This document shows, one piece after another, positions 1 through 64,000 of a stretch of 64,000 nucleotides of DNA (position 1 is its first letter; each line of letters begins with the position of its first letter). Below the pieces are notes generated by a model. It was not told the origin of the DNA and ran no database searches. It was given only the letters and a program-made list of their open reading frames with translations. Source of the DNA: an uncultured Desulfobacter sp. (GTDB lineage Bacteria; Desulfobacterota; Desulfobacteria; Desulfobacterales; Desulfobacteraceae); contig OY762069.1 of assembly GCA_963665095.1 (NCBI GenBank), positions 5,568,001 to 5,632,000 on the forward strand, read 5' to 3'. The position numbers were made by a program, and so were the translations under genes.

Positions 1-25
1 GAGGGGCGCATGCCCACAAAGTTGC

Positions 26-170
26 CCAGATGCAAGGCGCAAGCAAAGCTGGAACCTCAAGCGTACTTAAGTACGTGGGGCCCGATTATATGATTTGGCA
101 GCTTTGTGCAGCAACGCCGCAAGTAAATGATTTTTTGAACTGAAGCTCCTCTTCGAGCCGTTCAAACACT
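26..170 (-). repeat. Short structured interspersed repeat (MITE/REP-like), copy 1
   Basis: Blocks 26-43, 102-121 and 159-170 are exact reverse complements of 2584-2601, 2521-2540 and 2495-2506. Confidence 0.8.
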
Positions 171-172
171 TA

Positions 173-2296
173 TTATACAGGAATGAACACCATGCAGAGG
201 ACATCATTAACATACCCGTCCTCACGCTTGTATTCCCTGTATCCTTCAGACACCTGTATCCCCATGGCATAGGACCGGGCACCAAGTGTGACCACATCAG
301 ACTTTCTGGCCCCATTTTTCAGTGAAAAGAATTTATCCTCTATGGACAGGTCGGATCCCACAGGATAGTCAGGCGTAGTTGAGGAGATAATTTTTTTTGC
401 CCGGTCTGCAAATACGGCAAAACTACCCTCAATAATCTCTTTATTCTCATTTTTTGGCAGAATATCCGAAAGCATGGCCTTAAACTGAGGTTCGGCATCA
501 AATACAATAAGAATGGTACCCACTGGCCGGGTTATATCTTCCGGGTCGCGCACGGCTGTACCATAAACATAGGTGAACCGCCCCCCGTAAAGGGGCGTTG
601 AAGAAAATTGAGTCACACAATAATCTTTGCCTGATGGCAACGCCATGGCCCGGCTTACGATGTTCCCGGGTATTTTCATGCCGACGAAATCCTGGCCCTT
701 GGGAAGATCGGGCTGTACAAACCGCTCTTCAAGCTCATGGGGCGGATTTGAAACGGCCACCACCTCTCCTGCGCCATCTGTCAGCACAAGCCTTAAGTAA
801 GGGGTGTACAGATTATTGATGTATTCCAGGTTATCCCTGAGGGCTTCGGCAGCCTGTTTTTCAAGACGGTTTCGGTTCAGGCCGGCCAAAGTGCTGCGAA
901 ACAATGGGGTCAGCGCCCACCAGCACACATCATTGGCTCTTTCGTACAGATTTCTGTCGGCAATATTATTTCCCTGAAAGGCCCTGAACTCAACGTCAGT
1001 GAATAAAGAGGCGGCCACGGTCTGCTGGAGGCTGTCAATGGCCGAGTGGAAAAGACGGTCTATTTCCACTCCGATCTCCTCTACAAAATGAAGAATCTCA
1101 ACAAAGGTCTTGTCCTTGAACTTGGCGGCCTGGATAATGCCATTGAGTCCGTCGATTTTCATATTGGTTAAAAGATCATCAGAATCTTTTTTAATGACGG
1201 CCAGGTCCCGGGAAAAATTCTGGATCTGCCGGATGGTATCGTGGTCAATCGATGTCTGATTTTCATCCTTTGAAAAGGCTATGGCCGTATCTATCATGGC
1301 AAAACCATGCCAGGGCAGACCATAAAACCCCTGATATCCGTCTGTAGGCACGATGCAGGCCAGATACTCTTTACCATTAACGGAGATGATCTCAAATTCA
1401 GAATCCGAATTCACAGATATGGCAGTGGACACGGGCAGCATTGTGGCAGCGCTGGAACTGATCACCCGGCCTTTATCGTCAAGGATGGCTGAAATAATGG
1501 CGTCATTCCCCTGCTTCAGGTCCGCAAAGATACCGGCCATCTCATCCTCAAAATCAAAACAGAGACATAAGGTGCCTAAGGGCCTTTGGGTATCGGCGTC
1601 TTCAATTTTCTGGGAATAGATCAGAACATCCCTCCTGCCCGGCATCAGGTCGGTGGTCCGGAAGGTTTCAACAAATTTATTCTCATCCGGATCTCTATGA
1701 AGATCAATGGCCTGGGTCCTTGCAAGAAGGCGGTCCCGGGAGAAGGAGACAGGGTTATTTTCATCCAGATTGGCCACCACATTACCATTCAGATCAAGTA
1801 TGATAATTTCATTGTAAACCGTGTACTCATACCGGTACTCTTCCAGCCGGCTTCTTAAGGCATGCCGCTGCTCCTCAAGGCAGTGTGTCCGTGTGTCATC
1901 TGCGGCATGTTTTAAAAAATTAACGATTTCCCCATCTGTGGCCAGATACCCCACATCAGCTGTGCGCTCAAACAAATTTCGTTTCAGAATATTGATGGTG
2001 AATCCGGCTGCATCCCGGATTTCGTGAATTACTTTGCCGGCCATCTCAACAAGCACGGCATCGGTGAGCCGGGCTTGGATCTTCTCATAACGGCTGATAG
2101 TGCTGCTCATATCCTGAATAAGCGGCCCAAAAAGATTGGCAGCTTCTTTTTTCATCCGGCCTGTTTCTATCTTCCCTGCTGTAATCGCGCCCCGCCAGCG
2201 CTGATTAATCTGTTTGAAACGCCCATTGGCGCGGGAAATATCAGTGATAAATTTAAGGAAACGGTCTTTTTGGGAAATAATCGTATCTTGTTTCAT
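173..2296 (-). CDS. Soluble chemosensory-like protein with an internally duplicated Cache-like unit
   Basis: 707 aa ORF. Duplicated motifs RNLFERTADVGYLA / RNLYERANDVCWWA, IYSQKI..GTLCLCFDFE / VYGTAV..GTILIVFDAE and GYQGF / GYREY. No TM helix seen. Confidence 0.6.
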   Translation of the reverse strand: MKQDTIISQKDRFLKFITDISRANGRFKQINQRWRGAITAGKIETGRMKKEAANLFGPLIQDMSSTISRYEKIQARLTDAVLVEMAGKVIHEIRDAAGFTINILKRNLFERTADVGYLATDGEIVNFLKHAADDTRTHCLEEQRHALRSRLEEYRYEYTVYNEIIILDLNGNVVANLDENNPVSFSRDRLLARTQAIDLHRDPDENKFVETFRTTDLMPGRRDVLIYSQKIEDADTQRPLGTLCLCFDFEDEMAGIFADLKQGNDAIISAILDDKGRVISSSAATMLPVSTAISVNSDSEFEIISVNGKEYLACIVPTDGYQGFYGLPWHGFAMIDTAIAFSKDENQTSIDHDTIRQIQNFSRDLAVIKKDSDDLLTNMKIDGLNGIIQAAKFKDKTFVEILHFVEEIGVEIDRLFHSAIDSLQQTVAASLFTDVEFRAFQGNNIADRNLYERANDVCWWALTPLFRSTLAGLNRNRLEKQAAEALRDNLEYINNLYTPYLRLVLTDGAGEVVAVSNPPHELEERFVQPDLPKGQDFVGMKIPGNIVSRAMALPSGKDYCVTQFSSTPLYGGRFTYVYGTAVRDPEDITRPVGTILIVFDAEPQFKAMLSDILPKNENKEIIEGSFAVFADRAKKIISSTTPDYPVGSDLSIEDKFFSLKNGARKSDVVTLGARSYAMGIQVSEGYREYKREDGYVNDVLCMVFIPV

Positions 2297-2495
2297 TCTT
2301 CTGACATCTTAATGATCAATAATATATAAAAAATAACAAATTCGTGTAAAATTTATAACAAAAATAGAGATAATAATTAATAATGTCGAAAAAGTAAACA
2401 CGAATTTTGATCAAAAATCTCAACCATAAAAAATAATGTTGACAAAATTATGCGGTCTGTCCTAACGCTAAAGCCGAAAGAACTGTACATAAATA

Positions 2496-2621
2496 GTGTT
2501 TGAACGAAGAGTCACCCACCTGCGGCGTTGCTGCACAAAGTTGCAATCCTCACGCACTGAAATACGCTCCGGTTGCATCTTTACTTGCGCCTTGCATCTG
2601 GTAAACTCGTCGTCCAAACAC
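2496..2621 (+). repeat. Short structured interspersed repeat (MITE/REP-like), copy 2
   Basis: Terminal inverted repeat gtgtttgaacgaagagt / actcgtcgtccaaacac (15/17), with internal complementary arms. Shares blocks with 26-170. Confidence 0.8.
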
Positions 2622-2758
2622 CAAACACAAGGTTTTCGTTCAGGAACTAAATACAAAGGATCGCGTAATGGAGGGATCGCCATAACTATATGGCGAATTG
2701 AATTGTAATGACTTTCACATGGCCCTGATTCATTTTTCATGACATATTCAATTTCGAA

Positions 2759-3862
2759 ATGAAAAAAATTTTTATAATAAATACGTCAAAAAAATATTGC
2801 GGGGTGGATGACTATTGCCTTGCTCTCTACGCTCTGTTTAAAGATGACATGAAATTTGTCTTCTTTGTTCGGCAAAATTCAGATTTTTCCAGAATTATAG
2901 AGCAAAAAAATCTCCAGGCTGTTGTGCTTAGAAAAGGATACCTTAGAAATTTAAGATTATTCAAACAAGTGATGGATAAAGAGAGACCGGACATTGTCCA
3001 TATCCAGACAGCAAAAGATTATTATCTGGCAACCGCCGCCCGGCCAAGGCCTGGAATAATCATCACAAGGCACAACAGCGCGCCTCTTCCCTATTATTGG
3101 ATTCACCTTTTTATTTTAAAAAAGGCAGATGTTATAATTACCCTGTCCGAATTCTCAAAAGATGTACTTTTAAGACAATTCCCAAGCCTGATGCCCAAAG
3201 TAACAATGATATATAACAGCGCACCGGGTGCCTGTAATACAACCGGAGATATGCACAGAGAAAAAAGAGAAAACAATAACCAAAATACCAGATTCGGGTT
3301 TATTGGCAGAGTAAACAGCAGGAAAGGAATAGATCATCTTATTCAGGCACTTTCAATTTTAAAAAATGAACTGGGTGAAAAAGGCTTTTCAATTGATGTT
3401 GCAGGCAATTTTGAAAGCAAGGCGTATGAAAAGCGCGTAGATGAAATGATAACGCGTTATTCTCTAAAAAATAATATAAATCTTCTTGGTTTTATTACCC
3501 AAAAGACAAAATTTTATCATGACATTGATGTGCTGATCATTCCTTCTTTGCTGACATTAAGGGAGACCTGTCCCCTGGTTGCCTTTGAGGCCATGAGTCA
3601 TGGTATCCCTCTTGTGAGCTTTGCCAGTGGCGCCATGCCTGAAATTATTGAACACGGACACAATGGTTTTATCTGCAAGAGAGAATCCGCGGCTGAACTG
3701 GCTGATTTATTGAAAAATTTCTGTCATTCAAACGAATTGGCGACAAAAATGGGTAAAAATGCCCATATGAAATATTTGGAGATGTTTTCTTTACAAACTT
3801 TCAGGGAGAAGATGGCAGAAATCTATTTAAAGCGCAAAGCAGGGGCTTGGAGGGAAAACTGA
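2759..3862 (+). CDS. Glycosyltransferase family 4 (GT-B)
   Basis: FIGRVNSRKGID, ETCPLVAFEAMSHGIP and GAMPEII..GHNGF motifs. Confidence 0.92.
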   Translation: MKKIFIINTSKKYCGVDDYCLALYALFKDDMKFVFFVRQNSDFSRIIEQKNLQAVVLRKGYLRNLRLFKQVMDKERPDIVHIQTAKDYYLATAARPRPGIIITRHNSAPLPYYWIHLFILKKADVIITLSEFSKDVLLRQFPSLMPKVTMIYNSAPGACNTTGDMHREKRENNNQNTRFGFIGRVNSRKGIDHLIQALSILKNELGEKGFSIDVAGNFESKAYEKRVDEMITRYSLKNNINLLGFITQKTKFYHDIDVLIIPSLLTLRETCPLVAFEAMSHGIPLVSFASGAMPEIIEHGHNGFICKRESAAELADLLKNFCHSNELATKMGKNAHMKYLEMFSLQTFREKMAEIYLKRKAGAWREN

Positions 3863-3953
3863 ATCGCGTAGAGAGCTCTTTTATTTGATAAGGTACAATT
3901 TACGCGGGTGCTTTGACAATTCTAAATTTTTAACCATTGAGGTCAAAAATTCA

Positions 3954-6149
3954 TCATTCAATATCCACAGACCAGCCGATAATCGCCACATCATTGGGAT
4001 CAACATTGCTGGTGTCGTCTGCAACCCAGACCACTACAATATATTTCCCTGCTTCGGTAAACGTATATTCAATGGCATTGGAAGTGACCCATTCTGATGC
4101 CGTCATACTCTCCCATAAGGTTGGATCATAACTGTCTGTACCGTAATTACGGCACATTGAGAACCTGTAATAGTTCGTATTCGCGCAGGTATTTTCTGCC
4201 GTAACAGCAAAGCCCACCGGCTCATCAACAACCTGTTCTCCAGTAATTTCCACCCGGCTAAAATGAATCTTGCATCCCGTGTCTCCGGTATCAACGGACC
4301 AGCCGATAATCGGGACATTGACATTGTCAACGTCAGCGGTATCAGCAGATGTTGCCCAGATAACAACGATATCCTTGCCCTGGCTGTCAAAAAGATATCC
4401 ACAGCTATTGTCTGTAATATACTCAGCATCTGTCATTCTGACCCAGCCGTTTTCATCATAATCTGAAGTTCCGTACCCCTGATTGATGGAAAATCTATAG
4501 GATATATCACTGCCGCTTTCTGCCAGGGAGGTAAGTTTTACAGAGGAACCCGCTGATGGCGTTCCGGTGACTTCCATACCTTTAATCTTACAGCGGCCTG
4601 TCAACGCGACATTCTGCTCAACGGTCTGGGCCAGGGGAATGTCAATATTTGAAAAAGACTGTGTCTGATATCCATCTGCACTCACAGAGACATCATAGGT
4701 TCCGGGCAATACCGAACTGATAAAGGACCCGTCCGGTAACGGATAGAGCGTATACCCCAGTTCCGTCAGCGTAACTTCCGCCGGAGAGATCTGTGACCCG
4801 GTTATTGCATCAAAGACGGCTCCTTTGAACCATGAACCGATCCCAAATCCGCAGGGATCCACAATAATGCCATTGGCCTCTCCGTCAGCGTCTGCTTCTC
4901 CACCATCGGTAATTTCAATGACAGCTGATTTCCGGTCCGTGCTGAATTGCGCATAATCAGAATAATCAATCCAGCCGGTCACAGGATGATATACATACCA
5001 TGAAGCATTCTCGGGAGCAGCTTCACTGAAATAGATTTTTACGTGGACCGTATCCCCGGGATTGAGGACTGTGATATTATATGTCATTAGCCCAAGAGGC
5101 ATGGTTTCGGGTCGTAAATCATAGGAGATGGTATCCGGATCAATCGCATCAACATTTCGGATGTCAACCCCTTCTGTAGAGACAGCCGCACTAACGCCTA
5201 ACAGCCCAGTCCCATCAATTGCAAGAAATGTTTTAATTTCGTCTGTCTGTTGAATATCCGGTATCCCGTCATCATTTAGATCGGCTCTCTGGTCTTCAAT
5301 GACATCGGGAATCCCGTTTCCATCTGAATCCGCAAAAATCCTTTCGGTTGTAAAAGAAAACGCCTGGGACCACGGAGAAACCTCGCCCCGGTTGTCTGTA
5401 AAACGAGCCCGCCAAAAATAAGTCGTCCCTTCCGCCAAAAGAGAAAAAGGAATCTGAAGGTCAAAAATATCTCTTCCAGTGGACTGGGACAGGACAATGT
5501 ACGAAAAGCCCTCCGAATCACTGATCTGCCACTGGGCTTGAAGAAAAGTATCCTCCTCACCAGGATCGTTAATCTCCAGGGTGGACACCATTGAGACATT
5601 GGTTGCCTGATCCTCGGGAAAGACGGGTTCAGGCGTTTCAGGGGGATTTGCTTCAACACCGTAGATATCCATTGTAAAGGCACAGGAATAACAAAGCCCG
5701 TCAGCGCTGCATCGGGTATAGGTCCCTGACGCATTATCAGGCGGCTGTACAGATGAAACAGTAAACTGGATGACACCGGTGCTCTGGTCGTCAAATTCAA
5801 CAGGGGATTCGCTGTTATTGTATCTTGCGCCTTCTACATTGCCTGTAACCCTTATCGCTTCCTGTCCATCACCTAATTCAAACGTATCATCCTCATCTCT
5901 TTGGAAAATATACCCGGCTGTAAATGTGGGTGCATAATCGGTTTCATTATCGCAGTACACTTTGGTAATTTGGAATCTATCCCATTCACCTTCAGCGATA
6001 GAGTATTTTATTGTCTCAGCACAAAGCATGGACAACGGCAGAAAGAAAAGAACACATGTAACGCCTGCCACGCTATGGCAAAGGGCTTTTTGAAAAAAAA
6101 ATTTTGAAAATGACAACACATTGGAATTTTTGTCTGTATTAAATTTCAT
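3954..6149 (-). CDS. Secreted surface protein: FN3-like, choice-of-anchor U-like and carboxypeptidase-regulatory-like domains, plus two C-terminal ~100-aa repeats
   Basis: Hydrophobic N-terminus. TYFWRARFTD (FN3), DSDGNGIPD/DLNDDGIPD, ITDGGEADADGEANGIIVDP, PGTYDVSVSADGY, and a duplicated YRFS..YGT..YD..W..MT..E..K.IVV.W..IIGWSVD unit. Confidence 0.75.
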   Translation of the reverse strand: MKFNTDKNSNVLSFSKFFFQKALCHSVAGVTCVLFFLPLSMLCAETIKYSIAEGEWDRFQITKVYCDNETDYAPTFTAGYIFQRDEDDTFELGDGQEAIRVTGNVEGARYNNSESPVEFDDQSTGVIQFTVSSVQPPDNASGTYTRCSADGLCYSCAFTMDIYGVEANPPETPEPVFPEDQATNVSMVSTLEINDPGEEDTFLQAQWQISDSEGFSYIVLSQSTGRDIFDLQIPFSLLAEGTTYFWRARFTDNRGEVSPWSQAFSFTTERIFADSDGNGIPDVIEDQRADLNDDGIPDIQQTDEIKTFLAIDGTGLLGVSAAVSTEGVDIRNVDAIDPDTISYDLRPETMPLGLMTYNITVLNPGDTVHVKIYFSEAAPENASWYVYHPVTGWIDYSDYAQFSTDRKSAVIEITDGGEADADGEANGIIVDPCGFGIGSWFKGAVFDAITGSQISPAEVTLTELGYTLYPLPDGSFISSVLPGTYDVSVSADGYQTQSFSNIDIPLAQTVEQNVALTGRCKIKGMEVTGTPSAGSSVKLTSLAESGSDISYRFSINQGYGTSDYDENGWVRMTDAEYITDNSCGYLFDSQGKDIVVIWATSADTADVDNVNVPIIGWSVDTGDTGCKIHFSRVEITGEQVVDEPVGFAVTAENTCANTNYYRFSMCRNYGTDSYDPTLWESMTASEWVTSNAIEYTFTEAGKYIVVVWVADDTSNVDPNDVAIIGWSVDIE

Positions 6150-6445
6150 ATTTTCACACCCTTGACTTAAGGTACGCTTAAAAAACTGTTAAAAATTTAC
6201 CAGCCCCCTCCGCAGAAATAAAAACACAGAGAATCAATCAGATCTAAACTTACCAATAAAACAGACAGTTATAATTTGTCAAACAAATAAACCGTTAAAG
6301 TTGACAGACGTTTTTAATTAATAGTATTAAGCAATTGATCTCTACAATACAACTATTTTTACAAGTTATGGTACAATCGGGGTCGTAATATCCGGCAATA
6401 CCGACATCAACGTTTCACTGTTTCACTAATTCGGGAAACTGACCC

Positions 6446-7807
6446 ATGCAAGGCTTACGTAAAACATACCCGGCCCAATTGCTATATTATATAATGCTGT
6501 TGCTCTTAACCGGTACAAGTTTTCTTATCCCGACTCAGGGTCGCGCCGATCTAAGCACCACAGATACGATTGAGCTGTATGGTTCCCCCAATCCCGTAGG
6601 ATCCGGAGCCAGAGCACTTGGCATGGGCGGAGCTTTTATTGCCCTTGCCGATGACGCAACAGCAGCGTCCTGGAATCCAGGCGGCCTGATTCAGCTTGAG
6701 CTTCCTGAAATATCGGTCGTGGGGGCCTATTTTGACCGAAGTTTAGACACTGAATTCACGGATTTTCCTGAAGCCCGGAATGAACAACATGCATCAGATA
6801 CAAGCATCAACTACCTAAGTTTCTCATATCCCTTTTATGCTTTGGGCCGAAACATGACGGTCTCATTCAACTATCAGGAACTGTACAACTTCGATAATCA
6901 ATGGAGTTTCCATGTCATTGAAAACAACGATACAACGACCCGACAGATTAACGGCTGGCAGGAAGGGTCCCTGTCAGCCTTCGGCCTCGCCTTATGTGCC
7001 GAGGTTTACCGGAATCTGTCTTTTGGGCTTACATTAAACTTCTGGCAAGATGGCATGGGGCATGAGAACCAGTGGGAACAGCGCACGCGAAAAAACAGTT
7101 CCGGTGTAAACGGCAGCTATAGTTTCACCCAGAGTGAATATTACACAGATCGATATGAATTCAGCGGATTTAACGCCAATCTTGGTTTTCTGTGGAATAT
7201 AACACCCAAACTGACAATGGGAGGGGTGCTTAAAACCCCTTTCACCGCGGATCTGACGCATAAGGCCCATTATACCACCCAACTGGAATTTCCCGGTTAC
7301 CCGGATTCCACAAGTACCATGGACTATTCTTCCTCGACAGATGAAAAACTTGACATGCCAATGTCATACGGGATCGGGATTGCCTGGCGGGCATCGGATC
7401 GACTCACCGTTTCAGGGGACCTGTACCGTACCGAATGGGAAGATTTCCTTCTTACCGATGGAAATGGGAAAAAAACATCCCCCATAACAGGAAAGTCCAA
7501 GGGAGATTCAGATATAGACCCGACCCATCAGGTTCGGCTGGGCGTTGAATATTTACTCATCAAACCCAAATACGTCATTCCGTTACGCAGTGGAGTATTT
7601 TACGATCCGGCTCCTGCAGAAGGCCACCCGGATAACTATTTTGGATTAAGTCTGGGATCCGGGCTTGCCTACAAAAAATTTATTTTTGATTTTGCCATCC
7701 AGTATCGATTTGGAAACGATGTGGGCGCATACGCCTCCCAGGACTTGGATTATTCACAGGATGTGCAGGAAATTATAGTCTATTCATCTTTTATCATTCA
7801 TTTTTAA
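6446..7807 (+). CDS. FadL/OmpP1/TodX (PorV-like) outer-membrane beta-barrel
   Basis: Signal peptide, GARALGMGGAFIALADDATAASWNPGGL hatch motif, amphipathic strands, C-terminal Phe. Confidence 0.88.
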   Translation: MQGLRKTYPAQLLYYIMLLLLTGTSFLIPTQGRADLSTTDTIELYGSPNPVGSGARALGMGGAFIALADDATAASWNPGGLIQLELPEISVVGAYFDRSLDTEFTDFPEARNEQHASDTSINYLSFSYPFYALGRNMTVSFNYQELYNFDNQWSFHVIENNDTTTRQINGWQEGSLSAFGLALCAEVYRNLSFGLTLNFWQDGMGHENQWEQRTRKNSSGVNGSYSFTQSEYYTDRYEFSGFNANLGFLWNITPKLTMGGVLKTPFTADLTHKAHYTTQLEFPGYPDSTSTMDYSSSTDEKLDMPMSYGIGIAWRASDRLTVSGDLYRTEWEDFLLTDGNGKKTSPITGKSKGDSDIDPTHQVRLGVEYLLIKPKYVIPLRSGVFYDPAPAEGHPDNYFGLSLGSGLAYKKFIFDFAIQYRFGNDVGAYASQDLDYSQDVQEIIVYSSFIIHF

Positions 7808-7830
7808 CCAATGCCAAGAGGGCTTTTACG

Positions 7831-9939
7831 ATGTCTAAAGAAGAACAAAAACCCAGTTTAGAGACATTGTTTCGGGAAAAAGAGAAAATCGAACAGTCGA
7901 TCAAAGAAGGGTTTCAGGAATACGTCACCATCATGTTCACCGATATTGCCGGCTACACCCGGTATGTGGAAACCCATGGAGACATTGCCGCAAAATCCCT
8001 TTTGCAGACCCACAATGACACGCTGTTCCCGATCATCAGTGCCCATGAGGGTCAGGTTATCAAAACCATTGGTGATGCGGTCATGGCCTCATTTAAAGAG
8101 GCGCACAAAGGTGTCGCCGCCGCCGTTGAAATTCAAAAAAAGCTAAAGCAGCATAATGAAACTGCAGAGGATGTCAAGCAGCTGAATATCCGTATCGGCA
8201 TGAATGCAGGCCTGGCACTCAAAGACGGGGCCGATTACTTTGGAGATGCTGTCAACATCGCAGCCAGAATTGAGCCTGCCGGTTCTGCCGGCCAAATCAT
8301 GGTCTCTGACTCCGTTTACCAGGCCATTGAAGGAGACAAGAATTTTTATTGCAGCTACCATGGCCTGAAAGAGGCAAAGGGGAAAGCAGACCCCTTGAAA
8401 ATCTACAGGGTATTTCTCAGTCGTGATGAGCAGATGCAGCAGGCTTCCCACAGCCCCCCCCCATCATCAGAATCCCATGTTGAAGGCGAAATAGAGAGGG
8501 TTGGCGGCTTCCGGAGCAGATGGATAAACTGGAAGTACACCCTGGCCGCCTGTTTTGCAGCGTTGGCCTTTTTTATTTATACAGGTGGAGAATTCCCTTT
8601 CCACCGGGGTAATGAGCTTACAATTGAGAACTATAAAGCCGGTTTTAACTACTTGAAAACCGGTGCCCCGGATAAGGCCAAAGAAAAATTCCTTGAACTT
8701 AAGCAGGACCCTGCCCGGTCAAACGAAGGACTTGCCGCCTGGGCCTATCATGCCGGGGACCATGCGTCAGCCCGGCAGTATAGCGAAGCGTCATTGAAGC
8801 ATGATGCCAATTTACTTTATTCACGGGTCATCGAAGGCAATATCCTGTTTGACGAAGGAAAATACGATCAGGCCAGTGAGCTGTACACAAAAGCGGCAGG
8901 GCTTGCATCCCCGTTGAACTGGCAAAAAGGGGAAGCCCTGTTTCGCCTTGGCAGAATTTTCTCTTCAAAAGGGGACAGCTCAAAAGCCCTTTCCTGCTAT
9001 AATCAGGCCATATCTTTTGACCGCCAGAACAGCGATCTCATAAAGGCAAAGGCAGTGCTGCTGGAAAAAATGGGAAAACTGGAGCAGGCCCTGGAGGCAT
9101 TTCAAAATGCACAGAGCATCACCCCTGACGATAAGCTGATCAGCGCCTTTACCAGCCGGATTCAGCAGAAATTAGAGATGGGCCGGGACAAAGAGCGTCA
9201 AAAGCGAATTGACACCCTTGTCAACGAGCTTGTGGACACAATGAAGCACACGTCCTCCCGGCAACCGGCAGACACCTGGACGTCAAGACCCTTGAGCCTT
9301 TTTATCGCAAAAATGGAGAGAAAAGGGAAAATATCTTTACAGGAAGGAGAGGACGACTTCTTTCAGCTTGAGCTGTTTGAAGAGTTAAGACAGCTGCCCT
9401 GTGTCAGTATTGTGGACCGTGAACTGTTGGACAAACTGCTGACCGAACTTAAGATAAGCAGCTCTGATCTTGCAGACCCGGAAACAGCACTTCACCTCGG
9501 CCGTATAGTTTCGGCCCGTTTAATAGGGGACTTGACATTCCTCGGCATGGACAATGAGACCCGGATTTATTTTAAGCTGATTGAAACGGAAACATCTCAA
9601 ATAAAAGTCAGTGTTTCCGACCGCTTCAGTATTGCCGGTGATCAGGATACCGCCGTCAGCAGAATGGTTGCCCAGGTTGACCGGAAACTGTCATCTGCCT
9701 TTCCCATCCGCGGGCGGATAGTGAATATTGACGCAGAAAATATTGAGATCAATATCGGATCAGATGTCGGCCTGAAAACTGGTATGATCATGGGGACTTA
9801 CACCCTTGACGGAAAAAACAGAAAAAGAACCGGAGCCGTAAAGGTAACCCGGGTTGAAACGAACACAGCGTCAGGGCAGATAGTCAAGGGACAGGGTATT
9901 GTGGATCAGACTCAGGTTCTGGAAGTGCTTGCATTATGA
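7831..9939 (+). CDS. Class III adenylate cyclase - TM - TPR - CsgG/FlgT-like protein
   Basis: MFTDIAGYT, IKTIGDAVMA and DYFGDAVNIAARIE catalytic motifs; TM TLAACFAALAFFIYTG; TPR helices; IVDRELLDKLLTELKIS CsgG-like motif; IRGRIVNI..IEINIGSDVG C-terminal beta domain. Confidence 0.85.
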   Translation: MSKEEQKPSLETLFREKEKIEQSIKEGFQEYVTIMFTDIAGYTRYVETHGDIAAKSLLQTHNDTLFPIISAHEGQVIKTIGDAVMASFKEAHKGVAAAVEIQKKLKQHNETAEDVKQLNIRIGMNAGLALKDGADYFGDAVNIAARIEPAGSAGQIMVSDSVYQAIEGDKNFYCSYHGLKEAKGKADPLKIYRVFLSRDEQMQQASHSPPPSSESHVEGEIERVGGFRSRWINWKYTLAACFAALAFFIYTGGEFPFHRGNELTIENYKAGFNYLKTGAPDKAKEKFLELKQDPARSNEGLAAWAYHAGDHASARQYSEASLKHDANLLYSRVIEGNILFDEGKYDQASELYTKAAGLASPLNWQKGEALFRLGRIFSSKGDSSKALSCYNQAISFDRQNSDLIKAKAVLLEKMGKLEQALEAFQNAQSITPDDKLISAFTSRIQQKLEMGRDKERQKRIDTLVNELVDTMKHTSSRQPADTWTSRPLSLFIAKMERKGKISLQEGEDDFFQLELFEELRQLPCVSIVDRELLDKLLTELKISSSDLADPETALHLGRIVSARLIGDLTFLGMDNETRIYFKLIETETSQIKVSVSDRFSIAGDQDTAVSRMVAQVDRKLSSAFPIRGRIVNIDAENIEINIGSDVGLKTGMIMGTYTLDGKNRKRTGAVKVTRVETNTASGQIVKGQGIVDQTQVLEVLAL

Positions 9940-12023
9940 AAAAAATTATTGGTTTCCAAATCTGTACCATCATAGTTCTTTCTTTTATGGCCTGTGTTTC
10001 ATCGCCCCCGCAAAACAGCTACATAAAGGACGGGAAAGAATACGGTGTTACCCGGGGATTATTCCGGGGGAAATGGTGGAATTATTATGAAAGAGGCATC
10101 TCCTTTGGTGAGGGAGATTTCCTGAATGAGGCACAGAACGATTTAGAAACCGCCATTGCCCAGAGAGGCCGGGATCAGCGGATGGCCCGGACCTATGGCA
10201 TGCACTTTATAGATTATTTCCCCCACCGGGAACTTGGCATTGTGCTGCTTAGAAAAGGGGAGCTCACAAAAGCTGTCCGTGAGCTTGAAATTTCGCTGTC
10301 CGGCCAGGAAAGTGCAAAAGCAAAATTTTATCTCAATGAAGCCAGAAAACGTAAAATCAGATCAGATGGCAAAGATACGAGCCCCCCGCTTGTCCAGATT
10401 TCCAGGCCCATGGACAACAATCCGGTAAACCATGCTGAAGTTAAAATCCAGGGGCAGGTATCGGATAACACCTTTGTATCATCCATATTTATAAACGGTG
10501 TTCCCGAATTTATAGAACTTTCTGAAGAAACCATCTCCTTTAGCAGAAGCATTCCCCTGAAACCGGGCCCCAACCCTTTGACTATCAGGGCAGAAGATCT
10601 TGCCGGCAATGTTGCAGAAAAAAGAATGACCATTATTGCTGATTACCATGGTCCCAATATCTCCATACTCAATTATGAAAACGGCCAGCGTGTTGATGTC
10701 AACGATATTGAAATTCGGGTGTCTTATTCAGATGAATCCGGCATAAAAACGCTTAAAATTAACGGGGACGAAAAAAGAATCACAGAAGAATCGCACTTCC
10801 ACGGAACCGTAGCCGCTCCGGTCTCACTCCAAAACGGTGAAAACAAAATACCCGTTGAAGCATGGGATACCGCAGGCAATCGAACTAAAGGAGAGATCCG
10901 TCTTTCATATTATCCTGGAAAACTTGTCGCATGTAACAGTGCGGTTACTCAAGTGTTATTATCTAAGACTGCTACGGATGCAGGTTATATTGCGACAAAG
11001 GCTGAAACGCCTCCCTTAAAAGAGCCTGATATCCAGCCCAGGGGCCTGTTAAAGGTCATTGCCGACCATCAGCCATTAACCATAACAAATAAAAAAATCA
11101 ACAACCGTATTTTCATAGAGGCCCAGGTCTCCAATGATTGTCCGGTCAAACAAATTCTGGTCAATGACATGCCGGTAGAATTTCAGCAGGGAAAAACCAT
11201 TGCGTTCAGCCGTATAGTGGACTTTCAGGAAGGGGAAAATATATTTACCATAACCGCAACAGATGCCAAGGGCAACGCATCAAGCAAATCCCTGACAGTG
11301 ACCCGAAAAATTCAAAGTATCGATCTGGACCAGTCTAAAATGGCCCTGTCCATTATGCCCTTTAAATCAGACACCCTGTCCAAAGAGACAAAAGAGTCAA
11401 TTCCCCCGGTTTTTCTGCAGGAGTTGTTAAATTTGGAACGATTTAAAATCGTAGAAAGAGGGGAAGACTTTGAGCCTGTTCTAAAGGAACTCAAGTTGAG
11501 CCAAACCGATCTGGTAGATCCCGATAAAGCGGTCAGGGCCGGAAAGCTTCTGGCCAGTGAAGCCGTGGTAACCGGGCAGGTTATTGAAACAAAAAACGGC
11601 ATTGAAATCTTTGCCAAGCTGATCAACGTTGAAACCACTGAATGCCTCGCCATCCAGGATGTATACGGCCAGGACAAGTCAAAAGAAAATCTTAGATATC
11701 TGCTGGAAGGCCTTGCTTCAAAACTTGCCTACTCGGTTCCGGTAATGGAAGGGAAGATCCTTGGAATCAAAGGAAAAGAAATTTTTATCGATATCGGAAC
11801 ATCCAGATATTATAATTTGAAAAAAGGGATAAAATGCATTGCCTACCGGAGTGAACCCTTTATTTTAGATGGTGTAAATCTCGGAGTAGACACATCCATA
11901 TTGGGAACCCTGAGCATTGAGCGGGCCAATCCCCAATTTTCAAGCACAGTAAGAGTGATACCAGAAAGTCAAGATGTGGAGCTACCGGTGATAAAAAAAC
12001 AGGACCTTGTTATTACCAAATGA
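9936..12023 (+). CDS. Lipoprotein with TPR, Ig-like repeats and a CsgG/FlgT-like C-terminus
   Basis: Lipobox LSFMAC; Ig repeats (GPNPLTIRAEDLAGN, GENKIPVEAWDTAGN, GENIFTITATDAKGN); IVERGEDFEPVLKELKLSQ motif; start overlaps the upstream stop (ATGA). Confidence 0.78.
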   Translation: MKKIIGFQICTIIVLSFMACVSSPPQNSYIKDGKEYGVTRGLFRGKWWNYYERGISFGEGDFLNEAQNDLETAIAQRGRDQRMARTYGMHFIDYFPHRELGIVLLRKGELTKAVRELEISLSGQESAKAKFYLNEARKRKIRSDGKDTSPPLVQISRPMDNNPVNHAEVKIQGQVSDNTFVSSIFINGVPEFIELSEETISFSRSIPLKPGPNPLTIRAEDLAGNVAEKRMTIIADYHGPNISILNYENGQRVDVNDIEIRVSYSDESGIKTLKINGDEKRITEESHFHGTVAAPVSLQNGENKIPVEAWDTAGNRTKGEIRLSYYPGKLVACNSAVTQVLLSKTATDAGYIATKAETPPLKEPDIQPRGLLKVIADHQPLTITNKKINNRIFIEAQVSNDCPVKQILVNDMPVEFQQGKTIAFSRIVDFQEGENIFTITATDAKGNASSKSLTVTRKIQSIDLDQSKMALSIMPFKSDTLSKETKESIPPVFLQELLNLERFKIVERGEDFEPVLKELKLSQTDLVDPDKAVRAGKLLASEAVVTGQVIETKNGIEIFAKLINVETTECLAIQDVYGQDKSKENLRYLLEGLASKLAYSVPVMEGKILGIKGKEIFIDIGTSRYYNLKKGIKCIAYRSEPFILDGVNLGVDTSILGTLSIERANPQFSSTVRVIPESQDVELPVIKKQDLVITK

Positions 12024-12328
12024 CTTTTCAGTTTCTTGAGGTCATTTCCCTATAAAGCCCCCTTTATGAACAGCAAGCGAAACTCTGACTCATGCATCCA
12101 TGAAAGCAATGGATGAAAATGTTTTTATGAGATATAGAGGACGCTATTTTCTTAGCGTTATGAACAGGCACGAACTTTTTTATTGTGGCACTCATCAATC
12201 ATGTGATACATGATTTTTTCAAAATAACCGTGGATTAAATTCCGGATTTCTTTTAACAGGGGATGATTTGTGGTTTCTATATAGTATGTTTTCTTTCTCT
12301 TTCATAAAATATTCAGGCAATTATCATT

Positions 12329-13726
12329 ATGGAGTCAAACAAATCAAGTCACAAAAGTCGGGCCAGTAATGCGCAATACTTAATCAATTATTTCAAAAAA
12401 TTAGGCTTTTCAGAATCAAAATTAATGAAGGGGGTGTCTGTAAACAAAAGTTTTCTTGCAGACCCTCATAACTGGCTCCCAATCAATGATTTTCATCAAA
12501 TCGTTCAAAACTGCCAGAAAGCTATTCCTCAATTAACGATAGATGATTGGCAAGACATCGCATCTTTCATCAAAGAGGGTGAGACAACCGGTATATGGAA
12601 AACCATCGGCAAATTTATCGGAGTCAAGTCTCTTTATTCTTTAACTCCGCAGTATACAAAGAGCTTTAACACATATATTTTTCTAAAAATCAACAGCATC
12701 TCCAACACCTCTGTGGATATGCAAATTATTTCAGATCCAAATGTCTGTTCTGTGATTATGGTAAGGTGGACTGTGGGTGTGTTACAAGCCATTCCATGCA
12801 TATTGGGGCTACCGACTGCAAAAACCCGTATTTTGTTCGATCAGGCTGATATAAAAAGTGTAGTCAAGGATCTGTACACCTTCCACGACTTAGACTACAT
12901 GGAAAATCAGGGCGTCATATATATTAAAGGCAAAGCTTATGCACGGCGTATTCAACTTCACCAAACGATCCATAACGGAGAGGTGCTTTTTTCATATCAG
13001 TATTCAGATGAACAGCCGTATAATTCCACCCTCATAACAGAAGATTTGATTGTAAATAATAGTAGACTGCTGAAAAAAGGGGACATATTTAACGCGCCAT
13101 ATGGCAGGGTTATCATAACCTGGGATCAGACAAAAACTAAGTACCCCTTTATGCATTCCCGCAGACTCAAAGAGGAATTGTTGATAGCTTTCAACACCCA
13201 ACTGACCCTGGCCGACAACAGATATTTAGAAGCAGAAAGGCTTCGCCAGGATGCATGTAAAAAAAATATTGCGTTACAACAGGCACTGAAAGAACTTGAG
13301 AAAACAAAAAATGCACTTCAGGTGTATTGGGAACAGAAAGCCAGGGACAGAGCCGAGCTTGAAAAAAAAGCCGTTTTAAAAATCAAAAATATTGTGAACC
13401 CCGGCCTTAGGCAGCTATATGAAAGCGGCCTGAACACCTCCCAGAAGAAAAAGCTTGATCAGCTCAATCGGAAAATAGATGATGCACTATTGCCCTTTGC
13501 CACACACATGACGCTGAAAGATTACAATTTAACTCCGGCTGAATTACGAATTATAAACCTTATTCAAAAAGGATTGCAGTCTAAAGAAATAAGTGAGTCC
13601 CTCAATATTTCCCTGCGAACGGTTGAAACCCATCGAATGAACATTCGAAAAAAACTTGATATCTCCAATCAGGGAATGAATCTTTCGACATACCTTTTGT
13701 CGATAAAACAAACAGACCTCGTATAA
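12329..13726 (+). CDS. LuxR-family regulator with a large N-terminal sensory region
   Basis: C-terminal LTPAELRIINLIQKGLQSKEISESLNISLRTVETHRMNIRKKL, preceded by a coiled coil. Confidence 0.88.
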   Translation: MESNKSSHKSRASNAQYLINYFKKLGFSESKLMKGVSVNKSFLADPHNWLPINDFHQIVQNCQKAIPQLTIDDWQDIASFIKEGETTGIWKTIGKFIGVKSLYSLTPQYTKSFNTYIFLKINSISNTSVDMQIISDPNVCSVIMVRWTVGVLQAIPCILGLPTAKTRILFDQADIKSVVKDLYTFHDLDYMENQGVIYIKGKAYARRIQLHQTIHNGEVLFSYQYSDEQPYNSTLITEDLIVNNSRLLKKGDIFNAPYGRVIITWDQTKTKYPFMHSRRLKEELLIAFNTQLTLADNRYLEAERLRQDACKKNIALQQALKELEKTKNALQVYWEQKARDRAELEKKAVLKIKNIVNPGLRQLYESGLNTSQKKKLDQLNRKIDDALLPFATHMTLKDYNLTPAELRIINLIQKGLQSKEISESLNISLRTVETHRMNIRKKLDISNQGMNLSTYLLSIKQTDLV

Positions 13727-14244
13727 AACATCCTGTCTCTCACCCGCCTGGTCATGCCCTTGTGAAAGGCAGGACCCCGTCAGTGCGGATTTACGCAGAA
13801 TGCCTGAACAAAAAACAGGCTGTTCTTCCGAATATGTAACAGCGGAAAATGACGCCTATACAGTTTCTCCCCCAACAGCCTGGGATTGTATGCCATGTCC
13901 GGTTATATGCGACTACATAGTGTTTCTAGGTAGTTATTACGTATTAATTCCGGGTTGTATGCAATAAGCTTATCATATACAAAAACTAATTAATTTTTTG
14001 TTTTAAAATCATATGGTTTTAGACAAAATAGAAAAAATTTGCGGCAATGGTTGATGGACTATCGTACTCGTTTCTCTATCTTTCCGATTTCTTATTAATC
14101 AAGAAGAGTTTTCCAGAAAGGGGGTGATTTAAAAAACAGATGGGATTTTTAAAAAAAAGAATCCACCTAAAAACAGCAAAATCATTCTTGGAACTACTTC
14201 AGGCTCAACCCCTTACAATTTGAAAGCAAGGAGGACAAGAAACT

Positions 14245-15258
14245 ATGAAAAGATTCATTTTTCTTTTTATCATCATTTTAAATATCGGTTTTATTGGTTC
14301 TGTTAATGCAGCTGAACTTTTACTTGAAAATTTTGAAAATTCAACGTCAGGCACCATAAATGGGGCGACATATACATCTAATGGCTATCAGGGATACGGG
14401 ATGTTATTTAATGAACCGGGGGATTATGTAAAATTTCATTCATCAAAATTCCCATCTGAAGGGACATTTGAAGCCTACATTTATATAACTGGTGATAACT
14501 CTGCATGGAGCAAAGATATTATATTTGATACAAATGCCCGGGCTGGATATTCAGGTGCTCATATTGCTTTATACCTTACAGAAGAACGAAAATTAATGTT
14601 TAGAGAATGGGGCTCAACAATACCTGCAATATATAATGTTTTTGGCACTACAGAGCTCTCATTGAATACATGGTATGCAATTGGGGTAAGCTGGGGAGCC
14701 CAGGGCGTGCATATATATGTCAATGGAGAATTAGATGCTTCAGACACCTCTCTGACATATAGCTGGGATGCCGATGAGAGTGTTTATTTAGGGGATTGTC
14801 CTGATGATGACTGGGCAGGCTCAAACTATTATAATTCTTTTTACGGTATTCTTGATTCAGTCCGGACCTCAAATGTTCAACAAGATATTACTTATTCCAT
14901 TTCTGAGGATTGTGAGGTTGACATTGATGGGCTGATCATTTCAGGAACTAAAGAAGTAGGCTCGGCCATAACATTCTCCGTTGAAGCCAACAACACCTGT
15001 AGCAGTACTATTTATTATAGGTACACATATCATGCAGGATATGGAACAGATGATTATGATGGTCTGCATTGGAATCTTATGACGGATTCTGAATACACAA
15101 CAGAAAGCACTATAAGTTTTACCTTTGATGAAGCGGATAAGTATATTGTTGTAGTTTGGGCAAAAAACTCGCCATCAGATTCAAATGAAGGCGTTCCAAT
15201 TATCGGAATTGACGTAACTATTCGGGAAGAGGGAGAAGAACCGTATTTTCCGTTTTAG
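14245..15258 (+). CDS. Secreted LamG/concanavalin-like protein with the C-terminal domain shared with 3954..6149
   Basis: Signal peptide ending VNA-A; GTFEAYIY and LNTWYAIGVSWG..HIYVNGEL LamG motifs; RBS aaggagg. Confidence 0.8.
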   Translation: MKRFIFLFIIILNIGFIGSVNAAELLLENFENSTSGTINGATYTSNGYQGYGMLFNEPGDYVKFHSSKFPSEGTFEAYIYITGDNSAWSKDIIFDTNARAGYSGAHIALYLTEERKLMFREWGSTIPAIYNVFGTTELSLNTWYAIGVSWGAQGVHIYVNGELDASDTSLTYSWDADESVYLGDCPDDDWAGSNYYNSFYGILDSVRTSNVQQDITYSISEDCEVDIDGLIISGTKEVGSAITFSVEANNTCSSTIYYRYTYHAGYGTDDYDGLHWNLMTDSEYTTESTISFTFDEADKYIVVVWAKNSPSDSNEGVPIIGIDVTIREEGEEPYFPF

Positions 15259-15317
15259 TTGCAAGTAGATCTCCTTTAAAAGCTGACTTGTGAAATAATG
15301 GCACAAATAAAACAAGT

Positions 15318-15353
15318 TGGGAAGGAGAGGCAAACAGGACCTCTTCTTCCCAT
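15318..15353. terminator. Imperfect hairpin between convergent genes
   Basis: gggaaggagagg...cctcttcttccc. Confidence 0.45.
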
Positions 15354-15485
15354 CCTTAAAAGTATTATTCAATAGTTAACAGGCTCAATTTTGCCAGCAC
15401 TGTTAAGATTTTGATTTTTTATCATATTCCACTCATAGTTTTTCAAAATGGCTGATGGATATAATTAGTGGATGCCATTCAAACC

Positions 15486-16853
15486 CTAATGTATCAACTC
15501 AATAATTTCATCTGCCATTGCGCTCTTTTTAAGAATGATGCCTTTTTTATCCAGCAGGTAGAGGGTGGGGATGCCCATCACTGCATAATTATTGAAATTG
15601 ACCCCGTCCATTCCTGTAAGATCACAAAAATTATCCGGCCACTGATGATATTTCAGCTTTTTCTCAAACGCCTGCTGGTTATCATCCCCGCTGACTGCAA
15701 TCACACGCACATGCTGCCTGGCTAACGATTTATATCTGTTGGCCAGAGTAATCAGTGAATCTTCGCACAGGTGGCAGCTTCCCTTGTAAAAGAGCAGTAT
15801 GGTGTAATCTGCACCCAGGTTGTCGGTTTCAATGATGACATCCGCAGTTTTTTTACCCGTCTGAGTGCTGACCGGGGCCTTAAAAATCAGATCCGGTGCT
15901 TTTTTGCCGGCCAGTATCTTAAATGACGACAACATCTGCCTGGTTGTATTGGACAAGGCGGCCATGGAATCGGGGCGCAGGTTCATATGTTCTGCAATGA
16001 CCGGCAGCACCTCATCCTTCCCTTTCTGTACCAGAAACGGGATAGCTGTCTGCCCAAAAGCACCCAGAATCTTATCCTGCGTCATGCGGGCAAGCGCAGA
16101 ATCCAGCCGTTTTTGAAAAGCAGTATCACCATCTTGGGACCGAATATTCATCATCAGCCAGTTATGCAGCACCTGAGCCCAGTGCCCGCTGGTATACAGA
16201 TCATCAAAATTCAAAGTTTGGGTGACATAATCATTGAAATAACGGATATGATCGGATCGGTTTTCATACACCTTATCTGCAATGCCCCTGGTTAAGTCCA
16301 CAATTTCGGCAAACCTGGCGGCATACAAAGGGCTTTTAGACCGGTCCGCCTGGGTCTGTTCAAATTGCAGACGCAGACTTTCCTGTTCTTTTAAGGCTGT
16401 CTGGTGAAGCGCTTCTTTTGCCGGATAGACCTGGAGCAGGTGGTTCACCGCGCCCAGCTTATCCAGAATGGTCTGCTGGCGGCGGTGCCGGCCAGTTAAA
16501 AAGTCGTTCTCAGGATTGCCGGTGTATATGATATTTTCCGGGCCTGGTTTGTCAGACAGGCATTCCACTGAAAAACCTCTGCCTGTGTAGATCATGTCCA
16601 GTCCACCGCCGGATTTGAGCAGCCACCTTGTCATACCGCGATAATCCCTGTAGAGGTCCGGCATGGTACACGTCACTGCCCCGTCCTTTGAGATCTTTCC
16701 CGATTGAACAGACACTTCTTTTTCTCCCTGAAATATTTTCCAGTCGTATTGATGTCCGGCAAAATGGGGAAAATGAAGTATTATTTCCTGTGCCTGGGCC
16801 CGAAAGGGCGTGAAAAGACAAATCAAACAGCATACAAAAATCCATTTTTTCAT
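15486..16853 (-). CDS. Exported AhpC/TSA (TlpA-like) thioredoxin-fold protein of Bacteroidetes type
   Basis: Signal peptide (AQA), GKKAPDL, LLFYKGSCHLCED (CxxC), YAVMGIPTLYLLDKKGII. Confidence 0.8.
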   Translation of the reverse strand: MKKWIFVCCLICLFTPFRAQAQEIILHFPHFAGHQYDWKIFQGEKEVSVQSGKISKDGAVTCTMPDLYRDYRGMTRWLLKSGGGLDMIYTGRGFSVECLSDKPGPENIIYTGNPENDFLTGRHRRQQTILDKLGAVNHLLQVYPAKEALHQTALKEQESLRLQFEQTQADRSKSPLYAARFAEIVDLTRGIADKVYENRSDHIRYFNDYVTQTLNFDDLYTSGHWAQVLHNWLMMNIRSQDGDTAFQKRLDSALARMTQDKILGAFGQTAIPFLVQKGKDEVLPVIAEHMNLRPDSMAALSNTTRQMLSSFKILAGKKAPDLIFKAPVSTQTGKKTADVIIETDNLGADYTILLFYKGSCHLCEDSLITLANRYKSLARQHVRVIAVSGDDNQQAFEKKLKYHQWPDNFCDLTGMDGVNFNNYAVMGIPTLYLLDKKGIILKKSAMADEIIELIH

Positions 16854-16909
16854 ATTGTAACCTTTCAGCCTGTGTCATAACAGTTTGAACAAAATTAAAA
16901 ACAGTCGAG

Positions 16910-17080
16910 TTAATCTGCTGCGATACAACCTAGAGGCATACCTTGACTGCGGTAGCCGCTGAGCGTGCCGGCATCGCTGCGAGCAAAATACAGAGTAAAG
17001 GCGCTGCTGCTTTTGCTGGGGCGCTCAGTACTTGACCAGTAGTGACCGTAAATGCCACGGACGTTCACCGCGCCATTGCA
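16910..17080 (-). pseudogene. C-terminal remnant of a FISUMP/CLec-fold (DGR target-like) gene
   Basis: Manual translation: CNGAVNVRGIYGHYWSSTERPSKSSSAFTLYFARSDAGTLSGYRSQGMPLGCIAAD*. An in-frame TGA lies a few codons upstream. Not in the ORF track. Confidence 0.72.
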
Positions 17081-17342
17081 AAATACATTAACTGAACTTC
17101 AAAATACAAAATTAAATTTAGAATTCCTCTGGGAAAAAAGGAATAACCAGGTCAGCTGAAGCTGGAGCGGCTTTACGCTTCACCCTGTTGTTCTTAGCCA
17201 ACAGCAACATCTCCAGTTTAATCCCTATCAAGCCGGCCTTTGAAAATAATGGATAAAAACATTTTTATGAGATATACGAAAAACTATCTCTACATTATGA
17301 ACCGTTACGAACTTGAACTTTCTTATCCGGGAGGCAGTTACC

Positions 17343-19745
17343 ATGGGCGGACTGATCAAAAGAGCAGGGCTGGGTTTAATGGTTGTCGCAGTGATCGCAA
17401 TCGCAGCAGGTGCATATTATCTGAACTCAAAAAAGGCGGTCAGGTCCGGAACCTTATCGTTTTCAGGGCTTTCGGCGCCTGTTGATATCCGATTTGATAA
17501 GTTTGCCGTCCCCCATATATATGCAAAATGCGAAACAGATGCCTATTTTGCCCTGGGTTACCTGCATGCCCAGGACAGGCTCTTCCAGATGGAGCTGCTT
17601 CGTCGCCTGGCCAAGGGAGAACTCTGTGAAATTCTTGGCCCCAAACTGAAATCCACAGATACTTTTTTCAGGACCTTAAGGTTAAAACAGTTTGGGAAAG
17701 CGTATGCTGCCAGGGCAAATACCGGTACCCCGGCATTCAAAGCCAGTCTGGCCTATCTGGACGGTATCAATCAGTTTATCAATACCGGGCCTGCCCCCGT
17801 AGAATTTGACCTGTTAAAAATCCCTAAAAAAGAATTTGCCCTGTCCGATGTTGTCTGTGTGGCAGGATATATGGCTTACAGCTTTGCCGGTGGGTTCAAA
17901 ACCGATCCGGTGCTTACTTTTATCCGCGACACACTGGGAGATGCCTATTTAACCGATCTGGATTATAAACTTAAAGAAACACCTGCCATCAGACTGTCGG
18001 CAGTTACCCACAACTCCCTTGCGCAGGTGGCGGCACTTGTGGCCGACATTGAGACGCATTATTCACCGATGGGATTTTTTGAAGGCAGCAATGCCTGGGC
18101 TGTGATGGGAAACAAAACAGCTTCGGGCGAAACCATTCTTTCAGGAGATCCCCATATCGCACACGCCTGTCCTTCGGTCTGGTACGAGGCCCATATGGTC
18201 ACGCCGGATGCCAATTTCTACGGCCATTTCCTTGCAGGCGTTCCCATGGCTCTTCTGGGGTATAACCAGAAAGTGGCCTGGAGCCTGACCATGTTTCAAA
18301 ACGATGATGTGGATCTGTTTGCGGAAAAACCCAATCCGCAGAATCCCAATCAGGTCTGGTCCGAAGGAAGATGGGCAGATCTTGAGATTGAGCATGAAAC
18401 CATTAAAGTCAAAGGTGAAGCAGATCTGAATATTGATGTCAGAATTTCCAGGCACGGGCCCATCATCAATGATACCCTGGATCTTTTAAGTGCGGAGAAA
18501 CTGCCGGTGGCCGTCAGCTGGGGGTTTCACGATTTTAAAAATGACATGATCTCGGGTTTGTATGAATTATCCCATATTGATACCGTGTATCAGGCCCCGT
18601 CAGCCCTTGAAAAAATCCATGCACCGGGCCTGAATTTTGTCATGGCAGATGCAGGCGGAAATGTGGGATGGTGGGCTGTGGCCAGGCTGGTGACGCGCCC
18701 CGGCCATGTAGACCCTAACTTTATCCAGGACGGATCTGACCCATCCTGCGACTACACTGGCGCTTTGCCTTTTTCAGCCAACCCCCAGTTCATCAATCCC
18801 GATTCAGGATTTATCGTATCAGCCAATCACCAGCCCCAGGATTTCGGTACCGGGACAGTCCCGGGCTATTACAACCCGGACAACCGGGCAAGGCGCATTA
18901 AAAAGCTGCTGGAACAAAAAGGAAACAAGCTTACCGTCAGGGACATGCAGGATATCCAGTTAGACACGGGGTCCGCATTTTATAAGACCATTGCTGCAAA
19001 ACAGGTGGATATTTTAAAAACCATCCCGGAAGTACAGCAGGACGCCTCTTCAAAAACCGCGTTTAAACTGCTGACTGACTGGGATGGCTTCCACCGTCTT
19101 GATACCAAAGGCGCTGCTGTGTTTTATACCCTGCATTATTATCTGCTTAAAGCGGCGCTGGAAGATGAACTGGGTGAAAACCGCTTCAAGGCTTTTTTGC
19201 AGACACGGCTTGCAGACACCGGCATGTTAAAAATACTGGGAACTAAAAATTCTGTCTGGTGGGATAATGTCCTGACTTCCGAAAAAGAGTCCAGGAAAGC
19301 TATTATGCACGACGCCTGGAGAAAGGCGATTGACAGCCTTAAACAGGCGGCAGGCAACGATCCTGAAAAATGGGCCTGGGCCGATCTGCACACCATAGAG
19401 TACGTCCATGCCCTGGGCCGGAAAAAGCCTCTGGATAAATTGTTCAACATCGGACCTTTCAGCAGTGAAGGCTCAAGAGAGGTGCCTAATTACCAGGGGT
19501 TCCGAATCGGGCCACCGCCGTTCAAAATTACCCTTGGACCCTCCACCCGGCGGATTTTTGATTTCTCTGACCCGGCCCACTCCCTGGGAATTACACCAAC
19601 CGGCCAGAGCGGCAGCTTTATAGATCCTCATTTTGACGATCAGGCCCAATTGTACATATCGGGTAAATACAGGACCCAGCTGACCGATAAGGCTGAGGTT
19701 GAAAAGGCAACTGTGTCATTATTGCAGATAGTGCCGGAAGAATAA
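17343..19745 (+). CDS. Penicillin acylase family Ntn-hydrolase, N-terminally membrane-anchored
   Basis: DKFAVPHIYA, GYLHAQDRLFQME, GSNAWAV nucleophile, GDPH, PTGQSG. ATG 17343 follows RBS ggagg. Confidence 0.93.
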   Translation: MGGLIKRAGLGLMVVAVIAIAAGAYYLNSKKAVRSGTLSFSGLSAPVDIRFDKFAVPHIYAKCETDAYFALGYLHAQDRLFQMELLRRLAKGELCEILGPKLKSTDTFFRTLRLKQFGKAYAARANTGTPAFKASLAYLDGINQFINTGPAPVEFDLLKIPKKEFALSDVVCVAGYMAYSFAGGFKTDPVLTFIRDTLGDAYLTDLDYKLKETPAIRLSAVTHNSLAQVAALVADIETHYSPMGFFEGSNAWAVMGNKTASGETILSGDPHIAHACPSVWYEAHMVTPDANFYGHFLAGVPMALLGYNQKVAWSLTMFQNDDVDLFAEKPNPQNPNQVWSEGRWADLEIEHETIKVKGEADLNIDVRISRHGPIINDTLDLLSAEKLPVAVSWGFHDFKNDMISGLYELSHIDTVYQAPSALEKIHAPGLNFVMADAGGNVGWWAVARLVTRPGHVDPNFIQDGSDPSCDYTGALPFSANPQFINPDSGFIVSANHQPQDFGTGTVPGYYNPDNRARRIKKLLEQKGNKLTVRDMQDIQLDTGSAFYKTIAAKQVDILKTIPEVQQDASSKTAFKLLTDWDGFHRLDTKGAAVFYTLHYYLLKAALEDELGENRFKAFLQTRLADTGMLKILGTKNSVWWDNVLTSEKESRKAIMHDAWRKAIDSLKQAAGNDPEKWAWADLHTIEYVHALGRKKPLDKLFNIGPFSSEGSREVPNYQGFRIGPPPFKITLGPSTRRIFDFSDPAHSLGITPTGQSGSFIDPHFDDQAQLYISGKYRTQLTDKAEVEKATVSLLQIVPEE

Positions 19746-19813
19746 AAGGCTCTTCTGCGTAGAACGAACTTGCTCAACATCCTTTTTTACTTATAGGGCT
19801 GGTTCTCATGACA

Positions 19814-21754
19814 CTAAGGATATACTGCAACCCCATAAATAAGAACCGGCGTTGTCTTGCCCTTCACAAGAACATGGCCACGCCGGTTTAAAAAAAACTC
19901 CTGTGGCCTGTCCAGCAGATCCGCTACATCTGATGAGACAATAATCTGCTCATTCTTCTTCTTTGTCAGGCTTTCAAGGCGTGAGGCAATATTAACGGCA
20001 TCGCCTATTACAGTCGAATCCATGCGGTCTGACGTGCCCACCGTGCCGATCACCACTTTGCCGATATGAATGCCGATACCCATCTCAAGTTTTGGCTTGT
20101 CCGTGTCGTTTGCGTTCCGGTTGAACTGCACAAGGGCCTGATGCATTTCCACTGCAGCCCTGACAGCGTTTCTGGCGCTGTGGGCAGGGGTTTTTCCATC
20201 CGAATCAAACAGCGCCATAATGGCATCTCCCAAAAACTTATCAATGAAACCATGGTTTCTGTGAATGGGTTCACTCATGGCGCTGAAAAACGAATTTAAA
20301 AAATTCAGGAGCTGTTCCGGTCTCATCTTTTCAGAAAGGGTGGTAAAGGAACGGATATCACAGAATAAAACAGCAATGGTGTCATTTTCAGCATTTCCCA
20401 CTGCAATGCTTCGGATGCCTTTTTTTGCAATGTGGTCCAAAAACCGGGATGGCACAAATTTTTTAAACGCAGTAACCAGCCCTTCAATTTTATTATAGTA
20501 TCGGGAATATTGTATGGCCATCACAAGAGCCTGGCTAAGAATCATAACCAAAAGACCCAGTGGCATGTAGTTGCCGGTTTTAATCACTTCATCAGAATAA
20601 AGGATATCGTTTACAACACTGGCGGAAAACACAGTGAAGCCGAATAGAATGAATCCTGAACCACTCCGGCGCCGAACCGTTGCCTGGACCAGACGGATCA
20701 GCGTGTAGATGCAGTACCCCATTGCAATGAATTTAAACGAGGGCGTAAAAATCCAGAAAATTTTTACGGGAAGAAAACAAACCGGAATGGCGTAAATCAG
20801 CCCCAGCACGGCTGCTACTCCAAGAAATCGTTTTGAAAACTCTTTTGGAAAAACAGATGCCAGAAAACCTGCAAAAGCCGGCAGCAGCAGATACAGGCAA
20901 AGGATCATGATTTTTCGTAAAACCTGCCAGGAAAAATCAGGATAAACCTGTGTGACAAGGGTTAAATCCGTGGTCAGATTCCTTAGCGAAATCAAAAGGC
21001 AAATCAGGAAAAAGTACAGATGAGACAGGTTTGTGCGCCGGAAATAAAACAGCAGGAAATGGTACCCGCCCATGGTGAGAATACTTCCGATTACCAGCAG
21101 CGTGATGCCGTTGACAAAGGCGTGATGCCTGCGGATCTCTTTTTCATTTCCCAGTTTTATTGACCGGACAATACCGCCGTCGGCATGGCTGAAATTGGAC
21201 ACCTGAACAAGGATGTCACACTTTTTATGCGCTGGCCTGAAGGAGATAACCCGGCTTAGGCTCTGAGGCGTTGCCCTGTCCGGCCGGGTACCGACAATGC
21301 CGTTCCCGCCGACGGACTTTCCGTCTATCCACATTCTGTAGGCGGTTGACATATATAGAATGCTCAACGCCAGGGAGTGATCGGTGGCCGGCAGAATCAG
21401 CTGCAGTCGGTAGGTTGCGTAGCCGCAGCTGTCAAACCGCTTGCCAGGGGCCTGGTTGTGCCGGGTCCAGGACTGAGGCACCGGGATATATCCCGTCTGC
21501 CTGGGCAGAGGCGCAGATGAAAAATCCTTTGGTGTCAGAAGCGTTTGCCAGTAGAACTGCCAGTCCCCATCCAGGTTGATAAAGTCTGTTTTTTCAAAAT
21601 TTATTCCGGAAAGATCCAGTACCCCGTTGGCAGCCTTTGGTTTCGCTACCGGCATTCGGGCCGTTGCGAAGCCCTGGGAAGGGATTATTACGGCGATTAC
21701 CATAATCCATGGAAAAATGGTTTTTCGCCATACCATGTTTAATAGCCGTGTCAT
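19814..21754 (-). CDS. 7TM-DISM-type sensor adenylate/guanylate cyclase
   Basis: LDGDWQFYW/GYATYRL extracellular domain, 7 hydrophobic helices, FCDIRSFT, DKFLGDAIMALF, TVIGDAVNIASRLE. Confidence 0.9.
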   Translation of the reverse strand: MTRLLNMVWRKTIFPWIMVIAVIIPSQGFATARMPVAKPKAANGVLDLSGINFEKTDFINLDGDWQFYWQTLLTPKDFSSAPLPRQTGYIPVPQSWTRHNQAPGKRFDSCGYATYRLQLILPATDHSLALSILYMSTAYRMWIDGKSVGGNGIVGTRPDRATPQSLSRVISFRPAHKKCDILVQVSNFSHADGGIVRSIKLGNEKEIRRHHAFVNGITLLVIGSILTMGGYHFLLFYFRRTNLSHLYFFLICLLISLRNLTTDLTLVTQVYPDFSWQVLRKIMILCLYLLLPAFAGFLASVFPKEFSKRFLGVAAVLGLIYAIPVCFLPVKIFWIFTPSFKFIAMGYCIYTLIRLVQATVRRRSGSGFILFGFTVFSASVVNDILYSDEVIKTGNYMPLGLLVMILSQALVMAIQYSRYYNKIEGLVTAFKKFVPSRFLDHIAKKGIRSIAVGNAENDTIAVLFCDIRSFTTLSEKMRPEQLLNFLNSFFSAMSEPIHRNHGFIDKFLGDAIMALFDSDGKTPAHSARNAVRAAVEMHQALVQFNRNANDTDKPKLEMGIGIHIGKVVIGTVGTSDRMDSTVIGDAVNIASRLESLTKKKNEQIIVSSDVADLLDRPQEFFLNRRGHVLVKGKTTPVLIYGVAVYP

Positions 21755-21890
21755 AGCTCTCGCCCATTGCCGGAGTTGTCAATTGTACATGGATAAATTT
21801 ATGAGAATTCAAAAGGTTACCCGATTCCTTCATATAAAACAAATGATCAAAAAGATAAAGGAAATTAAAAAGACCGGTTATTGAAGGATG

Positions 21891-23818
21891 CTAACTTAAG
21901 AAGGAGAGAACCGGCAGGTGGTATTTCCCTTGCTCTGTCAGGGAGAGCCAGCGAATCTGCAGGGAGATATCGACAAAACACAAAGGAAGGATCTCTTCAT
22001 GAATCTGGGCCATGACATCCTGGAAATTGACCAGATCTCTCCCACAGCCGGGAATAAGGATGCCGTCAAGGTGAGCCAGATCATCCAAAGCCGACAGCCC
22101 CGGTAGACTGCCATGAGTCCAGAGCAGTACCTGGCGCTGCATGGGACCCTGGAAAAATGAATCGGTTTCGCCAGATACCAGGGTAAAAAGAATACTGCGG
22201 TTTCCCGGTTCCGGATAGAGATACTGCTGGTCCAGGTCCAGAAAATGGGGGCGCTTGTGGGCAGTCGCTCTTTCAATGGCCATGGTGTCGGGCAGGAACC
22301 CGGGTGTCAAAAAGACAAGTTCCAGGGGGACAAAGGGATTTTTTTCTGAAATAACGGCTGTGACCCGATTCATATATGTCTGGTCCAGGGCACTGCCTGA
22401 AAAAAAGATCTGGAACGGGGAGGAAATTCGGTCGGCAAGATTCCGGATCTCTATCAGGGGGCGAATGGTGTCGAGCATCAGTTTGGCCAGAAGTGGCCGG
22501 CCGCCACAGGCGATGTAATGATCTTTTACAGTTGGAGATGCTTTCTTATTGCCCTGAAAGGAGATCTCAAGGTCCGGAAAAGGCAGAAACGCCCGCTCAA
22601 ATGCCTCCTCGGCAAAATCCAGGGCCGCTTCCATATCGGGACGCGAAAATCCAGGGGTTTCAATTACCGGATAGGGGGGAAAGGGGTTAAAGATCAGGCC
22701 CAGTTTCCCGGCGTTTTTGCGAAATGCGGTTCCCGGCAGTACCAGAAGCGGGATACCTGGACGTTCTCCTCCAGCCCCTGGTCCAGTAGAAAATCCACGC
22801 TTTCAATAAATCCCTGGACCGTATCTCCGGGCAGGCCGAAGATCAAATCAATGGTCACGGTGATATCCCGCTCCTGCAGGGCTTTTGCCCCTGTCACAAA
22901 TCGTTTGAGATCCGTGGGACGGTTCATGATTTTTAAAGCTGCCGGGTTGGTGCTCTGCAGTCCCACTTCAAACTGGGTAAAGCCGGCCCGGGCATACAGG
23001 TCTGCCAGTTCGCCGGTGATGGACTCCGCCCGGATTTCGCTGATGATGGGAATTTTTTTAGATTTGTTCAAAGCCTCAATATCACTCAGCAGGCCCTTCA
23101 GACCTGGCCGGGCATTCAGGGAGGGGTCCATCAGATAGATCTCCTGGCCCCCATTGTCAAGGGCCCAGGCAATACCGTCCAGAACCTGCCGGCTGTCGGC
23201 AACATTCCTTTTTTTTCTGGCCTTGGAATAGTAGCAGAATCCGCATTGATACGGGCATCCCCGCTGGGTTTCCAGCAGCATGACGTGCCCGGGACCAAAA
23301 TCCAGATGACCCTTGACATAGGGAGAGCCCAGGGCAAGCATGGAGGCTTGGCCGGAACCACTATGGCACCGCACATCAGAGCATGTTGAGCCGCTGCAGG
23401 TATTAACCCACAACGACCTGTCCGCCAATATCTGCCGGAACAGGGTCTCCCCTTCTCCTATGATCAGGAAATCAATAAAATCCGGAAAATCCGTCAGGGT
23501 ATCTTCGGTCACCTGGGGGCCGCCGAAAATTAGTTTTGCACCGGTCTTCTCTTTAATCTGCCGGGCCAGAAACGCCGATCTTTCCATGTTCCAGGCAAAC
23601 ACTGTAAATCCCACAAGATCCGGGCAAAAGGCACAGACATCCTGAACCACGGCCTGGTCGCCTGCCCAGGATACAGCCTGTTCAGGCATGAGCGTCACTT
23701 CCCAGCCGGCGATCCCATCAGCGGCCTGCTTCAGGCAGGCCCCGGCCAGAGGTATGTTGCCGGTGTTAAGACCCTGGTTGAGTCTGGGAATGGGCAGTTG
23801 CAGCAGTAATGCTTTCAT
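21891..23818 (-). pseudogene. Cobalamin-binding radical SAM protein split by a 1-nt deletion at ~22753
   Basis: ETQRGCPYQCGFCYY and DLIFGLPG motifs. Adding one T in gta-t(t)c-ccg restores NVQVFPLLVLPGTAF...RPDMEAALDF and joins ORFs 22694..23818 and 21891..22634. Confidence 0.85.
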
Positions 23819-23914
23819 GAAGACAATAAAACCACAAAATAAGAGGAATTACCACGGCTGATTAGTCCCGGCACAACACATCGAATGACGTGGCAAAGGC
23901 GGATTAAAGCCCGG

Positions 23915-23946
23915 ACCAATCAAACCCCGCACCAATCAAACCCCGC
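23915..23946 (+). repeat. 16-bp tandem duplication
   Basis: accaatcaaaccccgc x2. Confidence 0.85.
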
Positions 23947-23975
23947 ACCCCTGTCGCGCCTGGGGCACTATAATT

Positions 23976-24019
23976 AAAGCCGGCGCCATTCCGGGAGGGC
24001 CCGGAATGGCGCCGGCTTT
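23976..24019. terminator. Rho-independent terminator with a 20-bp perfect stem
   Basis: aaagccggcgccattccggg-aggg-cccggaatggcgccggcttt, downstream of the minus-strand oxidase gene. Confidence 0.85.
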
Positions 24020-24076
24020 TACGTCAAATGTACCGCAATATTGCCCGTTTATCTAAACAACTATATGAAGCTGTGG

Positions 24077-25366
24077 TTAGAAGATCGGCGTTCTGCGCTG
24101 GGCAAAGTGGTAAAGTCTGGACCCGGCCTCATAAAACAACCCCCGCAGGGCTCTGAAGCTGACCGGGGTGATGGGGGATACCGGCAACGGAATATCATCG
24201 CTGGTGCCGCCACTCATGTATTTGGCCATGAGTTTGCCAAATACGGTTCCAGGCCCGATGCCGCGGCCGTTGTAACAGGTGACCATGGCCATGCTGTCAT
24301 CCATGACGTGGAACCGGGGAATATGGTCCGTGGTCATGGCAATCCGGCCGTACCAGGCATGCTCCAGCTCAATATCGCCGATCTGGGGGAAAACCTTGTT
24401 CAGGGTACGTTTTACCCAGGACCTGTTAATGTCCATGGAAAACCCTTCAAGATTTCCCACGCTGCCCACAGCCAGACGCCCGTTTTTATCCAGACGGAAG
24501 GAGGAGAGAATCAGGTTGGTGTCCCAGATCCCGTTTTTCCCGGGCAGCACGGTTTTCAGGGTATCAGAAGGGATGGGAGCTGTGGCAAACTGAAAATAGT
24601 TAAAGGGGACCAGATTGTTTATAAAGCTGCCAAATGCCCTTTCCGGATATCCCATGACAGCCACGATCACCTTTTTGGCCTTCACCTGCCCTGCCGGCGT
24701 TTTCAGGGTATAGCCGGAAGCGGTTTTTTCAAATCCGATCACAGGCGAATTGTTGTACAGCTCTGCACCTTCCTTTAAAGCGGCATTGGCCAGGCCAAAG
24801 GCATAGGCCAGCGGTTGAATGGTACCGGCCCGTTCGTCCAGCAGGGCCCCGCGATAGGCTTTTGTACCCAGATGGGCAGCTGCCTCGTCCTTTTCAAGCA
24901 GACGGACTGGGGCACCGACCTTCTGCCACTGGCGCTCCCGTTCCTTCAAAGCGTTGTACCCTGCGCCTGAATCAGCGCAGTGAAGGGTGCCGTAAGGCCA
25001 TGCTTCACAATCCATGCCGTATTTCTCCACCAGGCTGTAAACCAGCTGGGGAGAGGCACCGAGCACATCAATCAGCTCCTGACCGTGTTTGTCTCCCACC
25101 AGTTTAATCACGTCTTCAGGCATGAGCCACAGGCCTGCGTTCACCAGGCCTACATTCCTGCCGGCACCGCCAAAGCCCACATCCTTTGCTTCCAGCATGA
25201 TGCATGAATGGCCGTCAAGGGCCAGATGAAGTGCTGCTGACAGCCCGGTGAATCCGCCGCCGATAATGGCAACGTCTGTTTCCTTTTCGCCCTGGAATAC
25301 ACTCAGGGCCGGTTTATCTTTGGCTGTGGTCCGCCAAAGACCATGTGTCATTTCTGTATAAGTCAT
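24077..25366 (-). CDS. FAD-dependent oxidoreductase, DAO family, L-pipecolate oxidase (AmaA)-like
   Basis: IIGGGFTGLSAA, GGAGRNVGLVNAG, AGTIQPLAY, YNGRGIGPGTVFG. Start set at ATG 25366 after RBS aggagg. Confidence 0.82.
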   Translation of the reverse strand: MTYTEMTHGLWRTTAKDKPALSVFQGEKETDVAIIGGGFTGLSAALHLALDGHSCIMLEAKDVGFGGAGRNVGLVNAGLWLMPEDVIKLVGDKHGQELIDVLGASPQLVYSLVEKYGMDCEAWPYGTLHCADSGAGYNALKERERQWQKVGAPVRLLEKDEAAAHLGTKAYRGALLDERAGTIQPLAYAFGLANAALKEGAELYNNSPVIGFEKTASGYTLKTPAGQVKAKKVIVAVMGYPERAFGSFINNLVPFNYFQFATAPIPSDTLKTVLPGKNGIWDTNLILSSFRLDKNGRLAVGSVGNLEGFSMDINRSWVKRTLNKVFPQIGDIELEHAWYGRIAMTTDHIPRFHVMDDSMAMVTCYNGRGIGPGTVFGKLMAKYMSGGTSDDIPLPVSPITPVSFRALRGLFYEAGSRLYHFAQRRTPIF

Positions 25367-25419
25367 GTTACCTCCTGTTATCGCACCAAAACAACGCGTC
25401 TCAAAAATTGATATTTTAC

Positions 25420-25531
25420 TGGTATACCAAAAAAATATTAGTGTCAAGCATTTGAAAGAAAACTTGATATAATTTTTTTAGCAGCCAGGTCGCTTGCATT
25501 GATCCTTAGCTTGTATTATTAAGGTATACCA
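25420..25531. promoter_or_regulatory. Two GntR/FadR-type palindromic operators in the divergent promoter
   Basis: tggtatacca at 25420-25429 and ggtatacc(a) at 25523-25531. Confidence 0.65.
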
Positions 25532-25561
25532 ATAAATCATGCAATGAAACGGAACTCATAA

Positions 25562-26218
25562 ATGAATCAGGATATCTACAACACCTTAAGGGATCGGATT
25601 ATTCACCTGGACCATGAGCCGGGTACCATACTCAAAGAGCAGGAACTGGCCGCGGAATTCGGCGTCAGCCGGACCCCTTTGCGCACGGTGCTGTTTCGTC
25701 TGGAATGGGAGCACCTGGTTAAAATTCTGCCAAGAACCGGCATCTTTGTCATGGAGCTGGAACTGGGCACCATCACCAATGTATTCCAGGCCCGCCTGGA
25801 ACTGGAAGCCGTAATCGGTACCATGGCGGCCACCCGGATATCGACAACTCAGATCCAGCGGTTTAAAGATCTTGAAGCAGCCTGCAGTGCGTTAAAGGGG
25901 GAAAAAAATCCTAAAAAACTGTCATCCCTGGACATGGAGAACAAACAGATCTTCCACCAGGCGGCCGGCAACCCCTTTCTGACTGAAATGTCCGACCGCC
26001 TCTATGCCCTGACCTACCGCCTTTGGTATTTCAACCTGCTCAAAATGGATGCGGCCAACTGGGACAGTGAGGTTGAGGCTGTGCGTGAGGACCTGGTCAT
26101 TCTGTCCCAATGCTTTTCAACAGGTAACCCTGAAGCCGTAGGTCAGGCCAGGAAAGACCAGCTGCTGAAACATCTGGAGCGTATTCGCTCATCATTCCTG
26201 GGCCTGTCAGGCTTATAA
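25562..26218 (+). CDS. GntR-family (FCD) regulator
   Basis: LKEQELAAEFGVSRTPLR HTH. Confidence 0.92.
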   Translation: MNQDIYNTLRDRIIHLDHEPGTILKEQELAAEFGVSRTPLRTVLFRLEWEHLVKILPRTGIFVMELELGTITNVFQARLELEAVIGTMAATRISTTQIQRFKDLEAACSALKGEKNPKKLSSLDMENKQIFHQAAGNPFLTEMSDRLYALTYRLWYFNLLKMDAANWDSEVEAVREDLVILSQCFSTGNPEAVGQARKDQLLKHLERIRSSFLGLSGL

Positions 26219-26225
26219 CCGGGAT

Positions 26226-27002
26226 TTATTTTTTCTTCTGCGCCATGGTTGCCTGAACAAAAGAGAGCGTTGCCTTGACATCGGGATTGAGCAGGGCGCT
26301 GACCATGGTGGTCTGCCAGTTCTCCTTTTTCAGGCGCTGTCGCATACGGCTGGCGGCCGCAAGCTTCAACTCTTTTTTAATCTGGATAAACGGCCGGTTG
26401 GGCGTATCAATCCACAGGGAGACAAGCGCTTTGGCCCGATCCAGAAGTCGATCTGCCTCTGTTAGTTCGTCCACCATCTTTATATCCAGGGCCTTTTCAG
26501 GAGAGATCATCTCACCGAAATACATCACATTCTGAAAGGTCTTGTCAGAGTCAAGTCCAAACCGCACCACACTGGATTCAGCGATGGACAGGGCCAGCCC
26601 GATTTTAATTTCACTCATGCCCAGTTTGATTTTGGGATGGTTGACGGCAATACGGTAATCCGAGGCCAGGGCAAGGATCAGCCCCATGGCGGCGCAGTGG
26701 CCGTTGATGGCGCTGATGACCGGCTTGTCACAGGTGAAAAAATCCACAAGGATCTCTTCTTCCTGCTCAAAAAAATTAATTACGTCCTGATCGGTTTCAA
26801 AACTTAAAAACATGGGCAGGCTGAATCCGCTGGAGAAAAACCGGCCCTCACCGGTGAGAACCAGCCCCTTGATCTCATCCCTTCCGTTGACCTCATCAAC
26901 GATCTCTTTGAGGCTGAGTAGTGTTTCCAAGGTTACCGCATTCGTGGCCCCATCCGACAGGGTGGCAATAATAATATTGTCCTGAATCTCTTTTTTCAGC
27001 AT
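26226..27002 (-). CDS. Enoyl-CoA hydratase/isomerase family protein
   Basis: GRFFSSGFSL, KPVISAINGHCAAMG, LGMSEIKIG. Likely start MLKKE at 27002. Confidence 0.88.
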   Translation of the reverse strand: MLKKEIQDNIIIATLSDGATNAVTLETLLSLKEIVDEVNGRDEIKGLVLTGEGRFFSSGFSLPMFLSFETDQDVINFFEQEEEILVDFFTCDKPVISAINGHCAAMGLILALASDYRIAVNHPKIKLGMSEIKIGLALSIAESSVVRFGLDSDKTFQNVMYFGEMISPEKALDIKMVDELTEADRLLDRAKALVSLWIDTPNRPFIQIKKELKLAAASRMRQRLKKENWQTTMVSALLNPDVKATLSFVQATMAQKKK

Positions 27003-27328
27003 GAATCTGTCCTCATATTCTAAAGGGTTGTCATCCGTGCCTTTGTTTTCAAAAACCTTTGCCCTGTAAAAAATAAAATCAGGCAAAAGGCGACGGCACG
27101 TTCTTTTCATCGGCAACCACTGTTCTTATCCCATTCCCATGGTCAGTGCAAGAAATATGCATTATAACCATCTGAAATGAAGGTAGAAAAATTTCTTGAC
27201 AAGTCTCAAAATACCCGGATATATTATTGTCAGTCATCCGGCCGACTCATACTTTTCTCAGACCGGTGATGCACGCCAACGCAAAAGCACCACATGAGCT
27301 AACACGCTTTAAAGAGCAGGAGAACACC

Positions 27329-27859
27329 ATGGAATCTTTTGTACAGATCAAACCGGGCAAGCGATATCTGACACGCGCCTATCTGTCTGTCATGCTCTGG
27401 TTCGTAGGTAAGGCCATCCAGGCGGCCGCCAGGGCAGACAAGGAAGTGGCAGACGAATTTTCCACCATGCCTGACGGGTATACTTTCAGTTTAGGTGCCT
27501 ACCCAAACGGTCCCTATATGGTGGTGGGAAAAAATGACAAAGGACGGGTCAGGTATCTTGGTTCCAACATTGACAGGCAGCCGGTCCACCTGCAGATGAC
27601 CCTGAAAAGCACAGGCCACCTGTTCACGCTGTTTACCTTCCGGGAAAGCACACCCACGGCCAATGCCAGGGACCGGCTCTTTGTTCTCGGTGATGTGCCC
27701 CATGCCTGCACAGTGACCCGGATATTGAATATCGTCCAGGTATACCTTCTGGCAAAACCTGTTGCCAAACTGGCAATTAAGCGCTATCCGGACTGGCCTT
27801 TGTCCCGCCACATTTTTACCCGGGCTATGGTGCTGACAAGAACCGTTACAGGTATCTAA
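27329..27859 (+). CDS. Hypothetical protein, possibly SCP2-like, first gene of the ADH/AOR operon
   Basis: ORF with RBS aggag before ATG 27329. Confidence 0.6.
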   Translation: MESFVQIKPGKRYLTRAYLSVMLWFVGKAIQAAARADKEVADEFSTMPDGYTFSLGAYPNGPYMVVGKNDKGRVRYLGSNIDRQPVHLQMTLKSTGHLFTLFTFRESTPTANARDRLFVLGDVPHACTVTRILNIVQVYLLAKPVAKLAIKRYPDWPLSRHIFTRAMVLTRTVTGI

Positions 27860-27903
27860 CTTTGCCGTTTCTTTCACATTAATTAAAAGGAAAGGCTGTC
27901 TAC

Positions 27904-29151
27904 ATGAACTCTTTTACTTTTTTATGCCGGACAAAAACCTGTTTCGGCCTCAACGCCCTTGAAAATATGCCCTTTGACCTGGCCGCCATGGGGTGCCGGA
28001 AACCCATGATTATCCAGGACAGATCAGCCCGTTTATCCGGTGCCGCCAAAACTATTGCCCGGGCATTCAGGGATTCGGCAATGACCCTGGGTATCAGTCC
28101 TCCCATACCGGAACCGGATGACAACCAGGATAATGACCTGCATGTCCAGTTCGTTAAAACAGCGCATGCAGCTTTTTCCGATCAGGGACACGACTCATTG
28201 ATCGCGTTAGGCGGCGCACAAACCGCACAAACGGCAAAAGCCCTGAACATGGCAATCACCCTGGGACCGCAGTCTTTAACAAAAGACACGGTGCACAACC
28301 GTTTATCTCCACTGGTATTTATTCCCCAGTCCGCTGCTGCCGGCCTTGCATCAACCGGCCGGATGCAGTTTAACAACAGGACTTTTCAGTCAGATTTTCT
28401 GGCTCCGGACCAGGTGATCATGGCGCCGGAACTGCTCATTCCTGAGGAAGACGACAGCCTGATTGACACGGCCCTTTTCTGCCTGGCCAAAGGTGCGGAG
28501 GTCCTGACTCTGTCTGCCAATCCCCTGGCATCGGCCTATGCACAGATCGTTGTCAGTCTGGCGGACCAGGTACTGAAAGGCATTTTAACAGCCGATCCAG
28601 GCAAAGTGCCTGGGACGGGCACGCTTAAAAAACAGGCCCTTACCCGGCAAAAGGCGCTTGTCCAGGCAGCGGTTATGGCCGGTTACCTTGACCGGCTGCC
28701 ATCACCACTGACCGCAATGGGAAAAATACTGAAGAAGAAAGCAGGGATATCCCCGGGCCAGGCCATGTGTCTTGTTCTGCCGGCCCTGCTGGAAACGGCA
28801 GCCGTCGGAGACGGAACCGGGGCACTGAACACAGCCCTGGAAGGCAGCACCTCTCCTGATTTTGATTCACTGTGGCTGGCCCTGGCAGGTTCCCGGAGCT
28901 TTGGTGAAGCCCCGGCTGTCCAGCGGCCATATGCCGCAATTCAGGCCATTCGGCAAATGCTTAACCGCCTGTATGGTTTTTCTTTGGGAAAGCGACCCAG
29001 ATCCCTTGCCGAAGCCGGATGGGAGGAATCGTCGTTGGTCCTGGCCTCAAAGGAATTATCGGAAAACAGTACATTTGCCGGTATGGATAGACCCTGGATT
29101 GAAACCCTATTTACCTTTGCCCTGACAGGGCGGCCCGTGGCAGGCATATAA
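27904..29151 (+). CDS. Degenerate iron-containing alcohol dehydrogenase paralog
   Basis: Fe-ADH-like N-terminus, but ALGGAQTAQTAK replaces GGGSxxD and the metal-binding His motifs are not visible. Confidence 0.7.
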   Translation: MNSFTFLCRTKTCFGLNALENMPFDLAAMGCRKPMIIQDRSARLSGAAKTIARAFRDSAMTLGISPPIPEPDDNQDNDLHVQFVKTAHAAFSDQGHDSLIALGGAQTAQTAKALNMAITLGPQSLTKDTVHNRLSPLVFIPQSAAAGLASTGRMQFNNRTFQSDFLAPDQVIMAPELLIPEEDDSLIDTALFCLAKGAEVLTLSANPLASAYAQIVVSLADQVLKGILTADPGKVPGTGTLKKQALTRQKALVQAAVMAGYLDRLPSPLTAMGKILKKKAGISPGQAMCLVLPALLETAAVGDGTGALNTALEGSTSPDFDSLWLALAGSRSFGEAPAVQRPYAAIQAIRQMLNRLYGFSLGKRPRSLAEAGWEESSLVLASKELSENSTFAGMDRPWIETLFTFALTGRPVAGI

Positions 29152-29161
29152 AGGAGGCGCC

Positions 29162-30409
29162 ATGTATATTCCAGATTATTATGAATTCTGCTGCCGGGTC
29201 AACATTGTGGCCGGCCCCAGTGCCCTGGAACAGATCCCGGAGCTTCTTTCCGCCATGAAGGCCAAAACCCCTATGATCATCACGGATAAAGGGGTTATGG
29301 GTGCAGGGCTGGTGGATATTGTCACCCAGGCCTTAGGAAATGACGTAAAAATCGGCGCCATTGAAAGCGATGTGCCGCCGGATTCCGACGTAAAGCTGGT
29401 GGGCCGGCTGGCCAGTGTATACCGGGACAAGGGTTGTGATGCCATCATTGCCGTGGGCGGTGGCTCTGTTCTCGATACCGCCAAGGGCACCAATATCCTG
29501 GTGTCTGAAAACAGTGACGACCTGTTTGAATTCACCGGAGCGGGCCGGCTGACGCGCCCGTTGCGGCCGTTAATCGCCATTCCCACCACAGCGGGCACCG
29601 GCTCTGAAGTGACGCTGGTGGCGGTGATTGCCGACCACGGAAAAAACCGGAAAATGCTGTTCACCTCCTATGTTCTGCTGCCGGATGCCGCTGTGGTGGA
29701 TCCGCGCATGACCCTGACCCTTCCGCCCCATATCACGGCAGCCACGGCCATGGATGCCATGTCCCATGCGGTGGAGGCAAAGGTGATGCTCGGGGCCAAT
29801 CCTATAAGCAATGCCCATGCTCACAAGGCCATCTCCCTGATCAGCCGCTACCTGCCTTCCGTGCTTGAAAATCCGTCTGACAGCCAGGGACGTCTGGCAC
29901 TTGCCACGGCGGCCACCATGGCTGGCATGGCCTTTTCCAATGCCATGGTTGGCATGGTCCACGCGTTAGGTCACTCTGTGGGCGGGGTCTGCCATGTACC
30001 CCACGGCACCTGCATGGCCATTTTTCTGCCCTACGGTCTTGAATACAACCTGCACAAGGCAAAGGACCGTATCGCCGACCTGCTCTTCTACCTGGCCGGC
30101 CCGGATACCTTTACAGCCACCCCGCCGCAGGAGCGGGCAAAGGCCGCCATTAACTGGATACGCAAATTTAATCTGAAACTGAAGCACGCCACAGAGGGGC
30201 GACATGCCGTCTGCCTTAAAGAACTTCACACGCCCGACGGAACCCCTATGGTTCCTGAAGACCGATTACCTGACATTGCACGAATCGCCCAGGGCGACGG
30301 CGCGATTTTTTATAATCCCGAAGAGATGGATTATGATGATTTACTCATGGTGGCTACGGCAGCCTGGGAAGGGGTCCCACTGGATCTTTCAAAGATAAAA
30401 AAAGGATAG
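29162..30409 (+). CDS. Iron-containing alcohol dehydrogenase
   Basis: AVGGGSVLDTAK, IPTTAGTGSEVT, DAMSHAVE, HALGH, PHG. Confidence 0.95.
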   Translation: MYIPDYYEFCCRVNIVAGPSALEQIPELLSAMKAKTPMIITDKGVMGAGLVDIVTQALGNDVKIGAIESDVPPDSDVKLVGRLASVYRDKGCDAIIAVGGGSVLDTAKGTNILVSENSDDLFEFTGAGRLTRPLRPLIAIPTTAGTGSEVTLVAVIADHGKNRKMLFTSYVLLPDAAVVDPRMTLTLPPHITAATAMDAMSHAVEAKVMLGANPISNAHAHKAISLISRYLPSVLENPSDSQGRLALATAATMAGMAFSNAMVGMVHALGHSVGGVCHVPHGTCMAIFLPYGLEYNLHKAKDRIADLLFYLAGPDTFTATPPQERAKAAINWIRKFNLKLKHATEGRHAVCLKELHTPDGTPMVPEDRLPDIARIAQGDGAIFYNPEEMDYDDLLMVATAAWEGVPLDLSKIKKG

Positions 30410-30421
30410 ACAGGAGGTCGG

Positions 30422-32377
30422 ATGCAGGAACGATTAAAAGGGGTCATGGGCAGAATCATGATGGTGGATCTGTCCGAGAACAGGATATCAGTGGAACCGG
30501 TATCGCCCAAGGTTTATGAAACTTTTTTGTCCGGGATGGGGCTGGCAGCCCATGTGCTTTACCACAAAATCCCGGCCGGGGCTGATCCGCTCGGTCCTGA
30601 TAATGTATTGGGATTTGTTTCCGGGCTTCTGACCGGCACCGGCTCCCTTTTCACAGGGCGCTGGATGGTGACAGGGCTCTCCCCTCTGACCGGGGGATGG
30701 GGGGAAGCCAACTGCGGGGGCTTTTTCTCTCCGGCTATCAAACGCTGCGGTGTGGACGGTATTTTCTTTAAGGGCATCAGCCCCAAACCTGTCTACCTCC
30801 ATGTGGATGACCAGACTGCCACGCTCAGAGATGCAGGCGAACTGTGGGGAAAAGATGCGGTGGAAACAGAAGACCTGCTCAAGGGAAAATATCCGGGCGC
30901 CAGGGTGGCCTGCATTGGTCCCGCCGGGGAGAAAATATCCCTGATTTCAGGGGTTTCCACAGACAGGGGCCGGATGGCAGCCCGGTCCGGCCTTGGGGCA
31001 GTCATGGGGGCCAAACAGCTTAAAGCGGTGGTGCTGGCCGGCAAAAAACGCATCCCGGTCCATGACCGGTCCGAGATGAAACGTTTAAGCGGAATCTGCA
31101 ATCGATGGGTTCAGTTCCAGCCCCCCTTTGTCCCGGGCTGGCTCACCGGGCCTATCGGGGCTCTGATGCGTATCCTGCCGGTGGTGGCTACCCAGGACGG
31201 TCTTTTATACAAGGTTCTCCTTCGCAAATGGGGCACCGCCGCCATGAATCAGCTCTCTGTGGAGATGGGGGATTCACCCATTAAAAACTGGGAGGGCACA
31301 AGTTCAGACTGGGGCTTTTTTAAATCCCTCTCATCCAACCCCGATGGATTTACCCGCCGGGAAACCCAGAAATTTCACTGCTATTCCTGCCCCCTGGGAT
31401 GTGGCGGGATCTGCACCACCAGTGGGAAATTTCCCGAAACCCATAAGCCTGAATATGAGACGGTCCTCTCCTTTGGCGGCTTTGTGATGAACAAGGACAT
31501 GGATTCCGTGTTCTACCTGAATGAGCTGCTCAACCGGGCCGGCATGGACACGATCTCCGCAGGCCATGCCGTGGCCTTTGCCATGGAATGCTATGAAAAG
31601 GGTATCATCACCCTGGCTGACACGGCTGGACAGTCCCTGGAATGGGGAAATCCAAAAGCAGTTGAATTCCTGGTGGAAAAAATGGTGGCCCGGCAGGGCA
31701 TTGGCGATCTTCTGGCCGACGGGGTAAAAAAGGCAGCGGAGCACTTTGGCGAATCCGCTAAAGAGGCGGCCATGCACTGCGGGGGGCAGGAACCAGCCAT
31801 GCATGACTCAAGAAATGATCCCGGATTTGCCCTCCATTACAGTGTGGAACCGGCGCCCGGACGCCACACCAACGGGGCCGGGTTATATTACGAAATGTAC
31901 CAGCTGTGGAAAAGGGTTAAAGGGGTGCCTAAAATCGGGCCGATGTACATGAAATCCGCCAAATATAAAAAGGATATCCACCACGCCCGGGTGGGCAAGG
32001 CCAATTCCGAATATCTCAATGTGATGAACGGCGCCGGGGCCTGTCTCTTCGGCGGCTTTTTAGGGGCCAACCGCATCCGGATATTTGACTGGCTCAATGC
32101 CGCCACCGGCTGGCAGTTTACCCCGGAAGCATACATGGAAAAAGGGACCAATATCCAGACCATCAAACAGGCTTTTAACATCAAACACGGGATCAAACCC
32201 GAGGCGTGCAAAGCCCCGAAGCGTCTTCTGGGTATGCCGCCCCAGTCAAAGGGGGCCAACAAGGGACGCAGTATTGATGTGGAAACCATGATGAAGGACT
32301 ATTGGGAGTTATTCGGCTGGGACCGGGAAACAGGGGTGCCGCCCCAGGAGTCGGTTACCCGCCTGGCATCTATTTAA
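30422..32377 (+). CDS. aor: Aldehyde:ferredoxin oxidoreductase (W/Mo-pterin AOR family)
   Basis: SPLTGGWGEANCGG, CIGPAGE, AARSGLGAVMGAK, CYSCPLGC, PEYET, GMDTIS. Confidence 0.93.
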   Translation: MQERLKGVMGRIMMVDLSENRISVEPVSPKVYETFLSGMGLAAHVLYHKIPAGADPLGPDNVLGFVSGLLTGTGSLFTGRWMVTGLSPLTGGWGEANCGGFFSPAIKRCGVDGIFFKGISPKPVYLHVDDQTATLRDAGELWGKDAVETEDLLKGKYPGARVACIGPAGEKISLISGVSTDRGRMAARSGLGAVMGAKQLKAVVLAGKKRIPVHDRSEMKRLSGICNRWVQFQPPFVPGWLTGPIGALMRILPVVATQDGLLYKVLLRKWGTAAMNQLSVEMGDSPIKNWEGTSSDWGFFKSLSSNPDGFTRRETQKFHCYSCPLGCGGICTTSGKFPETHKPEYETVLSFGGFVMNKDMDSVFYLNELLNRAGMDTISAGHAVAFAMECYEKGIITLADTAGQSLEWGNPKAVEFLVEKMVARQGIGDLLADGVKKAAEHFGESAKEAAMHCGGQEPAMHDSRNDPGFALHYSVEPAPGRHTNGAGLYYEMYQLWKRVKGVPKIGPMYMKSAKYKKDIHHARVGKANSEYLNVMNGAGACLFGGFLGANRIRIFDWLNAATGWQFTPEAYMEKGTNIQTIKQAFNIKHGIKPEACKAPKRLLGMPPQSKGANKGRSIDVETMMKDYWELFGWDRETGVPPQESVTRLASI

Positions 32378-32393
32378 GGAAAGGGGATATAAT

Positions 32394-32843
32394 ATGACTT
32401 TTACCATTTCCCAGGACTGTGTCGGGTGTGGCGCCTGCGCCAGAATCTGCCCGGTGGGCGCGGCTACAGGTGAAAAAAAGGAGGCCCACTGGATCAACCC
32501 TGAGATCTGCATAGAATGCGGGGCCTGCAGCCGGGTCTGTCCCAAAGGCGCGGTGCTGGACAGTTTTGGCCTGGTTCAGGCCAGGATACCCAGAAAAGCG
32601 TGGCCAATGCCCCGGTTTGACTTTAATGTCTGCATCTCCTGCGGCATCTGCATTGACACCTGCCCGGCCAATGCCCTGTCCCAGGGGCTTCAGAAGGTGG
32701 GCTCCAGACACCTGTTTCCCTTTGTCCGGGAGGAATCTCTTTGCATAGCCTGCGGATTCTGTGCCCAGGACTGCCCGGTGGAAGCTGTTGTCATGGCAAA
32801 AAAAGATACCGCAGCGCCTGAAAAGCAGGCAAAGGCAGGCTGA
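32394..32843 (+). CDS. Polyferredoxin (4 x [4Fe-4S])
   Basis: Four CxxCxxCxxxCP motifs. Confidence 0.93.
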   Translation: MTFTISQDCVGCGACARICPVGAATGEKKEAHWINPEICIECGACSRVCPKGAVLDSFGLVQARIPRKAWPMPRFDFNVCISCGICIDTCPANALSQGLQKVGSRHLFPFVREESLCIACGFCAQDCPVEAVVMAKKDTAAPEKQAKAG

Positions 32844-32845
32844 TT

Positions 32846-33430
32846 ATGGCTAAAACCTTTAAAGGTACGAACCGGGATAACCGCCAGCGCATCCTTGATG
32901 CGGCCATGGCCCTGATTGGAGAAAAAGGGGTTGAAAAAACCAGCCTGGCCCAGATCTCGGCCCGGTCCGGTATCAGCAAAGGGACCCTTTATTACTATTA
33001 CGCCACAAAGAATGATCTCATTTTTGACATTGCCGACCTTCACATGGAACGGATCACATTCCGGCTGACTGAAATGATTGATTTAAACAAAGCGCTTACC
33101 TGGGAAGATCTGCTTACTGAATTTTTCACCACGCTGCTAACCTTAGAAGAGAGAAGCCGTTTGCATATCTATCTTGTACGGGAGGCAATATCGGGGAACC
33201 AGGAACTGAAAAAACGGTTTCAGGCCACCTATGCTGAATGGTTTGACATGGTGGCCGATTCCTACACCCGGATGTCCGGAGGCACCCCGGACACCGCAGC
33301 CAAGGCAAAGCTTCTGGTGGCGGTTGTGGACGGTTTCATTCTTCAGGTTCTCCTGGAAACCGGCCAGACTGACATTCAGGATATTGTTCGGCTCATGCTC
33401 AAGGCCATATGGGAGCCCGAGCCTGAATAA
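32846..33430 (+). CDS. TetR/AcrR-family regulator
   Basis: TSLAQISARSGISKGTLYYYY. Confidence 0.93.
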   Translation: MAKTFKGTNRDNRQRILDAAMALIGEKGVEKTSLAQISARSGISKGTLYYYYATKNDLIFDIADLHMERITFRLTEMIDLNKALTWEDLLTEFFTTLLTLEERSRLHIYLVREAISGNQELKKRFQATYAEWFDMVADSYTRMSGGTPDTAAKAKLLVAVVDGFILQVLLETGQTDIQDIVRLMLKAIWEPEPE

Positions 33431-33596
33431 TACGCTGGAAAATTTAACATCCCGTACCTGACCACATAACCCAATTAACATAGAAAAAAGGAGAGATACC
33501 ATCTGCACTTTTAGTTGAAAATTAACCTTTGGCTTTCCAACGCGGTGTTTGATTGCAGGGTTCGGTGATAATTACTTAATCAGAAGGAACTTGGGA

Positions 33597-35001
33597 ATGA
33601 AAAAATTTATCTTGGATAGATGCATTATTCAGCTGGGATTCATGGCAACAGCACTGGCTGTTATGATATCAATTGCACTGGTGGAAGTCCCTTATGCCCA
33701 TGCACAGGCAATCCCGATCAACACTCAGTTGTGGACCGGGCCCTATGAAATCAACATCAATCCAGACCTGAATATTGCCTATCCTGACACGGGAGCTGTC
33801 TACTGGACATCAAAGATAACCATTCCCAAAGGAGCACGCCTGAAACTGGTGGGACAGTATGCCCATGCCAGGTATATCTCTATAAGCGCATACAATATGG
33901 TTGCAGGCACACCCACAGAAACCCTTAACGACACAGGGATAGAGCCGGATAAAGGCTCCATCAACCCCTTTTATCCGGGAGAAAGGCGCAACTCAGATAA
34001 AGACCGGAATTTCACAATCATGGTGCTGAATGAAGTACCCCCGGCTGACGAATCCCGGCGCATGCCCAATACCCTTTATGCCAAATCAGGGGACAAGGGG
34101 GGAGCTGGCCATGATCTGGCGCATTTATGTCCCGGATAAAGACACGGGTATTACCGGAGGGGTGGAACTGCCAAAACCGCAGGTAATACTGGAAGACGGC
34201 ACGGTGCTGGACACCCGGGCATCCTGCGATGCCCTGTCCATCGACGCCACCATTTTTTCCCCAAAATTTCTGGATGTAAAAACCTATATGGCTTTGCGCA
34301 ACGGACTTATTCTGAAAAAATACGGATGGCAGGGAGATATTCCGCCCACATTCCCCTCTCAGAACCCGCCGGTATTTAAAAAAGTATTTAATATAAAAGA
34401 GAGCATGATGTGCAATTTTGCAAAACGGTTTTCAGGAAACTGTGATCCGGCACCGAAGTATACAGTGGGCCAGTATGCCAACCTTGACAACCAGTACATG
34501 AGTGTTCCGGTAAACCGTGGGTTTGCCGAACTGGTGGTGGTCCGTGGAAAGGCCCCGGTTACACCAAAGACATATAACCATGCGCCTGTCATGCAGGAAA
34601 AAGTAGATATGCGTTACTGGTCTTTGACCACCAATGAATCCCTGGTCACGACCAAGGTAACCGATGGTGCCTATGATGAAGAGGTTCCCCTTGACCCGGA
34701 TGGCTGCTATACCATTGTTATCTCCCTGCCCGCAGACCGTCCCGGGAATGCCGTCAATGAAAAAGGTGTCCAGTGGATAAAGTGGCCTGAAAAAGGTGAT
34801 GGTGTCGGACATGTGAATGATGCAAAACTGATCCTGCGCCACATGCTGCCGTCACCGGATTTTACACACAGTATCCAGAATGTGGAAATTCCCGGGAGAG
34901 AATCTGAAGTGCTTGGCCCATATATGCCAATATGCCGGTATATGACCAGGGAGGCCTTTGAGGCCCTTGGCGACCAACCCTGGAAACAGCTCAAAAATTA
35001 A
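33597..35001 (+). pseudogene. Secreted hypothetical protein split by a +1 frameshift in a G6 run (34097-34102)
   Basis: Signal peptide ending AHA-QA. Removing one G joins ...YAKSGDKG to ELAMIWRIYVPD. Confidence 0.75.
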
Positions 35002-35025
35002 CATAACCCACGATGAACCAGCGGT

Positions 35026-35061
35026 CAAAAGGAGGGAACCGTTATTTTTCCTCCTTTTGAT
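35026..35061. terminator. Probable terminator hairpin
   Basis: tcaaaaggagg...cctccttttga. Confidence 0.55.
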
Positions 35062-35103
35062 CCTTTGGCTGAACATCCATTTACAAAAAAAATAGCAGCA
35101 AAA

Positions 35104-35358
35104 ATGATGACAAAAAAAGACACCCACCAGTTTATTCAGGAATACACAGGTCTTGGCGCCTTTGGTCTGGACCGGGCCACCGATGAGGAGACCATCATGT
35201 TCTACCTGCAGAAATTCAGTGAGGACAGCTTTATGAATGCCCTTCTGCCCAGGCTTTCCGACCGGGAACTTGAAGAGATCTACGAATGGATCAACAGACA
35301 TCTGAAAAAACATTTTTCCGAAGATGAATATCATAGCCTGTTTCTGAAAGATCGTTGA
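35104..35358 (+). CDS. Small acidic cytoplasmic hypothetical protein
   Basis: Clean ORF with natural protein composition, ending YHSLFLKDR. Confidence 0.65.
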   Translation: MMTKKDTHQFIQEYTGLGAFGLDRATDEETIMFYLQKFSEDSFMNALLPRLSDRELEEIYEWINRHLKKHFSEDEYHSLFLKDR

Positions 35359-35413
35359 TATTACCGGCTCTGAATGAAAAACACCCCTTACCCGGAAAAT
35401 TTTTAATTTTGTA

Positions 35414-36715
35414 TTATTTTTCAGGTGTAAGCACCAGGAAATAAAGCTGCCCCCTCGCCTGCATATGACCGGCTGCGTAATCTGCCCACTCCCCGGCACC
35501 GCAGAACAGGTCTACCCGGCCGGGACCCTTGATGGCACCGCCCGTGTCCTGGTTAAGCACAAACAGGGAGGCCCTGGGCCAGACGTCCTTTGACTGGCCG
35601 ATACGGGAGGGCAAAGCTGTCTGGATAAAGGCCAGGCCGCCTTTGGGAAACAGCTTGCTGTCCGTGGCAATGGATCGTACCGGGGTGACTGCCACCCCGA
35701 TGCAGCCAAATGGACCGCCATGCCCCTCCTTGAAAAACACAAAGCTGTCATTGGTATGCAGCACCTCATCCATGCGATCAGGATGGGCAGAGAGCCATTC
35801 ACGGATGGCCTGCATGGACATTTTTTCCTTTGGCACCTCGTTGGTATCAATGAGGTATTTTCCCACAGAGCTATATTTCCGGCCATTGGCGCCGGCATAG
35901 TGAATGCGAAGGATCTCTCCACTGTCCAGGGACACCCGGCCGGAACCCTGAATCTCCAGAAAAAACCGGTCAATGCGGGAGGCAAGCCACACCACAGGTA
36001 TGGCCCTTTGCGCAAAATTGCCCCGGGTATTGATCTCTTCCCGGGTGTAATAGGGCCGCACCTGCCGTGCCTTTTCGTCCAGGCGGGCCATCAGGCGTTT
36101 GTGCCCTTTATATTTGTCTGAAAACTGGGACAGGTCGATCTGAAACAAGTCGTCCGGCATGGAATAAACGGGCCAGGGGAAGTCTTCTCCCTGCTCACGG
36201 CTGCCCGGATAGGTGGGTTCAAAATAGCCGGTAAAAAGAACATCTTGTTTTGATCCGCCCACGCTCTTGTACACAGTATAATTTTTCCGGATAAACCGGT
36301 TAAGGGCTTTGGTTGAAGGATTATCAGCCAGAAAAGACTTAAAGGTTTCAAGGGAGCGGATCATGTGGGCAGCACTGTACAGGTCTTTACCGTACACATA
36401 CGTCCGGGTTTCCGGTACCCGGCCAAAATAAGTCAGGCTCTGGTCAATGGCGGCGTCAAGATCCTGGAGCAACAGGGCATCCATAAATTCCGGCAGATCT
36501 GAGGAAGCGACTTTCTGCAAAGGCTGGTTGTAGATTTCCGCCACGTTGTTCTGATCCCGGCAGCCCCAGGTCCCTGCGAGCATCAGAATCAAAGCCAGCT
36601 GCCATATCAGTTTCGCATACCAGCTACTGGAAACTGTCTTATAAAATCCCGGCAACCGTTTCAGTATCAGCCAGGATCGAAACCCGGTGAGGAGCAGGCA
36701 TTTAAGCAGATTCAT
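35414..36715 (-). CDS. mltA: Membrane-bound lytic murein transglycosylase A
   Basis: FTGYFEP, FFLEIQGSG, QDTGGAIKGPGRVDLFCG. Confidence 0.93.
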   Translation of the reverse strand: MNLLKCLLLTGFRSWLILKRLPGFYKTVSSSWYAKLIWQLALILMLAGTWGCRDQNNVAEIYNQPLQKVASSDLPEFMDALLLQDLDAAIDQSLTYFGRVPETRTYVYGKDLYSAAHMIRSLETFKSFLADNPSTKALNRFIRKNYTVYKSVGGSKQDVLFTGYFEPTYPGSREQGEDFPWPVYSMPDDLFQIDLSQFSDKYKGHKRLMARLDEKARQVRPYYTREEINTRGNFAQRAIPVVWLASRIDRFFLEIQGSGRVSLDSGEILRIHYAGANGRKYSSVGKYLIDTNEVPKEKMSMQAIREWLSAHPDRMDEVLHTNDSFVFFKEGHGGPFGCIGVAVTPVRSIATDSKLFPKGGLAFIQTALPSRIGQSKDVWPRASLFVLNQDTGGAIKGPGRVDLFCGAGEWADYAAGHMQARGQLYFLVLTPEK

Positions 36716-37904
36716 CTTCCATGTCCCTTTCTTTCATCCGGCCAAGATTCAACGACATTTCCGGTATGGGGTCTGTATCAGGCAGGCTGCTGGAAGTGAC
36801 ACCCAGCGCCTCAAACTTGCGGGCCGATGACATGACCCGTGTTTCCATGGCCCCTATGGTGCGGTTAAAGGTGGCTGCCGTGCGCTCAATATCCTTTCCC
36901 AGCCGGTTCATGTGCCCGGCCATGGTGGAGAGTCTTGAAAACAGTTCTGAACCCAGCTCCCGTATGGCCAGGGCATTTTCCAGACCCGCCTGCTGAAGCC
37001 AGACATAAGCCACGGTCTTGAGCAGTGCGATCAAAGTGGTGGGAGTGGCCAGTATCACCCCGTGTTCTATGCCCTTTTCAATAAGATCGGGCCGGGCGGA
37101 CAGGGCTGCGGAAAAAAAATTTTCCCCCGGTATGAACAGCACAACAAATTCTGGACTTGGCGTAAAGGCGGCTGAATAATTTTTTGACCCCAGCTGACCA
37201 ATATGCGCCATGACCTGACGGGCATGGTCGGACAGCCGCTCTTTCTGCTCCTGTGGATCCGAGGTATCAAGTGCATCCAGATAGGCCATGAGCGGCACCT
37301 TGGCATCCACCACCACCTGCCGGTTGCCGGGCAGGTGCACCACCATGTCCGGCCGAAGGGCCCCTTTGCCGGAACCTTTTACGCCCTGCTCGACAAAATC
37401 GCAGTGCTCAGCCATCCCTGCCAGTTCCACAGCCCGTTTCAGGGTGGTTTCCCCCCACCGGCCCCTGACATGGGGCACCCGAAGGGCTTTGACCAGATTG
37501 TCGGTCTCCTTTGACAGCTTGTGCTGGGTTCTGGCCATGTCGGACAGATACTGGCTGATGGCACCAAAGGCCTGCCCCCGGTCCTTCTCCATGGTGGAAA
37601 GCCGCTGTTCATACCTGTCCAGCATCCGGTGCACCGGATCAACAGCCTGGGTAAAGGCCTCCTGCCGTGATTTAAAATCCTGCCGGGCCTCTCTGACATA
37701 CCCGCTGAAGTGGGACTGGGCCAGATCCATAAACTGACGGGAATTTTCATACAAAGCCCGGTCGGACATTGTTCTGAACCGGTCTGAAAACAGCCGTATG
37801 CCAAGCCGGGTCAACGCCAGGGCAACAACCAGACCCACCGCAAACCCGATGCCTAAAAAAACAAGATTGTCAGCGCTGATGCTTATGTCTGTCAACGTGG
37901 TCAT
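36702..37904 (-). CDS. rmuC: DNA recombination protein RmuC
   Basis: RGRWGETTL, RPDMVVHLP, VDAKVP, FVVLFIPGE, ATPTTLIALL. Confidence 0.93.
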   Translation of the reverse strand: MTTLTDISISADNLVFLGIGFAVGLVVALALTRLGIRLFSDRFRTMSDRALYENSRQFMDLAQSHFSGYVREARQDFKSRQEAFTQAVDPVHRMLDRYEQRLSTMEKDRGQAFGAISQYLSDMARTQHKLSKETDNLVKALRVPHVRGRWGETTLKRAVELAGMAEHCDFVEQGVKGSGKGALRPDMVVHLPGNRQVVVDAKVPLMAYLDALDTSDPQEQKERLSDHARQVMAHIGQLGSKNYSAAFTPSPEFVVLFIPGENFFSAALSARPDLIEKGIEHGVILATPTTLIALLKTVAYVWLQQAGLENALAIRELGSELFSRLSTMAGHMNRLGKDIERTAATFNRTIGAMETRVMSSARKFEALGVTSSSLPDTDPIPEMSLNLGRMKERDMEDESA

Positions 37905-38434
37905 TCAGATCTATTTTCAGCAGATTCATTTTCAGCGGATATTTTTTGGGCAAAGGCCTTTTCGTTCCTGAATACCCCGCTTTTTCCACCTGATTTAAAG
38001 GCCAGATGGATATCGGAGACCTCCATGGTTTTATCATAGGCCTTGCACATATCATAGATAGCCAGGGCGGCCACACTGACAGCTGTCAGGGCCTCCATCT
38101 CCACACCTGTTTTTCCGGTCAGAGAAACCTCCGCCTCAATGCCGATACAGTTGTTTTCCCGGTCGATGGTAAAATCAACTCTGATGTGGGTAATGTTCAG
38201 GGGGTGGCACATGGGAATCAGATCAGACGTTTTTTTTGCCGCCATAACACCGGCAATCCGTGCGGTTTCCAGCACGTTGCCTTTTTTTACCCGTTCATCG
38301 GCTATGGCAGCCAGTGTCTGCTGGGACATAAAAATCCTGCCCTTTGCCACAGCAACCCGTTTTGTGGCTGCCTTGTCCCCCACATCCACCATTCTGACAC
38401 GGCCCTGGCCGTCCACATGGGTAAATTCGCTCAC
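37901..38434 (-). CDS. moaC: Cyclic pyranopterin monophosphate synthase
   Basis: RMVDVGDK, LIPMCHP, TGVEMEALT, YDMCKA. Confidence 0.96.
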   Translation of the reverse strand: MSEFTHVDGQGRVRMVDVGDKAATKRVAVAKGRIFMSQQTLAAIADERVKKGNVLETARIAGVMAAKKTSDLIPMCHPLNITHIRVDFTIDRENNCIGIEAEVSLTGKTGVEMEALTAVSVAALAIYDMCKAYDKTMEVSDIHLAFKSGGKSGVFRNEKAFAQKISAENESAENRSE

Positions 38435-38508
38435 ATCTGCTCCTTTATATTTTTCACTCGTTCCCGGTCCAGGCCGAAGCCGGCATCAACGGGGAGGTTT
38501 GTGGCCAT

Positions 38509-38868
38509 TCATGCAAAAAACTGTGTTTTGGCCGTGGCTTCCGTTTTAATCCTGTTCAGGGCATGGGCCAGTGCGGCAATCACATTTTCTCTAATATCGC
38601 CGGCCACCGCAAGAAACATCACATCATCCCCCACCATCAGGGGCTTGTCCGCCTCCACATGCACGAGCACCTCCACAATTCCCGGCATGGCCCGGGTCTG
38701 CACCACAATCTGGTCCAGCTTTTCCGTGTCCACAGTAACACGTAACCCGGTGACTGGCTGGCCGTCCCGGGATGTGCCCCTCACCACGCCATTATGGTAA
38801 AGCACCATACCAGCCTGAGAAAATTCGGGGTGGCTTTTCATCTGATTTATCATTGCAGGCAGATCCAT
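38509..38868 (-). CDS. moaE: Molybdopterin synthase large subunit (short MoaE family)
   Basis: GMVLYHNGVVRGTSR, VGDDVMFLAVAGDIRE. Lies between moaC and mobA. Confidence 0.8.
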   Translation of the reverse strand: MDLPAMINQMKSHPEFSQAGMVLYHNGVVRGTSRDGQPVTGLRVTVDTEKLDQIVVQTRAMPGIVEVLVHVEADKPLMVGDDVMFLAVAGDIRENVIAALAHALNRIKTEATAKTQFFA

Positions 38869-38900
38869 TTTCCACTTCCTTCTTTAAAAAGTCTTATCTT

Positions 38901-39545
38901 TCAACTCGACCCTGAGTGACGGCATCTGCCGTCATTTGGATCACAGTTTTCCGCCATGGCTTTCGCAGTTTCAAGATCAGCCGGCGTATTGACATTGAAT
39001 TTAAACCGCATCTCCGGATCCAGGGTTTCCAGTACCCGGGGCCCAATCTGCTTTACCCGTTCAGGTTTAAAAAATTTTTTTATCATAAACTGTTTTTTTG
39101 CAAGGCTGGTTTCAATACGCGGGATGCAGGTTTTATGGTACAGGGCAGACAATGGTTCCAGCCCCTCCCGGGTTTTTGGAATAATGACCTGTTTGTCAGG
39201 GGTTCTTTGATCCAGGAGATACCGAATAACGGGCTCACTGGAAAAGGGCACGTCGCAACCGGTTACATAGGACCAGGGAAACGAGGCATAAAACAGGCCC
39301 GCATGAAGGCCGGAAAGCGCGCATCTGGATTGTTCAATATCCGTAACCATCAGGGCGTTAACCTCTAAAAAACAGACCGGCTCGTTTACAACCAGAATCA
39401 CCTCTTTAAATAGCCGGGTAAACAGGGCATGGGTCCGTGCCATGATAGTATCGGGCCCCACCTTGTGAAACGCTTTTTTAATGCCCGGTAACCGGCTGTT
39501 GCGCCCCCCGGCCAGGATTACGCCTGTGCAATCAAATTTTTCCAC
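38901..39545 (-). CDS. mobA: Molybdenum cofactor guanylyltransferase
   Basis: GVILAGGRNSR, GCDVPF, EPLSALY, FNVNTPADL. Confidence 0.92.
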   Translation of the reverse strand: MEKFDCTGVILAGGRNSRLPGIKKAFHKVGPDTIMARTHALFTRLFKEVILVVNEPVCFLEVNALMVTDIEQSRCALSGLHAGLFYASFPWSYVTGCDVPFSSEPVIRYLLDQRTPDKQVIIPKTREGLEPLSALYHKTCIPRIETSLAKKQFMIKKFFKPERVKQIGPRVLETLDPEMRFKFNVNTPADLETAKAMAENCDPNDGRCRHSGSS

Positions 39546-39706
39546 CCCGTCCTTCTTTTTCTGGTATTTTTATCAGATTCGTATTGATACCTTACTATGC
39601 CTTTGTTGATTATAGGAAGCGGGATCTAAAATCAAGGTGTTGCCGTGGTAAAAAAAAGATGGTAGTAAATTTTTTTGGGCATACCGGAATAGGGATTAGA
39701 TACATT

Positions 39707-40243
39707 ATGACAAAAAAAAAGATCATCCTGAACAGTCAGGACTACAAGCGGATCATTACACGCATCGCCTACGAGATTATTGAAAAGCATAAAGGGGCGC
39801 AAAACCTGGCTCTTGTAGGCATCCAGACCCGGGGGGACTTCCTGGCCAAGCGCCTGGCCGAACAGATGGCTGCCATTGAAGGCATTGACCTGCCCGTAGG
39901 TTCCATGGACATCAACATGTACCGGGATGACTGGACCAGAATCAGCCATCAGCCCAGTGTCAGGCCGTCAAATATCCCCTTTTCCGTGGATGATATGGAA
40001 ATTATCCTGGTGGATGACGTCCTGTTCACCGGCAGAACCATCCGGGCCGCCATGGAGGCACTCCTGGATTTTGGCAGGCCCTCCCGCATTGAGCTTGCCA
40101 TCCTGGTGGACAGAGGCCACCGGGAACTGCCCATCCAGGCCGATTACCAGGGCATTTTCGCCGACACCGAACCCGAGGACATGATCCATGTCCATGTCCT
40201 TGAACAGGACCAGGAAGACTGTGTCTACAAAGAGTTGCCGTAA
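39707..40243 (+). CDS. pyrR: Bifunctional pyr regulator / uracil phosphoribosyltransferase
   Basis: RIAYEIIE, GIQTRG, LVDDVLFTGRTIRAA, DRGHRELPI. Confidence 0.94.
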   Translation: MTKKKIILNSQDYKRIITRIAYEIIEKHKGAQNLALVGIQTRGDFLAKRLAEQMAAIEGIDLPVGSMDINMYRDDWTRISHQPSVRPSNIPFSVDDMEIILVDDVLFTGRTIRAAMEALLDFGRPSRIELAILVDRGHRELPIQADYQGIFADTEPEDMIHVHVLEQDQEDCVYKELP

Positions 40244-40340
40244 AAGGGGCTGATCTTTACAGCATGCCTTTGCAACCGGTATCAACACAACATTTCACAA
40301 TTGTCCGGACAGCTGACTGTGCCCGGGCAGAAAGGAATAC

Positions 40341-40844
40341 ATGAGCGCCCACTCTCATCGGACATCTTCACCCCGGCACCTTAGAATTGCCGTATTGTCC
40401 ATGTCCAGCACCCGGAATATTGAAACCGACAAAAGCGGTTTATGGATCAAAAAACAGGCCAAAAAAGAGGGCCATGAAGTGGTGATCCACCAGGTTCTCC
40501 CGGACGAGACAGGCGCCATCACCGATGCCTTGACCCATATCATAGAACGCATCGGCCCCCATGCCGTCATCATGACCGGCGGCACCGGTATCAGCCCCAA
40601 GGATGTAACCATTGAGGCTGTCCGGCCCATGTTTAAAAAGGAGCTGACGGCATTTGGACCGCTGTTTGCCCAGCTCAGCTTTGAACAGATCGACTCTGCC
40701 GCTATTTTATCCCGGGCCATGGCAGGCGTCATCGAGAGCACCATTGTGTTCTGTATGCCCGGCAGCATTAATGCCTGTAAACTGGCCTGCAACAATCTGA
40801 TTTTCCCGGAACTCGGACATTTGATCAAACATGTAAAGGAATAA
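40341..40844 (+). CDS. moaB: MoaB/Mog molybdopterin adenylyltransferase family
   Basis: DKSG, TGGTGISPKDVTIEA, AILSRAMAG, MPGS. Confidence 0.88.
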   Translation: MSAHSHRTSSPRHLRIAVLSMSSTRNIETDKSGLWIKKQAKKEGHEVVIHQVLPDETGAITDALTHIIERIGPHAVIMTGGTGISPKDVTIEAVRPMFKKELTAFGPLFAQLSFEQIDSAAILSRAMAGVIESTIVFCMPGSINACKLACNNLIFPELGHLIKHVKE

Positions 40845-40847
40845 ACC

Positions 40848-41252
40848 ATGAGCGAACTTGAGACCCTGTTAAACGATTGGAAAGATAATGACAACCAGAC
40901 CCGAAAAGCCTTTACCGAGCTTGTGGACCATTTAAAAAACCTGTCCGACACCACCCTTGATTTTGTGGGGCGCCCCGGCGTAAGCTACTCCCTTCGCCCC
41001 CGTCACGCCGCCCAGAATAAACGTCCTTTGTTTGCCATGGTGGATGTCATTGACGATGATCCGGAAGACAGATGGCTGTCGGTCTGCTTTTACGGGGAGA
41101 TGGTCACCGATCCCCAGGAGGCAGGGGATCTGGTTCCCGAAGGCCTGCTTGGTGAAGACGGCTACTGCTTTGACATGTATGAATATGATGAGCAGGAGGT
41201 GGCTTACCTCAAAGAACGTCTCTCAGAGGCTCATTCCAACGCTCCGGAGTAA
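40848..41252 (+). CDS. Conserved hypothetical protein
   Basis: RBS aagga; RPLFAMVDVIDDDP..RWLSVCFY..VPEGLLGEDG. Confidence 0.7.
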   Translation: MSELETLLNDWKDNDNQTRKAFTELVDHLKNLSDTTLDFVGRPGVSYSLRPRHAAQNKRPLFAMVDVIDDDPEDRWLSVCFYGEMVTDPQEAGDLVPEGLLGEDGYCFDMYEYDEQEVAYLKERLSEAHSNAPE

Positions 41253-41283
41253 GATCCGGGATTGCAAAGCTTCTTTTTAATTC

Positions 41284-41351
41284 TAATCCGGGGGATACGC
41301 TGCTTACTATTTTGCCCGCAAATTTAAGTAAGCTGTGTGTCCCCCGGATTA
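41284..41351. terminator. Long imperfect hairpin (terminator or REP-like)
   Basis: taatccggggga...gcttact...agtaagc...tcccccggatta. Confidence 0.55.
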
Positions 41352-41404
41352 AATGAGAACCACAACCGCCTGACAGCCGGCTATGATTTTTTAACACTCT
41401 TTCA

Positions 41405-42370
41405 GTGGCAGCCATGAATGTAAACAAGGATAACGCAGATTTCAAAAGCACTGATGCAGACATGAAGTTGGGACTGCATACCTACAGCCTTTATTTACAT
41501 GGGATTGGCCAGGCCTGGGCAGACTTTGTCCTTCCATGGGAAAGGCAGCTGAGTTCGTTTGAACTATTTGAACTCGGGGTCAGGCTGGGCCTTGAGGGAT
41601 TTCATCTTGATGATGGTGTTTTAGAGACTCTGGATGAATCATATTTAAAAGAAGTGGCGGATGCTGCCAGGTTCCACAATTTGTATCTTGAATATAACAT
41701 GTCAATGGATCTGGGCAATTTCGGCATCGGTATCCAGCATGATGTTATGGAAGCCATTGACACGGCCCATGCTTTAGGTGCCGATGTGGTAAAAATCAGT
41801 ATGGACCTGCCAAGGCCTAAGCCAAGGGCAGGCAGCCGGTTTCATACAGCTGTGATGCCCTACCTCCAGCAGACGGTGGACCGGTTGAGACAGGCTGCCC
41901 CAAAAGCTGAAGCCTGCGGCATAAAGCTTGCCATAGAGAATCATTGTGACAGTTTTTCCCAGGAAATTCTTTGGGTCATCAGCCAGGTGGAGAGCCCTTT
42001 TGTGGGGGCGTGCATTGATACGGTGAATGCCTGGCATGTGTCCGAAGATCCCATGGCAGCCATAGAAAACCTGGCCCCTGTGGCTTTTACCAATCATTTC
42101 AGGGACGACCGTGTTGAATTTCGACGGGATGGGTTCCAGGTGCACGGCGGGGCTGTGGGGGATGGGGACATTGATATGATAAAAGCCTATCAGCTGATCA
42201 AAGATCACTCGCCGTGTCAACGCATCAACATTGAGACGGAATCCGGTTTCAGCCTGGATGATAAAGAGACGGCCCTGCGGCTGGAACTTGAACTGATCCG
42301 GAAAAGTATCGATTACTGCCGCAATGTTTTAAAAATCGGAGAGAAATCTCAAACCTTCCAGCACGCTTAA
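41405..42370 (+). CDS. Sugar phosphate isomerase/epimerase (xylose-isomerase-like TIM barrel); true start may be 41462
   Basis: KLAIENH, GACIDTVN, NHFRD, VGDGDID, INIETE. Confidence 0.85.
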   Translation: MAAMNVNKDNADFKSTDADMKLGLHTYSLYLHGIGQAWADFVLPWERQLSSFELFELGVRLGLEGFHLDDGVLETLDESYLKEVADAARFHNLYLEYNMSMDLGNFGIGIQHDVMEAIDTAHALGADVVKISMDLPRPKPRAGSRFHTAVMPYLQQTVDRLRQAAPKAEACGIKLAIENHCDSFSQEILWVISQVESPFVGACIDTVNAWHVSEDPMAAIENLAPVAFTNHFRDDRVEFRRDGFQVHGGAVGDGDIDMIKAYQLIKDHSPCQRINIETESGFSLDDKETALRLELELIRKSIDYCRNVLKIGEKSQTFQHA

Positions 42371-42564
42371 ATCTGCGTTCCAAAAACCACCATGTTGATT
42401 CAGTTACGAGCAATAATAAATCGGTGATTTTTAGCTGCAAGATTGATATATTAATTTTTGATATTGAAATTTTTTATGGATAATTTGATTTTTTATTAAA
42501 TGCCTTTATGATATCCAATCATTAAATTGTTGATAATTTAAAAAGGAGGCATATATACATTCTG

Positions 42565-43272
42565 ATGGTCATTAAAACCACACCCCAGAAGAGAAACATG
42601 ACCGGGAAAAAGGGAAACGCCGTTAAAGATGACATCTATCAAACGGTTCGAAATGATATTATCACCGGCAGAAAAAAGCCGGGGGAACGGTTGTCCATTG
42701 ATCAGCTCAAAGAGGAGTTCGGTACCAGTGTCACGCCTGTGAGAGACGCCCTCCAGATGCTCAGTCAGGAAGAGTTTATCACCATCAAGCCAAGATCTGG
42801 ATATTATGTCACGGTGGTCACCCTGAAGCAGCTGACGGATATGCTTGACTTCAGGCAGGTGCTGGAACTTGCAGCCCTTGAGCGGGCGGTTGAGCGCATC
42901 ACAGATGAAGAGATAGCAGCCTTGGAACATGTGCATGCCGGGTTTACCGATGACAAAGATGAGACCTATTCGCGGTATACCGAAGAAAACAAGCGGTTTC
43001 ACTGCCTGATTGCCCAGGCCTCCGGGAATCAGGAACTGGCCCACCAGGTGGATCGGATCCACGACCGGCTGGCCCGGTATATGCTGGTTGTGCGGCCGGC
43101 AAAATATATGGATGAGATGCATGGCCAGCTGATTGAGAAACTTAAGGCCCGGGATTCAAACGGGGCAAAAAAGTCCCTGCTCAAAGAGCTCATTAATGGC
43201 AGAAATGTGATTATGGAGCGTATTATGCAGGAGGAGGCCGACACCTGGCACCTTGGCACCGGCGGGAAATAG
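42565..43272 (+). CDS. GntR-family (FCD) regulator
   Basis: PGERLSIDQLKEEFGTSVTPVRDAL; FH..IAQASGN. Confidence 0.92.
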   Translation: MVIKTTPQKRNMTGKKGNAVKDDIYQTVRNDIITGRKKPGERLSIDQLKEEFGTSVTPVRDALQMLSQEEFITIKPRSGYYVTVVTLKQLTDMLDFRQVLELAALERAVERITDEEIAALEHVHAGFTDDKDETYSRYTEENKRFHCLIAQASGNQELAHQVDRIHDRLARYMLVVRPAKYMDEMHGQLIEKLKARDSNGAKKSLLKELINGRNVIMERIMQEEADTWHLGTGGK

Positions 43273-43343
43273 TCCGTCCCTTATAACCTGGCATACAGAA
43301 CATATTTTTCAGTCAGATAACAGCAATTTAAGGAGTTCTTATA

Positions 43344-44120
43344 ATGACTGCTTCAGGGTTTTCCATGAATTACTTCTCCCTGGAAGGCAAAACCGCCGTC
43401 GTTACCGGTGGCAACACCGGTCTTGGGCTGGCCTTTGCCACGGCACTGGCCACAGCCGGGGCCAACCTTTTCATCCCCAGCGTGATTGAAGATGTAACAA
43501 ATGCAAGGCAAGTGCTCGACCCCAAGGGAGTCAAAGTTGAATTCCAGCATATTGATATTGCTCAAAAAGGGGCGCCCAGATCCGTGGTTGAATCGTGTAT
43601 GGAGAAGCTGGGCCGCCTGGATATCCTGGTGAACAATGCCGGGATCTGCCGGTTGAATTCGGTGGAAGCGTTTGGCCGGGAGGACTGGGACCCCATGATT
43701 GATATCAACCTGACCGCCGCCTTTGAGATGAGCAAGGAGGCCGCCCATATCATGATCGCCCAGAAGAGCGGTAAGATTATTAATATCTGTTCGCTATTCT
43801 CTTTTCTAGGCGGGCAGATGTCACCGGCCTATGCAGCCACCAAACACGCCCTTGCCGGACTGACCAAGGCATATTGCGATGAACTGGGCCAGTACAACAT
43901 CCAGGTTAATGGGATTGCGCCTGGCTATTACGCCACGGACATAACGCGTGCCACCCGGAGCAACCCGGTGACCAATCAGCGGGTGCTGGATCACATCCCG
44001 GCAAACCGCTGGGGTGACCCGGAGGACCTGAAGGGAACCGTGGTTTTTCTGGCCAGCAGGGCCTCGGATTATGTAAACGGACACCTTTTGGTGGTGGATG
44101 GCGGGTATCTGGTCCGCTGA
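43344..44120 (+). CDS. ygcW: SDR oxidoreductase, close to E. coli YgcW
   Basis: TGGNTGLG, NNAG and YAATKH motifs. Long stretches such as TKAYCDELGQYNIQVNGIAPGYYATDIT and NGHLLVVDGGYLVR are recognisable as YgcW. Confidence 0.85.
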   Translation: MTASGFSMNYFSLEGKTAVVTGGNTGLGLAFATALATAGANLFIPSVIEDVTNARQVLDPKGVKVEFQHIDIAQKGAPRSVVESCMEKLGRLDILVNNAGICRLNSVEAFGREDWDPMIDINLTAAFEMSKEAAHIMIAQKSGKIINICSLFSFLGGQMSPAYAATKHALAGLTKAYCDELGQYNIQVNGIAPGYYATDITRATRSNPVTNQRVLDHIPANRWGDPEDLKGTVVFLASRASDYVNGHLLVVDGGYLVR

Positions 44121-44238
44121 CCGGAAGGTGCTTGAAACGCCTCACCCCACACAACCCTTTAATAAACTAAGCCAATAGGCACCAAACGGTTACAGGCAAT
44201 AAAACAGATCAAAAATTTATAAAAAAAGGATATATCCC

Positions 44239-45693
44239 ATGGCACTGACACGAGAAGCCATTGTTGAAAATCTGGTCAGAATCGCCGGACAGGAAAGGGT
44301 GATCACCGATGAGCAGGTGTTAAAGGAAAACAGCTGCGACCGTTATAAAAAACTGCAGACGATTTTCGGGATTTACACCTGCCCCATCCCGGCGGCGGTT
44401 GTTCGGCCCAAAGACACAGAAATGGTATCTAAAATTCTGGCCTTTTTGAATGAACACCAGATCAACTGCGTGCCGAAAACCGGCGGGTCAGCCACCGAAG
44501 GGGGCCTTGAAACCATCGTGGAAAACTCCGTGGTAATGGATGGATCGGGCATGGACGAAATTGTCAGCATTGACCCGGTGAGTATGCAGGCAACCGTGCA
44601 GTGCGGTGTCAGGCTCGAAGCCCTTGAAGATAAACTTCGAGAGAAGGGCTTTACCACAGGCCATTCGCCTCAGTCCAAGCCGCTGGCCATGCTCGGGGGC
44701 CTTGTCTCCACCCGCAGTATCGGCCAGTTCTCAACCCTTTACGGCGCCATTGAAGACATGGTGATTGGCCTTGAGGCAGTCTTTCCCAACGGCCATATTG
44801 CCCATATCAAAAATGTCCCCAGGCGCGCCTGCGGTCCTGATATCAGACATATCATTATCGGCAACGAAGGGGCGTTGTGCTACATCACACAAGTCACCGT
44901 AAAAATTTACCGCTACTACCCTGAAAACAACCGCTATTACGGGTATGCCGTTAAAGAGATGGCAACCGGATTTGAGGTGCTGCGGGATGTGATTACGGCC
45001 GGGTACCGCCCCTCCATAGCCAGACTCTATGATGCCGGTGACGGGGTCCAGCACGGATTTGACCAGGTGGCCCCGGATAAATGCCTGTTGATTTTCATGG
45101 CTGAAGGCCCTGCTCCCCTGGCTATGGCCACAGGCCAGGGCATCGAAGAGATTGTAAAAAATTATCCGGAATGTGAGGCGGTGGACCCCAAATTCATTGA
45201 GAACTGGTTCAACCACCTGAACTGGGGACCTGAAAAGGTTCAGCAGGAACGCGACTATATCAAAAAGACCCTGAATATGGGATTCACCACGGAGATCTCC
45301 GGCAACTGGGCCGACATCAATGCCATTTATGAAAATGTCATGGCCGCCGTCACCGACCGGTTCCCCCATATGGATGATTTAACCATGCTGGGCTGCCACT
45401 CCTCCCACTCCTACCAGACCGGCACCAACCTCTATTTTGTCTACGACTACAATGTCAAGGATTGCGACCCGGTGGATGAGATCGATAAATACCATATCCC
45501 CATTAATGGCCTGATTGTTGAAGAGACCTTAAAGGCCGGCGGCTCAATGGTCCACCACCACGGTATCGGAAAGTACCGCACCCCCTGGACCCGGCAGGAG
45601 CACGGCTCTGCCTATTATATGCTTGAGTCCTTGAAAAAAGTCTTTGACCCCAAGGGCATCATGAACAAAGGATGCATATTCCCGGTGGAATAA
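44239..45693 (+). CDS. ygcU: FAD-binding oxidoreductase (alkyl-DHAP-synthase-like), close to E. coli YgcU
   Basis: TTGHSPQSKPLA, RSIGQFSTLYGAIEDMV, GNEGALCYIT, HSSHSY, HHHGIGK. Confidence 0.87.
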   Translation: MALTREAIVENLVRIAGQERVITDEQVLKENSCDRYKKLQTIFGIYTCPIPAAVVRPKDTEMVSKILAFLNEHQINCVPKTGGSATEGGLETIVENSVVMDGSGMDEIVSIDPVSMQATVQCGVRLEALEDKLREKGFTTGHSPQSKPLAMLGGLVSTRSIGQFSTLYGAIEDMVIGLEAVFPNGHIAHIKNVPRRACGPDIRHIIIGNEGALCYITQVTVKIYRYYPENNRYYGYAVKEMATGFEVLRDVITAGYRPSIARLYDAGDGVQHGFDQVAPDKCLLIFMAEGPAPLAMATGQGIEEIVKNYPECEAVDPKFIENWFNHLNWGPEKVQQERDYIKKTLNMGFTTEISGNWADINAIYENVMAAVTDRFPHMDDLTMLGCHSSHSYQTGTNLYFVYDYNVKDCDPVDEIDKYHIPINGLIVEETLKAGGSMVHHHGIGKYRTPWTRQEHGSAYYMLESLKKVFDPKGIMNKGCIFPVE

Positions 45694-46520
45694 TGGATGC
45701 CCTGGTCTGCTTTAAAATCATGCCTGAACTCGATGCTGTTTTCAGCGGCAATGAGCCGGTAATTGAAAACAACCAGATTCAGGCGTCCCATGTCAGACAG
45801 ATCTTTAACTGCTTTGACGAAAGTGCTCTGGAGCTTGGGCTTGGCCTGGCAGATCAATATAAAGAAACAAAAGCCAGCTTATCTTTAACAGCGTTGACCA
45901 TTGATGACACCAGGGCAGATCTGTTTTTAAGGCAGCTGCTGGCAGTGCAATATGACACGGCGGCCAGAATTGAGCTTCCGGACACCACGACCTCCCGGGC
46001 CGGGCCGGCGTATATTTCAACGCTGATCTGCCGCTATATTCAAGAAAACAAAGGGACCCAGATTGTTTTTACCGGCACCCAGTCCGGTGAATATGGCGAC
46101 GGACAGACCGGCTTTCTGGTTGCGGAACGCCTTGGCTGGCCCTGCATCAGCCAGGTCAGTGAGGTTCAACCAGGGCCCGGGCCGGATTCCATTATTGTTA
46201 CCACGGATATGCAGGGGATAAGTGTTACCTGCACAGTCATGCTGCCTGTGGTGCTGGTTGTGGGCAATGCCCCCAAAGCACCCTTTTTACGCGTGCCGAC
46301 ACTGTCCCAGAAACTGGCCGCAAAAAAGAGAGCAATTAAAATTCTTAGTGCATCTGAACTGACAGACTCAGGCCATGCCCCTGAAAACAGTGAAACAGGA
46401 TTTAAATTCCTTACGCCTGTCAAAAATGAAAAGCAATGCCGGATGATAGATCAGGGCAGTGACGCTGCCAAGGCCCGGATTTTGTACGACATCATTATAA
46501 ACAAGGGCCAAAGGCCATGA
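45693..46520 (+). CDS. Electron transfer flavoprotein beta subunit (YgcR/FixA-like)
   Basis: LVCFKIMPE, NCFDESALE, GTQS...GQTGFLVAERLGWPCIS. ATG overlaps the upstream TAA. Confidence 0.85.
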   Translation: MDALVCFKIMPELDAVFSGNEPVIENNQIQASHVRQIFNCFDESALELGLGLADQYKETKASLSLTALTIDDTRADLFLRQLLAVQYDTAARIELPDTTTSRAGPAYISTLICRYIQENKGTQIVFTGTQSGEYGDGQTGFLVAERLGWPCISQVSEVQPGPGPDSIIVTTDMQGISVTCTVMLPVVLVVGNAPKAPFLRVPTLSQKLAAKKRAIKILSASELTDSGHAPENSETGFKFLTPVKNEKQCRMIDQGSDAAKARILYDIIINKGQRP

Positions 46521-47512
46521 AAACGGTGTGTGTGATGCATGCCGGCCACCCGGTACTTGAGAGCCAGGCCGCAGATATCAGGGCGTTTTGTGCCCGGGAC
46601 AGCCAGGGGTTTTCCCAGCCTGAAACCTGGTGTTTCTATCATGGTGAAATCCCTGCAACGATTCCCGAAACCCTGCCGGGTGAGCACCCCTTAAAAATGA
46701 TTCCAGTGGCCCAGCCCTATCTGGCAGAATCCTACCTTGACCAGCTTTTGCAGCAGGGCAATGTAAAAGAGGTCAGACAGTTTATCTTTCCGGCCAGTGC
46801 CATGGGAAAACAGCTGGCAACCCGGCTGGCATACCGGCTTGGCGGCAGTTCCTGCCTGAACGTGAACACAGCTGATTTCCAGACCCGGCCGGTCAGAGTA
46901 TTCCGGTTTGCTGCGGGCAATTACATGAACGCCCTTGTTGAACTGAAAACTGCCCCGTTCTGTATCTCGGCAGCCAGGCAGGCGGGTGGCGACGGGAAGG
47001 CTGTTGCAATGAGCACTGCCCGGGCACGGGTCTGTGAAAATATAGAGCAGCCTTGTTTCGACTGGTTAAAAAGCGTACAAACGTCCGTCCCCTTAAGGAA
47101 AAACAGCCTGGAACAGGCCGATATTGTCCTGGCTGTGGGACAGGGCATCAACGGCAAACAGGCCCTTGATGATCTTAAGCCCCTGGTCAGGCGCATGGGT
47201 GCCCAATCAGGCGTTTCCCGGCCCGTGGCCATGAACGCATGGGCAGACATGGAACGACTGATCGGGGCGTCCGGCATTTTGATTTCACCCAAGGTTTGCA
47301 TTGCAGCCGGGATCTCCGGTTCAGGATTTTTCATGCTCGGCATTGAAAACAGCGGGGTTATCGTGGCGATTAACACCGATCCCGCAGCCCCGATATTCAA
47401 ACAGGCGGATGTCGGGATTGTGGGGGACTTAAAATCAATTTTAAAAAAACTTGATCTGCTCTTAAAAGATAACCCTCTCCATGATCCGGGCATGGACAAG
47501 GGGAACGCTTAA
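46517..47512 (+). CDS. Electron transfer flavoprotein alpha subunit (YgcQ/FixB-like)
   Basis: GVSRPVA, IGASG, AAGISGS, AINTDPAAPIF..ADVGIVGD. Confidence 0.88.
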   Translation: MKTVCVMHAGHPVLESQAADIRAFCARDSQGFSQPETWCFYHGEIPATIPETLPGEHPLKMIPVAQPYLAESYLDQLLQQGNVKEVRQFIFPASAMGKQLATRLAYRLGGSSCLNVNTADFQTRPVRVFRFAAGNYMNALVELKTAPFCISAARQAGGDGKAVAMSTARARVCENIEQPCFDWLKSVQTSVPLRKNSLEQADIVLAVGQGINGKQALDDLKPLVRRMGAQSGVSRPVAMNAWADMERLIGASGILISPKVCIAAGISGSGFFMLGIENSGVIVAINTDPAAPIFKQADVGIVGDLKSILKKLDLLLKDNPLHDPGMDKGNA

Positions 47513-47513
47513 G

Positions 47514-49070
47514 ATGGCGCCCCCCCTGATACAGGATCTGGACGACCGTTTCCAGGCCTATCTTTGTGATGAATCCGGCCTGACCGGCCATGCCGGAAGC
47601 ATTTCATTTCCCGGATCCAAGGATGAGATTAAACGCATTCTTGCCCATGTTCATGAAAAAAATCTGCCGCTCACCCTCCAGGGAAGCCGCACCGGGCTTT
47701 GTGGAGGGGCGGTTCCCCAGGGGGGCCATGTCCTGAATCTGTCAAAGATGAACCGGATTACAGGACTCGCAAAAGAAAACCCCGAAGAATTTTTAATGAC
47801 CGTAGAACCCGGCCTTCAATTAACAGAATTAAACGATCAGCTTGAAAATCAAACTTTTGATACCTCCGGCTGGGATCCCTCTGCTCTGGCGCTTTTGGAT
47901 GAATTTCACCGCTCAGGGCCCTGGTTCTGGCCGGTGAATCCCGGAGAAGTCAGTGCGACAATCGGTGGCATTGCCGCCCAGAACGCCCGGGGAAGCTTTG
48001 TCACCGGGTACGGGGAGCCCCATCAGTTTATCCAAAGGGTCTGCCTGATTGACGGCCGGGGAAAATCCCATGCCATAAGTTCAGGACAGTACCGGGTTGA
48101 AAAAGGTATCCAGGCCTTACCCGATAATCAACGCATTGCCCTGGGCTCATCTGCTGAATATGCCACCCCGCCGAACGGGGCCCCCCGGGATCTGCTGTCC
48201 ATCATCCTGGGCAGTGAAGGTAACTTCGGTGTGATCTCCAAGATAACCCTAAGATTGATCCCTAAACCCGACCAAATCTGGGGCATTGCGTTTTCCTTTG
48301 ACAGGACACAGGATGCATTGTCCGCTGTGGCTGCCTTCAGCCATGGAAAAACCATGGTTAAAGGAGCACGGATTGCAGGGCTGGAGTGGCTTGGCAACCG
48401 CACTCTTGACGCCATCCGCCGTTTCAGGTCACAAAAAAAGGGGCCGGGCCTGTGGCCCCAATTTTCACCAGCCTCCCAATCCATGGTCCTGGTGGAAATC
48501 CATGCGGATAAAGAAGGAACCATGGATGCGGCAGCCCAGGCACTCCTGGAAAAGGCCCAGACCCATCACGTGGATGACGATTATACCTGGGCGTTCTGTA
48601 ACCGCGATGAAATGGCGCGGTTTAAAGCAATTCCCCATGCAGCAGTGGAATCCATGAATGTGAAACCCGGCCCCATGGGAAAGGCACCGTTGTCAACACA
48701 ATTTCTTCTTGAACTTAAATTTGACCCGGGGCAAAGCACCTTAGTAATTGAAAAAATAGAAAGCACCCTCTTAAAAGAAACCATTGAATACCATCTCTGG
48801 GGAATGGTGGGTATTGGTTGTGTTCGGTTGCATGTGGCCACCCAAAATGAGACGCAGTATCAAAAGGTTTGCAGGATCATGGCGGACCTGGAGAAAGATA
48901 ACCTGATATCCGTTACTGCCGGTTATGGCCGGGGACGACAGAATGATTTCGTTCAGACCTGCGACCGGTGGCATGATGCACTTCGCCGGGCCCAGGCACT
49001 GAAACAATTTTTTGACCCTGCAGGTATTTTAAATCCTTTTGAAAGCAAAGAGGTGTTGTCCCATCTATAG
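47514..49070 (+). CDS. FAD-binding oxidoreductase (GlcD/D-lactate dehydrogenase-like) with a divergent C-terminus
   Basis: GSRTGLCGGAVP, ATIGGIAAQNARG, GSEGNFGVI, FDPAGILNP. Confidence 0.8.
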   Translation: MAPPLIQDLDDRFQAYLCDESGLTGHAGSISFPGSKDEIKRILAHVHEKNLPLTLQGSRTGLCGGAVPQGGHVLNLSKMNRITGLAKENPEEFLMTVEPGLQLTELNDQLENQTFDTSGWDPSALALLDEFHRSGPWFWPVNPGEVSATIGGIAAQNARGSFVTGYGEPHQFIQRVCLIDGRGKSHAISSGQYRVEKGIQALPDNQRIALGSSAEYATPPNGAPRDLLSIILGSEGNFGVISKITLRLIPKPDQIWGIAFSFDRTQDALSAVAAFSHGKTMVKGARIAGLEWLGNRTLDAIRRFRSQKKGPGLWPQFSPASQSMVLVEIHADKEGTMDAAAQALLEKAQTHHVDDDYTWAFCNRDEMARFKAIPHAAVESMNVKPGPMGKAPLSTQFLLELKFDPGQSTLVIEKIESTLLKETIEYHLWGMVGIGCVRLHVATQNETQYQKVCRIMADLEKDNLISVTAGYGRGRQNDFVQTCDRWHDALRRAQALKQFFDPAGILNPFESKEVLSHL

Positions 49071-49115
49071 GCTCAATCATTTAAATTTCTTATCCCATAA
49101 TTTGGATGGAGATTC

Positions 49116-49523
49116 CTATTTTGTTTCGATCCAATTTTCGAGTCTCAAGCCATCAACCCTGATAAACTCACGCATGTTATTAGAGACAAGAATCAACGAT
49201 TCACTTCGGGCATGCCCTGCAATATGCAAATCATTTACTCCTATAGGGGTTCCCTTCTTTTCTAAATCCGCTCTGATATTTCCATAGTGGGCCGCTGCAT
49301 TGTCTCCATAGGGCAGGACTTCTAGTCGTGATACAAAGTCTTCCACTCTTCTTAGATTGTGGGACACCATAGTGCTTTTTTCAGCACCATGTAATAATTC
49401 TGCCAAGGTGATTGAGCTAATACACATCCGGCCTGCATTGGCGTTAAAAATGTCCAGTACTTCAAGTGGTCGACGCTTAATCACATAAATAACGATGTTG
49501 GTGTCCAACATATATTTCAGCAT
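49116..49523 (-). CDS. vapC: VapC PIN-domain toxin
   Basis: YMLDTNIVIY, SSITLAEL, GTPIGVNDLHIAGHA, LVSNNMREF. Confidence 0.95.
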   Translation of the reverse strand: MLKYMLDTNIVIYVIKRRPLEVLDIFNANAGRMCISSITLAELLHGAEKSTMVSHNLRRVEDFVSRLEVLPYGDNAAAHYGNIRADLEKKGTPIGVNDLHIAGHARSESLILVSNNMREFIRVDGLRLENWIETK

Positions 49524-49756
49524 CAAAACGATTCCCTTTCTGATTGTTCTTGTGAAGCACGTTCCGTCATAAAATCATCGGAGACGCCATCTTCAGAAAG
49601 AAAAAAGCTATCCCATGTGTTTTCCACAGGCGAAAGCACACGGTCTTTACCGATAACACGCACAACAACTTTTTTCACATTTTCAGGGAATCTGCTGTCA
49701 ACCGGTAATCTCACCGCTTGGGTTCTGTTATTCACAAAGACGGTTCCTACATCCAT
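49523..49756 (-). CDS. vapB: VapB antitoxin (AbrB/SpoVT-type)
   Basis: VFVNNRTQAVRLP, directly upstream of vapC. Confidence 0.93.
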   Translation of the reverse strand: MDVGTVFVNNRTQAVRLPVDSRFPENVKKVVVRVIGKDRVLSPVENTWDSFFLSEDGVSDDFMTERASQEQSERESF

Positions 49757-49780
49757 GACTCAATCTCCTATAATTAGTTC

Positions 49781-49803
49781 GCTATATATGTAAAGTATAT
49801 AGC
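49781..49803. promoter_or_regulatory. vapBC autoregulatory operator palindrome
   Basis: gctatata-tgtaaag-tatatagc, 25 bp upstream of vapB. Confidence 0.65.
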
Positions 49804-50304
49804 AGGAATATGTATTTAGCAATGGTATATAGCACTGATTTTTATGAATATGATTTCTCCTCCCAAGCACTTAAACTTATCTTCCACGTTTTCAGCGTCC
49901 ACAAGAGTAACAGATAGCCTGGGGGGCGTTGTTCGGCCGAAAAACGGGGACTGGCTGATCAACTGGCAGAAGGGTAGTCTTCACCTCAGCACTTTGATTT
50001 GATCTTCAAGATTTACGTTCCAGGTCACCAATAACTGAAGTAGCCAACGCCGCTCCAAAATTGGTCTGGGAGTCCTTAAATACCATGATTGTGGGGTTTG
50101 GATTTACTATATTCATTAAGTATACAGCTGTCATGGAATCCCTTTACACGGTTTGAAAATGTTGGTAATGCTGGTATGAAATTCAGTAGATATAATGGGT
50201 TGCGGTTAGATAGCAGATCAAACAAGATAACCGGACCCATTCATCTGCTTAATATATATTGGCCGTAGATTTAAATTTCGAAGCCCCAAAAATTGTAAGG
50301 CATT

Positions 50305-52815
50305 ATGAAAAGTATAACAGCAAAAGTTTTAATTTCCATAGGGGGCTTAACGGTTTGTTTTTTAGCCTTGATCCTATACTTTTTTTATTCACTCACAAAT
50401 AAGCAGATAAGTGGCGTCATCCAGCAAGAGGCTTCAGTAGCATTACAATTTGATTTAGCAATAAGAGAATACATAAGTGAGTCCATTCGTCCCATCATGT
50501 ATCAGTTGGTTGATGACGATGAATTTATCGTAGAGGCTATGTCCTCCTCATATGTGGCCCGTTCTATTTTTGAAAAAGTCGGAAAAGAATTTCCAGAATA
50601 TATTATAAAATTTTCTTCTGACAATCCACGAAACCCCATCAATCAGGCTGGTCCAGAAGAGCTTAATATCATAGAACACTTCAATAATAACCCGGAGTTA
50701 AATAGATGGAAGGGGGTTATTACCATCAAAAATAAAGGATATATAGCTCAGTTCAATGCAAGACGCATGGAAGAATCGTGCCTTTGTTGTCATGGAGACC
50801 CTCAAGATGCACCAGCTTCGATGATTGAAAAATATGGTTCAGTTGCAGGATTCAACAGGGAAATTGGAAAAGTGATCGGTATGGATACTGTGGCTATACC
50901 AATAAACAAGATTACCGAAAAATTACGGTCTGAGCTTAAAACCACTGTTCCTATTCTAATAATCGGGCTTTCGCTGTTTTTTTGTGGTGTGATTATTGTG
51001 ATGAAATTACTTGTCATCAACCGATTAATTCTAATTTCAAAACATTTTAAATCGGCTGCTAATGAAACAGATTATTCACAAATTGCCCAGATAAATATTC
51101 AAGGGAAAGATGAAATTTTTGATTTGGCATCTGGATATAATACGCTTACAGATAAGCTTAAAAATTTTTATTCATCGCTTAACCATAAAGTTCAGCGAAG
51201 GACTGAGAGCCTTGAAAAGGTGAATGAAAAATTATTGCAGGAAATCAACAAAAAAAATGAGGCAGAAAAAGCCTTGATAGAGAGCGAGGCACGGTTCAAG
51301 GCCCTTCATAATGCTTCTTTTGGAGGTATTGCAATTCATGATAAGGGAATGATTTTAGATTGCAATCAAGGATTGTCAGAGATGACTGGCTACTCTCAAA
51401 CCGAACTGGTGGGGATGAATGGTCTGTTACTGATTGCAGAAAAATCAAGAGACTTAGTCATGGATAAAATTCTTGACGGTAATGAGAAAGCCTATGAGGC
51501 AACCGGGCTTCGTAGAAACGGAGAAGAATACCCGATTCGGTTAGAAGCGCGAAATATCCCCTATAAAGGCAAGTTGGTTAGAACTGTTGAATTTAGGGAT
51601 ATTACTGAAAATAAGCAAGCTGAAAAAGAGCATGAAAAACTTCAGGTCCAGTTGATTCAGGCTCAGAAAATGAAAGCTATCGGGACACTTGCAGGAGGGA
51701 TAGCTCATGACTTCAATAATATTCTGACCGGAATATTCGGGTATTCCCAATTGGCTCAAGAGAGTCTGCAACAGCCTGAAAAAGCAAATGAGTACATTGA
51801 GCAGGTTGTGAAAGGAGCCCAACGGGCGGCAGACCTTACAAAACAAATATTAACATTCAGCAGGCAAGGTGAATACCAAAAACTGCCCTTTGCAATTTAT
51901 TTGGAGGTTAAAGAAGCGTTGAAATTATTGCGTTCATCTATACCTTCAACAATTGAAATTAAGAGCAGACTTGACTCAGAGAAAATGGTTATAGCAGATC
52001 CGATTGAAATCCATCAAGTAATCATGAATCTTTGTACCAATGCGTATCATGCTATGAGGAAAACAGGAGGGCGCTTGACTGTTTCGTTAACAGATGTTGA
52101 ATTTTCCAGTTCAAAACTGTTCAAAGGTAAAGAGGTGGCTGCCGGTGAATATATCAATCTTGAAGTAAGAGATACCGGTTCTGGAATGGACAAAAAGACA
52201 ATGGAAAGAATTTTTGAGCCCTATTTTACCACAAAAGAAAAAGGAGATGGAACAGGAATGGGCTTGGCTCTTGTTGATGCGATTGTTGATGCGCATAACG
52301 GGTTTTATGAAGTCAAAAGTGAACTTGGAAAAGGTACAACCTTTCACCTCTATTTTCCTATTGAAAAGGGCAGCGAAACAAAAAATATTCAAAACAACGA
52401 CAAAGAACTTCCGTTGTCAGGGAATGAAAAAATAATGGTCGTTGATGATGAGAAGCTTATCATAGAAAGCTGCAAAGCGATTTTAGAAAACTACGGGTAT
52501 CAGGTCAAAACATTTGCCAATGCTGTTGACGCCCTTGAAGCATTTAAAAGCAATTCGGATAAATTTGATTTAATCATAACAGATATGACAATGCCAGGGC
52601 TGACCGGGGATAAATTTGCAATAGAAATTTTAAAAATAAAACCTGGTTTTCCGGTTATATTATGTTCTGGGTTTAGTGACAGCCTGTCCCCGGCAAAAGC
52701 ACTTAAACTCGGGATTAGATATTTTGTCCAAAAACCGGTTCGGAATCAAGATCTTATGGTTATAATTCGAAACATTTTTGAAAATAATGGCAATACAATG
52801 CCCATAAAAAAGTAG
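50305..52815 (+). CDS. Hybrid histidine kinase with a periplasmic heme-c (DUF3365/Tll0287-like) sensor, HAMP, PAS, HisKA, HATPase and REC
   Basis: NPRNPINQA, CLCCHG (CxxCH), AGGIAHDFNN, DTGSG, FTTK, GTGMGL, TDMTMP. Confidence 0.92.
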   Translation: MKSITAKVLISIGGLTVCFLALILYFFYSLTNKQISGVIQQEASVALQFDLAIREYISESIRPIMYQLVDDDEFIVEAMSSSYVARSIFEKVGKEFPEYIIKFSSDNPRNPINQAGPEELNIIEHFNNNPELNRWKGVITIKNKGYIAQFNARRMEESCLCCHGDPQDAPASMIEKYGSVAGFNREIGKVIGMDTVAIPINKITEKLRSELKTTVPILIIGLSLFFCGVIIVMKLLVINRLILISKHFKSAANETDYSQIAQINIQGKDEIFDLASGYNTLTDKLKNFYSSLNHKVQRRTESLEKVNEKLLQEINKKNEAEKALIESEARFKALHNASFGGIAIHDKGMILDCNQGLSEMTGYSQTELVGMNGLLLIAEKSRDLVMDKILDGNEKAYEATGLRRNGEEYPIRLEARNIPYKGKLVRTVEFRDITENKQAEKEHEKLQVQLIQAQKMKAIGTLAGGIAHDFNNILTGIFGYSQLAQESLQQPEKANEYIEQVVKGAQRAADLTKQILTFSRQGEYQKLPFAIYLEVKEALKLLRSSIPSTIEIKSRLDSEKMVIADPIEIHQVIMNLCTNAYHAMRKTGGRLTVSLTDVEFSSSKLFKGKEVAAGEYINLEVRDTGSGMDKKTMERIFEPYFTTKEKGDGTGMGLALVDAIVDAHNGFYEVKSELGKGTTFHLYFPIEKGSETKNIQNNDKELPLSGNEKIMVVDDEKLIIESCKAILENYGYQVKTFANAVDALEAFKSNSDKFDLIITDMTMPGLTGDKFAIEILKIKPGFPVILCSGFSDSLSPAKALKLGIRYFVQKPVRNQDLMVIIRNIFENNGNTMPIKK

Positions 52816-53099
52816 AGAGGAAGAGAGCCTTTTGTCTATGATTGAACATTTTTTCAAAAATGACCCGGCCACCAGATATTGTGCTTTTGTCAATATATTA
52901 TAGATCTTCCATCAAAAACCGAGACCGCGTTCAGGCGTAGAAATAATAATCGGAATACTGACTTGGGAGAGTTTCTTCTTTGAGGTCAGAAACAGATCCG
53001 CAATATCCCGGAATTCATCGGGGTTTGTCCACATGAACGGATGATCTCCTGAATGCGAGAGGTAGATTTTGCTTTGGGCAATTTGCCCCCCCCCGGCCT

Positions 53100-53820
53100 T
53101 CATCCAGCCCTCCTTTGCTGCTGTCTACCAAAATATATTTCCGCCGGTGTCTGACCCTCAAAACTTTGATGAGGCCGTTCATGGTTATAAAAATCAAAGT
53201 ATTGCTTTAGGGACTTGCGTAGTTGCTCAACAGATTGAAATTCGTTCACATAAATTTCTTCATACTTCACGCTGCGCCATAGCCGCTCTATGAAAATATT
53301 GTCCATGGCCCGCCCTTTTCCGTCCATACTAATTTTAATCCCCTTATCTTTCAGGACTTTTGTGAACTCATGGCTGGTGTATTGCGCACCTTGGTCTGTG
53401 TTAAATATATGGGGTGTGCCATGACGTCTTAGTGCTCTTTCAAGGGCCGATACACAAAACTCACTATCCATGGTTACCGAAAGTTCCCAAGACAAGACAT
53501 AGCGGCTGTGCCAATCCATGACAGCCGTTAAATATACGAACCCACCGGCCAGGCGGATATATGTCAAATCAGTACACCACACCTGATCTGCCCTGGTTAC
53601 ATCAAAATTCCTTAAAAGATATGGGTATATTTTATGTTGGGGGTGGGCTCTACTCGTATTCGGTTTCGGGGCTATGGACTGAATCCCCATTTTACGCATC
53701 AATCTCTGAACTCGTTTACGATTGATTTTATACCCTTTGCGCATTAAAACATTGCGCATTTGGCGAGTCCCGTAGAAGGGGTGATCCGTGTATTCTTTGT
53801 CAATGATTTTCATTATCTCT
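53100..53820 (-). mobile_element. IS3-family transposase OrfB fragment, 5' end truncated by the IS4 element
   Basis: HPFYGTRQM, WCTDLTYI, FNTDQGAQY, DNIFIERLWRSVKYE, YNHERPHQS. No OrfA present. Confidence 0.9.
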
Positions 53821-55130
53821 CAGTAGTGTCCGGTTAGGTTTTTGCTTGCTCAGTAATTTTTTGATCTTTGACAATATTGTCTCTGTTTGAACCGTGAAAA
53901 GCATCATTGTTGCTCTCAATCAGATCATTCAAGATGGCTGTTCGTAACTGCCGAACCCTTTTAATAGTAACCTTTTCATTAAACTCGTTTCGACAGTAGA
54001 TTGCAAGCAACAGATACGTGATGAGGCCGCTAAGGATTTGCACCATAAGGCCATATTCGCTGCGGGCAATGAGGTGGTAAACTTTCAGGTGTCCTTTCCA
54101 CCATTTGAAAAAATCTTCAATGGTCCACCGGAGCTTATATATGGTTGCTATTTGCTCTGCCGTTAAATCATGCCTGTCAGTTGCTACATAGTATTTCACG
54201 CCGGCAATTTTATAGCCAACAACCCGGACGGGAGTTTTTGTCTGGTTCAGGTTCGGAGTGCCAAGGAAGACCAGAGCATCATAGAAAATGTAGCTGCCAT
54301 AGTTGACCTCGTGAGTCTCAATTACCGTTCTGGTTGTTTTGGCTTTTATACGGCAAACAAAATGCTTGCCTTGTGCCTGTAGCAAGTCAAAATCGTGATG
54401 TGATTGATAGCCACGGTCCATAACACCTGTTTGCCCCTCGGTAAGTATCTTTGGGACAAAAGGGCGCTCCCCGCCGTTGCCTTCTGTCAGGAATATTTTG
54501 TTTGGAATGCCGTGATTTATGTCAAATCCGCAATGCGCTTTGGCTTTTTTACTTCCTTTCCTGTAGTTTGCCCAATGCATTGAAAGGACGGCATTTATAA
54601 GGCTGCCGTCAATGGAAACCAGATCGCCCAACTCGGCATGCTCCTTTGGCAGGCACCCAACAGCCTGTTTATAAAGATCTTCGAAGACAAATTGCAGTTG
54701 TTCAAGCCCTCGGTGGTTGACTGCTTCACAAAAGCTGCTGCGGCTGATACCGCCTTCCGGAGCAATATGTTCTTTGGCAAAAATATTTTCCTTGAGATCT
54801 TGGACTAAATGCCGGGCTGATTTGTGTTCCTGCAGATGAAAATAAATCAGGGCATTTATCTGGTCTTCGAATGTCATTTTTAAAGGTCGGTCTCCTCGAG
54901 ATTGCAATTCTGGTGCTTGTGGAAGCGACCTTATCAGAGGGTTACGGAACTTGTCAAAATTCAGGGACGATATTATGGCTTTGGTAATTGAAATGCGCGT
55001 CATTTGGGCTCCTTGATAAAATTTTTCAAGGCGCGCAAAAATTTTTACGCACATTTGTCAACATAAAAATGACGTTTTTTGAATAATTTTAGATATTTTT
55101 TATATGCAACAACCTAACCGGACACTACTG
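53821..55130 (-). mobile_element. IS4-family insertion sequence (1310 bp)
   Basis: Perfect 20-bp TIR cagtagtgtccggttaggtt (53821-53840) / aacctaaccggacactactg (55111-55130). Confidence 0.92.
53834..55054 (-). CDS. IS4-family DDE transposase (start may be the later MTRIS)
   Basis: SIDGS, MDRGY and YKLRWTIEDFFK (YREK) motifs. Confidence 0.92.
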   Translation of the reverse strand: MCVKIFARLEKFYQGAQMTRISITKAIISSLNFDKFRNPLIRSLPQAPELQSRGDRPLKMTFEDQINALIYFHLQEHKSARHLVQDLKENIFAKEHIAPEGGISRSSFCEAVNHRGLEQLQFVFEDLYKQAVGCLPKEHAELGDLVSIDGSLINAVLSMHWANYRKGSKKAKAHCGFDINHGIPNKIFLTEGNGGERPFVPKILTEGQTGVMDRGYQSHHDFDLLQAQGKHFVCRIKAKTTRTVIETHEVNYGSYIFYDALVFLGTPNLNQTKTPVRVVGYKIAGVKYYVATDRHDLTAEQIATIYKLRWTIEDFFKWWKGHLKVYHLIARSEYGLMVQILSGLITYLLLAIYCRNEFNEKVTIKRVRQLRTAILNDLIESNNDAFHGSNRDNIVKDQKITEQAKT

Positions 55131-55625
55131 ACTAAGATGGTTCTTTCGCAATTTGATCGGAATGAAAACATTGCCAGGCAGTCCTACATTGATTTTTTCC
55201 AAGCCCAGAGAGACGAAGGCTACAGAAAGGAATTTCATACTGGAGTCTATGAAAGCAGAATTTTGGGTGATGACCATTTCAGCGAACAAGTTTTCTTGCT
55301 GGCCGAAGAGCAATGGAGATATAGATGGTCATATGATCAATTGATAACATCCCTATGCTCGGTTTACAAAATTGAGAACAGCACCCTTATTGAACCGGGA
55401 AAACGCCAGCCTGCAGCCCAAGCAAGAGCTGTTGCCTCTTTCCTGGTTCAGGAAAATAATTATACGTCTTTGACAGATTTGGGGAAGATTTTTGGCAGAG
55501 ACCTGACTGCCCTTAGCAAATCTGCCGGCCGGATAAGAGATCGTCTTAAAAGGGATGCCGAATTACAGGGAAAAATCAAACGTATAAAAATGCTGCTTGG
55601 GCGAATGCCTAAATGTCAAGCCTGA
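55131..55625 (+). pseudogene. 3' fragment of a Y1/REP-associated-type transposase with a DnaA-C-like HTH tail
   Basis: ARQSYIDF, RILGDDHFSEQV, AQARAVASFL..SLTDLGKIFGRD. Ends in caagcctgacccc. The HUH domain is missing. Confidence 0.65.
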
Positions 55626-55790
55626 CCCCTTTATTCATGACCCCTTTACAGTTACCCATATTTTTAATCGTGTCCCCGTTAATTAGACCCCTAGTTGCAA
55701 ACATTGGCTTGACACCGATGCCTATCCTAGGATTTGATATAGCCGGGTATGAAGTTTTTATGATCAAACCTGCACAAACATGGGGAACAC

Positions 55791-56915
55791 ATGTCTAAAG
55801 CAGTCGAGCAAGCGATTAGAGAACTGGTGTTATTCAGGCGCGGGAAAGGGGCGTTGGCATCTGCTCCTGATTATTCAAAAGCAGATAGTTTAAGATCGTT
55901 TGTAGAGCAAATGGAAGCAACGGGAGCGTTTATCACAATCGTCTGGGACTATATTCAAGATGACTTTCTCTTTCTTTCGGATAAATTTTGTAACTATTTT
56001 GGATTCGATCCAAGAAATGTCCGCAGGGAAAAACTGGCCTATCTCTTGAACCGGCTGATTCCCATTGATGCCATTATTATGATGAACGGATCAAGCTATG
56101 TATGGGATTATGTGTCCGGTCTCCCAATGGATCTGCGTAAAAACTATAAGGTGAGCGCGGAATTCAGGATGAGAAATGACTATAATAAAATGATCCGCGT
56201 GCGGTATCAGAATGTAACTCTTGAGATCACTGATACCGGGGACTTTTGGCTCAACTTGATGCTATTTGAGATGGCCCCGGACCAAGATATGGAACTGATA
56301 GGCAATATCTCATGCATTGATGCGGTTTCAGGGGAAACGATATTAACTACAGAAAAGGTCAAAGAACATCTTTGTCGCAATATTTTGTCCAAACAGGAGC
56401 TTGAGGTGTTGAGATGGATAGCAAAGGGAAAGGATTCCAGACAAATTGCCGCTAAGTTGAACATCAGTGAGAACAAGGTAGATCAACATCGAGGACAAAT
56501 CCTTAAAAAGATTAAAACCGATGATGCCAACGATGCGGCAGCGTTCATACGGGATGTATTTGTTGATTCAGACTCTGTCAGAGGACCATTCTTAGACAAC
56601 AAGGTCTTGCAGCGGGAACAGATTGTTGATCTGATGAATCTGACGCTTCATTATTGGGTGGAATCAACCGGTCTTTCCAAGGCGGATCTGGCAGAGGGTT
56701 CCGGGATTTGGAGCGTCTATCTGGACGGCAATGGATGGCGGCGGACCCAAACCCTGGATAAATATCTCAATATTCAGACACTGCCGAAAAACCCCAAAAT
56801 ATCACGAGTGCTGCAAAGCGCTTATTACGTTTTAGATAAGTGCAAGACATCGTCTCTCAAGAGAGAACAGATTTTGACTGCCCTTGAAGGCCTGAAAGCA
56901 ATGGGGCATTCTTAA
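55791..56915 (+). CDS. PAS-like + LuxR HTH regulator with an extra C-terminal domain
   Basis: LSKQELEVLRWIAKGKDSRQIAAKLNISENKVDQHR; C-terminal LAEGSGIWSVYLDG..TLDKYLN..LPKNP. Confidence 0.85.
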   Translation: MSKAVEQAIRELVLFRRGKGALASAPDYSKADSLRSFVEQMEATGAFITIVWDYIQDDFLFLSDKFCNYFGFDPRNVRREKLAYLLNRLIPIDAIIMMNGSSYVWDYVSGLPMDLRKNYKVSAEFRMRNDYNKMIRVRYQNVTLEITDTGDFWLNLMLFEMAPDQDMELIGNISCIDAVSGETILTTEKVKEHLCRNILSKQELEVLRWIAKGKDSRQIAAKLNISENKVDQHRGQILKKIKTDDANDAAAFIRDVFVDSDSVRGPFLDNKVLQREQIVDLMNLTLHYWVESTGLSKADLAEGSGIWSVYLDGNGWRRTQTLDKYLNIQTLPKNPKISRVLQSAYYVLDKCKTSSLKREQILTALEGLKAMGHS

Positions 56916-57050
56916 CCCCTTAAGCCGTTTTATTCCCCTGGAGGCCGCCTGTTTAGATAATTGGCCCCCATTATCCCCCTAAAAGCCCTGGCCCGGTTCC
57001 GGGTTGACGGGTAATCCGGGGGAGCATTTTCCCTTAAATCAGGAATTAAT

Positions 57051-57070
57051 TTACCCAAATATTGGGGTTA
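57051..57070. promoter_or_regulatory. Palindrome, candidate LuxR/NarL-type operator
   Basis: ttacccaaatattggggtaa, upstream of the surface-protein genes. Confidence 0.4.
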
Positions 57071-57362
57071 ACTTTCGGACTATCCTTTGTTTTTGAGTGG
57101 TTTATAGCTGTTTTTAAACTATTTCTGTCTCATTGTATTTGTTTGTATTTCCTTTGATTTTAATATATTACAAAAATTTTAACGGTTTTTAACAGTGATT
57201 TTTTCCCAAAAAACGGGCGGATTGTGATTTATAAGACTTTGAATTGCCCATAATCTGAACCGCATATGTTGACGGCAGTGCAGCAGGGGCCAATGCCGGT
57301 GCCTCACAGGGCAACGCCTATACGGATTTGCAGGCCGTCATGTATAATAAGGAGAACCCATC

Positions 57363-58304
57363 ATGGAAAAAACCCTGGCCGTTTTTATTGCCCTATGGCT
57401 GGTGTTGCTCACTTTCTGGGCTGCGCCCCCCTGCCTTGCCAGCAACGTGACGATAACCAAATTAGTGGGTAATCCCCCACTATCGAATAATAAGATAGCC
57501 ATTTCCGTCTCCATTGATCCTTGTGATACCCTCCTATATGCATACAAGTATTATTATGTCGACGAGGTCGAGGGCAAAGAAGTGTTACTTGAGGAAGGCG
57601 CTACTGAATGCAAAGATCACGAAATGTCCATCACCTAGCCCGGAAACTTTATGCTGGGCAACCCTGTATACTTTAAGGTGGTTGTTCAGTCGGAATTTTC
57701 AGAGTTTGGCTCCGCGCAAATTGATCTCAGGGAGTGTGAACTTGCTGGTGAGTGGGTTGCCGCTGTAACTGCCTTTAACCAGCCATACGGGTTCACCCCC
57801 GGCTGGAACCTGAAGTGCCTGCCCTGCGTACCCAAAGGAAACCTCAACACGGCATCCCTATGGCTGAAAGATCTCAGGGATCAGGGCGTTTTAGCCACAA
57901 AAATCAGACGCTGGACCGGCAGTGACTGGCAGACCTATACCCGGGGGGATACGTCCGGCGATTTTGACATCAGACGTGGCTGGGGCTATTTCATCTATTC
58001 GGAGTCATCCGGTTCGTGGACGAGGGAAACCGAAGTCGAAGTAATATACGGCGGAGGTTATTTTCTACAATCAGGTTGTACTGACTGCTGGGATCTCAGT
58101 TTTGAAGACGGCTGGAATCTTGTGGGCGGCTACCTGTTTGGCCAGACCACGGCCAAAGGCCTGATTAACCGGCTCCAAAGCGAAGGCATCGACAAGATCC
58201 AGCAATGGGACGGCAGCGGCTGGCAGACCTATACGAAGGGTGCCTCCTTCGGCAATTTCAACCTGGACTACAAGAGTGCCTATTTTATCCACAAAAATCC
58301 GTGA
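57363..58304 (+). pseudogene. Secreted protein with a duplicated GWNL..W..WQTY domain, interrupted by an in-frame TAG (57636-57638)
   Basis: ORFs 57363..57638 and 57651..58304 are in the same frame (atc acc TAG ccc gga aac ttt atg). Signal peptide and RBS aaggag at the first ORF. Confidence 0.75.
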
Positions 58305-58440
58305 TCCCGGATCGGAGATTTTTGAGCCGGGCCTTTTTTTTGACAGCGGCCGGTATACGAAAACACAAAGCCCCCGACTGCCAATGGATACGGCGACCGG
58401 CAAAAATGGCATCGTGCTTACAAATTCAGGGAACGCTTGA

Positions 58441-61400
58441 ATGGAATGGAAAATAAAAATGCATAAACGGATCATATTCAAAAAAAACTGGCCATGGTTT
58501 TTGAATATTCTTCTATTCACTGTTTTCTTCTGCCCTGCCATCTGGGCCAGTCCGGTTCTGAACATGAAAATCACCAATGTCAGAGGGGCGCAGTTTACCG
58601 TGTCCTGGACCACAGAAGAAGCCGTCGAGGGCCAGGTGCGCCACGGCACATCCACGTCCGGCACGGAGGAGTGGGTGAGCGCATCCGATGACAGGGGAAG
58701 CGTTTCCGATGACATCCACCATATCACCATCACAGGCCTTGTGCCGGAACAGACCGTTTATTTTGAACTCATTTCAGGCACAACAACCGATGATAACGAC
58801 GGTGCCTATTACAGCATCAATCCCGGACCGGCCATCACCCCGCCCGCCGGGTCATGTCAGCCTGCCGGGCTCGTTTACAAGGACGAGCAAGAAACAACCC
58901 CGGCCTATGGTTCCATTGTCTATGTCACCATTAAAGGAACTGCCGATTCAGCGACAGAATCCGTTCTGGTGACCTCGGATACCGACGGACACTGGTTCCT
59001 GGAACTAGGAAACTTCAGAGTGGCGGATTATTCCGCACTTTACAACACCGATGTCGAGGCGGTCTGCGGCACCCAGGAACTTATTGTGGAGGTCCAGGCA
59101 GGCAGCGATGGTGTGGCCGACATGACCACCGATTCCCAGAGTTATTTGGACGACGGGGCGCGTCCCAATTTAATTCTGGTGCCCGCCGTAACCCTTTCCA
59201 CAACGGCAGCAGACCCCACAAATGCATCCGCCATCCCGGTGACCGTGGCCTTCAGCGAGCAGGTGACAGGATTTACCGTTGACGACCTTGTGGTTGGAAA
59301 CGGCACGGCTGCGGATTTTACCGAAACAACCACGGGACAGGTCTGGACCGTGAACATCATCCCCCCAGCCGACGGTGAAGTCACTGTGGATGTAAGCCCG
59401 GGCATTGTCCAGGATCTTGTGGGAAATGACAACACCGCCGCCGGCCGGCTCAGCCTGACCTATGATACGGACACCGATGATGACGGCCTGACCAACAAGG
59501 AGGAGATTGACAACGGCACCGACCCCAATGATGCCGACACGGATAACGACGGGACCCCGGCCGGCAGCGACACCTGCCCCAATGATCCGGATAAAACCCG
59601 GCCCGGCACCTGCGGGTGCGGCGTCCCGGAAGGCTCCTGCGGATCCGGATCCGATGGTTCCGATGGTTCCGATGGTTCCGGTGGTTCACAAAATTCGAAC
59701 CAATGGATCGAAGATATCGTGGACAATGTCTCTGATGCCATTGATCTTCCCGAGGGATCGGATATCACCGCCGAAGAGGTACAGGAGGTTGCTAATCTAG
59801 TCAACGATATGCTCAACCGGATCTTATATATGGTGGAAGCGGGCAGCATTACAAGCGGCAAATCCCTTGCCGCGCTGGCAGTGGCGGGTGATGCGCTCAG
59901 GCTTCTGGCCGATGCCGGTGAAGCCGGGATTTTAACTGACGGCAACGAAATCACGACAATGCTTGATTACGTTCTTGTCCTCATGGCCAATGCTTTTGCC
60001 TCCGGCGAGGCGCTCACGTCCAATGAGTTTTCACAGATTGTGGACTGCGCAGCCTCTATTACTGACGCTTTGCCGGGACTGATCGAACATCTGGATTTTG
60101 AAACGGGGATAGAGATTGCCGGGCAGGCGGCGCAACTGATTGCAGCAGGCATCACTGCGGGATTGTCCTGCGCCAATATTGATACCCAGGCTTTAATCAG
60201 CCTTATCAATACTATAAGCGGTATTATGACGGCCCTGCCCAATGATAATACGGCGGGGGCAAACACAGGTATCCTCAACAACAGGGTTGATATCATATCA
60301 GGCGCCATTGAGGCACTTTTTACAGGTTCCGATGACGGCCTGGTTTTGCAGGCGCTGTCCCAAAGCCTGCAAAACCAGGCTGTTTTGATTCTTGATACCG
60401 TTAAAAACACCTTGTTTTCCGGTCTGAATCCCCAAAGCCAAGGAGCGGCCGTGCGCCTGGAATATGCCGATTACAGCGTATCTGACCTGGAAGAGGTGGA
60501 TGTGCAGGCCCTGACATGGGAAGAGATAGAGAACCTAACAGCAGAAATTGCCGGGCTTATCAGCTCTTTTACCCAATATGGTCTGGAATTGCAAAACCCC
60601 CTGGCAGAGCAGGTAACGGCCTTGCTGGATACTGTTTTTCAATCCGCTGTCAACCTGTTGGCCCGGGAGCCGGGCATCGATATCCCCGAAGGCTTCTATT
60701 CTGATGATCCGGCTGTCCTTGAGGGAGTTTTCATCAACAATCCCAAACTGCTGCAAAAAGTTCTTAAAGTAAGCAGTGCCGGGATAAGCTGTGACCTTGA
60801 CCGGGATGAACTGCTTGCAAGACTTCAGGATACCGGAAATGGATTCAGTGCAGAACAGGCCGGGGTTATTGAAGAAATTCTCCCGGAACTTACTGACTTT
60901 GATCAAGACCTTATGGAAGGCGACTGCGGCACGGCACGGGCGATCCTTACCAATATCTTATCGTCCTATTGGCCGGATTCATCGGTGACGGTGGAAGGAG
61001 AATATCCCGCCTGCTTAACCATCGAAAAAAGATCGGCTATGGCAGAATCCGTCTCAACATACCTTACCTCGGTCATGATATGTGATGTGAGCCTTGTTAC
61101 CTCTTTTATACCCGACGGCATCTACAATCTTATGGATGGCTCACGTCTTCTGGTAAAGGCCCCTGTGGCAATAACGGTGACCTCCTCTTTTTTTCAGGCC
61201 TGCCATGCTGTTTCCTCCCTGGCCGGCTATGGTTATCCTGTTGCCATGGAAAAGGACGGCCGGTTCAGTATTCTGTTTGATGACGCGGTTACATTGAGCG
61301 CCATGCCGGGATATCTATCTGAAACCGGCATTAATGCGCAGGTCAACGGGGAAACAATTTCATTTGCCGTCGACATTGATGACCCTGTATCAGACGATTA

Positions 61401-61725
61401 CAAGCTTACAATTACATACCCTGACGGCAGTCAACAGGATATAGCCCCCGCGGTTCATGACCTGGACCTGTTTGTGAACCACCTTGGCAGCCATGATATG
61501 CAATTTTTAATTGACCGTGACAGCGGCATTATCACCATTGGCACCCAAACATATAAGCCCGGGTTCTGGGTTAAGCCCCTGGACGATGATGATCTTGCCT
61601 GGTTCAACGAACACCGGGAGCAGGAAGTCGCCTTCAGGGTCTGTGATGCCAACCGGGACGGCCGGCAGGATGCCCTGATGATCACATCCCGGGGAAAGCA
61701 GATGATTTTTGCCGTGGGTGAGTGA
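58441..61725 (+). CDS. Large secreted modular surface protein (FN3-like, Ig-like, TSP3-like Ca-binding, GSD linker, helical region)
   Basis: Signal peptide ending IWA-S; FTVSWTT..HHITITGL; IPVTVAFSEQVTGF..DLVGN; DTDDDGL..TDPNDADTDNDG..DTCPNDP. Confidence 0.8.
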   Translation: MEWKIKMHKRIIFKKNWPWFLNILLFTVFFCPAIWASPVLNMKITNVRGAQFTVSWTTEEAVEGQVRHGTSTSGTEEWVSASDDRGSVSDDIHHITITGLVPEQTVYFELISGTTTDDNDGAYYSINPGPAITPPAGSCQPAGLVYKDEQETTPAYGSIVYVTIKGTADSATESVLVTSDTDGHWFLELGNFRVADYSALYNTDVEAVCGTQELIVEVQAGSDGVADMTTDSQSYLDDGARPNLILVPAVTLSTTAADPTNASAIPVTVAFSEQVTGFTVDDLVVGNGTAADFTETTTGQVWTVNIIPPADGEVTVDVSPGIVQDLVGNDNTAAGRLSLTYDTDTDDDGLTNKEEIDNGTDPNDADTDNDGTPAGSDTCPNDPDKTRPGTCGCGVPEGSCGSGSDGSDGSDGSGGSQNSNQWIEDIVDNVSDAIDLPEGSDITAEEVQEVANLVNDMLNRILYMVEAGSITSGKSLAALAVAGDALRLLADAGEAGILTDGNEITTMLDYVLVLMANAFASGEALTSNEFSQIVDCAASITDALPGLIEHLDFETGIEIAGQAAQLIAAGITAGLSCANIDTQALISLINTISGIMTALPNDNTAGANTGILNNRVDIISGAIEALFTGSDDGLVLQALSQSLQNQAVLILDTVKNTLFSGLNPQSQGAAVRLEYADYSVSDLEEVDVQALTWEEIENLTAEIAGLISSFTQYGLELQNPLAEQVTALLDTVFQSAVNLLAREPGIDIPEGFYSDDPAVLEGVFINNPKLLQKVLKVSSAGISCDLDRDELLARLQDTGNGFSAEQAGVIEEILPELTDFDQDLMEGDCGTARAILTNILSSYWPDSSVTVEGEYPACLTIEKRSAMAESVSTYLTSVMICDVSLVTSFIPDGIYNLMDGSRLLVKAPVAITVTSSFFQACHAVSSLAGYGYPVAMEKDGRFSILFDDAVTLSAMPGYLSETGINAQVNGETISFAVDIDDPVSDDYKLTITYPDGSQQDIAPAVHDLDLFVNHLGSHDMQFLIDRDSGIITIGTQTYKPGFWVKPLDDDDLAWFNEHREQEVAFRVCDANRDGRQDALMITSRGKQMIFAVGE
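59651..59686 (+). repeat. 9-bp coding tandem repeat
   Basis: ccgatggtt x3 + ccggtggtt, encoding the SDG linker. Confidence 0.85.
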
Positions 61726-61726
61726 T

Positions 61727-61969
61727 GCAGACTATCTTAACAAACAGACCGGTGCCGGTATTACCACCGATCTTGTGGTGATGAGTGTTGGTGCCGCAGG
61801 CGCTTTGAACGACACGTTAAAGGCTCTTGTCAACCCGGGCGAAGAGATCCTTGTGCCCGCCCCCTATTTTGTAGGCTACAACCAGTATGCCTTTATTGCC
61901 GGGGCCAGCCTTAAGACCGCTGAATCCCTGCCGGATTTCCACCTTGACCTTGATGCCATTGACAGATAA
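61727..61969 (+). pseudogene. Internal fragment of a class I PLP aminotransferase (aspartate aminotransferase-like)
   Basis: ADYL...VVMSVGAAGALN..LKALVNPGEEILVPAPYFVGY..Y; lacks both termini. Confidence 0.8.
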
Positions 61970-62282
61970 GAACTTGCTTTTTGACTCAAGAAGTATAGAA
62001 AAATATTGGAAGCTTGAAATATGCCCCCGCCGGGCCACAGGCACAACAATTCTAATAATTCTTTTACCAAAAATATCAAATTAAAAAGAATCAACAAAAT
62101 GTATATTTTTACATATCAGATAGATACACACATTTTAACTGTTTTTAACAGGAGTTTTAAATTCAAAAACAGACCGATTTATAATACTTAAACGTATAAC
62201 AGGAGAAAATTTTTAAAGGAAAGGCAATAGCGGGTAGCATAAAACTTTTAACAGTTGATTGCTCATTATAAAGGAGATTACG

Positions 62283-63866
62283 ATGTCCCAAAAAAACAAC
62301 CTCGAAAGCAATATTTTATATATCGGCCCGTCAAGTCGAGAGGGTCGCCCTGGTAAATATAAACTTTATATGGATTGGGGGAATTCATACCTTTCCTACA
62401 AAAAAAATGTTTGGAAAAGATTGTATTTTAAATCCGTTTTTGACTGGGAAGTAATTCCCGGAGATACTGGAAATAACATTAATATAAAGCCCCACTCCCC
62501 CAGAATTATCTTAAAAAGCTGGAACCGGGCCAAAAAAAAAGAGAAACGCGAATTTATTATCCCCCAAACAGAGTTCGAAACCTGGCTGTATTGGATCATA
62601 ACCGGCGTGTTCAATCATTCACAAACAACTATCCCTTATAAAAGATTAGAATCAAAGACAAAAGGTCTTTCAGCTAAACACCGGGGCCAGCTTAAGGCAC
62701 GGGTGGACTTGAAAGCCTTTGACAATTCTCATCAAATTTTTGTCAACACCCTGGATATGTTGACATACCAGGACTCTTACCGGGGTGAAGATTCCGTCTC
62801 CGGGCTCGCCAAAGGGCGTATGATTGTTAGAAAAAAATTTAATGACCCTGAAATATTTGGAGAGACCAATAACATCCGGTATGGAAAATATGGAGACAAA
62901 ATCGCCAAAGGCGGCAGTGATGCAGTTATTTATAATATCCAGAGGCTGATTAAGCCCACCATTGACGCCAATAACAAGCGAACCTGGGAAAAGGAACCCA
63001 TGGTCATTAAGGTCGCTTCCCCAAATAAGATAGCATACGAGAACTTGATTAAAGAAACCAGGGCCCTTTCGACCCTCGGCAAGCACCCCAACATCATAAC
63101 CTTATATGATGCTCAATTAATCAGTGTAACCCGTTTCGTCACATTTTTAGAAAAGGGACTTTACGACCTCAGTGCTTACTCCATTGACAAAAAGCATGAA
63201 AATCCCAGACCACCCCTGAAACCCAATGAAATTCGTAAGTTTGCCATTGATATTTTGGCAGGCATTGCCCATATGCATGACCGTGGAGTTTATCACCTTG
63301 ATATGAAGCCCGAAAATGTCATGGTGTGTAAATCAAATGTGGCCAAAATTATCGATTTTGGAACCGCCACAAGCAAGGCCTTTGAAAAAAAAGAGGATGC
63401 ACTGGAAAAAGACTGGAAGGGAATTGGAACCTTAGGATACATTTCTCCGGAATCACACAACAGGCACCCCTACAAAAAAACCTCACAAATAGAAAAAAGA
63501 GACTCTTATGCGGTTGGTATGACCATCCTAAGGGCATTGATTGGCCCACGGTATAAATGGAACCCCTTTGTTACGGATACAAAACCGGTACAAATGGAAA
63601 CTCCCACGATGATTAAAGCAAGAATTTCTCACTATCAAAACTTAACAAAGCAGGAGACCTTCAGAAAAAGAATGACCAGAGATTTTATTTTGGTTATTGC
63701 CGATGCCGCAGCCCTGATGATTGATGACAACCCGGACACTCGGATGTCTGTTAGAGAAGCATTGCCATTTATTTTAAACAGTCTGCCCAATAAACGCGAA
63801 TTAAGCCATGAGCATTTAAGGTTAAAAATCGAGGAACGAAGGTATACGAACATATCATCCATATAG
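62283..63866 (+). CDS. Hanks-type Ser/Thr protein kinase with an uncharacterised N-terminal domain
   Basis: VIKV, HPNIITLYD, HLDMKPEN, IIDFG, GTLGYISPE, DSYAVG. RBS aaggag before ATG 62283. Confidence 0.9.
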   Translation: MSQKNNLESNILYIGPSSREGRPGKYKLYMDWGNSYLSYKKNVWKRLYFKSVFDWEVIPGDTGNNINIKPHSPRIILKSWNRAKKKEKREFIIPQTEFETWLYWIITGVFNHSQTTIPYKRLESKTKGLSAKHRGQLKARVDLKAFDNSHQIFVNTLDMLTYQDSYRGEDSVSGLAKGRMIVRKKFNDPEIFGETNNIRYGKYGDKIAKGGSDAVIYNIQRLIKPTIDANNKRTWEKEPMVIKVASPNKIAYENLIKETRALSTLGKHPNIITLYDAQLISVTRFVTFLEKGLYDLSAYSIDKKHENPRPPLKPNEIRKFAIDILAGIAHMHDRGVYHLDMKPENVMVCKSNVAKIIDFGTATSKAFEKKEDALEKDWKGIGTLGYISPESHNRHPYKKTSQIEKRDSYAVGMTILRALIGPRYKWNPFVTDTKPVQMETPTMIKARISHYQNLTKQETFRKRMTRDFILVIADAAALMIDDNPDTRMSVREALPFILNSLPNKRELSHEHLRLKIEERRYTNISSI

Positions 63867-64000
63867 CTTAGACTTTAGGTTGGATTAGAATTGAATTGCG
63901 AATTGCCGGGTCGGACCGAGTTAAATAGTTATAAACATAGCAAAAAGATATCAAATAGCACCCTCAAAAACGTCTTAGGTTAATGTTTTTGACCCCAAAA

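Follow-up and report, generated by a model that had tools for sequence, protein, structure and literature searches.

Locus organization

Three consecutive genes encode an outer-membrane barrel, a putative receptor with a class III adenylate cyclase and a large lipoprotein, which raises the question of what the three products do together. They lie in a window of 64,000 nucleotides from an uncultured Desulfobacter sp. (GenBank GCA_963665095.1, contig OY762069.1, positions 5,568,001 to 5,632,000, forward strand). A preliminary description, made from the letters alone, had offered two options, export or display of the flanking proteins, or a relay of their binding into cAMP. Its ORFs and domains were borne out in Pfam and NCBIfam scans (barrel; Guanylate_cyc, TPR and CsgG; a lipoprotein with Ig and CsgG; GerE), as was the tight coupling of the core genes, with a gap of 23 nt between barrel and cyclase and an ATGA junction between cyclase and lipoprotein. 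Predicted sigma-70 promoters (18 versus 22.4) and terminators (10 versus 12.2) were at chance level. Features are given in Table 1.

Table 1. Features of the locus, in window positions.
Feature	Position	Strand	Description
Secreted protein, divergent	3954..6149	-	731 aa; Ig/fn3-like, choice-of-anchor U, CarboxypepD_reg, two YGT-type Ig-like domains
Tandem pair of YGT domain	3963..4598	-	about 105 aa each; within left secreted protein
Outer-membrane barrel, FadL/BamG/PorV fold	6446..7807	+	453 aa; signal peptide; invariant plug motif
Receptor	7831..9939	+	702 aa; class III cyclase, predicted membrane segment, TPR, CsgG/LpoB-like core, small beta-barrel
Cyclase domain of receptor	7918..8400	+	Guanylate_cyc, E 1e-24
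Likely single transmembrane segment of receptor	8539..8595	+	residues 237-255
Lipoprotein	9936..12023	+	695 aa; Cys20; TPR helices, three Ig domains, CsgG/LpoB/PelC-like core, small beta-barrel
Most conserved lipoprotein stretch	10062..10238	+	F..W...Y.R ... D.R.ARTYG.H..DY.PHRE; adjoins lipid anchor
LuxR-type regulator	12329..13726	+	GerE domain; 300-aa N-terminal domain without assignment
Secreted LamG protein	14245..15258	+	Laminin_G_3; one YGT domain at 14911-15219

The outer-membrane barrel

The barrel matched Pfam Toluene_X (E 9e-13) and, each below its NCBIfam cut-off, BamG (E 7e-26, 91.1 bits, cut-off 250), PorV_fam (E 2e-11, 44.1 bits, cut-off 90) and FadL (E 0.008, 14.9 bits, cut-off 585); a PDB sequence search returned weak matches only. 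Fold searches with an AF2 model (pLDDT 85) gave Z scores of about 35 to both FadL and BamG, which are not separable by this measure (rmsd 3.4-3.8, about 365 residues aligned), whereas the T9SS translocon chain 6h3i_F scored 25.8; BamG was the best match in both Foldseek and NCBIfam. Across 22 relatives, 39-55% identical, an NPA-like plug motif is kept as NPG, NPA or NPS with N43 and P44 invariant; the N-terminus has about 9-11 residues more than FadL, is modelled with pLDDT under 50 and varies in length among relatives.

Such a barrel might admit or bind a hydrophobic molecule in the manner of FadL or TodX, with lipoprotein and receptor reporting it as cAMP. The tie with FadL in fold (Z 35.5 and 35.3) and the retained plug motif are consistent with this, and a relay from an outer-membrane receptor to an inner-membrane kinase is reported for aromatic hydrocarbons (PMC10570129). 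We nevertheless consider a small-molecule sensor improbable, given the far weaker NCBIfam score for FadL than for BamG, the direct adjacency of 39 of 47 barrels to a lipoprotein, receptor or secreted protein, and the distance of 18 kb to the nearest fatty-acid-type gene of the window, an enoyl-CoA hydratase. With this low FadL score and a context that is not lipid-catabolic, the barrel does not look like an ordinary FadL importer of a beta-oxidation setting, the case that the preliminary description had itself raised against its proposal.

Lipoprotein and receptor

Among 7999 candidates scored, 871 lipoprotein relatives were found at E<=1e-10. In an alignment of 31 sequences, columns F24, D61, T67, G69, D74, Y75, P77, E80 and G82 were invariant, and the most conserved stretch (Table 1) is our candidate for the barrel-binding site. 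The same CsgG-like C-terminus had been noticed on receptor and lipoprotein; homology of the two domains was confirmed at 29% over 161 aa (E 7e-11), and each, scanned alone, exceeded the Pfam cut-off for CsgG. Fold searches placed the lipoprotein core in the CsgG/FlgT/PelC/LpoB/TolB-N family (Z 10.8-13.0; FlgT also via Foldseek), with CsgG as the top single match (Z 13.0, 121 of 206 residues aligned).

Each subunit of the CsgG pore has two membrane-spanning beta-hairpins. The model of the lipoprotein has strands 524-532, 537-545 and 551-559 joined by turns of 4-5 residues, with no membrane hairpins, and the profile of its CsgG-like domain is closer to LpoB (E 7e-4, ungapped fit) than to CsgG (E 0.26); a CsgG-type pore was rejected.

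Class III adenylate cyclases are marked by two metal-binding Asp, a Lys/Asp pair for adenine, an Asn/Arg pair and a phosphate-binding Lys. All of D38, K78, D82, D135, N142, R146 and K183, which we take to be the catalytic and adenine-specifying positions, are present in the receptor and do not vary in any of the 21 relatives aligned, in line with the earlier claim of an intact cyclase; with a complete active site, the enzyme is predicted to make cAMP. The receptor had further been assigned to the inner membrane. This carries the qualification that its predicted membrane segment is weak, with a Kyte-Doolittle value of 1.46 over 19 residues compared with 1.83-3.06 in 20 aligned relatives, and is the only one of 35 below the threshold of 1.6. 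About 45 residues separate cyclase and membrane segment, and there is no CHAT domain between them or elsewhere in the window, nor a linked sigma/anti-sigma pair. In the genome, the best anti-sigma-like match has an E-value of 2e-4, and the two CHAT proteins, encoded elsewhere, are without CsgG-like match.

No cAMP reader was found, since the two CRP/FNR-like proteins of the genome lack the cAMP-binding Arg motif and CRP sites were not enriched upstream of genes with the YGT domain described below (2/24 versus 573/3910). The Arg motif is matched by 5 of the 15 cNMP domains of the genome.

Distribution and receptor relatives

In a sample of 401 genomes from the phylum, the barrel was found in 20 and the lipoprotein in 21; all 20 barrel genomes have the lipoprotein, and the extra lipoprotein genome has a 303-aa ORF that matches the CsgG part only. 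The two genes lie within 5 kb of each other in 17 of these 20 genomes and within 600 bp in 14. In a sample of 251 genomes from the order, both were found in 45, the lipoprotein only in 4, a weak barrel only in 2 and neither in 200, with related, non-independent genomes included in all these counts; in genome G037 the barrel is 69 kb from the lipoprotein. Barrel and lipoprotein are thus inherited together. The gene order barrel-cyclase-lipoprotein recurs in G252 and G323, and the view of the three core genes as a conserved unit is supported. A search for loci with the cyclase alignment was dominated by generic cyclases, and the best 8 of 80 and the best 11 of 79 loci were inspected. The cyclase-only receptor gene was directly 5' of the lipoprotein gene in 7 of 7 genomes inspected.

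The 35 receptors with CsgG-like ends comprised 11 with cyclase and CHAT, 17 with CHAT only and 7 with cyclase only, and in 34 of them a hydrophobic stretch separates the output from the CsgG part. His and Cys are retained in 27 of the 28 CHAT domains, and the adenine Lys is lost in 7 of 22 CHAT-fused cyclases; variants with Asp or Glu in place of K78 occur. Of 40 loci centred on the lipoprotein, 18 contain ECF sigma genes and 17 anti-sigma-like genes; the anti-sigma proteins of relatives are mostly soluble, with a hydrophobic segment in 1 of 32. The receptor is therefore built from a fixed periplasmic CsgG/LpoB-like end and an exchangeable cytoplasmic output (CHAT beside ECF sigma/anti-sigma, cyclase with CHAT, or cyclase alone), an arrangement that fits trans-envelope signalling. 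In a quick tree, the cyclase-only receptors, the one in the window among them, form a clade of 21 rows (SH-aLRT 100); as the root of this tree is unresolved, loss and gain of CHAT cannot be told apart on it. The window locus is a protease-free version of a recurrent gene set of sulfate reducers and related bacteria.

RcsF-OmpA-IgaA exemplifies an envelope-stress sensor with three-tier anatomy. A sensor of stress or attack on this plan, in which a lipoprotein held by the barrel reaches the receptor once outer-membrane assembly is disturbed, would match the three tiers predicted here and the top rank of BamG in NCBIfam and Foldseek, and the CHAT/anti-sigma output of the relatives resembles defence regulators (PMC11506125, PMC10028731). 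In a Pfam scan of 53 neighbours, however, no defence genes were evident, the neighbours are adhesin-like, and a presence in 20 of 401 genomes is too patchy for housekeeping surveillance; we hold this explanation to be unlikely.

Secreted neighbours

Predicted secreted proteins of at least 800 aa adjoin or are fused to barrels in 18 of 47 cases, compared with a background of 3.1%, where the count rests on a crude secretion rule and top-ranked loci and the background on the genes of the window's own genome. Barrels may therefore dock such proteins. Barrel paralogues adjoin predicted secreted proteins in 31 of 47 cases, and in three genomes from three families passenger and barrel form one polyprotein. 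Additional barrel paralogues, including a second one in the window's own genome that lies downstream of two YGT genes, have no adjoining lipoprotein or receptor.

A surface anchor would account for these neighbourhoods directly: the barrel would hold the secreted neighbour at the cell surface, the TPR lipoprotein would brace it from beneath, and the cyclase would merely monitor the assembly or be loosely linked to it. Besides the 31 cases and the polyproteins, the pairs of YGT genes upstream of the second barrel and of the G252 unit are consistent with this, and PorP/SprF barrels with PorE provide a precedent, as in the PorE-PorP-PG1035 complex (PMC9143113). Against it, the tails of the neighbours are unrelated (dockerin-like, GG-CFI, YGT and others) at a barrel identity of 39-55%, so that no common cargo tag is visible; co-regulation would yield the same adjacency; and the matching CsgG-like domain of the receptor is left unexplained. 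We consider anchoring as the primary function rather unlikely.

The flanking proteins had been described as sharing a C-terminal domain. The sharing was confirmed (44%, E 4e-21), whereas the C-terminal specificity was not: the domain, termed YGT, is present twice in the left protein and once in the right, and of the 24 carriers of the genome 15 have it at the C-terminus, 8 at the N-terminus and 1 at an internal position. Weak matches to PKD and Y_Y_Y, together with an Atlas lead to Y_Y_Y clusters (0.83, a lead only), suggest that YGT is likely an Ig domain of the PKD/Y_Y_Y type.

An export machine, the first option of the preliminary description, would consist of CsgG-like rings and a PorV-like shuttle that export proteins with this common domain. 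CsgG as top structural match of the lipoprotein core, the C-terminal majority of YGT domains and the YGT genes beside both barrels of the genome and the G252 barrel, where two lie directly 5' of the three-gene unit, speak for it. The core is hairpin-free and better fitted by LpoB, though, and YGT fails as an export tag: it is not C-terminal in 9 of 24 carriers, is expanded in genomes G012 (16 matches), G075 (19/19 scored) and G315 (7), which lack a barrel of this family, and was found in none of the other genomes with both barrel and lipoprotein in the order sample, 44 in number. There was also no SprA match and one Por tail match below cut-off, a weak argument as control genomes gave no match either. 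Export appears very improbable.

Choice-of-anchor U genes were present in 3 of 40 relative loci. The left divergent protein, which exceeds the choice_anch_U cut-off, is probably associated with the module; in G323 a divergent gene with its Ig/fn3 stretch occupies the equivalent place. The LuxR-type regulator and the LamG protein are probably passengers (GC of 39% and 38%) and were rejected as core parts. The regulator has no homologue elsewhere in the genome; its N-terminal region was unmatched in all fetched loci and gave no usable Atlas match, and two of its 11 relatives are fused to histidine kinase domains. For the LamG protein, no homologue was found in relative loci L026-L065.

Proposed mechanism

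The second of the two original options, a surface event relayed into cAMP, is the best reading, and we favour with some reservation a two-membrane signalling relay formed by barrel, lipoprotein and cyclase. From binding at the outer face of the barrel, the signal would run via the lipoprotein to the receptor, predicted to sit in the inner membrane, and switch its cyclase. The lipoprotein would hang from the outer membrane, hold the barrel through its conserved TPR motif and use its Ig domains as a spacer, and its CsgG/LpoB-like domain would dock on the homologous domain of the receptor, thereby altering cyclase dimerisation. That FadL-fold barrels can bind surface proteins is known from BamG (PMC12578637, PMC12611786). 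The two ends of the path are its least certain parts: the input would most likely be occupation of the barrel by a neighbouring large secreted protein, which itself might leave the periplasm via type II secretion (the genome has two GspD secretins over cut-off), and the cAMP reader is probably among the non-CRP cNMP-binding proteins of the genome.

More speculatively, the locus and its relatives may together represent a TonB-independent class of cell-surface signalling, with a FadL-fold docking post for large secreted surface proteins and CsgG-like domains of lipoprotein and receptor stacked into rings that would link docking to interchangeable enzymes, either a caspase-like protease that frees a sigma factor or, in the window, a cyclase. 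If the relay is correct, there would be a signalling route across two membranes without TonB-dependent receptors or two-component kinases, a new role for FadL-fold barrels and pore-less CsgG-like domains, and one sensor chassis wired to proteolysis or cAMP. The relay might also account for the way in which sulfate reducers regulate and hold on to their numerous giant surface proteins. Of the known forms, the one with a cyclase alone lends itself best to experiment, since reconstructing it takes three genes and a cAMP readout in a cya-minus laboratory strain.

Comparison with known systems

A literature search, mostly of freely accessible main texts without supplements, returned no description of the module; supplementary tables of surveys on ECF or conflict systems may mention it. 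Signalling of the FecA-FecR-FecI type employs a TonB-dependent receptor, a membrane anti-sigma of the FecR type and an ECF sigma factor. Such TonB-dependent transducers are treated as cell-surface signalling in PMC11637429 and PMC2729926. They share with the present locus an outer-membrane barrel, an inner-membrane sensor and a cytoplasmic output, and with its relatives the ECF sigma; here, in contrast, the barrel has the FadL fold, a large lipoprotein would serve as adaptor, the output is a cyclase without linked sigma, and the anti-sigma proteins of the relatives are soluble.

BamG of the Bacteroidota BAM complex resembles the barrel in its FadL fold, binds a lipoprotein and has a non-transport role (PMC12578637, PMC12611786). 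The barrel is about 14% identical to it and reaches 91 bits where the cut-off is 250; it is patchy and multi-copy rather than essential, its partner lipoprotein is predicted to be periplasmic, and its N-terminal extension varies in length within the family, while that of BamG, conserved and of about 10 residues, passes through the lateral opening. The T9SS components PorV, PorE-PorP-PG1035 and SprF-SprB, as presented in PMC9143113 and PMC12578637, likewise combine a barrel, a large secreted neighbour and a TPR lipoprotein; the present locus differs in having no conserved C-terminal signal, a PorV_fam score of 44 bits against 90 and a linked signalling enzyme. With the CsgG/FlgT/PelC/LpoB/TolB-N family, the lipoprotein has the core fold in common, but its model is hairpin-free, and here the domain is joined to TPR and Ig domains or to an enzyme and occurs twice, predicted once per membrane.

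DdvA/DdvS of Myxococcus xanthus (PMC11506125) and Csx29/Csx30/CASP-sigma of type III-E CRISPR (PMC10028731) are akin to the CHAT-bearing receptor relatives, which have as neighbours genes for an ECF sigma and for a zinc-finger protein resembling anti-sigma factors. The window differs from both in having neither CHAT nor sigma/anti-sigma, and no CRISPR link was seen among the neighbours scanned; the CHAT domains of the relatives are predicted to be cytoplasmic and have His and Cys intact, whereas that of DdvA is periplasmic and incomplete. With the CHAT/ECF form of the module itself, the window locus has in common the barrel, the TPR-Ig-CsgG lipoprotein and the membrane receptor with a CsgG-like end.

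Locus and host

The host genome is a single contig of 6.9 Mb, and the named close homologues belong to Desulfamplus, Desulfobacula and other Thermodesulfobacteriota. All six ORFs of the preliminary description are present in the window sequence, with the 23-nt gap and the ATGA overlap between the module genes (barrel, receptor, lipoprotein). Its domain assignments were upheld by Pfam and NCBIfam scans, and sequence comparison bore out both the homology of the CsgG-like ends of receptor and lipoprotein and the ~105-aa domain, here called YGT, common to the secreted proteins flanking the module.

Coordinates of features in the window and in fetched loci (L)
Feature	Sequence	Position	Strand
Module: barrel	window	6446-7807	+
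Module: receptor	window	7831-9939	+
Module: lipoprotein	window	9936-12023	+
YGT examples	window	3963-4598, 14911-15219	
YGT examples	L004, L005, L001		
LuxR N-terminal domain	window	12329-13228	
707-aa Cache-like protein	window	173-2296	-
Second membrane cyclase	window	19814-21754	-
Genes of the right end	window	53100-55054, 58441-61725, 62259-63866	
Second own-genome barrel locus	L001 (G000:C1 about 2672543-2679708)	10547-17709	
Remote barrel pair	L280 (genome G231)	8150-10880	
Polyprotein	L040	11048-15073	-
Polyprotein	L044	11052-15704	-
Polyprotein	L246	5237-10723	+
Kinase and TPR genes	L027	13281-16474	
Kinase and TPR genes	L028	11953-13311	
Receptors with replaced Lys/Asp pair	L027, L035, L037, L039, L040, L245, receptor P0145		
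Lipoprotein variants, 950-1060 aa	L048, L050, L051, L052, L053, L057		

Barrel and lipoprotein

The conserved core of the module is the barrel together with the lipoprotein. Among 251 genomes of the order, 49 have the lipoprotein and 47 the barrel; 45 have both, four the lipoprotein alone, two a weak barrel of 30% identity alone, and 200 neither. In a profile search of 401 genomes of the phylum, with matches spanning 19-20 genera and related genomes not independent, all 20 barrel genomes carry the lipoprotein, the 21st lipoprotein match being a 303-aa ORF with the CsgG part only. The distance between the two genes is at most 5 kb in 17 of these 20 genomes and at most 600 bp in 14; of the other three pairs, two are split between small contigs and one is separated by 69 kb. 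L280 may hold a more distantly related version of the barrel-TPR pair: there, the gene directly after a distant FadL-type barrel encodes a 407-aa protein bearing the lipoprotein's N-terminal motif.

In structural comparison, the barrel model (pLDDT 85) comes equally close to FadL and BamG (Z 35.0-35.5), with BamG top-ranked in Foldseek; Z is 31 for TodX and 25.8 for the T9SS translocon chain F, which we take to be PorV. The lipoprotein model (pLDDT 82) comprises TPR helices, three Ig domains, a CsgG-like core and a small C-terminal barrel, the latter matching TsaP (E 9e-7) and also FlgT. The core matches CsgG, PelC, the FlgT ring, TolB-N and LpoB (Z 10.8-13.0), and its profile fits LpoB better than CsgG. 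Membrane hairpins are what makes CsgG a pore; in the model, short turns connect the core strands, and hairpins of the CsgG type are therefore missing. Conservation of the lipoprotein peaks in a motif directly behind the lipid anchor, a predicted contact with the barrel. Longer lipoprotein variants occur at six loci; the only one scanned (L048) has a caspase domain (Peptidase_C14) inserted among its Ig domains and thus predicted to be periplasmic.

The receptor and its output

The third core gene encodes a receptor with a swappable cytoplasmic output. In 40 lipoprotein-centred loci, selected from the lipoprotein matches of the order survey, local profiles detected the barrel in 22, CHAT and an ECF sigma factor in 18 each, and a zf-HC2 anti-sigma-like gene in 17. 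The 35 distinct CsgG-ended receptors of all fetched loci carry cyclase and CHAT (11), CHAT only (17) or cyclase only (7); in 34 of them a hydrophobic segment separates the output from the periplasmic part, and the His-Cys pair is intact in 27 of the 28 receptor CHAT domains.

The window receptor has a cyclase and no CHAT, and belongs to a CHAT-free subfamily that accounts for 22 clusters among 28 matches. In a quick tree with unresolved root, 21 CHAT-free cyclase rows form one clade (SH-aLRT 100), and the catalytic residues are invariant in 21/21 aligned relatives. Across 121 genomes of the family, seven have the cyclase-only and two the cyclase-plus-CHAT form; neither occurs in 19 other genomes of the genus, and six of these carry the CHAT-only form together with genes for sigma and anti-sigma factors. 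The lipoprotein gene directly follows the cyclase-only receptor in 7/7 genomes, with no sigma or anti-sigma gene in the stretches fetched from them, and the order barrel-cyclase-lipoprotein recurs in genomes G252 and G323. No orthologue of the anti-sigma gene came up in a search of the own genome (best E 2e-4), whose two CHAT proteins have an architecture unrelated to that of the module receptors. A weak point is the membrane segment of the window receptor, which scores 1.46 vs 1.83-3.06 in 20 relatives; since the invariant residues on either side of it are the same in the alignment, we infer that it is still a membrane anchor.

In 7 of 22 cyclase-plus-CHAT receptors the adenine-specifying Lys/Asp pair is replaced (Asp or Ala with His; Glu with Ala) and Asn/Arg are retained; these may make a different cyclic nucleotide or serve only as a dimerisation switch. 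In two genomes, Ser/Thr kinase and TPR genes lie 3' of the lipoprotein gene and may represent an additional output type.

Secreted neighbours and the YGT domain

Secreted proteins beside the barrels are a real feature. By a crude secretion rule applied to top-ranked loci, 31 of 47 distinct barrels have a predicted secreted protein of at least 300 aa as neighbour or fusion partner (own-genome gene background 27%), and 18 have one of at least 800 aa (background 3.1%). Their domains include NHL, PKD, Ig, LamG, peptidase C13, cohesin and choice-of-anchor U, and their C-terminal tails differ. In three genomes of three families, passenger and barrel share one reading frame and are separated by an anchor and an internal signal-like stretch. 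The secreted passenger (a BNR/Vps10-like propeller in L040) is followed by a GG-x-CFI box, a hydrophobic segment and a basic patch, then by a further hydrophobic segment that closes with a signal-peptidase-like site, and lastly by the barrel; in L035 and L247 a related passenger terminates behind the CFI box, and the adjacent gene encodes the barrel. The passages of 10.1101/2023.06.07.544157 consulted mention no CFI box, Desulfo- taxa or PorV. The secreted neighbours speak for docking on the barrel or for co-regulation. Surface anchoring of these neighbours as the main role of the module seems unlikely. Cohesin-domain proteins and proteins with dockerin-like tails (called by eye) cluster beside barrels at L065, L257, L260, L032 and L062, a hint that sulfate reducers may build a cellulosome-like scaffold on their surface.

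The preliminary description raised, as one option, export or display of the flanking proteins that share a C-terminal domain; we do not regard this domain as an export tag for the barrel. The own genome has 39 YGT copies in 24 ORFs, 23 of which pass a rough secretion rule; the domain is C-terminal in 15, directly behind the signal peptide in eight and internal in one, so that 9/24 carriers are not C-terminal. YGT resembles a PKD/Y_Y_Y-type Ig domain (weak matches) and is often found as a tandem pair, at the N- or the C-terminal end of secreted proteins. It occurs in 4/121 family genomes and 7/251 order genomes, the latter including three weak or single matches, one more partial match and strong expansion in G012 and G075. 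Expansion is seen in a few scattered genomes (G000, the host; G012, G075, G252, G315), of which G012, G075 and G315 lack a barrel of this family and G012 and G075 a full-length lipoprotein. In favour of the domain as an export tag, YGT genes adjoin both own-genome barrels and that of G252. YGT behaves like a dockerin-style surface module. T9SS markers gave nothing above cut-off in the genome, control genomes being equally silent, and two GspD secretins offer secreted proteins a standard exit; we consider an export machine very improbable.

The second own-genome barrel (47% identical) has an NHL-repeat protein and a smaller protein, with two YGT domains each, on its 5' side and a small CarboxypepD_reg protein on its 3' side; its locus contains neither lipoprotein nor receptor.

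Other genes of the window

The LuxR and LamG genes are treated as passengers because of their low GC (39% and 38%) and lack of homologues in the loci searched. The LuxR N-terminal domain, without Pfam or Atlas match, is probably an unnamed cytoplasmic sensor, judging by 11 relatives, two of them fused to histidine kinase domains. The module and the second membrane cyclase (7TMR-DISM and class III) are 8 kb apart. In the 707-aa protein, Cache-like repeats are present, but neither a membrane helix nor an output domain is evident. The low-GC right end holds two insertion-sequence genes, a 1094-aa Big_12 Ig protein and a Ser/Thr kinase.

Proposed signalling and comparison with known systems

As the periplasmic ends are fixed and the cytoplasmic enzymes interchangeable, we favour, at somewhat better than even odds, surface-to-cAMP signalling. 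The data show co-inheritance, domain exchange, an intact active site and the absence of CHAT and sigma factor. The relay would pass from a presumed input signal through predicted protein contacts to a putative cyclase product. As rival readings, sensing of a hydrophobic ligand and sensing of envelope stress both appear improbable. The own genome has about ten related cyclase domains. The cAMP-binding Arg is missing from its two CRP/FNR-like proteins, another HTH match is not a CRP, and no CRP with the canonical cAMP motif was found; the motif is kept in 5/15 cNMP domains. A scan upstream of YGT genes gave no CRP-site enrichment.

No published description of the module was found in the literature searched, supplements being outside its scope. 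New from the window are a protease-free, sigma-free cyclase clade and evidence against the shared YGT domain as a sorting signal. Comparisons drew on search listings for TonB-dependent cell-surface signalling (PMC11637429, PMC2729926) and on the sources for BamG (PMC12611786, PMC12578637), CHAT and sigma in type III-E CRISPR (PMC10028731), DdvA/DdvS (PMC11506125), the aromatic-hydrocarbon outer-membrane relay (PMC10570129) and the PorE-PorP anchor (PMC9143113). The module departs from T9SS, BamG, FadL importers and CsgG pores in one or more defining features each; it also lacks those that define TonB-dependent cell-surface signalling, a system that its proposed workings resemble.
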